The notes under the pieces are model-generated. The model had not been told where the DNA came from. It saw only the letters and a list, made by a program, of their open reading frames with translations, and made no database searches. From the NCBI GenBank assembly GCA_040954595.2, contig JBECUI020000024.1, positions 372,001 through 436,000 of the forward strand: a DNA stretch of 64,000 nt, in the 5' to 3' direction. Below are positions 1-64,000 of this stretch, piece by piece. The stretch's first letter is position 1. Every line of letters starts with the position of its first letter. This DNA comes from Balanoglossus misakiensis. Lineage: Eukaryota > Animalia > Hemichordata. The position numbers were made by a program, and so were the translations under genes.

Positions 1-151
1 AATTCGGGAAAGGTCTCTAAAATGTAATGGGTCATTCAATTTTGTAGAGTAAATTTCTAAAAATGTAGAAGATGGGAGGTTAAGATACCCAAAATGACTA
101 CGGCAAAAAAAAAGTCAGGCCCATAAGTTTCGGGGTGCGATTATAACGTAC

Positions 152-421
152 CTTTGCTCTATCATAGAGGCAAATGGTATTATCTCTTCCAGTGGAAAAG
201 TTGCGGAGCTGTACGTATTCTCCCTTCTGTAATCTGTTCAGCCACTTCGGATTTTCTTTCCAGAATTTAAGTTCCAGAACGTTGCCATCCTGCTGCATAC
301 AAGGCACGCTAAACAGTTTCCCGTTGGCGGAATTCCGGATCTCGACATCCTCCATGAGGCGCAATTTCAGTGCCACGCCTTGGCTGGTTGGGGATGAGGG
401 ACCGGGAGCCGGGGATGCCAT
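152..421 (-). CDS. First coding exon of tandem OB-fold protein gene, copy 1 (gene continues beyond left edge)
   Basis: Minus-strand acceptor tttcag| at 434, ATG at 421, 90 open codons MASPAPG...VALKLRLMEDVEIRNSANGKLFSVPCMQQDGNVLELKFWKENPKWLNRLQKGEYVQLRNFSTGRDNTICLYDRAK, then a phase-0 donor AAG|gtacgt. The beta-strand pattern (LKFW, L.KGEYVQLRNF) is OB-fold-like (inference). Confidence 0.7.
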
Positions 422-705
422 AACGCCGTTAAACCTGAAATATAGATTGAGAGTGGGTATTGTTTTACACAATTTTTGAACATTGAAGTAAAGTATTAGA
501 ATGATGGAGTCCGATAAAAAAGTGAGTTGGTGATTGCGGCATCCGACTTCGTTATTAAAAATGGAAAGATTTGCGATTTGAGATTCGGTTACCTTTGCAA
601 GTTTGAAAGGAAATATTTCATTGAAGCACAGTGGCAACTACTGGGTTATGGAGAATCTTTGAAATGTTGTTGAACGGAGACTTATTAGAATCAATGAAAA
701 CCTAC

Positions 706-855
706 CTTTAACGGCGTTACGGTTACTAAACGTGAGAGACCGCTTGTCTCGTTCATCCGATTCTGAGCTCCTAGCTCTTGTGGAGACATGCGGAGGTACA
801 GCGGGTTAACGGTTAGAAAGTGTTGATGAAAGAAATAAGTTTATAGGCCAATCAG
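706..855 (-). promoter_or_regulatory. Putative non-coding first exon and promoter of copy 1
   Basis: Donor taaag|gtagg at ~706 on the minus strand. The block is conserved in paralogs at 2390-2545 (+) and 18780-18880 (-). A CCAAT motif lies at ~848. Confidence 0.45.
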
Positions 856-1194
856 GAGTTAGATTCGAATGTCCGAAAATGAGAAACCGTAGGCGAACGC
901 AACAGACAGCAATTTAAATTTGCATAACTAGAGGTTTGGGTGGAAAGATTTCAGAATTTAACGCACATATACAGATATTTTGTAGTGGAAATTTGAGTAT
1001 ATTATAAATAGTACATGTAATAAGACTGTGAATTGATTTTATTTACTGACAATTAAATGCAGTTACCCTTTGAGTATGGGTGTTTATCGAGGGGGGGGGG
1101 GGTCCAAAAAAATGTTAGAAACTGTTGAAGATGAAACCGGAAAGATGTAGCAAATTCGTTAGTTTTCCCTTTTTTGGAAATTATGCTCGAAGCG

Positions 1195-1292
1195 TGTGAT
1201 TGGTCAATTAGTCAGAAGGGGATTGGTTGGAAATAGTCGAATATGATTGGGCAATAAGTTCGAAGCTGAAATCCCTCAGGCTGTATAAATAC
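1195..1292 (+). promoter_or_regulatory. Promoter-like cluster: three ATTGG (inverted CCAAT) boxes plus TATAAAT
   Basis: gattgg at ~1198, ~1220 and ~1245, then tataaat at 1284. Confidence 0.3.
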
Positions 1293-2852
1293 GGTGTTTG
1301 TGGCGTGTACTAATGGAGTATGGCTGGGGTGTGTTGTGTCGAGCAGTCTAGTATATCATTTGTGGGGCATTGAATATTTAGAACAAAGTTCTCTATGTCG
1401 GACTTCCTAACATATACTCGATCGTTGATAACAAAACGAGCAGATATTTTTGTGCAAATAGTGTGCGCAAAACAACAACTAAACATGAAGACAACAAGAT
1501 AGTACTGCGTGCGGTGCGACTCGGTTGTAAGCGTCAAGTCAAAAACTGCAAAGACATGCAACAGGTGTAAATATAGTCGACTGAAATGCTGAAAAACCAT
1601 GAATATCGATTGGCTCAAAGTGATGGGAATCGGCTCAACTTACCGGAGGGAATTGGTACATTATATAACGAGTAAACTAGAAAGAAAGAAATCCCAGCGT
1701 TAACACTGGAAATTGTTCATAAATTAATATTTATACATGTATGTGTATATTGCGTAACCTTCGAAAATTCGAATATCATTAGCACTTGGCCTAAAAAGTT
1801 GTGCATTGCGAGTGGGACACTGGGCAATTATTTTTATGGGCCGCCATCGCTATGCAGTTTAGATGTAGTATTTTACTCAACTTTTACCGGCAAGTGAGTG
1901 ATTTGCTTTCAGAAGGTAATGAGACGGAAATAAACTTATGCAATCAGAGTTAATTATTCGTGAGGATACAAACTTTTGTACTAGATTTATTGTAATTTTT
2001 CAGTGTATACTCCTGGCCTTCGCAGGACTTTCATTTTTTACCCGGTTTGTGTGTTTTCGGGTTACCCATGGGCATTCTCTACCTGTTTTAAAACTCTGAA
2101 CAAGAAGATGTCACGTGTATCATTTTATGTACGACGTACATCATTATAATAATGCTATAGTGAAGTTTTTAAAAAGGAAATATTTTTTTAGTGTTATTTT
2201 CTTCGTTTTTTATATGACTGAAATATGGTTGTGCTTGATGGAAAAACCGGATTCAACCTTAGCTTAATATATGCATTATCGTTCGCAACTGACGTCATAT
2301 AATGTAGCAATTTCCCTCCGGTTAAATTGAACCAATCGGCATTCCCGTTTTTCCACCATTTCACTCGAATATCTAACTCCAGGATCCTGATTGGCCTATG
2401 TAATTAATCATTCCTTTCATCAACACTTCCTAACCGTTAACCCGCTGTACCTCCGCATGTCTCCACAAGAGCTAGGAGCTCAGAATCGGTCGGACGCAGA
2501 CCAGCGGTCTGTCAGGTGTAGTAACCCTAACACCGTTAAAGGTAGGTTTTCATTTATTCTATTATAAGTCTCCGTTCATCAACATTTCAAAGATTCTCAA
2601 TAATGCAGTAGTTGCCACTGTACTTCAATGAAATATTTCCTTTCAAACTTGCAAATACTACTTGAACCGAATCGCAAACCTTTCCATTTTTAATAACGAA
2701 GTCGGATGCCGAAATTACCAACTCACTTTTTTTATCGGATTCCATCATTCTAATACTTTACTTCAATGTTCAAAAATTGTGTAAAACAATATCCACTTTC
2801 AATCTATATTTCAGGTTTAACGGCTATTTGTGCAACATTTGACAGTACTCAC

Positions 2853-2993
2853 ATCATGGACTTTTCCTACAACGCACACACTCTTCTTTTGTGGAGATAT
2901 CTCGACTTCTGATATCATTATTTGTGGCGGATGATAAAATTCTGTTACCAATTTTTCAGGTATATCCATCGCTTTTCGCCCGCAAGGTATGAT
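2853..2993 (-). CDS. Exon 3 of the OB-fold gene, lying inside the inverted block of copy 2
   Basis: ttttttccag| then 47 open codons IIPCGRKAMDIPEKLVTEFYHPPQIMISEVEISPQKKSVCVVGKVHD |gtgagt. Phase 0/0, so it joins in frame after YDRAK. Not present in the ORF track. Confidence 0.65.
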
Positions 2994-3422
2994 CTGGAAA
3001 AAAGTTTGGCGTAGTCTGTAAGTTGTGTGACTGAATCCGTAAAGGTGGCATTTGGAGGAAAAATTTTGAGCATTTTTATCAGTAATCTAGTTTGTTTAAA
3101 ATATTGGAACGCGATCAAAAATAAATGCGACTTGTAAACGAGTGCCGCGTTTGAATCGGTATTGACGATAAACATCGGTAATAGGCGATGAAATCAATGG
3201 ATTTTCAATGTACGTGATCGCATGGAGGCTGCCATATTGGATTACATCCGAAGACCTTCCGATTAGGCGTCGGTTGAATTCGGGAAAGGTGTTTAAAATG
3301 TAATGGGTCATTCAATTTTGTAGAGTAAATTTCTAAAAATGTAGAAGATGGGAGGTTAAGATACCCGAAATGACTACGGCAAAAAAAAGGCCCATAAGTT
3401 TCGGGGTGCGATTATAACATAC

Positions 3423-3680
3423 CTTTGCTCTATCATAGAGGCAAATGGTATTATATCTTCCAGTGGAAAAGTTGCGGAGCTGTATGTATTCTCTCTTCTG
3501 TTATCTGTTCAGCTATTTCGGATTTTCTTTCCAGAATTTAAGTTCCAGAACGTTGCCATCCTGCTGCATACAAGGCACGCTAAACAGTTTGCCGTTGGCT
3601 GAATTCCGGATCTAGACTGTATCCTCAATGAGGCACAATTTCACTGCCACGCCTTGGCTGCATGGTTGCAGATGATGGAG
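3423..3680 (-). pseudogene. Inverted degenerate copy of the first coding exon
   Basis: Near-identical to 152-400 but with in-frame TAG codons (GAG>TAG, TGG>TAG) and small insertions. Donor gtatgt. Confidence 0.75.
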
Positions 3681-4564
3681 CTAAGGTACGTAACAATCGC
3701 ACCCCGAAACGCCTGGGCCCTGTAGTCCTTGTGGGTATGTTAACCTCCCATCTCCTACATTTTTAGAAATTTAGTATACAAAATTGGATGACCAATTATG
3801 TTTTAGAGACCTTTCCCGAATCCACCTGAAGCCCAGTCGGAATGTCTTGGGATGTAACCTAAATTCAATATGGCCGCCTCCATGCGTTCACTTGCATTAT
3901 AAAAAAAAACGTTGATTTTATCTCCGAGTGGCGGTGTTTATCGTCAGTGCCAATTGAAACGCGGCACTCGCTTACAGGTCGCATTTTTATTTTTGAGCGC
4001 GTTCTAATATTCTAGAAAGAAAAAAATGATAGTTTCGAGTACAGATTACATGTATTTTAAAACAAGGTTTGGTCACAATGGTATCACTACTAAATGATTT
4101 ACAATCGATGTTTTTAATTGTCTTTGCACCACAGTATGAATCCTGTGATGGTAAATCGCATTCAACTTAGAAGGCGTGGAGTAAGTGCAACTGATGGTAA
4201 CTGGGATACCAAACTGAAACTTTTGGGAGAGAAAACCTTGCCATGCATGGACGTGGGTGGCACAGTTAAACTTGGGTTAAATACTACAGCGACAACTGAA
4301 GTCCCGGTGAGATATTATAAAATACTCTTACATCATAAAATTGAAATCCTACATGTCAATAATTTCATATTTTCACTAATGTTTAGCAAAAAACAACTGC
4401 TCTCAACAAACCTTACCCCTCCCCCTCTTGTATTGTCAGTGCTTTGTAATCTATCAGTAACAATCCATTTTTTTCTCTCAAGGTGTTAAAAGAACCTATA
4501 GCTACTGGTGATGACATGATACCGTCCATGGGTGTTGGAGGTAATACACTTTGTAAGTATTAAC

Positions 4565-5550
4565 CAGTCAGGACGTAAGTGGGGTAATTACGGCGGTGAG
4601 ATCAAAGAGATCTATTTGAATGTGAAAGTCGCTGAGTGGCAGTTACGGCCAGTTCGAAAAATTTTCAAACGGAGATTTTCGGTACTACAAGTGATCGTAG
4701 TGCACCCATTTTTCTAAGACGTGTATGAAACACCATAGTCAATGATAGGATGATTTTTCGTGAAGTTTTAACGACGCTTTCCCGAGAAAGACAGTTTCGG
4801 TATGTTGGTTTAAATTGTGGTCCTTGACTCTCGGCAAAGATTTCTTGTCTTGAAAAAAATTGGGTAGGTTAGGAAGATATTGAACTAAGTTACCGTGAAA
4901 TTATAATAGTGTGAGCCGCTCCGTTGTGGAGTAATGACGGTGTAAAAATTGCCTTCGCCATCGACGAGTACAGCCGTGTTTGCCATATGTGTATGCATTG
5001 AAGTAGGTCAAAGCATGTTAACCCATGACGTAATGGCTTCCTTTTCAACGCGTCGTTATCTCTCATTAGCATATTACATACGGAGTCTATACACTATTCA
5101 CGCTGACTGACTTCTCAGGACTGACCTATGGCACAGTAAATTGTGGTCCTTGACTCTCGGCATGGATATATTCATGTCAAAATTATGAATAGAGGAGTTT
5201 AATAATGTTTCTAAAACCTGAGGGGGTTAATTTTTGTGTGGGTATGGCTGATATTTTTTTTTTGTAACTTCAAGGTCACTTTGAATTTCGTGATCACAAT
5301 TTTGTCAGTGGAAGTAAAGAAATTCTTCTCGATAAAACTTCATGAAAAATCACATGTAGTACACTCATAGTACCAGTAATGTGCCTGGGGTGAAATAATT
5401 GTCAGAAATGGGTTGCTAGTTGCTTAACTTTCGTTGTGAAAAAAGTTGAAAAACTGTATGCAAATGAGCAATTCAAACGTTACTGGCCAGTTCAAGTGTT
5501 TGCATTGCATGATCCCCTGCTGTTTAATTATCCCACTTACGTCCTGACTG
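4565..5550. mobile_element. Non-autonomous DNA transposon (986 bp) with ~26-bp TIRs and 4-bp TSD TAAC
   Basis: CAGTCAGGACGTAAGTGGGGTAATTA ... TAATTATCCCACTTACGTCCTGACTG, with TAAC on both sides. The empty site is visible in the paralog at 17090-17104. Confidence 0.85.
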
Positions 5551-5949
5551 TAACTGCAGTAGTTGCTTACATCAGACTCCCACTATCTGCATGCAAGTTG
5601 TGGATGGATTTGCAGAGAGAGAGGCTAGTACACGGCACTCATGTGGACCTGCACTACCACATTTCTATTCAACATCAGGTCTCTGAGTAAAAAGATGGCC
5701 ATGTAAATTTTCTCTAAGTTTGTTAGAGAAATAAAGTACAACTTTAGTGTTTCACTAATTGAGTTTCAGTGTTCTTGTATTGTCTCGTTTGCCCCATGCC
5801 AACCTCAAAGTAAACGTCAAATTTGCCATTTTTGACTTATTTGTCCTTGTAGTGGGCCACATAGCATTTTAATGCAACTTATAAAAATCTGAAGAACCAA
5901 ATGCCTAATTTACCCACTCTGCACAGATTTATTTCAATGGTACAGACTT

Positions 5950-7523
5950 GATGATCAGTATAGCGCCCTCTGTGGTAGTATTTTGGGGGGGGGGGGGGTT
6001 AACCTAGCCTTTGTATGTTTATCCCTGTCCGGTTCCATTCCACTTGTATCTATGGTAACCTAATTATCAGCAGTAAAGGCCACAGCTTTGAAACAGTTTT
6101 AATATCAAGCACTCTGAATTACACGGCCATTCTCATTGGTGCATATAGTGTAGTCACGTTGTATTTTACTGCAACTGGTGAAAGTCTCCTAAAAAACCAA
6201 ATGTGTCTTTACCCACTGTGCACAGAGTATTTGAATGATACTCAGTTGATGGTCATATAGTATAGCGCCCTCTGTGGTAGTATTTTTATTATGGAGGTTG
6301 GGTTAAATCTTGTCTTCGCATATGTTTATCCCTGTCATGTTGCATTGGGCTTGTATCTATGGTAACCTAATTATCAGCAGTAAAGGCCACAACTATGAAA
6401 CAGTTTTAATATCAAGCACTCTCTGAATTACATGGCCATTCTCATTGGTGTATATAGTGTAGTCACGTTGTATTTTACTACAACTGATGAAAGTCTCCTA
6501 AAAAACCAAATGTGTCTTTACCCACTGTGCACAGAGTATTTGAATGATACTCAGTTGATGGTCATATAGTATAGCGCCCTCTGTGGTAGTATTTTGATTA
6601 TGGAGGTGGGGTTAAATCTTGTCTTTGCATATGTTTATCCCTGTCATGTTGCATTGGGCTTGTATCTATGGTAACCTAATTATCAGCAGTAAAGGCCACA
6701 ACTATGAAACAGTTTTAATATCAAGCGCTCTCTGAATTACATGGCCATTCTCATTGGTGTATATAGTGTAGTCACGTTGTATTTTATTACAACTGATGAA
6801 AGTCTCCTAAAAAACCAAATGTGTCTTTACCCACTGTGCACAGAGTATTTGAATGATACTCAGTTGATGGTCATATAGTATAGCGCCCTCTGTGGTAGTA
6901 TTTTGATTATGGAGGTGGGGTTTAATCTTGTCTTTGCATATGTTTATCCCTGTCATGTTGCATTGGGCTTGTATCTATGGTAACCTAATTATCAGCAGTA
7001 AAGGCCACAACTATGAAACAGTTTTAATATCAAGCACTCTCTGAATTACATGGCCATTCTCATTGGTGTATATAGTGTAGTCACGTTGTATTTTACTGCA
7101 ACTGATGAAAGTCTCCTAAAAAAACAAATAAGTCTTTACCCACTGTGCACAGAGTATTTGAATGATACTCAGTTGATGGTCATATAGTATAGCGCCCTCT
7201 GTGGTAGTATTTTGATTATGGAGGTGGGGTTTAATCTTGTCATTGCATATGTTTATCCCTGTCATGTTGCATTGGGCTTGTATCTATGGTAACCTAATTA
7301 TCAGCAGTAAAGGCCACAACTATGAAACAGTTTTAATATCAAGCACTCTCTGAATTACATGGCCATTCTCATTGGTGTATATAGTGTAGTCACGTTGTAT
7401 TTTACTACAACTGATGAAAGTCTCCTAAAAAAACAAATGTGTGTTTACCCACTGTGCACAGAGTATTTGAATGATACTCAGTTGATGGTCATATAGTATA
7501 GCACCCTCTGTGGTAGTATTTTG
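5950..7523. repeat. Tandem satellite, ~309-bp unit (left part, ~5 units)
   Basis: Marker gtatagcgccctctgtgg recurs at ~5958, 6260, 6569, 6878, 7187 and 7496. Confidence 0.95.
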
Positions 7524-9915
7524 GTCTCTCAGATACTGTTCTCATGTGGTTTATGTCATACCTTTCCAATCGTAGTCAGTGTGTACTTGTAAATTCCACC
7601 CAATCACCTTTCTATCGGCTCGACACTGGGGTACCACAGGGATCAGTTCTTGGTCCCATACTTTTCAATATGTACCCGTCTCCATTTGGTGAATTAGTTC
7701 AAAGTCATGGTTGTCTTTATAGTTTTTATGCAGATGACTCTTCACTTTATATGTCTTTTAGTAAAGACAACGCAGCAAGAACTGTTTCAAATCTTGAACT
7801 TTGTATATCCGATGTTAGGTTTTGGATGTCTGAAAACTTCTTGTGCTTATACGACGATAAGACTGAATTTGTTATTTTCTTTGGTATTTCAGGTGATCTG
7901 TCTGCTAGAGGGATTTCAGAAATTCGTGTTGGCGATTCTCTGATTCCTGTCCATTGTCAGGCTAAGAGCCTTGGTGTGCTCCTTGACTCTTTTCTGACAA
8001 TGAAGCCACATATTGGACAGATCTGCCGCTCTGCCACTTTTCATTTACGTCGCATTGCGCTTATCCGCAAATATTTATCTCATTCTGCTACAGAGCAATT
8101 AGTTCATGCATTCATTACTTCTCGAATTGATTCATGTACCACGGAATTCTTTTTACCAGCACCAAACGGCAAACTGGCAACATCGTATTTCTTTCATGCC
8201 AGCAACGCGTTATCTCTAAAATTGTAACAACGTCACAATGTACTAGACAAAGAGGCGTCCCCCCATCCCAATTGCGCAGTTGAAGTACGTGCGTGTTGAG
8301 AGAGAGACGTGAACAGAAAGGGGTAGGAGACTGACTTGAACACGGACGACGAGAGTTGTTTAGCGTGTCGAACGCTGCTCTACGAAGCTCGTAGTTACCT
8401 ACTGACCGGGACATTTGCGCTTGAACGGACTGGGTTCCTCCCGATTGCCGCACGCCGGCGGGTATGAAAGTGTAGGCTAAGACGTCGATCCACCGGCCGG
8501 CTGCACTGTTCCCAACATTACCAGCTCCACGCCACTTTGAGCTGCACCGCGGTCGGATATCCCACCCCGGCTGCCGGACAGCATATGAAGGTGTCTGAGG
8601 CCTTTTCTAGTCAAAACTTTGGGGTTTTCGGAATGGGAAATAGCGGAACAAGAACATGGATATATACTAAATCATGAACGCCAAACAAACACGTTGAAAA
8701 AGCCAGATCTGAAAAATTCATGTGGCGTCCGCCGCTGGGCGCATTGACGCGTCAACGTTTTTTTCAAACAACGTAACCTGTCACATTGCTGCCACAAACA
8801 ACAAGTTCGTGCGTAGGTCGAGAAAGTTCTCAAGCGGCCGGCTGATCGCGGCAAGGTTAGCGGCGGCCTCGCACGCCCGAATTTGCCACAAAACTATCAG
8901 TCCACACAGCAATGCCGTTCAAACTCTTCCGTCGTATTTATTTCAACACAAATTCAGAATACAACACGGCAGTTTGGTACGTCGTCTCTATCCTACACTG
9001 CTAATTCTCATCTCAATCTCTAAAAAAGTTCAACAGACGGGATACACTGCAACCCGCGGCACTAGGAACGGCAAAATTCACGTCTCTGCTTCACAGGAAT
9101 CTACCGACCTGAAGTGGGAGGAACCCAGTCCGTTCAAGTACAAATGTCCCGGTAAGAAGGTAACTACGAGCTTCCTAGAGCAGCGTTCGAGTCGACACGT
9201 CTCTCTCAACACGCACGTACTTCAACTGCGCAATAGGGATGGGGGGGCGCCTCTTTGTCTACTAAATTGTGACGTTGTTACAATTTTAGAGATAACGTGT
9301 CGGGCCCCCTCAAAGAAATCCGGTGGCCCCCTCAAAGAAAGCCGGTGTTGCTAGTTTGGCATTCGTTGCTAGTAAAAAGAATTTTGTAGTAATTCACTTT
9401 TATTTGGGCTCCCGAAGTATTCAATCAACCGTATCCAACGCGTTCAGAATATTGCTGCTAGAATTGTTACTCATTCAAAAATCACCTGTCACATCACTCC
9501 AATTTTGTATCAGTTGCACTGGCTACCTGTTACATAGCGTATTGTTTTTAAGATGTTAGTTCTCATTTTTAAATCTATAATAAACTTGGTCCAATCTATC
9601 TTTCTAGCATGACCAATCTATATGTTCCGTGTCGCAATTTAAGGTCAGCTGATCAGTTCAAACTCTGCCTTGTTCGATCACGCACCAAGAGTTATGGTGA
9701 TCGTGCTTTTACTGTTGCTGCTCCAATTCTTTGGAATAATCTTCCACTCACCATTCGCCAGGCACCAGACTTATCTGTTTTTAAATCAAATGTTAAAACT
9801 TTACTTTTTAAATCTGTTTTTTAGCCATTTGTTGTATTGTACTTTTGCTTTAAGCGTCATTGATCACATTTTTGTGGATACTGACACTATACAAATAAAT
9901 TATTATTATTATTAT
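7524..9915 (+). mobile_element. 5'-truncated L2/CR1-type LINE (RT C-terminal half) with (TAT)n tail
   Basis: GVPQGSVLGPILF...YADD RT motifs (ORF 7544-8227) and the downstream motif YGDRAFTVAAPILWNNLP. (TAT)n tail at ~9900. TSD tattttg at 7517-7523 and 9916-9922. Confidence 0.9.
8139..9389. mobile_element. Non-autonomous Tc1/mariner-like element (TA TSD) inserted in the LINE ORF
   Basis: Imperfect ~47-bp TIRs (CCACGGAATTCTTTTTACCAGC / CTACAAAATTCTTTTTACTAGC) plus subterminal inverted repeats 8205-8440 vs 9120-9300. TA on both sides. Removing it restores the LINE frame RIDSC-NSLLFGLP. Confidence 0.88.
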
Positions 9916-10700
9916 TATTTTGATTACAGAGGTGGGGTTTAATCTTGCCTTTGCATATGTTTATCCCTGTCCTGTTGCATTAGGCTTGTATCTATGGTAA
10001 CCTTATTATCAGCAGTAAGAGCCACAACTATGAAACAGTTTTAATATCAAGCACTATCTGAATTACACGGCCATTCTCATTGGTGTATATAGTGTAGTCA
10101 CGTTATATTTTACTGCAACTGATGAAAGTCTCCTAAAAAAACAAATGTGTCTTTACCCACTGTGCACAGAGTATTTGAATGATACTCAGTTGATGGTCAT
10201 ATAGTATAGCGCCCTCTGCGGTAGTATTTTGATTATGGAGGTGGGGTTTAATCTTGTCTTTGCATATGTTTATCCCTGTCCTGTTGCATTGGGCTTGTAT
10301 CTATGGTAACCTAATTATCAGCAGTAAAGGCCACAACTATGAAACAGTTTTAATATCAAGCACTCTCTGAATTACATGGCCATTCTCATTGGTGTATATA
10401 GTGTAGTCACGTTGTATTTTACTGCAACTGATGAAAGTCTCCTAAAAAAAACAAATGTGTATTTACCTACTGTGCACAGAGTATTTGAATGATACTCAGT
10501 TGATGGTCATATAGTATAGCACCCTCTGTGGTAGTATTTGGATGATAGGGGAAGGGGTAACCTACCTTTTCTATACATGTATATGGTTATCCCTCTTCTA
10601 TTGCATTCCGCTTGTATCTATGGAAACCTAATTATCAGCAGTGAATGCCAAATTGTAAAACAGCAACATATTTATTATCAAACACTGTATGGAATTGAAT
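9916..10700. repeat. ~309-bp satellite, right part (~2.5 units)
   Basis: The same unit resumes exactly after the LINE TSD, with markers at ~10204 and ~10515. Confidence 0.92.
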
Positions 10701-10807
10701 ATACACAATATGTTTTGTGTGTTTGCTGGCTACATACATGCATAAATACGTACATACATATATTACACTCATACTCAAGCACACAGCTAATGGACTCTTT
10801 TTTTCAT

Positions 10808-10881
10808 CATCCCCACCAGGAATCGAACCTGGATCTCTTATCACAAAGTGACAAGTGTGTTAACCATTACACCATGAGGAT
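10808..10881 (-). tRNA. tRNA-like gene or pseudogene (Gln-like body, aberrant anticodon arm)
   Basis: Acceptor stem ATCCTCA/TGGGGAT, D stem GTGT/ACAC with an A-box, T arm CCAGG-TTCGATT-CCTGG. The anticodon arm is 2 nt too long and there is no oligo-T terminator. Confidence 0.5.
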
Positions 10882-13330
10882 TTTTTATCTCCACTAACTG
10901 CCAACACACTGTCCAATTGCACATTCACTCACTGACATATTCAACTAACACACCAGTTTCTTTATTTCAAAAAGTACACAGTAAAACATCACAAATGAGA
11001 AGACAGGGGTATCAGGAATCACACAAATCATACTCAATGTTTTACTGAAGCCATTGCTGTAAGATTGCTGTAAGTAATGGCACTATTCAATGGTGTTAAC
11101 ACCACATAGCACAATGATGTACTGCACACATTCAAGTCACATACCTTTTTGAAGTATTAATAAACACTGATTCTATGAACTGTTAAAATTATTTTTTCTT
11201 ACATCATCCCTGAATACCAAATTTCAAACAAATTAGGCTAGTGCTTTCACATGTTAACACACAATGCATGGCACTGGACAATCATCCTATCCGATCTGAA
11301 ACCTCAGTGTCACTTACCACAAAACTAAACACGTTATCTACAAATGATTTACGAAACTAATTCGTACACGACACAATACACATTTGAGTGTGTTGATATC
11401 TTAGTTTGTACATGATACTTTGCACTGATGTACACCAACACTCACCTTGAGAACTCTTTGGTAGCCAAAACTGTCAAGAAAATAAACAAAACTTTTAAAT
11501 TAAATCATTAAGTATAATTGTGTATTTAAACAAGTACATCAAGATATACACTTGCCTGCATAACACACACCTCTCAATAGCCATAATGTATCAATGTCGA
11601 GATGACATCACTCCAAGTACAAGATAGCGAATGATGATTTTTTTACAATAACCCCACTACTTAAACAGGACAACAAATTACAATGAATTCACTATCAACC
11701 TTGTGATATTCAGAAAATCAATTCTTGGTCACATAAATTGTCCTGTCCACAAAATGGTTTCATGGCATCAAAATATGTTAACAAGTCAACTCTACTTTTC
11801 ATGCTCCAACCAGATTTCATTGTCTATGTTTTTAACATGCCTGTCACGACTAGAAAGCATACACACTAAACAGAGTGGTCACCAGCATAATTTGGCCAAT
11901 TCTATGCTTGTCCTCACATTCTTACGAACAATTCAAATGTCAAATTATCTAGCAATGTTTCTGTTATGTACTCACACAGATTGTTCCATATTTGAAGCAA
12001 ATAATTATCAAAAACAAATTGATTACCCTGATATAAATTCCAATGAAAACCTTAAGGCTTTTGGTCATGTAAACATACAATATTAACAGAAAAAATAATG
12101 GAAAATACAATCCATTTTTACTACTGTTTATTTTTTGACAAATACATATAAGAGACATGGAAACTATTGAAGTACACATCCCAAAATAATATCCTACCAC
12201 TGCTTGTACGTTTCATACACACGATACAAGACCGATCGCCCGAATTCAGCAGATTCGCTTGCCTAAAACCGTTTCTAAATAATCATATGTACCTGTATAC
12301 ACTCCAAAAATAAGCTTAATTTCAACTTGTATGGAATGAAATAGAAACTCCGATGTACCCAGCCTCTGATGTTTCTATTCCTTCAAGCAAACTTCACCAT
12401 CTTAACATATATACAATTTGCCAAAACATGCATACAAACGAAACCCTTTCAGTATATAACGACAACCGCCATATTGGATGTCGCTCGACACGAAAATAAA
12501 ATACGCCTGACAAAACTGCCATCGCCTCATACACAATTAAAATCACACTACCATTGGATAAAACACAACTACATAACCAATACCATCAACTCTTACACGT
12601 TCAAACCACCGATTCTGTCATTTATACTCATTTAAAAATAACCACGAGAATATACACATATCCCACTAACCTATATTCAGCTGCTGAACAACAAGAGCAC
12701 TTGATTCGTTTTCGGATGTGACTACGTGCAACAACATACGCATCACCATCACATTCGCGTTGGGATTCAAGACAGTTTCAATATCTCAAGAAGCAATACA
12801 ACGAGAAGACCTTCTCGGGATTTTATGCACATCCTGTTGGATATCGCTGCCAAATGTCCACAGATGATAAAACATGATACCAGAATGTTGTATTGGGGAC
12901 AACCATCAAATGTTCCCGTGCCAGCACCCTCTATATTCTAGAAACCCTGGTATATCTCAAGAAACATTACCATTTTTAATTATTTTTAAAAGCAAAAGTA
13001 AGTTGTCATTTTATTTGTACAATTATTTCTCTATATTAAACAAGTATACATAAACACTAAAACATGTTTTGCCATGTTAACATAAATTTATGACCATTTT
13101 AAAATACTATATAGCTTATATTTATTAAAGTACAAATTCGGATGTTTTTCATTTTTAACCATTTCCACAATCAAAATGAAAAAAAAATCGCATTAATAGT
13201 AGATATGGTTATATTGGATATCATTATGTAAAACTGAAGAGTCACTATGGCATGGAAACTACTGAGATATGTGGTAGAAAACCAAAATGCCCAACAAATA
13301 TACACAGTGTGTGTTGTGTGTTAGATAGGT

Positions 13331-13357
13331 ACATACATGCATGCATGCATGCATACA

Positions 13358-13391
<34 letters not shown>

Positions 13392-13398
13392 CATACAT

Positions 13399-13469
<71 letters not shown>

Positions 13470-13510
13470 TACATACATACATACATACATACATACATAC
13501 ATACATACAT
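13331..13510. repeat. Compound microsatellite (CATA)n(CA)n(CATA)n
   Basis: Directly visible. Its left flank is an inverted copy of 15830-15870. Confidence 0.98.
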
Positions 13511-14765
13511 GCGCCCTGTATTGACCAAATACCGTCGTGCAAGCTCATGTACAAGCTATTTCTTTATGCCTGAACAAAAATTGACCAAATTCTACTGTTT
13601 ATTATGATTCATTCTTCGAAACAATTCATCTTCTTGCCATATTTTATTTGTTCATATAACACATTTTGAAGAAAAGTTGTACAAAGACTACAATATACTA
13701 ATGGGCTATATTCTCAAAACAGATATATTACCACAAATACTACTAGGGATTGTGTAGTGGTTTCTTTCTCACTATAAGACATATGATATCTGATATCAAC
13801 CATACAAACAATATCAATCTTTTTACACACATACATACATTCATACTTACACAAAAAGCATAAAACACCAATTTATTTTATATAGCCTTATATTAATTTA
13901 TTTCAATTGTGAAAATAGACACACATACAAAAAAGAACAGAAAAACAATCACAGTATCTGGTTTATGAAATAAAAAAGACCAAACAAGCAATTGCTTCCG
14001 AAATAACATATTCCACATTCTGTCACAAATTGAGCAAATTCCAGTAAAATCAACCCCAAGGACCTACACACTAAATTTCAAAGTAATTGTACAAAGAATT
14101 TAACTAAACACAACTAAAATTGATCAAAAATTACACATTTCACCACAATTTACATAAACTCTACCAACTTCACCCTAGGAACCTGCATACTAAATTTCAA
14201 AGTAATTGGCCCCGTGGTTTCAGTAAAGAAAAGTGACAGACAGTGACACCACTCACCCAATAAGACAATCACCCAATCTAATAAGCTCAACATAACTGAC
14301 AACACAGCTAAACAGTTCACCGACAATATAAATACAATTGTGTACATTTCACAAATGACAATATTAGCCTTTTAGTCACCTCTGACTCTAATGTAAAGTA
14401 CATTATGGTAACTGTTCATTGAAATGTTTCTGGGAAATGTTTACTAAGGCTATTTAATATCTTCTATTTTTTTTTTATAACACATGGTTTCTCTTGCAAT
14501 TCCTCTTCCAGTAAACAGGATAAACTTTCTACACCATTACACTTATATGCTACTGCCAAATGGAAGTAATCTAATCCTGTAGTAGCTATAAAGCAGCATT
14601 GTCAGGGCCCAAGCAACATGATGAAAAAAGGTGAAAGCACACGTTATAGTTACTCAAACTTTTACCAGAAAATTTTGATAGATCATATTGGTTCACGTCC
14701 AAGCAAATCGGACTTCTAACCATATTGGTTAGCTTACAATTTGATAAGTATATAAATTAAAGGGA

Positions 14766-15060
14766 CCCTTTTCCATTAATTATGTTTGATGCAAGACACC
14801 ATTTATGTTAATGTACATGTGGATATATAGTGAATCAACATTCAACAACACACACTGCTTGTAGTCACGAGAGTGAAAAATCTTGCCAAAATGAATAATT
14901 GGTCTTTACCATTTATTCATTTTGGGCGAGTTTTTACTGTCATATCCTACAAACGGGATGGAAGCTGTGTGTGGTCGAACGTTGATTCACTATATATCCA
15001 CATTAACAGTCTCTTGTATCACACATAATTATTAAAAAAGGGCAGCAAAGAGACTTTCTG
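14766..15060. mobile_element. MITE-like foldback element
   Basis: Arms cttttccattaattatgtttgat...gatatatagtgaatcaac and gttgattcactatatatc...cataattattaaaaaaggg. Half copies at 24615-24770 and 26942-27062. Confidence 0.7.
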
Positions 15061-15275
15061 CCTTTAATAAGCTAATAAAAGTGTTAGACTGCATTGGCTG
15101 CTCTATAATACCATATAGCAATGCAGTAACTCCTGTGGATGCCAATTTCTGACTCTCTGTTATTTCTCACATGCATTTGTGAATTTTTATTGAAATAAAA
15201 AAACTGGTGTGTTGAATATGTCAGTGAGTGAATGTGCAATTGGACAGTGTGTTGGCAGTTAGTGGAGATAAAACA

Positions 15276-15349
15276 ATCCTCATGGTGTAATGGTTAACAC
15301 ACTTGTCACTTTGTGATAAGGGATCCTGGTTCGATTCCTGGTGAGGATG
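15276..15349 (+). tRNA. tRNA-like gene or pseudogene, inverted paralog of 10808-10881
   Basis: Perfect acceptor stem ATCCTCA/TGAGGAT, A and B boxes, extended anticodon hairpin CTTGTCAC-TTT-GTGATAAG, one T-stem mismatch. Confidence 0.5.
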
Positions 15350-15383
15350 ATAAAAAAAGGAGTCCATTTGCTGTGTGTTTTCC

Positions 15384-15832
15384 ATGTATGTATGCATGTA
15401 TGTATGCATGCATGTATGTATGCATGTATGTATGCATGCATGCATGTATGCATGCATGTATGTATGTATGTATGTATGTATGTATGTATGTATGTATGTA
15501 TGTATGTATGTATGTATGTATGTATGTATGTATGTATGTATGTATGCATGCATGCATGTATGTATGCATGTATGTATGCATGTATGTATGCATGTATGTA
15601 TGCATGTATGTATGCATGTATGCATGCATGCATGTATGCATGTATGCATGCATGTATGCATGTATGCATGTATGTATGTATGCATGTATGCATGCATGTA
15701 TGCATGTATGTATGTATGTATGCATGTATGTATGCATGTATGCATGTATGTATGTATGTATGCATGTATGTATGTATGTATGTATGTATGTATGTATGTA
15801 TGTATGTATGTATGTATGTATGTATGTATGTA
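15384..15832. repeat. (TATG/CATG)n microsatellite
   Basis: Directly visible, ~450 bp. Confidence 0.98.
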
Positions 15833-16874
15833 CCTATCTAACACACAACACACACTGTGTATATTTAATTCCACAATGCTTGATACTAAAACTGTCCACA
15901 AAAAAACATTTGTTTATAACCCCTAAGTGCTTGTCTTCCACACTTACCTTCTCTTGGCATTTTTTTCCACAGATGATGCAATACTGCTCGTCTCTTCATC
16001 CTGGTCTCTTGCGCTCCCCTTTTTACTCTCCCTGAATGCTGACAACACGTACCGTCTCATTGTTCAGTGGATATGCCTTGCTGTCATCTGCATCTGCTCC
16101 CTCAGTACCCCCTTCTCCCTGGCACAATCATCCAAATACTATCGCAGAGGGCGCTATACTATATGACGATCAACACAATATCATTCAGATAATCTTTGCA
16201 CAGTGGGTAAATTAAGCATTTGGTTTTTCACGAGACTTTCATCAGTTGTACTAAAATGAAATGTGTCTACACTATACAAATGACAATGGCCTTCTAATTC
16301 AGAGACGTTGGGAAGGACTAGTGAGCACATACAGCAAATCAGAAGGCCCAAAATGGCAAGGTTGCATGATTACTAATGGGAAACAAAGAATACCCAGGGT
16401 ATATTTAATTCCACAGAGTGCTTGATACTAAAATTATTGCTGTTTTACAATTGTGGCATTTACTGCTGATAATAAGGTTACCATAGATACAATTGGAATG
16501 AAACCGGACAGGGATAAACATATAAAGGCTAGGTTAACCCCCCACCCCCTACCACAGAGGGCGCTATACCGATCATCAAGTCAGTACCATTGAAATAAAT
16601 CTGTGCAGAGTGGGTAAATTAGGCATTTGGTTCTTCAGATTTTCATAAGTTGCACTAAAATGCTATGTGGCCCACTACAAGGATAAATAAGTCAAAAATG
16701 GCAAATTTGATATTTACTTTGAGGTTGACATGGGGCAAAGGAGACAATACAAGAACACTGAAACTCAATTAGTGAAACACTAAAGTTGTACATGTACTTT
16801 ATTTCTCTAACAAACTTAGAGAAAATTTACATGGCCATCTTTTTACTCAGAGAACTGATGTTGAAAAGAAAACA

Positions 16875-18880
16875 ATGTTACATCATAAAATTGAAATCCT
16901 ACATGTCACTAATTTCTGATTTTCACAAATGTTCATAAAAAAAACCTGTTCTCTGCAAACCTTACCCCCCCCCCTCCTATTGTCGGTGCTTCTAATGTAA
17001 CTCTCAATTTTTCCCTAAGGTGTTAAAAGAACCAAATGGTGATGATATGGTAGAAGGGATATTTGAGGGAATAGACATAGATGAGTAAATATTAACTGCA
17101 GTACTTGCTTCCACCAATTTCCAATCATTTTGTGTACATGTTCACGTCTCTGTGTCTTACCAATCACATTCTGTCCTTTTTATTTTTTTCTAGAAGTGGC
17201 ATCTTCTGTGTCAGACAGCAAATACTTACAGTGTCCCACCTTATGCCAGACCTTGGGTACAGAGGAGGCCATATTAGAAAACCTGCCAATGCATGTACAC
17301 TACTCTATCAATCAAGAAATGCAACAGTCACAAAGATTGAGTAAGTTAACTAAACCAAAGCAATCTCCACCCTGCAACTTCCCCAGCACTTACTATCTGC
17401 ATGCAAGTTGTGAACTTTTAATTTAGTATTCATTACAGAAACATTTCAGTCCTACAATTCACATGCATCTTATTTTCGTCAACACCAACTTATACAAAAT
17501 ATGATTTAACCATCTTGTTCTCATTTCTCTCCAATGTACAGAAAGCAGTAGCCTGGATGGATTTACAGAGAGAGAGGCTAGTACACGGCACTCATGTGGA
17601 CATGCACTACCACATATCATATCTCAAGGGGACTTCAGTTGTAGCTGTAGTATTTAACCCAAGTTTAACTGTGACACCCACGTCCATACATGGCAAGGTT
17701 TTCTCTCCCAAAAGTTTCAGTTTGGCATCCCAGTTACCATCAGTTGCGCTTTCTCCATGCCTTCTAAGTTGAATGCGATTTACCATCACCGGATTCATAC
17801 TGTGGTGCAAAGACAATTAAAAACATCGATTGTAAGTCATTTAGTAGTGATACCATTGTTACCAAACCTCGTTTAAAAATACATGTAATCTGTACTCGAA
17901 ACTATCATTTTTTCTTTCTTTCTAGAATATGACTTGTAAGCGAGTGCCGCGTTTAAATTGATACTGAGAATAAACACCGCTAATCGACGATAAAATCAAC
18001 GTATTTTCAAATGCAAGTGAACGCATGGAGGCGGCCATATTGAATTTAGGTTACATCCCAAGACATTCCGACTGGGCTTCAGGTGGATTCGGGAAAGGTC
18101 TCTAAAACATAATCGGTCATCCAGTTTTGTATACTAAATTTCTAAAAATGTAGGACATGGGAGGTTAACATACCCACAATGACTACACACAAAAAAGGGC
18201 CCAGGCGTTTCGGGGTGCGATTGTTACGTACCTTAGCTCCATCATCTGCAACCAGCCAAGGCCTGGCTGTGAAATTGCGCGTCATGGAGGATGTCGAGAT
18301 CCGGAATTCCGCCAACGGGAAACTGTTTAGCGTGCCTTGTATGCAGCACGATGGCAACGTTCTGGAACTTAAATTCTGGAAAGAAAATCCGAAGTGGCTG
18401 AACAGATTACAGAAGGGAGAATACGTACAGCTCCGCAACTTTTCCACTGGAAGAGATAATACCATTTGCCTCTATGATAGAGCAAAGGCCGGGGATGCCA
18501 TTACGCCGTTAAACCTGAAATATAGATTGAGAGTGGATATTGTTTTACACAATTTTTGAACATTGAAGTAAAGTATTAGAATGATGGAGTCCGATAGAAA
18601 AAGTGAGTTGGTAATTTCGGCATCCGACTTCGTTATTAAAATGGAAAGATTTGCGATTTGAGATTCGGTTACCATTTGAAAGGAAATATTTCATTCAAGT
18701 ACAGTGGCAACTACTGGATTATGGAGAATATTTGAAATGTTGATGAACGGAGACCTATTAGAATCAATGAAAACCTAACTTTATTGGTGTTACGGTTACT
18801 ACACCTGACAGACCGCTGGTCTGCGTCCGACCGATTTTGAGCGCCTAGCTCTTGTGGAGACATGCGGAGGTACAGCGGGT
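16875..18880 (-). pseudogene. OB-fold gene copy 3, rearranged pseudogene
   Basis: Exon 1, intron 1 and ATG (MASPA) are on the minus strand at 18880-18488. The body of the coding exon (18232-18487) is flipped to +. Exon 4 (~17628-17799) is on minus with a TT donor. Exons 5-6 (from 17020, and 17194-17340) are flipped to +. Confidence 0.7.
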
Positions 18881-18884
18881 TTAT

Positions 18885-19745
18885 TGGTTTTTCGTAAAAC
18901 CATAGTTAAACTCCAAAAATCTTCTTCTCCAGAACGAGCGATGACTGAGTCGCAAGATTCGGGGAGTATGGTCACTACACTGATGTCTATCAAGTTTGCA
19001 AAGAGCATTGTGATTGGTCGAAGATTATGGTGGCCATATTGGATTTTGTAAAAAAACAGAGAAAAATTGAAATTCCTTTTTCTAGTCCAAAAATTGATAG
19101 CATACAAATTAATTTTATGGATATCAATCGTCATGTGACTAAAATATATAACAATTTTTTGGCGATTTTTCACATGACCTTTGACCTAATTATCATGCGT
19201 TATTATTTCTGCATATCTAATTCCAGGCTAACCTATAGGGCTAGAGGTTTGGTTTTTGATGAATGTGGATTAGTGTGTGATCAAAATATTTTGCTACTTT
19301 TCATGACCCCTTTGACCTCTGCTGACCTCATTAATTATGCACATACCTAATTACAGGCGAACCAATAGAGCTAGAGTTTTGGTTTTTGTTGGACATGGAC
19401 CAGTATGGGTAAAAAAAAATGCCCAAATGTTGGGTGACCTCAGGTGACCTTTGACCTACTTCACCCTATTTCAGCAGCAAAAATACACACATCCTTGTTA
19501 TGTCATGAGATAATACATCCGATAGAAAATTCTGTTTCTTCTCATTCATACTGTGCATATATAATTCAAGATCAGCGCTTGGGCCCGACAATGCTGCTCG
19601 CAGCTTTAATTCTTCTTCTTCTTCTTCTTCCGAGAAATTCGGCCAGTTAGATCTGGAAAACCGCTGCACCTAGGGGGCTGAAACTTGGTAGGGTGATAGG
19701 GGCCAATGAGTAGACGTGCAGTGGCTCGTGAATATTTAATTAGTT
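18885..19745. mobile_element. Old interspersed repeat (HINE/Helentron-like family) between copy 3 and the SVEP1-like gene
   Basis: 19300-19500 is reverse-complementary to the ~240-bp units at 46610-47990. A hairpin gctgctcgcagc is followed by ttt at ~19594. Confidence 0.5.
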
Positions 19746-19754
19746 TTTCAGCAG

Positions 19755-20038
19755 CTGTATGGTAATTCTTGGTCAAAGCTATGACGAAAATGGACTCCTT
19801 GACAACTATTTTAGCTTCCATGGTGATGTTACACAGATGAATGTATACGATTATGTATTGACTCCTGTTGAAATCCAGAGTCTGGCTTTGAACTGTTCAC
19901 AAAGTCCACTTGGCAATCATGTCATGTGGGTTGAAATGGATCAAGAGTTATTGGGTAGTGTGGTCAAAATCCAGCCATCAGCTTGTGGAAGTACCAGGTG
20001 CCCAATTGGTTACTCTGGTTCACCATGCACACCTGTTG
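19755..20038 (+). CDS. Exon: C-terminal part of pentraxin/LamG domain plus Cys-rich linker
   Basis: VILGQ...FHGDVTQMNVYDYVLT..EI...C. Acceptor cag| and donor |gtaaat. Confidence 0.85.
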
Positions 20039-20379
20039 GTAAATAGCCTTATTCATTACTATCAAACAATTTTATGCATAATCTGACGAGGAGAAATTGG
20101 GTCATATTCACAGAGTTGATTAATCCTAAATCCTTACTTTAACACAGCTCTCCTTGTAATGTTGTGTCTGTCCAGGGAAAACTGTGTGAAATTTTGAGTA
20201 GTTTTTCCTGTGTACATTCACCAGCCCCTAGCTGCTGTGTGTTGTACTCCAATCACACAGCCTGCAATCTCCCTACTTTAGGAAGTATAGGGAATCATCA
20301 TCTGCCCATGCCTGTATCGCTCACTCTTTTTGTTTCTACCGTACATGTATTTAACACTGAATGTAATGATACTATTCAC

Positions 20380-20476
20380 AACCACTATCACCATCATCAT
20401 CATCATAATCATCATCACCACCACCACCACCACCATCATCATCATCATCGTCATCATCATCACCATCATCATCATC
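20380..20476. repeat. (CAT/CAC)n microsatellite in intron
   Basis: Directly visible. Confidence 0.95.
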
Positions 20477-20775
20477 AGTTTCTGCTGTTCCAAGAACTAG
20501 GCTTATCATGAGTGTAATTGATCATATCAGTTATTATGCCTATGGATACCATCTCATGACTCCTGTCCTATCTTGTAGTGTTTCTTGACAGTGATCTAGT
20601 CTATTCACATGTATCAGAAAACAAGCACTTAACAATATCTGGATTTCTCATGAATATGTGACAGATATTAACATCTAGTAGTGCATTTACCTAAATGTAC
20701 CAGTGTATGCATATGGGGTGTGGACCAGTTGTTTAATTTACAAACATTTGTTATTCTTTCATTTTTTTTCTTCAG

Positions 20776-20916
20776 ATAAACACGCTCCTGAAGTCATTTA
20801 CTGTCCCAATACGACCCGTATAATTAGTCCTAATAGCTTGACAACAGGAGTATGGCAGGAGCCTATATTTACAGATGATGTCGCCATTGCCAATGTGACA
20901 CAAACCTACACAATGG
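20776..20916 (+). CDS. Exon: HYR domain N-half
   Basis: DKHAPEVIYCP...WQEPIFTDD. Canonical splice sites, phase 1/1. Confidence 0.85.
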
Positions 20917-21620
20917 GTAAGTTTCCTATAAAATATCATTTCTGATTATAGATAATATATAACATTCACACTAACTAAGTTTTTTTTATCGGGGTGGGGT
21001 GGGGAGTTGATCTAAACAGAAACCAACAAGCTGAGACAACTTTCCTAAGATTATTGTCAGTATGAAGCATACTGGTACAGTTTATTCTTGTGGCCGTTAC
21101 TCATATATGGCTAGCACATCCTATGTGCGACAGATGATCTTGCTTCCAAGTATTAAAGCCTCAATTGCTGATACTATTACCATATGTTTATAGGCCCTTT
21201 CCTCGATCCCAGGGCAGTACAATGAAGTTAAAACTCGAAAGCATTTGTGTTTGCACGTAATTGTTTATTGGAAACAAAAGATTTGACCAACTGTTGAGCA
21301 AGGCCTTTAATCAGTAAAGTACTTAATATTCTCCACTACTACTGGGGATACCCATACCACAAATGTTGTGTTCTCTTACAATGGGCAGTTGAATAAACGT
21401 GTGCGGCACCATATCTGTTTAGTATACATATCTTGTTCATGTTTATATGTACAGTCACAATCAGGAGTTGATAATATGCCTGTGTATACCCACCAGATAG
21501 CTCACTTAAATGGACCATTCTAAGTTTGAATAGAAAATCATGACAAACATTCAAGAAACGGAAGCTATTTTGGCTTTAGCACCCATGCCTGTAATGATGT
21601 GCATAATTTTGTTCTTACAG

Positions 21621-21716
21621 GTGACACCTTTTCCTGGGGAACCTACCAGATCAGCTATGTTGCTTCAGATACAGCTGGCAACAATGCACAGTGCAACTTT
21701 TTACTCTATGTACTGC
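21621..21716 (+). CDS. Exon: HYR domain C-half
   Basis: GDTFSWGTYQISYVASDTAGNNAQCNFLLYVL. Canonical splice sites. Confidence 0.85.
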
Positions 21717-21809
21717 GTGAATTTTTTTATCATTCCTACATAAACTTTACAAATTAATTAATATCTTGACAAATTGTCATCTCTACCCCTTGTTATGTCT
21801 TGTCACATA

Positions 21810-21998
21810 CTGTAAAACGGGACATTTTCGTGACAGAAAATATTTTGCAATATATCAAAAGAGGCAACTGTGACACGAGAATTAAATTTCCGCATTCTAG
21901 TATTTTACTAACTACTCTGTTATCTCTGAAAAACATTTATGCGACTTTATCTTCTTCTTCTTTTTTGCCGAAGTTTGGGAAAATTTGCCGTTTTACAG
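21810..21998. mobile_element. Tc1/mariner-type MITE (TA TSD)
   Basis: TA-CTGTAAAACGG ... CCGTTTTACAG-TA. Confidence 0.75.
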
Positions 21999-22710
21999 TA
22001 ATATGATTGCATCATTATCACTTTTGTCCCTATGTAACTATCAAAAATTATAACAACATCATTCAGAACATACAAGGACACTCAAACCCGTCTAAAACAA
22101 ACCCTGTCTAATCGGGAAACCTCTCTTCAACCAACAGCTTTTCCTAGTCCCTTTTACATAGAAACATGTTAATGTGTTGGTGTTCTGTTTAAAAGATTTG
22201 ACTGTGTAATAAATATGGGTGTCACACATACACCATTAAGACAGTTCTGAAGCATCTCAGAATTGATACTGTCTTAAAAAAACATGTGTGGACGGTGTAA
22301 GTGGTCCTGAAACGTCTCAGATTTTAGACGGCTCTGCCAGCCAGACCTGAGCCGGTGTAAGGATTAACACCTCTCCGCAACCCATTGTCTATGGGGCCGA
22401 GCCTCAGCGCCCATACATAAACTTTGTGTGTGTGGACACAACATGACTCAAAGGATTAATGCTCTGTGGTTAGCACTGGCAAATAGTGTCTCAAATTTTA
22501 CCCTGTGTGAACCTGGTAAAAGAGGCATTGTGCCCTAGTGGCTAGGGTTGTGGGTTCGTTACCTAGACCTGGACATTTGGGTAGTATTTGCCTGTTGGAT
22601 GATATATGAGACACAGACATTTGGGTAGTATTTGCCTGTTGGATGATAGATGAAATAAAATTAAAAATATATATATAGACAAATAAACTGTGTTCTCCTT
22701 TCTTTTACAT

Positions 22711-22911
22711 CATTTGATTGTGAAAAGCCAGCACCACCAGTTAAAGGTATTTCCATCTGTAATGAGTTTGAGTCGGGTGTGTTCTGTCAGGTGGATTGTT
22801 TACCAGGGTACAAGTTTGCAAGCCTGCCAGCACCTTACTATCTCTGCCATAGTGAAGGATCTTTTAATCCTGAGAATCCAGACGAGGAATTCACCTTCCC
22901 TGGATGTTCAG
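22711..22911 (+). CDS. Exon: sushi/CCP-like domain (acceptor mutated AG>AT)
   Basis: FDCEKPAPPVKGISIC...CQVDCLPGYKF...YLC...FPGCS |gtgag. Confidence 0.8.
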
Positions 22912-23314
22912 GTGAGAAAAAAATGATTTGGTATCAGTAAAGAAATATAATCAGGTTGCACATGCACATTCAGAAAATTCTCCAAAGAGAGAGAGTTGTG
23001 AGAGGGGGTATTCCAGCATTGAGACAATTTTCTTTTAGTTATAAATGAAAACAGAAATATGAGTAATGCAAATTCTTGCTTTACAGTATGTCAAGGTTGT
23101 GATTACAGGCAGATAATCTGTTAACATCATATCTGCTTACCCCAATATAAAGCTCCAGTACATTTGAGCTATTTTCTTAATATTTTGTTCTGGGTAAGCA
23201 GCTGTAACTTTCCTGATTGGCTAAGCGGTTTAGCAGTCTAAGTCAATACATCGTTCGCTAGATTGAAAATTGCATCTTTAACAAAATTTGTTTGTTTGTA
23301 TTGTTCTACTGCAG

Positions 23315-23567
23315 CTCCTGGGAAGACTCAACGTGGAGTGAATTGTGGCGTGTCATACAATTCACAGGCTGGTACATGTAACAATGGTGTCATCCAGCAA
23401 TTGAGGATCAGTTTTATGAACACTATCAACTATCTGAATGATTTGTTTGGTATTTGTGGCGGTGAATGCAACTTTGATGACCTTGAAATAACCTGCGGCG
23501 CCTCAAACCGAAGAAAGAGACAGGCTGATACTCAGCTTGTGGTTCAGTTCAGTTTCACAACCAATGC
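23315..23567 (+). CDS. Exon containing furin motif RRKR
   Basis: APGKTQRG...CGASNRRKRQADTQLVVQFSFTTNA. Canonical splice sites. Confidence 0.85.
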
Positions 23568-23858
23568 GTGAGTAGTAATTGTTATTTTTCGAGTATTTTA
23601 TTCCCCTTCTGTTCTATTGAAATGACTTTGGTGACATGTCTAGGGTACTGATCCCAGGCTGTGTGAGGACCAGCTCTGTATTCCCTATACAGCTGGTGTT
23701 TGCATTATTGCAAAATATTCCATTCATGCAAGTGAAAACAAATTATTTTGTGTCTTAACACTCAAACATTTTCAGTTTTTGGCAACCCCATCAGTTCTGC
23801 CCACCTTCCTTCATGTTGCGGCATCCTGTATTCTAAAGATTCATGCATTCGAAATATA

Positions 23859-24066
23859 CTGCAAAACGTGTTATTTTCGCGAGCAGTAAATTTCTGCAAA
23901 ACATGCGCTGGTCAAAAAAACGTTAAAATAAAAAGTTGTGTAAAATGTTTTTGGAGATAATGATGCAGTTAGTGAAATACGAGAACTCGAAAATTCGTCC
24001 TCACGTAACAGTCGCCTCTTTTAATATTGCGAAAATTTCCTGTCGTGAAAACAACCCAGTTTACAG
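23859..24066. mobile_element. Related Tc1/mariner-type MITE (TA TSD)
   Basis: TA-CTGCAAAAC ... GTTTACAG-TA. Confidence 0.6.
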
Positions 24067-24135
24067 TACACACTTCCGGTTGGTATTGTAATGTGGCATA
24101 TGTAAGAATTTTTTGCATGTTGTTTTATCCATTAG

Positions 24136-24284
24136 CTCTGCTGATGCTGCAGCTGTAGTTATTGAAGATGCAGTCAACAATGGTCCTTTTGATACAGCTG
24201 AATATTCGGTCGACGCTGAGACATTACAAGTTGAAAGTACAATATTCTGTTCCAATGGTAGTGTTCTTGTTGGAGAAGAATGTG
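24136..24284 (+). CDS. Exon leading into GCC2/GCC3 repeats
   Basis: SADAAAVVIEDAV...CSNGSVLVGEEC |gtgag. Phase 2/1. Confidence 0.85.
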
Positions 24285-24321
24285 GTGAGTGCCTATACTC
24301 CTCAGTTGTTATGTACTTTAA

Positions 24322-24406
24322 CCCTTTCACTCCCAGTTTCCTCTATAGAGGTCAAACCTTACCATAGAAAACAATTGGTTTGGACTGAACCATGGTGGTG
24401 AAAGGA
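24322..24406. mobile_element. Tiny piggyBac-like MITE remnant
   Basis: TTAA-CCCTTTCAC ... GTGAAAGGA-TTAA. Confidence 0.5.
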
Positions 24407-24872
24407 TTAAAACTGTGTCCAAAATTAATATTATAAAAAGGTGTAGATGTTAATATGTTTATATCGCCTGATATGACCTGTTAGGTGGGCCGTATTGCTG
24501 CGAGTGTGGTTGTGAGTCGCAGTGTACAAATTAAAGACAAGTGTGAGTGGTAAATACAACCCAACCAAGAGGAAGGAAATAATTGATTTGATATGCTCAT
24601 ACCAAGGAGGGACAAAGTCTCTTTCTCGCTGCCCTTTTTCCATTAATTATGTTTGATAGAAGACACAGTTAATGTTATTCTACATGTGGATATATAGTGA
24701 ATCAACATTCAACCACACACAACTGCAATCCCACTTGTAGACACAAGAGTGAAAAACTGGCCAAAATGAATGCTGTGTGTTACAATTGTAGTTGTGTTTT
24801 AAACCATTAATGCATAATGATCAGTACATGAACAATGTATACATCTTCCTTCAACATTTTGTATTTCCACAG

Positions 24873-25034
24873 TATTGTGTCCTGAAGGGTCGTACCATGA
24901 CACTGAGCTGAGTCAGTGCCATCCTTGTGCAATTGGATATTATCAACCCCTTGAAGGACAAACAGCATGCAATGCCTGTCCAAATAATGGAGTCACCAGG
25001 GGAAAGAGATCATTATCCATCTTGCAGTGTTTTG
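24873..25034 (+). CDS. Exon: GCC2/GCC3 (ephrin-receptor-like) Cys repeat
   Basis: CPEGSYH...CHPCAIGYYQPLEGQTACNACP. The donor reads ttatgt. Confidence 0.85.
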
Positions 25035-25294
25035 TTATGTATAACAGAAGGCAATATCTCCTCCTCGTCCACAGCCATAGCCTAGTATCTAGCCGTATTT
25101 TGTCCGCTTTGCTTCCAAAACTAGCGTCTAGCCTCACTCATGCCACTGGCCCGATAAAACCCCATACCCCTTGACGGGAATTGTGACGTATATATCAAAT
25201 TATTGTGGTGTGATCCAATATGGAAAGAATGACAATTGGAATGTTCATCTCTTTGGTTGAAAAAATAATTTTTCAACAATGATGTCTATTGCAG

Positions 25295-25456
25295 AGAGGT
25301 GCGATGTTGGTCACTACTTTGACAACGGGACTTCTTAGTGCCAAAGCTGCCCCATTGGATTCTGGCAATCAGAAGAAGGAAAGTTTGTGTGTAATACTTG
25401 CCCAAAGGAAATGCTTACATTAGTTGAAGGAGCTACTGATGAGTCACAATGTCAGG
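25295..25456 (+). CDS. Exon: GCC2/GCC3 repeat with in-frame TAG
   Basis: ERCDVGHYFDNGTS*CQSCPIGFWQSEEGKFVCNTCP...ESQCQ. Confidence 0.8.
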
Positions 25457-25700
25457 TTAGGTACTTGTGTTATTTGCTATTCTTGACTATCAATCACATG
25501 ATCTGGCCATGTGACGTACCCATGGCGTTATCATTTGTAAGTGACAGGCAAGCAATATTTCGGCATCCAGTAAACTTTTTTCCGAGTAGGTTTTTACTTT
25601 AGAACCGCCAGATATGTAACATATTCAACAGTTTAACAAATTCACGTGAGTGAAAAGCAGATAATCGTGAATATCAAAAAATTAATCTTCTCAATTACAG

Positions 25701-25868
25701 AGGTATGTAAATCAGTGGGAGTCCAACTTAGTGTCAATGGGTCTTGTGAGTCGTGTCCCATGGGAACCTATCGATCAAATGCTGAACTTCAGCCATCTTG
25801 TATGCCGTGCCCATTTGGCTTCACCACAAGAGCAGTCGGTTCAACCTTAAGTGAAGATTGTAATGTTT
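25701..25868 (+). CDS. Exon: GCC2/GCC3 repeat
   Basis: CESCPMGTYRS...CMPCPFGFTT...EDC |gtaagt. Confidence 0.85.
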
Positions 25869-26005
25869 GTAAGTATTATGTATACAACTTTTCATGTTGT
25901 ATCTCAACTGTACTGAACTGAAGGTTGTATTATTGTGCCTCAGTTGTTCAGAATAATGATAGTCCTCCAATTTTATTCTATGCTCTTTTTCCATTCCATC
26001 AACAG

Positions 26006-26167
26006 CTTACTGCAATGTTGGTTGGTACTTGAATCAGGAGTCCTATAGATGTGAGAAATGCCCTGTTGGAACATATAACTTTGAATTCAACCAGGATGCT
26101 TGTCAACCATGCCCAACTGGCTACACTACAGGCAGAGAGGGTGCCCTATATGAAACAGAATGTGATG
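26006..26167 (+). CDS. Exon: GCC2/GCC3 repeat
   Basis: YCNVGWYLNQESYRCEKCPVGTYNFEFNQDACQPCPTGYTT...ECD |gtagg. Confidence 0.85.
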
Positions 26168-26472
26168 GTAGGAATAATTTTTCATAATCATAGAACTGAT
26201 AACATGCATGAAGTGCTTGTGGTGATCAACCTTAACTGTTCAATCTGACACAAACACTTCATTATAAGAAATTTTCTTCTTTATTTAGAGTATCATTTGA
26301 TATGTTGTGTGATCCAACATTTTTATATAATTTAATAATGCTCCTCTTTTAACACCTTTTCTGAAAATTTCACGGAAATAACAATATTGTAATACTGTTT
26401 TCTCAGAATTCTACATGTTAGGCTATGGAATGTGATAACCATGCACTGCATCTGGGTAGTCATCTAACTTAA

Positions 26473-26655
26473 AGGTATACAGTCACCTCCAATTTACAAA
26501 CGCCCATATATGGCTGAAATGGAGTATATGAGAGTTCTAAAGAACATATGGTGGCGCTCTTTTTTGCATGTGCCACCCACTGAAAATCTGTGATTGGCTA
26601 GATCTCCTTTTGCCATGGTAACTATAGCTAATTTTCCATAGGTGACCGTATACCT
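26473..26655. mobile_element. Kolobok-like MITE (TTAA TSD)
   Basis: TTAA-AGGTATACAGTCACCT ... AGGTGACCGTATACCT-TTAA. Confidence 0.75.
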
Positions 26656-26735
26656 TTAACTGGTGATATGTATGAAGATCCCATAGTTTTATTTGGTGGT
26701 CAGTTAAAGACATTGCAAGAATTTTTGTTTTCTAG

Positions 26736-26858
26736 ATGCACATGAATGTCGTCTTGGTCTGGATGACTGTCACCCAAATGCCACTTGCAGGAATCTTGTA
26801 CCAGGATATGAATGCACTTGCAAAACTGGTTTCACTGGTGATGGAATAACTTGTACAG
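26736..26858 (+). CDS. Exon: calcium-binding-type EGF domain
   Basis: DAHECRLGLDDCHPNATCRNLVPGYECTCKTGFTGDGITCT. Confidence 0.9.
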
Positions 26859-27152
26859 GTATGTAACTATCTACAACTGAAATGTCAACAAAAATATGTA
26901 CAGCTAAAACGTAGACACTACTGTTGATTTAGTATAGCTGTTGCTGCCCTTTTTTCCATTAATTATGTTTGATACAAGACACTGTTTATGTTATTCACCC
27001 GGTACATGTGGATATATAGTGAATCAATGTTCGACAGCACACAACTTCCATTCCGTTTGTAAGAAATGAATCTGCAAGTGGGTTTAGTTCTTGTCTAATA
27101 CAAATGGTTCGTCAGGTAGAATAATGTGATGTGATTTTATTCTTGTGTCTAG

Positions 27153-27281
27153 ATAAATGTGAAGGGTTCTGCTCAAACAATGCTGTTTGCATCAAGGACA
27201 GTGATGGCAATCCTGTTTGTGAATGTACTGATGAATATCAAGGTGAAACTTGCCGCCAGAGAATACCAATGCAAGTTAAAG
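27153..27281 (+). CDS. Exon: EGF domain
   Basis: DKCEGFCSNNAVC...PVCECTDEYQGETC. Confidence 0.88.
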
Positions 27282-27548
27282 GTGTGTATACATTTCTTTG
27301 TCTTTTAATAACTCAAGATTGAAAAACAATATTCACTAAAGTTTACACATTTGTTTGATCTACATGATTACAGTTTACGTTGTCTTGAAAATATTTGTGA
27401 AAATGGTGAAACTGCAACATCTGCAGTATAACTAGATTTTTGGTCAACTAACCATTTTACAATAGTTAAGCATCATAATGAATGGTTTTCTTGCTTTTAT
27501 CGTAGCATATCGCCCCCGTGACAAATAGAAATATTTAAACTCTTACAG

Positions 27549-27645
27549 ATTCCTCCGTTGACACAGCTGTCATCATTGGTGGTGTTGCGGGAGGTTTAGC
27601 GGCTGTGTTAGTGCTTGGTGTAATAATGTTACTCATGTACCAACG
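27549..27645 (+). CDS. Exon: transmembrane helix
   Basis: AVIIGGVAGGLAAVLVLGVIMLLMYQR |gtaag. Confidence 0.88.
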
Positions 27646-27997
27646 GTAAGTTATTTAGTACTACCAGAGTAGAATCGAGACAGCTGTAGACATGTTGCCC
27701 ATCAGAAAACTGGGAATTTACCTGTATCTTTCCATACATGCATGAGGCAACGTGAAAAATAATCACATCTGTATCGTGGAAGCAAATTTATTCAAAGAGT
27801 TCATGCATAGACCTATTAGCGTATAGGGTAACTGCAGTGCATCATGGTATAATTTGCGTTCAACATGCATGGCGGCTAACAAGGCAAAGTCACGCGACCA
27901 GACCGCAAAGTGTCCAACAACCACCTGCGTTATTCTACAGTAGTAACAACATCACAACAAATCCCACATTGATGATGTTCAACTATTTGACATTCAG

Positions 27998-28262
27998 GTG
28001 TGCTCTTGGAGGAAAGAAACATCCAGGCTGGGAAGAACAAGAGGCAACTATGGATATCCATTGGTTTGATGATACAGATGATGTTGATAGCAAGGCAGGG
28101 AAAAGTGTGGAAGATGAGGAAGCCTTCAGAGAAATCTATCACTACAATCCCATGTATAGTGGCGACAGTGGTAGTGCCAGTGGAAGTGAGGAATGGAGAC
28201 CAAGGCCTCTTAAGAGTAGAAATGAACTATTTCATGAGAGTCACGGAGACAGATACTTCTAA
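27998..28262 (+). CDS. Last exon: acidic cytoplasmic tail with YNPMY (NPxY)
   Basis: Acceptor ttcag| in matching phase 2. Ends at TAA 28260-28262. Confidence 0.8.
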
Positions 28263-29900
28263 TGTGCCATCTCTGTGTGTACATGTATGGTATAATTCAA
28301 ATGATAACTAGAATGGTTTCATTTTGTGAGTTGACACAGTACTGTGATAAGCTTGGTATAATCCCATAAATGATAACAATAATAGTTATGCTTTGTCAGA
28401 CGACAGTACTGTGATAAGCGCACATTAAATTGGTTGGAGTGAAACAGATCTTTATTATTACACTCTTAGCAACATCTGAATGAAATGATCATAAATAATC
28501 ATCTTTAAAGTATGTTGGTTATAAGGCTATATATTTTACATATTTTAAAGAATTTTCCTTAAAAATTTGTTATGACTTATTATAAGGTATTGTGTAATGA
28601 AAAAGATATGATAATACGAGAATTCCTAAACAACAACATATTTTTGTTGAATTTGGAGGACAAATTTAACTGTGTACCAATTCAGCTCTCCCTTTGCATG
28701 CTGACTTGCTTCTGTATTCATACAAGGCAGCATTTATCCTTAACTTGATCAGGTAGAAGGTCTTTTCATCCAAATGCATAGATTATGAATTATTTCTCTC
28801 AATATATTCAGTGACTACCTCCCGATGATATATATCCTCCTGAATTAGTGCTTAAAATTTTGATATTTTTCTTGATATTTTTCTTTAATTTGACTTCAAC
28901 CGTCACCATTCTCCAAGACTGTAAAAGAAGGGAGATGATGATTAACTATTATCAATTTTTTTGCCCCTTGTACTGTCTTTACAACTGGCCGTATAAATCT
29001 GATATTTGTTTGGCATGCGAATTTTGGAATATGGATGTGTATGATCACAATTATAAGATCCTCAAAATAAAAGATCCTATCATTTCATTTGGTTAATAAC
29101 CAGTTCATAGGTGAATGGAAATATAGTTATTCACTTTGAGACCTGACATGTATATATAATAATTCAAAGTATTTATTCGCATATTTTTATATTATTCATG
29201 GTGTTATAGATCAATGGAAATTTTTCAAATTAAATTCATGTATATAAAATGTAGCAATGTAATGTCATATGTGAAACCCTTAATCTTGATATTGTAATTC
29301 ATTGTAGAATATGATTATATTGTGTTATTCACTCAACTTGTGCATGTATGTTTAAGATTCATGCAAAATTACTTTTTTATACAAACTGTTCCTTTTTGTG
29401 TTGTTCGGAGGTGACAACTCATCAACAATGAAATAAGTTTGGGAAATTTTTGAACAAAGTCATGAAGTGGAAGTACTATAAATAAGTTTAATATCTGTTT
29501 GAGTTGTCCTGCCAGAAGTCAACATTTTTAGCTTATACAAATACTGGTGCAACTACAGAACAGTTGAAGAATTTCATCATTATATTTAAGTTTTAATTAC
29601 AAGTATATCAATTGTACCTTTTCCTTATATTAAAGCATATTTTTATTATAATATTTAACTGAGTTCTTTGTCTACTTTTTTAAACTGACAATTTGTCAGT
29701 CATTACCATAACCCTGGAGTGTATTTCACTGTGTCCAGAGATTCTTCTGTAGTTGTTATAATAAGACATCAAACCAGGTCCAATAATCAATATTACTAAA
29801 GCTAAGCTAATTACCAGGTCCAGGTTCAAAAAAGAAATAAGAGAAAAAACTTACAATTTCAACAGGATCATCTTGAACCACTGCTAAGTGGTAGTACTCG

Positions 29901-30350
29901 CACAGGGGGGCTGCAAACATGAAAGTTATAAATGGCGGAGTTCCTGCATTTTCCCCCAATAAACATTAATTGATGAACAGTCTTTGCGCTTGTTTATTTT
30001 TCTGTGTTACCTCCACCTGTCTTAGCAGTTGCTAATCCAGAATACAAACTATTGCATTTCCCATTAAGCACCTGCTAACGACTTAATCTGTGTGCCCCAT
30101 CCACGGATTTAGTGGATTAAGTAAACATCGGTCAGTTCTCACTTGGTAAGAGAATACCCAGTACTCGCTGACCGATGTTTACTTTATTAACTTAATCCGT
30201 GGATGGGGCACACAGATTAAGTCGTTAGCAGGTGATTAATGGGAAATGGATAGCTTTTATTCTGGATTAGCAAATGATAAGACAGGTTGGGAAAACGCAG
30301 AATGGAACGTACTTCGCCATTTATAACTTTCATGTTTGCAGCCCCCTGTG
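29901..30350. mobile_element. Palindromic foldback MITE (~450 bp)
   Basis: cacaggggg(g)ctgcaaacatgaaagttataaatggcg pairs with its reverse complement at the other end. The arms pair nearly to the centre at ~30150. Confidence 0.85.
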
Positions 30351-32984
30351 GTACTAGGTGTCGGAAATGGGTAAGCACACCCTTCCAGCATGCTACACCC
30401 GTTAAGACTGACCCAAAGAGACAGATTTAAGTTGAATTTGACTTAACTAACAAATTACTGTTGCAAGTCAAATCCATATTTTGACTTTATCTCTGACTGA
30501 GCGCAGCGTTGTCTGAGAGACACTCCACGTCTTCCTCTTCACAAGCAGCCCACTTGAAGTTTCAGCAACATCCATAATAGTCCTAAAGTTGAGGTGCCAG
30601 TTAAAATTAGGTTTTTGGACCAAACTGGAATAGCTGCCGAAGTTTGGTATTTCAAATGATTGTCAGGTCACCTGTTTATTATATGACTGTGAGGTTTCTA
30701 ACAAAAGGGAGATGACATACAATCACAAGTGTAAATCTAATATTGAACATTACTTAAAGGGACAAATTGTTCAAATCCTCTTTTGAGCTTATTTGATCAA
30801 TTTTGTTTGATATGAAATGTGCCTATTATGCTGTTTGACTTCTTTAAACATGCTTAAATACTGGCCAATAAATAACTCCACTATGTTTGAAATTAAACCA
30901 GATAGTACAATAATACATTCCAAATGTCATCTGTGATAACATCATGCTTTGGACTTTTTTACTTTATATATTACATAACATGTTACGGAGGGGGGGGGGA
31001 GAGGTGAGAAAAGGAATGTGAGAAAGGAGAAGAAAAGCAAGAGGGCGGAAATGAGAATGTCAGGATGGAAAGGGAATGAGGGGAGGACTTTGACAGAAGG
31101 GGAGGGGAGAGACCGAATAAGTGAAGGTGAGAGAGGAAGTGGTTAGACAGGAAGAAAGGGAAATTAAAGCTCAATCACCACCACCACCACCACCACAATC
31201 ATCATCATCACCATCATTGCCATCATCATTCTGGAGGCATCGTGGCCTGTATTTGCCCATGGGCATCATGGGCCAAAAAAACTGATTCAGTGTAAATGTG
31301 CATAAACCACACTTTTGTACGAACTCCTGTAACCGGTGACGCAAGTCGTGAGTGGATTTGTGGGCATGTCGCGACCTTTTCTGTGAACGTGATGCAGAGT
31401 GATATATTGATGACCCCCCAGCCACCCCCACACCCTTTGGTAACACACTTCTTAAACTTTCTTTACATAGAATGGACTTCTCAAACCTTCCTTACCAAAG
31501 TTCTGATTAAAGATATCTATCTTCTAGGGTACTACCAACAGCGTTTCACGTGACTGTAGACAAGCATCAAGTACCTGTACACAGACAAGGGCGTGCGCGC
31601 GTCCACAATAATTTAAAACGAATGTTTCCACCGCCGTGTGTTTTATGCACATAAACACTGAATCAGCTTTAATATTGTCCCATGATGCCCCGTGAGTTGT
31701 CAGAGTACCAAACTGACAATGCTGGAGAAAAAATGAAGTGTTGACATGCATGTTGTTGAGGGGTTTCACAATGCATGTTACGGACGCTGGTTTCTCTTAG
31801 CAATAGAGTAGAGGCGTAAGGATGGGTTGATCTTGTGATTAAGAATTTTGGCAAAGAAACAGAAATTGTGTCATTTAGTTTTGTATTAAACCCTATTCGC
31901 GTATTTTGTGTTAAAGCACGAAATACTGCAATAATGAGATACGGTAGTATTTAACACATATAATATATGATATAATATAGCTTTATCAATCCCAGTGAAT
32001 TTTGTGACGTCATTGCTGTACATTTTTGTATCTTTTATTTAAAACGCACAATGTTACATCAACAAATCAAAAGAAGAAACGAACTGAAAACTCACATCAT
32101 AGCTTCAAAATTTATTACACTTTCTGGATGGTTGCATGATTCCTAAGGCTTGTATACCTTCAACCTCAATGTCACGCGGGAGGATTGGTGTTGGGAATGT
32201 AACGGGGAATTAAACTCTATCGATGGGGATAACTCGCTTGGCTAATACTGAGAGGTACCTATATGGAATCGTGCTGACGTCCAGATACATCGACACGAAC
32301 ACTGGGTATTTATGGTAGCAACTGAGAATATAAGAATTTAATGAAATAAACCTACTCGACCACTTGCGTTCTGAGGACAAGAAGGACACAAATAGTCCGC
32401 CATCCAAAAGACCGTTCCAGCATTTTATTTTTACCCGCCAAAAGACGCGGAGATATATTTTTAGATGAATGATCCATGCATACTCTGATTGCATAGTACT
32501 TGTCTTCCTTGTGTTCCTTAAAACAATGAATGTATTGTATTTTCTTTTCTTTTCATCAGGAATGCGATAACTTTCTTAACACTTCAAAAGTTTCTTTACT
32601 CTTCAATCACTTCTGTCTCAAGTTTAACTTTTACTTCCAAATCTCAGGTCACAAACTCTATAGACTGCTAAACAATTTTCTTCCTAGTGTTGTATGCGCC
32701 ACTTGTGAATTTTTGCGAGTGAGATTCACGGGCGTTTGAGCACAAGTTATACAAAATATGTTTATCGCCATTAGAAAAACGTTCGCGTAGAATCAATGAC
32801 GTCATGGTAAATTTTAGCTGCATGCTCCAATAGGGATGATAGGGAGACTACTTGTTGTAGAGCACCTGAAAATGTACGTATTTCGTCACTTCCTTTTCGC
32901 GAAATTTAATTCTTAACGGCATCTTAGTTTTAAGATTTGTGATTCCTTTTTTCTTCAGTTGTACATTTGCATCCTGGGATACTT

Positions 32985-33265
32985 CTTTGTAGACTATCGA
33001 ACCTTGGCATCTCAGACACAGTACTAACATGGTTTACATCTTACCTTCAATATAGATATCAAACTGTAATCATCGAAAACACTGCAAGTTCACAGTCACC
33101 TCTCGTATACGGGGTGCCACTGCCCCTCTGTTGTTCACCATTTATATAGCCCCACTTTATAGTAAACCGATTCGTCCCCACATCCTACAATTTCATCAGT
33201 ACGCCGATGATAACCAGCGATACCTCGCCTTTTCCCATCAAGATTCAACCTCTGACGTTCCTGTC
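32985..33265 (+). mobile_element. Decayed LINE reverse-transcriptase fragment
   Basis: LGISDTVLTWFTSYL..R.QTV...GVP and, after frameshifts, HQYADDNQ. Confidence 0.75.
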
Positions 33266-33302
33266 TTCTAAGGATTGTTGAACTTTAATTCATGCAGTTT
33301 GT

Positions 33303-34139
33303 TGTTACGGCCGGTCGTCCTCCGGACGTTTACCTCATCGGCTTCTGTGGGGAATCAGCCACGTCCGAAAGCTGACGGCGTACATTCTCTCCATCTCCTT
33401 CTCCACCCAACATATTCATAAAGTCCGAGAGAGGTACCCGGCAGATCGTAAACCTTTCGTAGACAGAGACTTGCAAGAAGTTTTCCGAGTAACACAAAGT
33501 TCTGGTTTATTACTGGTCACACGTAAGAATTACACGACTCGATCCATGCTCGTTGACTCCCATCACGGATCTCCGGTGATAAATGTGTGATCTCAAATTT
33601 CACCACACCTTATTAATACGTTAGTCAAGTATTAAGTCATAAAAGGAACACGTCATCTTGATATTTCTTAAACATGAACTTAGCGCGTGATATCTCTATC
33701 TCGTTCTGACATGTATCAATTACACAATCTTGTTTACTCTGGGTCAAGTACCAATGTCAATACTGGACTAAAACCATATAAGTGAATGACTTCTTACGTA
33801 ATCATAAACAAGATCTATGATCGTTAAAACTCAATCGTGACACTTGTATTACCGCTGGTTTCTCATGATTGTTCATGCATCGGGGAATCTGTAGCGATGA
33901 GGTAACGGGCTCTGACGAGAACCGTGATCCACGGAGAAACGTATCTGATTTACGTTCATTTATTGTCCGGAATTATTATAGTACATCAAATACGCCCAGT
34001 AAAGTACATGAGGAAGGGAACGAGCTCAGTAGCCTGAGGTACTCCCATCTCCCGTTATATTATTCTCCCCTAACTTTGGAAACAAAGTTCTCTTATAATT
34101 ACTTTTCTCAAGGCGTGGTTAACCATGTAAAATATCACA
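33303..34139 (-). mobile_element. Probable solo LTR
   Basis: TGT...ACA termini, ~837 bp, AATAAA on the minus strand at ~33506-33511 and distinct composition. No TSD found. Confidence 0.45.
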
Positions 34140-34148
34140 AATACATGT

Positions 34149-37100
34149 AGTGGCCAGTGTCGTGCCCATTAATTTTGAGTGTTTGGTGGGGTCAACCTTT
34201 GCGTTAACATTGATTAACCAGGCCATGCAGAGCTAGTGGCCAGTGTCGTGCCCATTAATTTTGAGTGTTTGGTGGGGTCAACCTTTGCGTCAACATTGAT
34301 TAACCAGGCCATGCAGAGCTAGTGGCCAGTGTCGTGGCCATTAATTTTTAGTGTTTGGTGGGGTCAACCTTTGCGTCAACATTGATTAACCAGGCCATGC
34401 AGAGCTAGTGGCCAGTGTCGTGCCCATTAATTTTGAGTGTTTGGTGGGGTCAACCTTTGCGTCAACATTGATTAACCATGCCATGCAGAGCTAGTAGCCA
34501 GTGTCGTGCCCATTAATTTTGAGTGTTTGGTGGGGTCAACCTTTGCGTCAACATTGATTAACCAGGCCATGCAGAGCTAGTGGCCAGTGTCGTGCCCATT
34601 AATTTTGAGTGTTTGGTGGGGTCAACCTTTGCGTCAACATTGATTAACCAGGCCATGCAGAGCTAGTGGCCAGTGTCGTGCCCATTAATTTTGAGTGTTT
34701 GGTGGGGTCAACCTTTGCGTCAACATTGATAAACCAGGCCATGCAGAGCTAGTGGCCAGTGTCGTTCCCATTAATTTTGAGTGTTTGGTGGGGTCAACCT
34801 TTGCTTCAACATTGATTAACCAGGCCAGAGCTTAGTGGCCAGTGTCGCGCCCATTAATTTTGAGTGTTTGGTGGGGTCAACCCTTGCGTCAACCTTGATT
34901 AGCCAGGCCAGAGCTAGTGGCCAGTGTCGTGCCCATCAATTATGAGTGTTTGGTGGGGTCAACCCTTGCGTCAACATTGATTAGCCAGGCCAGAGCTTAG
35001 TGGCCAGTGTCGCGCCCATTAATTTTGAGTGTTTGGTGGGGTCAACCCTTGCGTCAACCTTGATTAGCCAGGCCAGAGCTAGTGGCCAGTGTCGTGCCCA
35101 TCAATTATGAGTGTTTGGTGGGGTCAACCCTTGCGTCAACATTGATTAGCCAGGCCAGAGCTTAGTGGCCAGTGTCGTGCCCACAAATTTTGAGTGTTTG
35201 GTGGGGTCAACCCTTGCGTCAACATTGATTAGCCAGGCCAGAGCTAGTGGCCAGTGTCGCGCCCATCAATTTTGAGTGTTTGGTGGGGTCAACCCTTGCG
35301 TCAACATTGATTAGCCAGGCCAGAGCTAGTGGCCAGTGTCGTGCCCATCAATTTTGAGTGTTTGGTGGGGTCAACCCTTGTGTCAACATTGATTAGCCAG
35401 GCCAGAGCTAGTGGCCAGTGTCGTGCCCATCAATTTTGAGTGTTTGGTGGGGTCAACCCTTGCGTCAACATTGATTAGCCAGGCCAGAGCTAGTGGCCAG
35501 TGCCGTGCCCATCAATTTTGAGTGTTTGGTGGGGTCAACCCTTGCGTCAACCTTGATTAGCCAGGCCAGAGCTAGTGGCCAGTGTCGTGCCCATTAATTT
35601 TGAGTGTTTGGTGGGGTCAACCTTTGCGTCAACATTGATTAACCAGGCCATGCAGAGCTAGTGGCCAGTGTCGTTCCCATTAATTTTGAGTGTTTGGTGG
35701 GGTCAACCTTTGCGTCAACATTGATTAACCATGCCATGCAGAACTAGTAGCCAGTGTCGTGCCCATTAATTTTGAGTGTTTGGTGGGGTCAACCTTTGCG
35801 TCAACATTGATTAACCAGGCCATGCAGAGCTAGTGGCCAGTGTCGTGCCCATTAATTTTGAGTGTTTGGTGGGGTCAACCTTTGCGTCAACATTGATTAA
35901 CCAGGCCATGCAGAGCTAGTGGCCAGTGTCGTGCCCATTAATTTTGAGTGTTTGGTGGGGTCAACCTTTGCGTCAACATTGATAAACCAGGCCATGCAGA
36001 GCTAGTGGCCAGTGTCGTTCCCATTAATTTTGAGTGTTTGGTGGGGTCAACCTTTGCTTCAACATTGATTAACCAGGCCAGAGCTTAGTGGCCAGTGTCG
36101 CGCCCATTAATTTTGAGTGTTTGGTGGGGTCAACCCTTGCGTCAACCTTGATTAGCCAGGCCAGAGCTAGTGGCCAGTGTCGTGCCCATCAATTATGAGT
36201 GTATGGTGGGGTCAACCCTTGCGTCAACATTGATTAGCCAGGCCAGAGCTTAGTGGCCAGTGTCGCGCCCATTAATTTTGAGTGTTTGGTGGGGTTAACC
36301 CTTGCGTCAACCTTGATTAGCCACGGCAGAGCTAGTGGCCAGTGTCGTGCCCACAAATTTTGAGTGTTTGGTGGGGTCAACCCTTGCGTCAACATTGATT
36401 AGCCAGGCCAGAGCTAGTGGCCAGTGTCGCGCCCATCAATTTTGAGTGTTTGGTGGGGTCAACCCTTGCGTCAACATTGATTAGCCAGGCCAGAGCTAGT
36501 GGCCAGTGTCGTGCCCATCAATTTTGAGTGTTTGGTGGGGTCAACCCTTGCGTCAACATTGATTAGCCAGGCCAGAGCTAGTGGCCAGTGTCGTGCCCAT
36601 CAATTTTGAGTGTTTGGTGGGGTCAACCCTTGCGTCAACATTGATTAGCCAGGCCAGAGCTAGTGGCCAGTGCCGTGCCCATCAATTTTGAGTGTTTGGT
36701 GGGGTCAACCCTTGCGTCAACCTTGATTAGCCAGGCCAGAGCTAGTGGCCAGTGTCGTGCCCATTAATTTTGAGTGTTTGGTGGGGTCAACCTTTGCGTC
36801 AACATTGATTAACCAGGCCATGCAGAGCTAGTGGCCAGTGTCGTTCCCATTAATTTTGAGTGTTTGGTGGGGTCAACCTTTGCTTCAATATTGATTAACC
36901 AGGCCAGAGCTTAGTGGCCAGTGTCGTGCCCATCAATTTTGAGTGTTTGGTGGGGTCAACCCTTGCGTCAACCTTGATTAGCCAGGCCAGAGCTAGTGGC
37001 CAGTGTCGTGCCCATCAATTTTGAGTGTTTGGTGGGGTCAACCCTTGCGTCAACATTGATTAGCCAGGCCAGAGCTTAGTGGCCAGTGTTGCGCCCATTA

Positions 37101-40100
37101 ATTTTGAGTGTTTGGTGGGGTTAACCCTTGCGTCAACCTTGATTAGCCAGGCCAGAGCTAGTGGCCAGTGTCGTGCCCATTAATTTTGAGTGTTTGGTGG
37201 GGTCAACCTTTGCGTCAACATTGATTAACCAGGCCATGCAGAGCTAGTGGCCAGTGTCGTTCCCATTAATTTTGAGTGTTTGGTGGGGTCAACCTTTGCT
37301 TCAACATTGATTAACCAGGCCAGAGCTTAGTGGCCAGTGTCGTGCCCATCAATTTTGAGTGTTTGGTGGGGTCAACCCTTGCGTCAACCTTGATTAGCCA
37401 GGCCAGAGCTAGTGGCCAGTGTCGTGCCCATCAATTTTGAGTGTTTGGTGGGGTCAACCCTTGCGTCAACATTGATTAGCCAGGCCAGAGCTTAGTGGCC
37501 AGTGTCGCGCCCATTAATTTTGAGTGTTTGGTGGCGTTAACCCTTGCGTCAACCTGGATTAGCCAGGCCAGAGCTAGGGGCCAGTGTCGCGCCCATCAAT
37601 TTTGAGTGTTTGGTGGGGTCAACCCTTGCGTCAACATTGATTAGCCAGGCCAGAGCTAGTGGCCAGTGTCGTGCCCATCAATTTTGAGTGTTTGGTGGGG
37701 TCAACCCTTGCGTCAACATTGATTAGCCAGGCCAGAGCTAGTGGCCAGTGCCGTGCCCATCAATTTTGAGTGTTTGGAGGGGGTCAACCCTTGCGTCAAC
37801 CTTGATTAGCCAGGCCAGAGCTAGTGGCCAGTGTCGTGCCCATTAATTTTGAGTGTTTGGTGGGGTCAACCTTTGCGTCAACATTGATTAACCAGGCCAT
37901 GCAGAGCTAGTGGCCAGTGTCGTTCCCATTAATTTTGAGTGTTTGGTGGGGTCAACCTTTGCGTCAACATTGATTAACCATGCCATGCAGAACTAGTAGC
38001 CAGTGTCGTGCCCATTAATTTTGAGTGTTTGGTGGGGTCAACCTTTGCGTCAACATTGATTAACCAGGCCATGCAGAGCTAGTGGCCAGTGTCGTGCCTA
38101 TTAATTTTGAGTGTTTGGTGGGGTCAACCTTTGCGTCAACATTGATTAACCAGGCCATGCAGAGCTAGTGGCCAGTGTCGTGCCCATTAATTTTGAGTGT
38201 TTGGTGGGGTCAACCTTTGCGTCAACATTGATAAACCAGGCCATGCAGAGCTAGTGGCCAGTGTCGTTCCCATTAATTTTGAGTGTTTGGTGGGGTCAAC
38301 CTTTGCTTCAACATTGATTAACCAGGCCAGAGCTTAGTGGCCAGTGTCGCGCCCATTAATTTTGAGTGTTTGGTGGGGTCAACCCTTGCGTCAACCTTGA
38401 TTAGCCAGGCCAGAGCTAGTGGCCAGTGTCGTGCCCATCAATTATGAGTGTTTGGTGGGGTCAACCCTTGCGTCAACATTGATTAGCCAGGCCAGAGCTT
38501 AGTGGCCAGTGTCGCGCCCATTAATTTTGAGTGTTTGGTGGGGTTAACCCTTGCGTCAACCTGGATTAGCCAGGCCAGAGCTAGGGGCCAGTGTCGCGCC
38601 CATCAATTTTGAGTGTTTGGTGGGCTCAACCTTTGCGTCAACCTTGATTAGCCACGGCAGAGCTAGTGGCCAGTGTCGTGCCCACAAATTTTGAGTGTTT
38701 GGTGGGGTCAACCCTTGCGTCAACATTGATTAGCCAGGCCAGAGCTAGTGGCCAGTGTCGCGCCCATCAATTTTGAGTGTTTGGTGGGGTCAACCCTTGC
38801 GTCAACATTGATTAGCCAGGCCAGAGCTAGTGGCCAGTGTCGTGCCCATCAATTTTGAGTGTTTGGTGGGGTCAACCCTTGTGTCAACATTGATTAGCCA
38901 GGCCAGAGCTAGTGGCCAGTGTCGTGCCCATCAATTTTGAGTGTTTGGTGGGGTCAACCCTTGCGTCAACATTGATTAGCCAGGCCAGAGCTAGTGGCCA
39001 GTGCCGTGCCCATCAATTTTGAGTGTTTGGTGGGGTCAACCCTTGCGTCAACCTTGATTAGCCAGGCCAGAGCTAGTGGCCAGTGTCGTGCCCATTAATT
39101 TTGAGTGTTTGGTGGGGTCAACCTTTGCGTCAACATTGATTAACCAGGCCATGCAGAGCTAGTGGCCAGTGTCGTTCCCATTAATTTTGAGTGTTTGGTG
39201 GGGTCAACCTTTGCTTCAACATTGATTAACCAGGCCAGAGCTTAGTGGCCAGTGTCGTGCCCATCAATTTTGAGTGTTTGGTGGGGTCAACCCTTGCGTC
39301 AACCTTGATTAGCCAGGCCAGAGCTAGTGGCCAGTGTCGTGCCCATCAATTTTGAGTGTTTGGTGGGGTCAACCCTTGCGTCAACATTGATTAGCCAGGC
39401 CAGAGCTTAGTGGCCAGTGTTGCGCCCATTAATTTTGAGTGTTTGGTGGGGTTAACCCTTGCGTCAACCTTGATTAGCCAGGCCAGAGATAGTGGCCAGT
39501 GTCGTGCCCATTAATTTTGAGTGTTTGGTGGGGTCAACCTTTGCGTCAACATTGATTAACCAGGCCATGCAGAGCTAGTGGCCAGTGTCGTTCCCATTAA
39601 TTTTGAGTGTTTGGTGGGGTCAACCTTTGCTTCAACATTGATTAACCAGGCCAGAGCTAGTGGCCAGTGTCGTGCCCATCAATTTTGAGTGTTTGGTGGG
39701 GTCAACCCTTGTGTCAACATTGATTAGCCAGGCCAGAGCTAGTGGCCAGTGTCGTGCCCATCAATTTTGAGTGTTTGGTGGGGTCAACCCTTGCGTCAAC
39801 ATTGATTAGCCAGGCCAGAGCTAGTGGCCAGTGCCGTGCCCATCAATTTTGAGTGTTTGGTGGGGTCAACCCTTGCGTCAACCTTGATTAGCCAGGCCAG
39901 AGCTAGTGGCCAGTGTCGTGCCCATTAATTTTGAGTGTTTGGTGGGGTCAACCTTTGCGTCAACATTGATTAACCAGGCCATGCAGAGCTAGTGGCCAGT
40001 GTCGTTCCCATTAATTTTGAGTGTTTGGTGGGGTCAACCTTTGCTTCAACATTGATTAACCAGGCCAGAGCTTAGTGGCCAGTGTCGTGCCCATCAATTT

Positions 40101-43100
40101 TGAGTGTTTGGTGGGGTCAACCCTTGCGTCAACCTTGATTAGCCAGGCCAGAGCTAGTGGCCAGTGTCGTGCCCATCAATTTTGAGTGTTTGGTGGGGTC
40201 AACCCTTGCGTCAACATTGATTAGCCAGGCCAGAGCTTAGTGGCCAGTGTTGCGCCCATTAATTTTGAGTGTTTGGTGGGGTTAACCCTTGCGTCAACCT
40301 TGATTAGCCAGGCCAGAGATAGTGGCCAGTGTCGTGCCCATTAATTTTGAGTGTTTGGTGGGGTCAACCTTTGCGTCAACATTGATTAACCAGGCCATGC
40401 AGAGCTAGTGGCCAGTGTCGTTCCCATTAATTTTGAGTGTTTGGTGGGGTCAACCTTTGCTTCAACATTGATTAACCAGGCCAGAGCTTAGTGGCCAGTG
40501 TCGTGCCCATCAATTTTGAGTGTTTGGTGGGGTCAACCCTTGCGTCAACCTTGATTAGCCAGGCCAGAGCTAGTGGCCAGTGTCGTGCCCATCAATTTTG
40601 AGTGTTTGGTGGGGTCAACCCTTGCGTCAACATTGATTAGCCAGGCCAGAGCTTAGTGGCCAGTGTCGCGCCCATTAATTTTGAGTGTTTGGTGGGGTTA
40701 ACCCTTGCGTCAACCTGGATTAGCCAGGCCAGAGCTAGTGGCCAGTGTCGTGCCCATCAATTTTGAGTGTTTGGTGGGGTCAACCTTTGCGTCAACCTTG
40801 ATTAGCCACGCCAGAGCTAGTGGCCAGTGTCGTGCCCATCAATTTTGAGTGTTTGGTGGGGTCAACCCTTGCGTCAACATTGATTAACCAGGCCATGCAG
40901 AGCTAGTGGCCAGTGTCGTTCCCATTAATTTTGAGTGTTTGGTGGGGTCAACCTTTGCTTCAACATTGATTAACCAGGCCAGAGCTTAGTGGCCAGTGTC
41001 GTGCCCATCAATTTTGAGTGTTTGGTGGGGTCAACCCTTGCGTCAACCTTGATTAGCCAGGCCAGAGCTAGTGGCCAGTGTCGTGCCCACAAATTTTGAG
41101 TGTTTGGTGGGGTCAACCCTTGCGTCAACATTGATTAGCCAGGCCAGAGCTTAGTGGCCAGTGTCGCGCCCATTAATTTTGAGTGTTTGGTGGGGTTAAC
41201 CCCTGCGTCAACCTGGATTAGCCAGGCCAGAGCTAGTGGCCAGTGTCGTGCCCATCAATTTTGAGTGTTTGGTGGGGTCAACCTTTGCGTCAACCTTGAT
41301 TAGCCACGCCAGAGCTAGTGGCCAGTGTCGCGCCCATCAATTTTGAGTGTTTGGTGGGGTCAACCTTTGCGTCAACCTTGATTAGCCACGCCAGAGCTAG
41401 TGGCCAGTGTCGTGCCCATCAATTTTGAGTGTTTGGTGGGGTCAACCCTTGCGTCAACATTGATTAGCCAGGCCAGAGCTAGTGGCCAGTGTCGCGCCCA
41501 TTAATTTTGAGTGTTTGGTGGGGTCAACCCTTGCGTCAACATTGATTAGCCAGGCCAGAGCTAGTGGCCAGTGTCGCGCCCATCAATTTTGAGTGTTTGG
41601 TGGGGTCAACCTTTGCGTCAACATTGATTAACCATGCCATGCAGAACTAGTAGCCAGTGTCGTGCCCATTAATTTTGAGTGTTTGGTGGGGTCAACCTTT
41701 GCGTCAACATTGATTAACCAGGCCATGCAGAGCTAGTGGCCAGTGTCGTGCCTATTAATTTTGAGTGTTTGGTGGGGTCAACCTTTGCGTCAACATTGAT
41801 TAACCAGGCCATGCAGAGCTAGTGGCCAGTGTCGTGCCCATTAATTTTGAGTGTTTGGTGGGGTCAACCTTTGCGTCAACATTGATAAACCAGGCCATGC
41901 AGAGCTAGTGGCCAGTGTCGTTCCCATTAATTTTGAGTGTTTGGTGGGGTCAACCTTTGCTTCAACATTGATTAACCAGGCCAGAGCTTAGTGGCCAGTG
42001 TCGCGCCCATTAATTTTGAGTGTTTGGTGGGGTCAACCCTTGCGTCAACCTTGATTAGCCAGGCCAGAGCTAGTGGCCAGTGTCGTGCCCATCAATTATG
42101 AGTGTTTGGTGGGGTCAACCCTTGCGTCAACATTGATTAGCCAGGCCAGAGCTTAGTGGCCAGTGTCGCGCCCATTAATTTTGAGTGTTTGGTGGGGTTA
42201 ACCCTTGCGTCAACCTGGATTAGCCAGGCCAGAGCTAGGGGCCAGTGTCGCGCCCATCAATTTTGAGTGTTTGGTGGGCTCAACCTTTGCGTCAACCTTG
42301 ATTAGCCACGGCAGAGCTAGTGGCCAGTGTCGTGCCCACAAATTTTGAGTGTTTGGTGGGGTCAACCCTTGCGTCAACATTGATTAGCCAGGCCAGAGCT
42401 AGTGGCCAGTGTCGCGCCCATCAATTTTGAGTGTTTGGTGGGGTCAACCCTTGCGTCAACATTGATTAGCCAGGCCAGAGCTAGTGGCCAGTGTCGTGCC
42501 CATCAATTTTGAGTGTTTGGTGGGGTCAACCCTTGTGTCAACATTGATTAGCCAGGCCAGAGCTAGTGGCCAGTGTCGTGCCCATCAATTTTGAGTGTTT
42601 GGTGGGGTCAACCCTTGCGTCAACATTGATTAGCCAGGCCAGAGCTAGTGGCCAGTGCCGTGCCCATCAATTTTGAGTGTTTGGTGGGGTCAACCCTTGC
42701 GTCAACCTTGATTAGCCAGGCCAGAGCTAGTGGCCAGTGTCGTGCCCATTAATTTTGAGTGTTTGGTGGGGTCAACCTTTGCGTCAACATTGATTAACCA
42801 GGCCATGCAGAGCTAGTGGCCAGTGTCGTTCCCATTAATTTTGAGTGTTTGGTGGGGTCAACCTTTGCTTCAACATTGATTAACCAGGCCAGAGCTTAGT
42901 GGCCAGTGTCGTGCCCATCAATTTTGAGTGTTTGGTGGGGTCAACCCTTGCGTCAACCTTGATTAGCCAGGCCAGAGCTAGTGGCCAGTGTCGTGCCCAT
43001 CAATTTTGAGTGTTTGGTGGGGTCAACCCTTGCGTCAACATTGATTAGCCAGGCCAGAGCTTAGTGGCCAGTGTTGCGCCCATTAATTTTGAGTGTTTGG

Positions 43101-45255
43101 TGGGGTTAACCCTTGCGTCAACCTTGATTAGCCAGGCCAGAGATAGTGGCCAGTGTCGTGCCCATTAATTTTGAGTGTTTGGTGGGGTCAACCTTTGCGT
43201 CAACATTGATTAACCAGGCCATGCAGAGCTAGTGGCCAGTGTCGTTCCCATTAATTTTGAGTGTTTGGTGGGGTCAACCTTTGCTTCAACATTGATTAAC
43301 CAGGCCAGAGCTTAGTGGCCAGTGTCGTGCCCATCAATTTTGAGTGTTTGGTGGGGTCAACCCTTGCGTCAACCTTGATTAGCCAGGCCAGAGCTAGTGG
43401 CCAGTGTCGTGCCCATCAATTTTGAGTGTTTGGTGGGGTCAACCCTTGCGTCAACATTGATTAGCCAGGCCAGAGCTTAGTGGCCAGTGTCGCGCCCATT
43501 AATTTTGAGTGTTTGGTGGGGTTAACCCTTGCGTCAACCTGGATTAGCCAGGCCAGAGCTAGTGGCCAGTGTCGTGCCCATCAATTTTGAGTGTTTGGTG
43601 GGGTCAACCTTTGCGTCAACCTTGATTAGCCACGCCAGAGCTAGTGGCCAGTGTCGTGCCCATCAATTTTGAGTGTTTGGTGGGGTCAACCCTTGCGTCA
43701 ACATTGATTAACCAGGCCATGCAGAGCTAGTGGCCAGTGTCGTTCCCATTAATTTTGAGTGTTTGGTGGGGTCAACCTTTGCTTCAACATTGATTAACCA
43801 GGCCAGAGCTTAGTGGCCAGTGTCGTGCCCATCAATTTTGAGTGTTTGGTGGGGTCAACCCTTGCGTCAACCTTGATTAGCCAGGCCAGAGCTAGTGGCC
43901 AGTGTCGTGCCCATCAATTTTGAGTGTTTGGTGGGGTCAACCCTTGCGTCAACATTGATTAGCCAGGCCAGAGCTTAGTGGCCAGTGTCGCGCCCATTAA
44001 TTTTGAGTGTTTGGTGGGGTTAACCCCTGCGTCAACCTGGATTAGCCAGGCCAGAGCTAGTGGCCAGTGTCGTGCCCATCAATTTTGAGTGTTTGGTGGG
44101 GTCAACCTTTGCGTCAACCTTGATTAGCCACGCCAGAGCTAGTGGCCAGTGTCGCGCCCATCAATTTTGAGTGTTTGGTGGGGTCAACCTTTGCGTCAAC
44201 CTTGATTAGCCACGCCAGAGCTAGTGGCCAGTGTCGTGCCCATCAATTTTGAGTGTTTGGTGGGGTCAACCCTTGCGTCAACATTGATTAGCCAGGCCAG
44301 AGCTAGTGGCCAGTGTCGCGCCCATTAATTTTGAGTGTTTGGTGGGGTCAACCCTTGCGTCAACATTGATTAGCCAGGCCAGAGCTAGTGGCCAGTGTCG
44401 CGCCCATCAATTTTGAGTGTTTGGTGGGGTCAACCCTTGCGTCAACATTGATTAGCCAGGCCAGAGCTAGTGGCCAGTGTCGTGCCCATCAATTTTGAGT
44501 GTTTGGTGAGGTCAACCTTTGCGTCAACATTGATTAACCAGGCCATGCAGAGCTACATTGTAGTGGCCAGTGTCGTGCCCATCAATTTTGAGTGTTTGGT
44601 GGGGTCAACCTTTGCGTCAACATTGATTAACCAGGCCATGCAGAGCTAGTGGCCAGTGTCGTGCCCATCAATTTTGAGTGTTTGGTGGGGTCAACCTTTG
44701 CGTCAACATTGATTAACCAGGCCATGCAGAGCTACATTGTAGTGGCCAGTGTCGTGCCCATCAATTTTGAGTGTTTGGTGGGGTCAACCTTTGCGTCAAC
44801 ATTGATTAACCAGGCCATGCAGAGCTAGTGGCCAGTGTCGTGCCCATCAATTTTGAGTGTTTGGTGGGGTCAACCTTTGCGTCAACATTGATTAACCAGG
44901 CCATGCAGAGCTAGTGGCCAGTGTCGTGCCCATCAATTTTGAGTGTTTGGTGGGGTCAACCTTTGCGTCAACATTGATTAACCAGGCCATGCAGAGCTAG
45001 TGGCCAGTGTCGTGCCCATCAATTTTGAGTGTTTGGTGGGGTCAACCTTTGCGTCAACATTGATTAACCAGGCCATGCAGAGCTAGTGGCCAGTGTCGTG
45101 CCCATCAATTTTGAGTGTTTGGTGGGGTCAACCTTTGCGTCAACATTGATTAACCAGGCCATGCAGAGCTAGTGGCCAGTGTCGTGCCCATTAATTTTGA
45201 GTGTTTGGTAGGGTCAACCTTTGCGTCAACATTGATTAACCAGGCCATGCAGAGC
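34149..45255. repeat. Satellite array of ~130 monomers of 83-86 bp with higher-order structure
   Basis: Unit AGTGGCCAGTGTCGTGCCCATYAATTTTGAGTGTTTGGTGGGGTCAACCYTTGCGTCAACATTGATTARCCAGGCCA(TGC)GAGCT repeated head to tail. Confidence 0.99.
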
Positions 45256-45859
45256 TACATGTATGTTGCCTGTAAGGCACACATCTCCAATTGGTACATT
45301 GGGCCTATCATACTGTACATGTACAACTAGGAAAATGTACTTCATCATATTTCCATAGTCAGCAGCTTCAAGAACATGTTGCCTTCTCTATATGAATGTT
45401 TAGACTAAAAAGAAGTATAAGAAGAATAAAGTTGTCCAATTATTGTTGGCAGGGGGTGGGGATGTGTGCTCCCATACAAATGTATATGGGTATGTACTCT
45501 TTAAGAAAAACCTTCATATGCAAGAGAAAAATGGTAAATGACAAAGAAAATTTGACTGGTATTACAATAGGTCGGGTTTTTGGCATTTACACATATTGAT
45601 GTTATCAACCGGGAAGCACACTACATGCTGAAAATAATTGGAGACCTCTCGCCCGGGGTGTCGGCCAGTGGCCACATACATTTCCAGTCCTAAACCTTGC
45701 ATCAGTTCTGTGGTGCGGAATAAGAAATAAGATTGGCGCTACAATATGCCCACTTAGTTTGAAATGGATTCTGCATATATACATGTAAACACATTGAAAA
45801 TGAGATATTACACATATAATCATGGGACAAGAAGGGCAAAAATTAAATTATCCAGCAGG

Positions 45860-46520
45860 TGTTCGAATTATGCAAATTAGAACAGTTGTCTAATATTGCC
45901 ATGTCAACCACGTTGAAATTGTTTTAGGTACCCATATTAATTAAAACCGTGAAAATGCGATATTACACACCATATAAGACAAACCAGGGAAATTTACATG
46001 TTAGAGAAGTTTGTCGGCCATTTGGATTATGCAAATTAGAACAGTTGTCTAATATTGCCATGTCAACCACGCTGAAATTGTTTTAGTTACCCATATTGAT
46101 GAAAACCCTGCAAATGCGATTTTAGGCACCATATAAGACAAAACAGGGAAATTTACATTTAAGAAGAGTTTGATGGACATTTTGGATTATGCAAATTAGA
46201 ACAGCTGTCTAATATTGCCATGTCAACGACGTTGAAATTGTTTTAGGTACCCATATTGATGAAAACCCTGCAAATGCGATATTACACACTATTAAAGACA
46301 ACCATAGTAAATTTACATGTTAGAGAAGTTTGTCGGCCATTCTAGATTATGCAAATTAGAACAGCTGTCTAACATTGCAATGTCAACCACGTTGAAATTG
46401 TTTTAGGTACCCATATTGATGAAAACCCTTCAAATGCGATACTACACACTATTTAAGACGACCATAGGAAATTTACATGTTAGAGGAGTTTGGCGGCCAT
46501 TTTGGACTATGCAAATGAGA
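45860..46520. repeat. Tandem repeat, ~160-bp unit x4
   Basis: attatgcaaattagaacag recurs at ~45868, 46026, 46186 and 46346. Confidence 0.9.
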
Positions 46521-46609
46521 AGAGTTGAACAAAAAATAGCGTCAAGGACACTGTGGTCCCATTTGAGGACATAGCACATAGCAACATAGCAATAAGCATA
46601 TCTGCTCTC

Positions 46610-48000
46610 GATGCCAAGATATGGAAAAGTAGGTCAAAGGTCACCTGAGGTCATGCAAAATTTGGGCAAGAAATTTTGACCCTATACTGGTCCATGTTTT
46701 AACAAAAACCAAACCTATAGCCCTATTGGTTAGCCTGGAATTAGGTATGCACATAATTAATGAGATATGCAGGTGTCACAGGTGACCCCCAATTTTGGCT
46801 TTTCAATTTTAGTCCCAACCCTCCAAACGCCAAGTCTGTACCTGCTCTGGATGCCAAGATATGATAAAGTAGGTCAAAGGTCACCTGAGCTCATGCAAAA
46901 TGTGGGCAAGAAATTTTGACCTTATACTGGTCCATGTTCAATAAAAACCAAACCTATAGCCTTATTGGTTAGCCTTGAATTAGGTATGCACATAATTAAT
47001 GAGATATGCAGGTGTCACAGGTGACCCCCAATTTTGGCTTTTCAATTTTAGTCCCAACCCCCCCCCCCCCAAACGCCAAGTCTGTACCTGCTCTGGATGC
47101 CAAGATATGGAAAAGTAGGTCAAAGGTCACCTGAGGTCATGCAAAATTTGGGCAAGAAATTTTGACCCTATACTGGTCCATGTTTTAACAAAAACCAAAC
47201 CTATAGCCCTATTGGTTAGCCTGGAATTAGGTATGCACATAATTAATGAGATATGCAGGTGTCACAGGTGACCCCCAATTTTGGCTTTTCAATTTTAGTC
47301 CCAACCCTCCAAACGCCAAGTCTGTACCTGCTCTGGATGCCAAGATATGATAAAGTAGGTCAAAGGTCACCTGAGCTCATGCAAAATGTGGGCAAGAAAT
47401 TTTGACCTTATACTGGTCCATGTTCAATAAAAACCAAACCTATAGCCTTATTGGTTAGCCTTGAATTAGGTATGCACATAATTAATGAGATATGCAGGTG
47501 TCACAGGTGACCCCCAATTTTGGCTTTTCAATTTTAGTCCCAACCCCCCCCCCCAAACGCCAAGTCTGTACCTGCTCTGGATGCCAAGATATGGAAAAGT
47601 AGGTCAAAGGTCACCTGAGGTCATGCAAAATTTGGGCAAGAAATTTTGACCCTATACTGGTCCATGTTCAACAAAAACCAAACCTATAGCCCTATTGGTT
47701 AGCCTGGAATTAGGTATGCACATAATTAATGAGATATGCAGGTGTCACAGGTGACCTATATTTTGGCTTTTCAATTTTAGTCCCAACCCTCCAAACGCCA
47801 AGTCAGTACCTGCTCTGGATGCCGAGATATAGGAAAGTAGGTCAAAGGTCACCTGAGGTCACCCAAAATTTGGGCAAGAAATTTTGACCCTATACTGGTC
47901 CATGTCCCACAAGAACGAAACCTCTAGCCCTATTAGTTAGCCCGGAATTAGGTAAGCACATAATTAATGTGTTAAGCAGGTGTTACAGGTGAGCCCAAAA
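46610..48000. repeat. Tandem repeat, ~240-bp unit x~6 (alternating A/B variants)
   Basis: gatgccaagatat...aggtcaaaggtcacctgag at ~46610, 46850, 47096, 47336, 47580 and 47818. Confidence 0.93.
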
Positions 48001-48929
48001 ATTTGCCTTTTATTTTTGCCCCGTTGTGCTCACTGACCAATAGACAGTCACTGTACAGGACTATTGCACAGACCAGAATTCCACAATAAGACGTGGACAT
48101 AGCTTAACCATTGAGGTATAAGTAAAGGTATAAATTTAATAAAAAGACTAAAAAAATCATAAAAAATAAAACATCCATAATATCAACTTAACACTTACAG
48201 GTCGGTGTGAGGTTGACATATGGTACATGCATACCAATTTTCAAAGCAATCTGACCAGTAGTTGTTGACTTACAGAGTTTTGATCAATTTCACAATTTTC
48301 CAGCTAATTTGCATATTTTTGGGCCTGGCAACTTCGTTTGGACAAACTCCCATCTACAGCCCTGCCTGCACCTACACACCAAATATTGAGGTGATACGCG
48401 CAGCGGTTTTCAAGTTTTTGATGTGGACGGACATACAGACATACATCCATACATCCATACATCCATACATCCATCCATACATACATACAGACGCAACCCA
48501 TCCCATAAGGTCCCATGGTATATAGGCCTATACCAATGGGACCTAAAAATGCCATATTTGCAATGCTGTTGTCTTGTTTTGGGTGCCTATGTTAAGGCTT
48601 GAAAATGAAAGCTTATTCACCATTTTGGCACAAACAGTGGCGAGAAGGTGTTCCAATGCAACTTAGAAGAGTTGCCATATTTGCAATACAGTTATATTGT
48701 TTAAGGTATGAATGCAAATCCTGAATATTAGATTTATAACAATTTCATTGGAAAGAACATTTGTAGGTTCATCATTGACCCCATAGGACTGTCAACTCGA
48801 CTACAGACAGTCTCGATGAACACAAGACATGATCCCAATTTGCAAGCTGAGTTGAAACTGACTGCTGCAGTAACTTTAGCTCTGGGAATGTCTTGTGTGA
48901 TTTAAAGCAATTGATGACCAAATTTAATA

Positions 48930-49677
48930 CAGTTTCTCTGAGGTAACCACTTAGCTTTCGTGACTGGTTGTTTAAGAATCCAAAAAACATGAATTCTACC
49001 CAATGAATTCAACCCTTAGAATTTCACAACTGTAACAGAGTTTGCAGTCATGCACAAAAGTGTGTATCATACACATAGGAAATTTCTCACATGTATTTTT
49101 ATGATGGCAATGCATTTGACTGTAAACAAACATTGACATCAGTCAGTAGCGCTATTTTGTCAGTGAAATGGCTTCATCATCATCCCTCCAACCAAAGTTG
49201 AAACTGAGTTGCAAATATTGCACAGCTTGAAATCATAAAATGTTGCAAAATTGAACCAACAGTTCGGTCAATGATCAAGTTCTTACAGCTATTATTAGAA
49301 CCAGACAATCTCAGCGAACAAGAGACATGGGCCTTATTTGCAAGTCGAGTTAGAACTGCCTTTGCCTGCCCACGGACGCCCCAGTTTCAGCAAAAATTAT
49401 TGCATCAAAATGTGAGTATGGAGAACTATGCTCTGTGTTCCTTTTGTTAGCTTACATAGCTGTTGTCATTCTAGTTTTTCCTCTGTCCTGTGAACAGAGT
49501 TTCAGTTGCGAAAACCGACAGTTCTCAAAGTACAAAAGTACACCTAAATTGCCTCGGTGATGAGCATGCAGAATTTATCTGATGCTTTTTACTGGCAGAA
49601 GGACCCCACCAGTTGCAGATTGTCAATTCCATGGCACAAGGGAATTTACGCTTTGCGTTCAAATATAAATAATTAAC
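48930..49677 (+). repeat. Interspersed repeat with an inverted partner at 55888-56620
   Basis: ~700 bp of reverse-complement similarity. Both inner ends stop at aattaa/ttaatt. Confidence 0.9.
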
Positions 49678-51008
49678 ACCTGTTTAATTTTTCTATATGT
49701 TCTTAAGTGATGATTCAAAAGTATTATGACTGCTAGTGTGATTAATATTCTATTTTCAAAATGTGTTTCTCTTAATGATTATGAATACATCAAAATTTAT
49801 GCTTTAAAATTAAATCATTATACCTGAAATATTGCAAATATTTGGAGGGTTGCATTTAATTTGAAGTTCTCGATCAAAGTTTTAGGCATAAAAAAGGTGC
49901 TACACCCCCGAAAAATTGGTAGCTATGAATTCAATTCAAAGAGTGTTTGAACGTCTGTTTTGCAACAGGGTGCCAGTTCAACAAAGCGCATGAGGATAGT
50001 AAATCACCTTTGTGAATTTTGTGCACCACAGTAAGAATTCCCTAGAAACTGCAAACTAAATTGCAAAGCAATCAGACAAAAATGGCAGTAATTGCTAAAA
50101 AAAAAAAAACAATATTGTCACTTCCATCACTGGGTTTGTTAAATTGTCATAAAATCACACCTAAGAACATGCAAACCAAATTTTAAAAAAAATGTGGGTA
50201 GAGGTTTCTGAGTATATGACGACCAAAATCACCCCAAAATATACTTCAAAAATGAAAAATAAAATCTGTATAAAGTCTCAATAACATAAATACACACCAA
50301 TTTCTAAAACAATCTGACCAGTACCTTCTTGAGTTTCTGAGTTTAGAACAATTTCACATTGGTCCCAATGGTATATTGACATATACAAAATTGGACCTAA
50401 AGAGTAAAACACATTTCAAAGATTTTACAATTAAAGCCTCACAAGCTGCCAAATTTTACACATCTTTTTCCACAATAACATTTTTCAAATCATCCACCTA
50501 TCCTTTAAAATCAGCACCATTGAGCCATATTACTTGAATTTGCATGGGGTTTGTCATCTCTCTGCGATGTGTACCCTCCATATGGAGGCTGATTAAAACA
50601 GGTGTGGCGCTCGTTTAATATCTGACTTCTTTAAATTGCAACATACAGGCACATTCATTAGTCAATAAAATGTTCATGTATACCTATCAGTCTGTTTGTT
50701 TAGATGAACAAATCTAAGATGGAAAGTAATATCATGAAAATACTGAAAGATTGGAAACTCTGAGTTTGAGTCTAAGGATAACAAGGGAACCTCTCTACTA
50801 TTTGACGCACCAAAGCTATGAAAAACTTCCTTCTTTCCCTCAAATATTTTTTATGAATATGTTCTACTCCGTGATTAAAATTTCCCTTTTACCAAATGTA
50901 CATATGTAAGAGACGAGATTTTTTCAGCAAAATTTCAAATGGCCTAGGGTGACTTTTTACCTACTTACCCATATTGGGTAGCATGAAACACAGAATGGCA
51001 TACCAGTG

Positions 51009-52070
51009 GGTTAGAGATACAGCGTTTTATATTAACATGAATTAACATGAATTTAAAAATTTGATGGTTTACTTAGGACTGCCTTGATCCATGGTAACCT
51101 CATTAAATATGTACATATCTAATTCTAGGCTATCCAGTTGCGGTAGAAACCTGGACATGGACAACTTTGGGGTCAAAATCTTTTGACAAAATGTTGGGTG
51201 TTCTTGGGTAAACTTTGACCTACATTCCTATATCTTGGCATCCGGCACAGATACATCCTTGACACTTGGAGTGATGGAACTGCATAATGGAGTATTATGT
51301 CTCAGCTAGTCACAGTGCTTTTGCTGTGTTTTATGTCTTTTATTCAGCCAAATTAGATGTTTTTCATTAAACTTGCCCTTCTTTGTGATTAAAGCATGAC
51401 CGGCCTGTCTTAGGTGGCCCCTACCTAGGGGCTTTACCCGTCATTGGCTCACAGTCTGAGAAATCAGCTCTGCAGGGAAGTTAACGATGTAACCCACCAT
51501 TAAAGCTTGGATTTCCGCTTTTTGTATTTGATGCCTGGCTGAGGCCTTCTTAGGATCTACCCAACGCTGAGTAGGCTATCCCGTCATTGGCACACAGTCT
51601 CAGGGAGGGAGTCAAAAGTTCAGTATACCATCAAAGCCTTTATATTGTCCATTCTTTTTAAGAGAAGGCTGGCTGTTGTAGAAAAATGTTGATCTCAAAT
51701 TTATCATGTCCAAAAAGCCAGACTTCCAGCCCTATTGGTTAGGCTGGCATTAGGTAAGTACATAATTAATGAGGCAAGACATAATACTCAATCAAATAGT
51801 TCCATCACTCCAAGTGTCAAGGTTGTATCTGCTCCGGATGCTAAAATATAGGAATGTAGGTCAAAGTTTACCCAAGATCACACAAATGTTTGTCAAAAGA
51901 TTTTGACCCCGAAGTTGTCCATGTCCAGGTTTCTACTTCAGCTGAATAGCCTAGAATTAGATATGCACATATTTAACGAGGTTACCATTGCTCAGGGGGG
52001 TCTTAAATTAACCATCAAATTTTAGTTTCATATTAATGCATATTAATATAAAACACTGTATCTCTAACCC
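51009..52070. repeat. Inverted repeat pair (~295-bp arms, ~470-bp spacer)
   Basis: 51009-51303 is reverse-complementary to 51776-52070. Confidence 0.88.
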
Positions 52071-52664
52071 TACAGGTAAGCCTAGAATTAGGTACATGTA
52101 CATGCGTAAGTTTTTGACAAGACAGTTAAGCTGTAATATATGTACATGAACCTTGACAATTGACTTAAAATAACATAAAGGCAGAACTGATACTGATTGG
52201 AGATAGATATTACTAATGACAGTGATGTTAATTACACCAGGAATGTTTGTCTTAGTATACGGTAGCTAACCGACTGCTTGAGGTTAAGTAATGAAAGTGC
52301 CCACTTGCGATTCACCTTCAAATAGCTACTTAGTCTTTGGTACATGTACATTGTTTTTCCAATGATTAGACAAAGGATATACATACGTGTAATTAAGGTT
52401 GGGTAGCATTTTCAATGTAATAAGCCCTGCCTTCACTATAATCTTACACCAAATCAACACTGTTCAGGAATGTGATAGGCTTCAAAGCGACGCTAGTTAC
52501 ATCATAATTCCCAGCAAGGGGTATTAGTTTATTGGGCAAGTGGCATGAGTGAGGCCAGACATTAGTTTTGGAAGCAAAGCGGACAGAACACTGCCGGGCA
52601 TAGACTAGGTAGTTCTGAATAGTCATGTTTCATAAGTCAGGTCCATGACATATGTACCGACATC

Positions 52665-54060
52665 TGTGATTGGTCCATCTGGTAATCTTAGGTCCACTTG
52701 AGGCACGGTGATTGGAGGGACCTTATGTGTTAGGTCTTATTATTATGTATTATTCACTAGACCTTGTAGGTTAGGTCTTATTACTATGTATTATTCACTT
52801 TACAGCTCCCTGATTGGTTAATGTGTAGGTCTGGTCCTCCAGTGTTCACTGCCTCATTATGCAGGACCTTGTAGGTTAGGTCTTATTAACATGCATTTAT
52901 TCAATTGTCAGCTCCCTGATTGGTTAATGTGTAGGTCTCCAATTTTCACTGCCTCGTTATGCAAAGTCTTTTGTACTTTCTGAATACAGTTGTCGTATTC
53001 TGTCTGGCATGCTGCCTGCGCGTTGTCGAAGCTCGATCCCAGTGTATAAAGAAAGGCACTCATATAATGATTGGATTTAACCTTTCCTTCACTATTCATG
53101 GCATTTTTTTGTGATACTGTGAACTAGATACTCGAAATAAAAATTGCCAGGAGAATTTTTTTATTTTATTTCCAGTGGCGGTTTGTTGAAATGGGCTAGT
53201 GTTTTGTTACGTAATGCTTTTCAGCGCATCACTTCGTGTAACACCTGGCTGAATACGAAGTGTGTGCTATTCATTCGAGCAAACCAAAAATATCTTACAA
53301 TAGAACTGTTTAGAATAGCATTGCATTTCTTTAATTGGGATACCTCATTAGTTGCTTTACAGGTATGATTACTTTTATTGTACTTCTTTCACGAAGCTGC
53401 ACCGTCATAGTTCCATTTTTATGAAAACAATATACGAATGTATAAACGGACAACGTACTCCTTTTCACAACATCTACGTCAAAACAAATTTACTTTAAAA
53501 TAGTAAAACAACAATAATAATATTGATGATGAGAAGTAGGAGGGTGATTTAAGAAAATATACAACTGTTAGCAAAAATGCTTAGATGTGTTAATCAGATT
53601 TTCGAAGTCCATCTAAAAATTTTAATCTTTCCAGGGTGCGGTTTATGTTGGAGATAGTATCAGTCAGGCTATTTCTCAGAAAATTAATGAATGACATGCG
53701 GACATCCCGAATAATGTGTTACCACAACGCTAGCCAGGAAGCACATGGGACATTTCACAATGAGGCAGTGAACACTGGGAGACCAGACTGACACGTTAAC
53801 CAATCAGGGAGCTGTATGGTGAATAAATACATATTAATATGACCTAACCTACAAGGTCCTGTATTATGAGGCAGTGAACACATGGGGGACCAGACTGACA
53901 CGTTAACCAATCAGGGAGCTGTAAAGCGAAAAATGCATAGTAATAAGACCTAACCTACAAGGTCTAGTGAATAATACATAATAATAAGACCTAACCTACA
54001 AGGTCCCTCCAATCAGCGTGCCGCAAGTGGACCTAAGAGAAGCGGATAAACCAATCAAAA
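52665..54060. mobile_element. Foldback-like element with ~300-bp internally repetitive inverted arms
   Basis: 52665-52960 vs 53755-54060. The subrepeat gaccttgtaggttaggtcttatt recurs within the arms. No TSD identified. Confidence 0.65.
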
Positions 54061-55887
54061 CATGCAATACATGTGTATAGGACGTGTAATGTAGGTCATT
54101 TTGAAACAGGACTAATGTGACCATGGACGTTACCACATTAGACTCTGTATTGTAAGTTTCTGAAGAATCGCAAAAAATCATCAACAGTCTACATGTACTT
54201 CAACCTTGTGAGAAGTACTGTATAACACACAGGATATACTAGTCACTGTTGGTCAGGTTATTACACACTGTGGTCCCATCTGGGGATTACACAAAATTAG
54301 GTATGTCTGTGTTCATGGGAAAAATCATGTGACATTGGCAAGCAGATATGACCTACTGTAAGAACATTTCAAAGGAACCAGACAAGTATTTTAGGGAAAA
54401 CAACATTCAACAATGACAAAAACTGCCTCAAACCACATCTATCCAACTATCAACAAATTGTATAATATCTACTTCAATCACCACGCCTACCAAAGTTGAA
54501 AGCAATCTGACTAGTAGTTTCAAAGAATACAAATTGCAAAAATTGCCCCAAGACCACAATATGTAAATTTCACCAAAATGATATACAACATTACTTGGGT
54601 TACCTCTTGGAACAAGCATACCAAAATTTAAAAGCAATCTAAGGAGTTTCTCAGAAAATGAATTTTGACCAAAAATGACAGATTACAAATTCTGCGACAA
54701 TTTAAACAAAACCAACTAAGATCACCTACCGGAAGTGTCATACTAAATTCTAAAGAAATCAGCCAATCTTTTTAAGAGGAAAAGATTTTTTTTCAAATGG
54801 TAAAACAAGACAAAATAATTGCATAAAAAATAGACAATTCACGATATAAACTCAAAGTATATCAGGTATGATGACATTACCTACATGCATACAAATGTTC
54901 AAAGCAGTCTAACCAGTTGTTGAGTTTTGATCAATTCCACATATTTCACAGGTTATTTGCGTATTTTTGCATTGACAACTTCATTTCAGCAAAATCCCAT
55001 CTACACACCAAAATAAAAAAACCATGGTTTCATGTTTTGGATCAGGGCAGACATACATCCATATATACATGTAACATGCATACACACATGTACACACACA
55101 CACAAACACATGCATACATGGCTGCATACATACATACATACATACATACATACATACATACATACATACATACAGAGGGAAACGGTCTGGTAATCAATGT
55201 TGTGACACTAGCATTAGGCCTTAAACCCCGGTGCGGAAAGTACTGGGGTTCGGATTAACGTGTGTTTGTACAGTTGTTTATTTGTGAGTGGTCGTCGTGC
55301 ATAATAACTGTGTAATTGATCTCATGTACATAGAAAATAATTGAACACTTTACACCTCTATGCGATTGACAGCTGTTTGAATGGCGTGGTTATTGTTTCC
55401 CAGGGATGCTTCTGAAAAGCACTGAAACCAGATTTCTCCCAAAATCATCGTTGTTTCAAAAGCTCGTGTACTTTTTCATCGATAACTTTATGTTGTGTGT
55501 GTTTATAAAGCCAACCACTGTCATTGTGTGGTGTAATTCTTTATGCTTGGATCTGTTTGGGCCGATTTTCATAGAGCCAAGATCATTAGAGCCAAGATCG
55601 TTGGTGTTGTCTGTTGTCAGTCAAACGGCATTAAGATTCGCCACTGATTTGGGGGGTCTTTTATACCACGCATCGGGGTTTAATGTTTACGATATCAGGA
55701 CAATTTATATCATATGAAGTTTTATGTATTCATAATTATTCAGAGAAGCAAATTTTTAAAAATGTGAAATTGTTATCAATCGGATGTGCACTGACAGCAT
55801 GCTTATATGGAATACAGGTACTCTAACACAATCAGTCATAACACTTTTGAATCATCAATAAATAACATATAGAATAATTTTACAGGA

Positions 55888-56620
55888 TTTAATTATTTAT
55901 ATTTGAACGCAAAGCGTAAATTCCCTTGTGCCATGGAATTCACAATCTGCAACTGGTGGGGTCCTTCTGCCAGTAAGCAGCATCAGATAAATTCTGCATG
56001 CTCATCACCGAGGCAATTTAGGTGTACTTTTGTACTTTGAGAACTGTCGGTTTTCGCAACTGAAACTCTGCTCACAGGACGGAGGAAAAACTAGAATGAC
56101 AACAGCTATGTAAGCTAACAAAAGAAACACAGAGCATAGTTCTCCATACTCATATTTTAATGCAATAATTTTTGCTGAAATTGGGGCGTCCGTGGGCAGG
56201 CAAAGGCAGTTCTAACTCAACTTGCAAATCAGGCCCATGTCTCTTGTTCCCTGAGACTGTCTGGTTCTAATAATAGCTGTAAGAACATAATCGTTGACCA
56301 AAGGGTTGGTTCAATTTTGCAACATTTTATGATTTCAAGCTGTGCAATATTTGCAACTCTGTTTCAACTTTGGTTGGAGGGATGATGATGAAGCCATTTC
56401 ACTGACAAAATAGCACTACTAACTGACATCCATATTTGTTTACAGTCAAATGCATTGCCATCAGAAAAATGCATACGAAAAAATTCTTATGTGAATAATA
56501 CACACTTTCTTGCACAACTGCAAACTCTGTCACATTTGTGAAATTTTAAGGAAATTCATTCATTGGGTAGCTTTATGAATTCTTAAACAAACTTAGTCAT
56601 GAAACCTAAAAGGTTACCTT
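55888..56620 (-). repeat. Inverted partner of 48930-49677
   Basis: Reverse-complement similarity. Confidence 0.9.
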
Positions 56621-57003
56621 ACACATCTGGCGGCTCGACTTCTGTGATATGATAGTCTTCAATTAATGTGTATGTGATTCCATACAAATCCATATGATTA
56701 CCTGAACGTACAAAATAAATAAAAAATAAAAAATAAATTAAAAATAAATAAGTATCTCATACATATGCATAAGTGCTTGTGATAAATATATCCTGTATTT
56801 AAATAAACCTGTCATTTATTGACCTCGTTTTCCTATTAACCCAAAGGACTAGATTGCACTGTAATATTATTACAGCTTCATTTCAATGCAACAGGTACAC
56901 TACATCATATTGGAGCAAATATGCCAGCTCAACATTGATATAAAGAGTGTCAAAATATTGGTGGCTACAAAAGCTTGTGTCCCTTCAATCCATCCTCGCA
57001 CTC

Positions 57004-57326
57004 AGGTGAAAACGAACGTCATTAGTTTTTGGGAAAAAACCTCTGAAATCAATTTCGGTGAGGCCAAATGTGTTCCAAAGGCAAACCGTTTCTGGTAAAC
57101 AAATCAATGGCAAATAATTACTTCGGCGACATACCAATCAGTCAACATGGCTGCCTAATCGTTGGATAGCCTGGTTTCCTCTCGCGATCATTCTGTCTTC
57201 CGATATGGCGTTGCATGGTTAAATTCGTCTCTTCTTTGCCGACATAGTCAGGCGACAGCGGTCGAGAAGCATAGGCAGCGACTCCATCTTGTTTACATTG
57301 TGAAGTATCGACTGCGCATGCTCAAT
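57004..57326 (+). repeat. Repeat with an inverted partner at 63638-63960
   Basis: ~320 bp of reverse-complement similarity. Spurious ORFs 57162+ and 63630- translate alike. Confidence 0.92.
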
Positions 57327-58397
57327 AATTTTCCGCGTTTTTTTTTTTTGCCAACGGCGCGCGCGCGGTGTCTGGTATAGAGAAAATAACATGCAAGTGC
57401 GCGATTATTCATTTGTAAAAAATCAGTTATACATTTGTCATCAACGTTTGAAAACTTTCAATGATCTTACCTCAGTAAGCATTTCAAATAGGTACATTTT
57501 TATTTAGAACCATCGTATGTGGAAAATAATAAAACACAGAGTGGGGATTGGCCCTATGTTTGACTTGATCATACCCAGCTCGGTTTGCGTTTTGTCATTG
57601 ACGAGGGTGTCAGACTTTTGCTGAGAGAGTGAGTTTCTATAGCGTAAACGTTTATCGACTGGACTTTCTGTGCGCCAACAATTACATTATTTTTGGCCGG
57701 GGAACACGTGCAACTTTTGATGACTGTTTTTCTAGCGCCGTGTTTTTATCTTACGACCTAGAATACCTGCTTTCGTCACCATGGTCTGCTCTGCACGTAC
57801 TATGCTTTCCAGTTTATGTAGCTTGAAGTTGTACCACATTTTGGTTTCCGAGCTGTAGCGAACATAAAACCGAAACTAATAGCTACGTGTTGACCGCAGC
57901 GACTGCGTGTTTTTTTGTTGTATTCCCAACCTACAGTTTATTCTCATGCAGCTCAGACTGAGGTCGCTTCTAAGAGAAAAAACAACAACATATTTTGGCT
58001 GCTGCCAGACCAGGAATGGAAAATCTTGAGTGGCGCTGGGCTGCATTTCTCTGTAGGACTGTAGTTGTATTGTGCAAGGGTTCGCCAGCATCGCCTTCAG
58101 ACTTGTTGTCATAGTCACTGGTGGCGGTTTGTCCTGCACTACTCGTCGTTCTATTTGATGTGGTGGTATTATTCCCAGATGTCTGTGCCGAGGATCCTGC
58201 CCGTTTTCCGATTCTCTTCGTTTTGTCGGCCATTTGCTTCACTTTTTCTGTCATTGTTGCGACGTCAGTCTCTGTTGTTGTTCGAAGGAGGCGAAAGTCC
58301 ATTCACCATTAATAGCCGAATTTCCAAGATCGTCCGTTAATTACAATGCGACGTCACGCTACCATGTCCTAAGAAAGACTACAGGGCACATTTTTTT

Positions 58398-58560
58398 ATC
58401 TCGTGCGCACGACTTACGTGTGCATGTGATATTTTCTCGTGAACACGAGTGCGCTCGCAATTTTCTCGTGCGCACGAGATATGCACGAGATAGCATGTTT
58501 CTCGTGCACACGAGAAAACATCTCGCTGGAACAAGATACTATCTCTTGCACAAGAAATAG
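58398..58560. repeat. Cluster of palindromic TCTCGTGCGCACGAGA motifs (MITE-like)
   Basis: About 6 degenerate copies of the palindrome. Confidence 0.75.
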
Positions 58561-61062
58561 AATAACTGGCAGCCACTATGATGTCTGCCACAGGCAAATT
58601 TAAATATTCCACTCTGGATCTTCTTTCAGCCCTTCGGAAAACATGAGCATTTATGAAATCCGGCTCTCAATTTTTCGAGAAGTTCCAGCAGTTGTGGTGT
58701 CGCCAAAAACGAATGTATGCCATTCCTGGCGGAAAAAAATATGCAAGAGACGCTTGCAATACACTGCCATCTACCTGACCGCCCTACATGCCTTAATGTA
58801 AGGTAGAAGGTCGGGCGGTACGAAGAGTTCACCAAAAGAGGGCGCATTTTATCATCCATTGATTTATACTGTGTACGAGCAGAGAAGCCTCAGTGTTTGC
58901 GGTTAGAACCGTATCGGTAAGACAAAGACAGAAGAGTTGACAGACAACAAACTTATTCAGTTTATATCATATAATTCTTACTGTAAAACGTTCCCTGAAT
59001 AAAGCCTTGTGCTCATAAGAACATTGAAGATTGTCGCATACAGACCGACACCCTTTTATCTATTGTAGGTATTGAATAGAACGCTTTATGCCTGTGTATT
59101 TCTTATTCATTAAGCAATGATGTAACACAACAAGTTTCGGACAGTGTGAAGAAAGGGCCAAAGCACTCTTGCAAGTTAGTGTTGTGTACTCTTTTCCAAC
59201 ACTGCTGCAAGCTGTTCAGCAACTGATGCTGCTTGTATCTCCGATGACAAATGGACAGTCTGTGTGCTGTCAAAGTAAATCCATCAATTTTGCGGAGCTG
59301 AAAGGAAAATGACAGCTTGTCAAACTCAAATCTGCCAGACGAAATAGGGAAAGAAATGCATAACAGGTAATCCACCATAGTATGAATTTTAGCCAGCATC
59401 CTATGAAATGCGGTGAAACGGAACTGCAATTAATTTTAAATGAATTCTGCTCAAATTGTTTTGTTAGTTCTCAACATTGGATTGGAACCGTTAAATATAT
59501 TGTACCGTATAACATTATCATACAGGTTAGTATGTCAAATATTTTTCCATTTGGCATTTTCTTCTTGAGGTCATTTCAACAGTATGCACACCACAGTTTG
59601 TGAGATATGGACAGAAACAAACAGGAATCTATGCAATGTTATAATAGTATATTATTGTTAACAAGAAAGCGGCAACTCTCTGCCTGGCAGAGAATAATGA
59701 TAGTCTTTTTGAAAAAAAGGGCGTGCTGAGGATATGGTCAGTCAAAAACATACATGTATAAGGTATGCCTGAACTAATTTTTAATATGGTGTACATAAAT
59801 ATTTATGCATTGTCACAATGACTGGAGGTCTTTAAATGACCAAGCTGTATGGACACCTCATTCAATGTTACATATATTTGTTATTACATGTTTTATTGAA
59901 ATTGCCAGTTGTCTGTTTTAATTCTGGCAGTTCTGCTGTGTCTTTTGTCTTGCCCTGACAGAATGCAGTAATATTTGCAGTACAAGAGGAGTGTCAGTAA
60001 ATAGTGGAGCAATATCTTTCTACGAATGTACTCATGCATTGCTCCAAAGTGAAGTACATTCGCAAAACCAGTTTGGGAAATCGGGACTCTTTTCAAGATA
60101 ATACCACATTTTTGTGGATGTCACATGACATGGAAACACTCTAGAATCACGATTGAGATAAGGTTTCGGTTTGATATACCACTTCCTTGTTATTTCAATC
60201 TGTATGTTTTCTTAACCCCCTCCCTCGAAAAAAGGTAATTGAGGTAATTGTAAAATTACCTGACAAACAAACAGGCTACTCTAGCCTCCTTTTTATGAGG
60301 TTTGTGATGTAACATATTTTGAATTTCGTGAATCGATCAAAAGTTTCCGTGCACTAACTATCAAAACTATACCAAAAAATAATTTGGGCAATTCATAAGG
60401 AGAATCTAGTGGGTCAGCGGCTATAGAACTGACGTAAGTGTAAGTATCAGAGGATTGTGGGTACGAGGCTGGGAAGAGCAAAACTCGAACACTCATGAAA
60501 TCTACACGTGACGCCAAATTCTTTGTAATATGAACAGTGGAAAACTGCCATGCCATCCCTCTAAGTGCAAACTTCCAAAGATTTCAATCTGGTGATATTT
60601 AAAAAAAATATTTTATTCAAATTCATGTGGTGATATTTAAAAAAAATATTTTATTCAAATTCATGTTATAAATTAAACTTGCATCTATGATATAGAAATG
60701 ACTCTGTCTTATATAACAAAAATACAAATAACTTGGTTAGATGACCAAAGATTTCCCATCTCGAAAAGTTTCTACCAAAATGACTAACTCCAAATCTGCT
60801 AAGAGAGCCCTAGCAAATTTAATCACTGCACATTACTCTCGATAAAACGAAATATTGCGCATTCATTTTGTCCTTGAATTGAAATGCATGGCCAGTGTTC
60901 ATAGACTTCACACACACAGGATGTTTAAGGAGTTGAATTGTTATTGACAGCGACCAGGTCGGTAGATTCTATAGGATGAAGAAAAAATGAAAAGACAGTC
61001 AGTACATAGCTAAATTCTCCTATACAAGGGCGTCTTCAATTGGTACAGTGACTGACTGAATG

Positions 61063-61126
61063 GATGAATGAATGAATGAATGAATGAATGAATGAATGAA
61101 TGAATGAATGAATGAATGAATGATGA
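61063..61126. repeat. (TGAA)n microsatellite
   Basis: Directly visible. Confidence 0.97.
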
Positions 61127-61205
61127 ACGGATGAGTCGTAATAATATGCTTCAATCATAGGGGCTTTGAAAATTATTAAAATAAAATAAAAAATAATGTA
61201 CTCAC

Positions 61206-62220
61206 AACCGACATTTATACAACAGACAGCTCAAGAAACTCCTCCATGTGTACAATACTTTGCCAATTTAGTGACAACATCAGCTTGCAGAGCACGTGAG
61301 CACCGCTTTCGCCAGCCTGTGGTGCCCGCATATCTTTTTTGTTCAGCAGTAACATGCACGACACATGCAGAGACACAAACGTCCATGTTGCAAATTGTAG
61401 ATGAAAGCATCAGCTGCGCTGGTTTTATGGTCAGCATCACTGGCTGTTACATGAAAACTGTTTGTCACATACCTTAACCAACATATACGTGTATCTGTAT
61501 GGAAAGAAAGTAGGCTCACCCCCGGTACAGTATTATTTTATTTTGCATGCACGCAATGGCCTGAATTTGCTAAACTGGGATCATCTGCGCGCATTTCAAA
61601 ACGTGCTCGTTGCTTAACTTCGCGTGCTTTACTACTCACAATTATTCCACTTGTGAACGAACACGTCACCCAATTTTACAGTGTAGCCATGTGGAAAACT
61701 GGTGACAAGGTAATATTTCATTCGAAGATCAACCTACGTTCAGAAAGTTTGCATTGTGGTGAATTCTCACTGCTCTCGCAATGCGGTCTGTGGCTCACTG
61801 CCGCAGACCGCATTACACGTAGAAATAAATTCTGTACGTCACAGTTCGTAGGTCGCATAGGTCATGGAGTTAATCCATTATACATTGCGGCTTACAATTT
61901 CTCGTGACCCTCTTATCATGCAGCTTGTGTGTTACTGACCACTGACGCATGTCAAAACACTCAATATTTTTTTTAAATTTGCAAAATCTTTCATTTTAAA
62001 GTTGTGATACTCACTGCAGATAGCATTCTTTTCAGTAGGAACTATTTCTGCTGCCATTTCAATATTGTCTTTATTCCATGTAAATATATTTCCTCCAATT
62101 GAACAGTCCCCCGCCACAGCTGCAACCTCTTCTGCAGTCAGAACTTTTGACCACATGTATGTCATTTAGTCAAGACAATTTGGGAGAACTGTAGTTTAAA
62201 GCCTCCAAAGCTGCCACTTT
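61206..62220 (-). pseudogene. Decayed gene remnant: pentraxin C-terminal exon followed by a WSC-like exon
   Basis: 62015-62220 reads (GSFGGF..fs)MWSKVLTAEEVAAVAGDCSIGGNIFTW...AIC |gtgag. ~61206-61494 has acceptor tacag|, then DVCVSAC.....KRYAG...C with a stop and frameshift, and donor gtgagt. Confidence 0.5.
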
Positions 62221-63637
62221 TAGCATTATTTTCATGATTTTATTTTCCAACTTAAATTGGTTCATCAAAATAAGCTTACTGATAGGTATACATAAACATC
62301 TTATCGATGCCCGATTGTGACTGCATGTTGCAATTGGAACATGCTATGTATTAAAACGGTGCCTCACCGATTTAATCAGCCTTCATACAAACAATAGCAG
62401 CTAAGCAGCTATCGTGAAATGCGATGCCAAGTTATGACAAACCAATGCAAATGCAAGTAATATGGCTCAATGGTCACGGGTGAAGATTTTAGGGAATAGG
62501 GAATATACATATGAAGTATTTTACTCTGGAAAAAAATATGCCAATTTTAGCAGCTATAGGGTTTTTAAAGCGCGGGCGAAGTATGAACAGATGCAGTAAA
62601 TATCGATACATTGTATTTTGGAGGTTTCTCATAACCATGATTGGTTGGCTAATTATGCGGTGTTTTCTAAATAAAAGGAACAATATTAATTTATTGTTGG
62701 GGCTCACCTCCGTTAACATCTTGCCGTCTCTGCTGAGTGTTGGCCTCTTCCAGCGGCACGTGTTTGTCCTTTAGGGCATGCTGTAAAATATTTAGAATAG
62801 CGCTGCCATTTGATCAAAGGATAAGCTGGCTTCGCGTGTTAGGGATGTGTGTCTGACGACTATGCCTCGAAGCAAAAGACACAGCCGACCCTGCCACGCA
62901 GATTCATTTGTTGTGTCACACATTTTCGATCCAAGAAGAGAATATCAACCTTGACGTTGCGAAAATGACAAGAAACTTTCACTCATATAGGTTGTGTGAT
63001 TACTTACCCGCAACTTGTTGGGAATTGCTGTCACCAGAGGTGCCCACAGCGTGAAAGCCAGAATGACTGCGACGCCTGCATTGGAGTTCGTCATGAATGG
63101 AAACATCGATGAACACGTTCGGTCTTCGATGAGGCTAGTGTCCACAGAATAGGCATTCTTTTATAAGGCAGCTGGGAGGTGGTAAATCCATTGTGATCAC
63201 CATGCTATTAGTAGCCCAAGCAGTCAAAATTTGCGAAAAATATATAAATATGGAAAAAATATATCAATGGGATCAATAGTTATTAAGCACTTTTTAAAAA
63301 CAAATGACACCGTAAGATCAATTATCTTGTTTTCCGCGACAAGTTTCAACATGGTATGTCAGCGCTACCAGTGAATAATATTATTAGAAACTATGACAGC
63401 TGTAACCGTGCGATTAATGATTTCATCAATTTTAATCATATACTTGTGAATATTTGCGCGGGTGCTGGTTTAATAAACTGTGTTGATATATAGGTGGAAG
63501 ACTGTTTAGTTTTCCAGTCAATTATGTGATGTATTACGCCTGACGCTTAAATGATTTGGTCCAGGGAGAATAACCGCGTTTGGCCGGTCAAGCGAACCCT
63601 GGATCTTGCAGGCTCTGCCCACTTTCCAATCAACAAC

Positions 63638-63960
63638 CATTGAGCATGCGCAGTTGATACTTCACATTGTAAACAAGATGGCGTCGCTGTATATGCTTCT
63701 GGACCGCTGTCGCCCGACTATGTCGGCAAAGAAGAGACGAATTTAACCAAGCAACGCCATATCGGAAGATAGAATGATCGCGAGATGAAACCGGGATATC
63801 CAACGATTTGGCAGCCATGTTGATTGATTGGTAAGTCGCCGAAGTAACTATTTGCCATTGATTTGTTTACCAGAAACGGTTTGCCTTTGGAACACATTTG
63901 ACCTCAATGAAATTGATTTCAGAGTTTTTTCCCAAGAACTAATGACGTTCGTTTTCACCT
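63638..63960 (-). repeat. Inverted partner of 57004-57326
   Basis: Reverse-complement similarity. Confidence 0.92.
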
Positions 63961-64000
63961 TTCTGTCCCGAAGTTGCAAACGTGTTGTCTCTGAGAAAAT

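Follow-up and report, generated by a model that had tools for sequence, protein, structure and literature searches.

Organization of the locus

The window (the whole 64-kb stretch of DNA that was analysed) contains three partial, rearranged copies (A, B, and C) of one spliced animal gene (Table 1). The sequence itself shows the exons with their splice sites and phases, as well as the lesions and rearrangements; the exon segments at 152-421, 2853-2993, and 4136-4306 carry AG acceptors and GT donors. The gene has five coding exons, which likely encode two RPA-type OB folds, a predicted helical linker, and a small C-terminal region. Its neighbour in the window is an SVEP1-like gene, and the surroundings of the copies hold tandem repeats, MITE-like inserts, and a SINE. 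CpG observed/expected ranges from 0.52 to 0.95, compared with ~0.2 in mammals, which argues against a mammalian origin and is compatible with a fish as well as with the invertebrate host named in the initial annotation.

Table 1 Positions, strands, and properties of the features of copies A, B, and C in the window
Feature	Position	Strand	Remarks
Copy A 5' region: inverted CCAAT box and likely non-coding first exon	706..857	-	From sequence; promoter role putative
Copy A exon 1, likely OB fold 1	152..434	-	Acceptor ends 435, ATG 421, 90 open codons, phase-0 donor 151
Copy B 5' region, from the CCAAT box through the first exon and intron into exon 1 (10 nt)	2385..2824	+	90% to 425-857
Copy B exon 1, pseudogenised	3423..3667	-	Inverted relative to own 5' region; 3 stops in 68 codons, plus indels
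Intron 1, type 1	2994..3422	-	GT..AG, 429 nt, phase 0
Exon 2: predicted end of OB1, HIN-like linker, OB2 strand 1	2853..2993	-	Phase-0 donor after V-H-D
Exon-1-end stub of second paralog and its intron	3668..4134	+	Stub 18 nt (3668-3685), donor 3686
Copy B exon 3: strands 2-5 of likely second OB	4135..4306	+	Phase-0 donor at 4307
Copy B exon 4, decayed	4483..4552	+	
Copy C 5' region, including the ATG and 4 codons	18488..18881	-	
Copy C exon 1, inverted, reading frame open	18251..18487	+	
Copy C exon 3	17628..17799	-	Shares the lesions of B; TT at the donor site
Copy C exon 4, acidic	17020..17084	+	Phase-2 donor; within inverted block 16869-17618
Copy C exon 5, small C-terminal region ending at the stop codon	17194..17344	+	Fold unassigned

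Copy A is free of lesions over the part inside the window, and its remainder lies beyond the window's left end. Its inverted CCAAT box (852-848) stands ahead of a first exon that ends at 706 (donor GT 705-704) and includes a short upstream ORF, whose stop would fall where the next exon begins. The ATG has a good start context and lies ~15 codons ahead of OB strand 1, and no in-frame coding continuation was found in an exon upstream of exon 1.

The 5' region of copy B is head-to-head with copy A, and in both B and C exon 1 lies in the opposite orientation to exon 3 and to its own 5' region. The copy B exon 1 leads through the canonical type 1 intron into exon 2, which is present once in the window. 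The stub on the opposite strand belongs to a second paralog lineage, whose exon 2 is missing at 3668-4134 and whose first intron (3686-4134), 83% like the type 1 intron (263/316), is joined directly to the exon-3 acceptor. From that acceptor, a phase-0 reading of exon 3 meets a stop after 11 codons even though exon 2 ends in phase 0; both B and C therefore have a frameshift close to the start of this exon, a lesion absent from the initial annotation. Exon 3 has likely also lost part of strands 4-5 through an internal deletion, since contigs of a diverged paralog have at least 10 other in-frame residues immediately before LNTT (loose ends at 4277). Exon 5 is absent from copy B. Contigs of sample S1 bridge both copy-B junctions (2768-3225 and 3561-3898), which excludes an assembly artefact as the source of this arrangement, and the copy-C junction (4318/5662, opposite strands) is present in a contig of sample S2. 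The 3' part of copy C exon 1 is identical to copy A at 204/205 positions, and the segment 17020-17340, previously taken as one exon with a frameshift, is really two exons spliced in phase to a stop codon.

Copies B and C are thus pseudogenes, bearing stops, inverted or missing exons, and an exon 3 that is out of phase and likely shortened. A working gene would be copy A or the diverged paralog, a more complete version of which is hinted at by contigs of two samples. The exon translations of the initial annotation (152-421 and 2853-2993 on the minus strand, 4136-4306 on the plus strand) reproduce as written; the single composite protein joined from such pieces is a chimera of three copies and two paralog lineages, and calling it reconstructable was an overstatement since both window copies of the second OB exon are damaged.

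Predicted OB folds and homolog searches

The OB-fold assignment made earlier is retained for exon 1, which likely encodes an RPA-type OB fold: three weak but concordant searches pointed to RPA/SSB/POT1-type proteins, with matches in PDB (2k50, archaeal replication factor A; E = 0.014, weak), NCBIfam (NF009030; E = 0.017, weak), and Atlas (0.90-0.94). The second OB fold is suggested by the residue pattern alone. Teb1 OB-A and TEBP were among the weak fold matches, and the fold models (pLDDT 50-55) covered exon 1 alone and were uninformative.

No RPA Pfam profile matched in the scanned frames, nor did any Pfam profile match the frame 98-637 or any NCBIfam profile the +1 frame of exon 5. A phmmer search of exon 1 against 1.84 billion representatives (E<=0.001) returned one match, a Mycoplasma Rib-repeat protein, which was rejected as a homolog as its score was summed over repeats. 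Candidate homologs likewise yielded none for exon 1 against longer proteins (0/63 at E<=0.01), exon 2 (0/1), or the exon 3 alignment (0/33), and no relative was found in viral sequences, metagenomes (searched twice), prokaryote genome contigs, or phage records; PHROGs gave just unknown families, at E>=0.29. Exon 1 of copies A and B differs by 3 synonymous, 6 non-synonymous, and 3 stop changes in 68 codons, and exon 3 of copies B and C by 5 synonymous and 4 non-synonymous changes in 57 codons; dN/dS between the copies is uninformative because the comparison involves pseudogenes and gene conversion.

Comparison with HIN and RPA-type proteins

In the HIN domain, a two-helix linker connects two OB folds (PMC7969034), and we compared the gene with the therian PYHIN set AIM2, IFI16, MNDA, PYHIN1, p202, and p204 (Pfam HIN). 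The first HIN exon of IFI16 and AIM2 ends at V-H-K or V-Q-K, with a phase-0 intron in OB2 strand 1 (PMC3458909 Fig S5), and exon 2 here ends in phase 0 after the V-H-D of its predicted OB2 strand 1. For the second HIN exon, 10 residues separate the strand-5 Leu from the end of the aligned rows (PMC3458909 Fig S3), and exon 3 here ends 10 residues past the last-strand Leu, as aligned by eye and with the HIN phase unstated in that paper. By these alignments two exon boundaries are in register with HIN, which is new; together with the linker pattern they strengthen the HIN-like layout proposed in the initial annotation, which had not recorded them, and no profile match accompanies them. The linker, M-[DE]-I-P-x-x-L-[IV]-x6-P-x-I, agrees with HIN in register at 7 of 13 scored positions (1,750/100,000 shuffles score as well), the two predicted tandem OB folds are similarly spaced, and PYHIN genes share the local birth and death with pseudogenes.

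The differences are nonetheless considerable. HIN has exactly two exons, whereas there are three here, with an extra phase-0 intron near the end of OB1; the signature motifs MFHAT and TPKI are missing, the linker end is two residues longer, the strand motifs are RPA-like, and there is an extra C-terminal region. In HIN, which binds dsDNA irrespective of its sequence, the basic linker helix is the canonical dsDNA surface, whereas the linker here appears not to be basic (exon 2 has 6 K+R and 6 D+E, and the K/R-rich HIN linker positions of Fig S3 are T and E). The HIN profile gave no match for single exons of 47-90 aa. The window copies have no N-terminal pyrin domain, and no upstream death-fold exon was found. 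PYHIN genes arose in therians and occupy the SPTA1-CADM3 interval (PMC13253634), whereas the host here is non-mammalian and the neighbour SVEP1-like. The locus is not a PYHIN gene.

The best sequence matches of exon 1 are RPA70 DBD-A/DBD-B and archaeal replication factor A, and the RPA likeness extends to the OB strand pattern with a Trp after strand 3, seen in the exon 1/2k50 alignment, and to the long basic OB2 strand 1-2 loop. RPA70 has four strongly conserved OB domains, among them the N-terminal OB and the zinc-ribbon C-terminal OB, whereas the gene here has five short coding exons for ~270 residues, no N-terminal OB (the start codon lies ~15 residues before strand 1), a longer linker, and no zinc-ribbon OB visible in exons 4-5. 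It is too diverged for an RPA1 ortholog, with no real match in the phmmer search, and its family is multi-copy and decaying. The likeness to POT1, Teb1, and TEBP comes down to an Atlas POT1 cluster at 0.92 carried by 3/30 matches and to the weak fold matches with Teb1 OB-A and TEBP; no Pfam POT1 match was found, and nothing connects the gene here to telomeres.

Interpretation and origin of the family

We favour, with a probability of roughly 0.5, the reading that the locus belongs to a non-mammalian, HIN-related, RPA-derived tandem-OB family that is mostly duplication debris in this window. A serious but distinctly less probable alternative is a fast-evolving, lineage-restricted offshoot of RPA70 DBD-A/B or of another cellular ssDNA-binding OB pair, without any special tie to HIN, in which the linker and intron matches would reflect chance or generic OB ancestry and the protein would bind ssDNA in repair, meiosis, or at telomeres. 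All database pointers are of the RPA/SSB/POT1 type, the HIN signature motifs are missing, and V-x-V-V-G-x-V in strand 1, a Trp after strand 3, and a long strand 1-2 loop make up an RPA-like pattern. Against this alternative, the two exon boundaries and the linker register agree with HIN, the A-B linker of RPA70 is probably short and non-helical, and the RPA1 intron in this region probably lies ~8 codons upstream and in another phase.

Birth and death, as the initial annotation had suggested, is borne out locally by three copies, two paralog lineages, pseudogenes, and likely gene conversion, and the debris is likely the product of inverted duplications, deletions, and gene conversion acting locally among head-to-head paralogs. 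A programmed, invertase-like switch, to which the inverted introns flanking exon 1 might point, was rejected, as a flip would restore neither exon 2 nor the frame. For the transposon origin and immune function that had also been raised, no evidence was found. It is improbable that the gene is an OB-fold accessory gene of a DNA transposon or other mobile element with the copies as decayed non-autonomous elements. Such a role has its precedent in plant Helitrons, reported to use an RPA70-like protein (PMC4344730), and the present locus resembles these in having an intron-bearing RPA-like OB gene in rearranged multiple copies; the copies are chimeric, inverted, and deleted amid the surrounding repeats and inserts, and in one sample contig depth over the region, which is not a copy number, is far above that of the paralog contigs. 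The host here, however, is an animal, the 175 frames scanned in the window include no transposase or RepHel family (the sole mobile-element match is an RVT_1 fragment), no Helitron or other element termini were found around the copies, the viral and phage collections gave no match, and the B/C duplication takes in a SINE and several kb of flank, like a segmental duplication. That no functional member of the family survives in this species, or that exon 1 is no OB fold but a pattern over-read from repeats, would fit the broken copies B and C, the poor fold models, and the lack of homologs, but is highly unlikely given that the splice sites of the five exons are canonical and mostly compatible in phase, that copy A is open, that a paralog has an in-frame extra stretch, and that the OB matches concur.

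Under the HIN-related reading, the intact protein would have roughly 270 residues and no pyrin domain, and may bind DNA without sequence specificity. The strand 1-2 loop of OB2, R-I-Q-L-R-R-R, is strongly basic, which would place the contact in the OB loops; the linker helix that serves AIM2 and IFI16 HINb is neutral to acidic here and would therefore not be used. Since it lacks a pyrin domain, the protein would work on its own, coating or sequestering DNA, and would not nucleate an inflammasome.

According to the literature, the HIN domain has no trace outside mammals and resembles other DNA-binding domains little in sequence (PMC3458909), and PYHIN genes arose in therians (PMC13253634); our literature search, with most subscription journals out of reach, found no paper on a non-mammalian HIN-like family. 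Unannotated tandem-OB proteins with a comparable layout may exist in fish and marine invertebrates. We consider it a possibility of slightly less than even chances that the gene belongs to an ancestral metazoan family that gave rise to HIN, RPA-derived and tandem-OB, with the HIN linker and both downstream exon boundaries, and still turning over in a non-mammal. Should the HIN link fail, the finding would be a modest one, pseudogene debris of an unannotated OB-fold family. Under the ancestral reading, the PYHIN sensors would have arisen in therians by a pyrin exon joining a gene of this family, and the accepted age of HIN would have to be raised by hundreds of millions of years; a non-mammalian tandem-OB gene with RPA-like strands and the linker and exon boundaries of HIN would be the missing intermediate.

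Layout of the gene copies

Self-comparison of the window resolved three partial, rearranged copies (A, B and C) of a gene with five coding exons, of which exon 1 likely encodes a first OB fold (OB1), exon 2 the end of OB1, a linker and strand 1 of a second fold (OB2), exon 3 OB2 strands 2–5, and exons 4 and 5 a C-terminal region. The A/B pair lies head-to-head and the B/C pair tail-to-tail, and copy A continues outside the window beyond its exon 1 donor. Copies B and C have the lesions of exon 3 and their right-hand junction in common, and hence would both descend from a single ancestor that was already broken. The second-lineage intron of copy B is 83% like that copy's 429-nt intron. Exon 1 of copy C matches that of copy A at 204 of 205 positions, exceeding the 93.7% identity of their 5′ flanks, which suggests recent gene conversion between them. 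The rearranged layout of copies B and C is real, since contigs of sample S1 (X1 = X2) bridge both junctions of the copy B inverted block and a contig of sample S2 (run X3) contains the copy C junction. An upstream ATG is present in the first exon of all three copies (706–790, minus strand; 2457–2541, plus strand); in copy A the reading frame that it opens would terminate in the initial codons of exon 1 and may be a regulatory uORF.

The initial annotation had joined four pieces into a composite protein resembling HIN, the two-OB DNA-binding domain of the mammalian PYHIN sensors AIM2 and IFI16. Its three main pieces translate as described, but the exon 3 frame and the fourth piece (17020–17340) needed correction. 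The phase-0 end of exon 2 sets a reading frame in which exon 3 meets a stop after 11 codons. The fourth piece, previously taken as one frameshifted exon, instead comprises two exons whose in-phase joining leads to a stop codon at 17342–17344; compensating frameshifts are possible there because its +1 frame appears more protein-like. In runs X3 and X4, one low-depth contig of a paralog aligns with the window up to 4142 and resumes from 4276; loose contig ends at 4277 (one contig in X2, three in X3) read in frame as 10 residues absent from the window, those at 4312 share the donor and then enter a different intron, and another contig carries, in diverged form, the end of exon 1, an intron and exon 2. 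These contigs make it likely that a more complete paralog exists. Across 1–5800, word depth in X3 and X4 was ~1,800–3,600 or more for contigs of the region versus ~50–180 for those of the diverged paralog, and ~3–5 for the region's long contigs in X1 and X2, a contrast that may stem from library type, biased amplification or copy number; the depth of a contig is not itself a measure of copy number. At a shared set of sites (670, 715, 1060, 1683, 1701, 2075, 2105 and others) both samples depart from the window, which there represents a third haplotype or contains errors.

Fold and family assignment

For exon 1, the best of two PDB sequence matches at E ≤ 10 was the RPA-related OB domain 2k50 (E = 0.014), the sole NCBIfam match was replication factor A (E = 0.017), and the ESM Atlas returned RPA, SSB and POT1-type OB clusters at 0.90–0.94; these matches, each non-significant alone and not fully independent, are concordant. 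Pfam returned only VTC (0.012) and DUF5088 (0.14). AlphaFold models from one or two input sequences were of low confidence: structural matches to the first were Ig-like sandwiches, and the second had the OB element order with weak matches, 8 of the 50 listed being titled SSB, RPA, OB or telomere-binding. Profile and sequence searches gave no relevant match for exons 2 and 3, and no homologs of the exons appeared in any collection searched. The proposed OB fold is likely for exon 1, and the second is a candidate based on residue pattern.

We compared the exons with the HIN alignments of PMC3458909 (supplements S3 and S5). In S5, the first HIN exon of IFI16 HIN-A, HIN-B and AIM2 closes with a complete codon in L-H-K, V-H-K or V-Q-K, directly after OB2 strand 1. 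Exon 2 here likewise closes with a complete codon, in V-H-D, with the same ungapped 20 residues from the Ile after the linker to the exon end. The S3 rows, from the two HIN exons, finish 10 residues from the last-strand Leu, as does exon 3 here, in phase 0. Under a simple model placing three introns over 200 codons, at least two coincidences with HIN's three boundaries arose in 1.2e-4 to 1.4e-3 of trials (post hoc). The linker matches HIN, ungapped, at 7 of 13 scored positions (equalled by 1,750 of 100,000 exon 2 shuffles, post hoc), and the linker combined with the strand-1 motif, anchored to the end of the exon, was equalled by 16 of 200,000 (post hoc), the motif taken alone being at chance level. 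Alignment by eye puts the start of the linker 13 residues after the strand-5 Tyr, versus 14 in the IFI16 HIN-B row.

We put the probability that these copies represent a HIN-related, RPA-derived tandem-OB family at roughly 0.5. An RPA offshoot unrelated to HIN is the main rival, somewhat less probable: the exon 1 matches point to RPA, SSB and POT1-type OB folds, the HIN motifs MFHAT and TPKI are missing, and the strand-1 Gly sits where RPA, and not HIN, has it, but the nearest RPA1 intron probably differs from those here. The HIN-like layout proposed earlier is supported in part, by two exon boundaries and the linker, in register with HIN, and not by the HIN profile, which gave no match to the single exons. 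The family, which in the copies here lacks a pyrin domain and has a third exon where the HIN domain has two, is not a PYHIN member. The literature reports no trace of HIN outside mammals (PMC3458909), a therian origin of PYHIN (PMC13253634) and an RPA70-like protein in plant Helitrons (PMC4344730). A term search of the PMC11377751 main text found no HIN, IFI16, AIM2 or PYHIN, and our literature search turned up no account of a HIN-like family outside mammals.

Genomic neighbourhood

The Pfam scan covered 175 frames of this animal DNA (10, then 96 of 104 and 66 of 68 frames of at least 58 aa, and 3 more; omitted frames had been scanned already, coincided in part with the OB exons or fell within a repeat, and 1–8000 was covered in part). 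The scan recovered an RVT_1 fragment, a SVEP1-like gene and a second pentraxin piece, the last, together with a 70% match to the region near the HYR exon, suggesting an opposite-strand paralog; the transposase linkage raised initially found no counterpart, with no transposase among these frames. The SVEP1-like gene begins partway through the pentraxin domain, and 1–19900 showed no pentraxin exon upstream of it; accordingly, either a long intron may contain the OB copies or the gene may be 5′-truncated. An in-frame TAG occurs at about 25335, within an Ephrin_rec exon. The tRNA-Lys(TTT)-like sequences are likely a tRNA-derived SINE within the B/C inverted duplication.

Features of the window (nucleotide positions)
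Feature	Position	Strand	Description
Copy A	~152–857	-	5′ region with inverted CCAAT box and likely non-coding first exon (donor 705); exon 1 with acceptor 435, ATG 421, 90 open codons, phase-0 donor 151
Copy B	~2385–4552	+	5′ region like copy A's; inverted block of stop-ridden exon 1, 429-nt intron and exon 2; then 18-nt stub and intron of second paralog lineage, exon 3, decayed exon 4
Copy C	~17020–18881	-	exon 1 inverted but open; stub and intron as in copy B; exon 3 with dead donor; exons 4 and 5 within inverted block
986-bp element	4565–5550		26-nt terminal inverted repeats (96%), duplicated TAAC; in copy B intron 4, copy C having the empty site
LINE reverse-transcriptase fragment	7524–9912		RVT_1, E = 3e-12; splits a 309-bp tandem array and is split by an element with inverted arms 8205–8442 / 9116–9300
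tRNA-Lys(TTT)-like	10808–10881	-	
tRNA-Lys(TTT)-like	15276–15349	+	followed by long (ATGT)n tail
SVEP1-like gene	19815–28262	+	pentraxin, HYR, Sushi, four Ephrin_rec_like matches, EGF, likely transmembrane segment
82-bp satellite	34148–45247		133 copies, 93% matches
160- and 239-bp arrays	45867–48011		
Second pentraxin piece	61935–62351	-	interval also has a 70% match to region near HYR exon

Predicted DNA binding

As described in PMC7969034, the OB1–OB2 linker helices of AIM2, IFI16 HINb and p204 face dsDNA, whereas p202 HINa contacts it through OB loops. The linker here is neutral to acidic, while the OB2 strand 1–2 loop has a strongly basic character and K+R outnumber D+E in exon 1 by 13 to 9. 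From this charge pattern, the most likely mode of working would be sequence-independent DNA binding via the OB loops, by a stand-alone tandem OB protein that would act without inflammasome nucleation. Analogy and gene turnover do no more than suggest an immune role.
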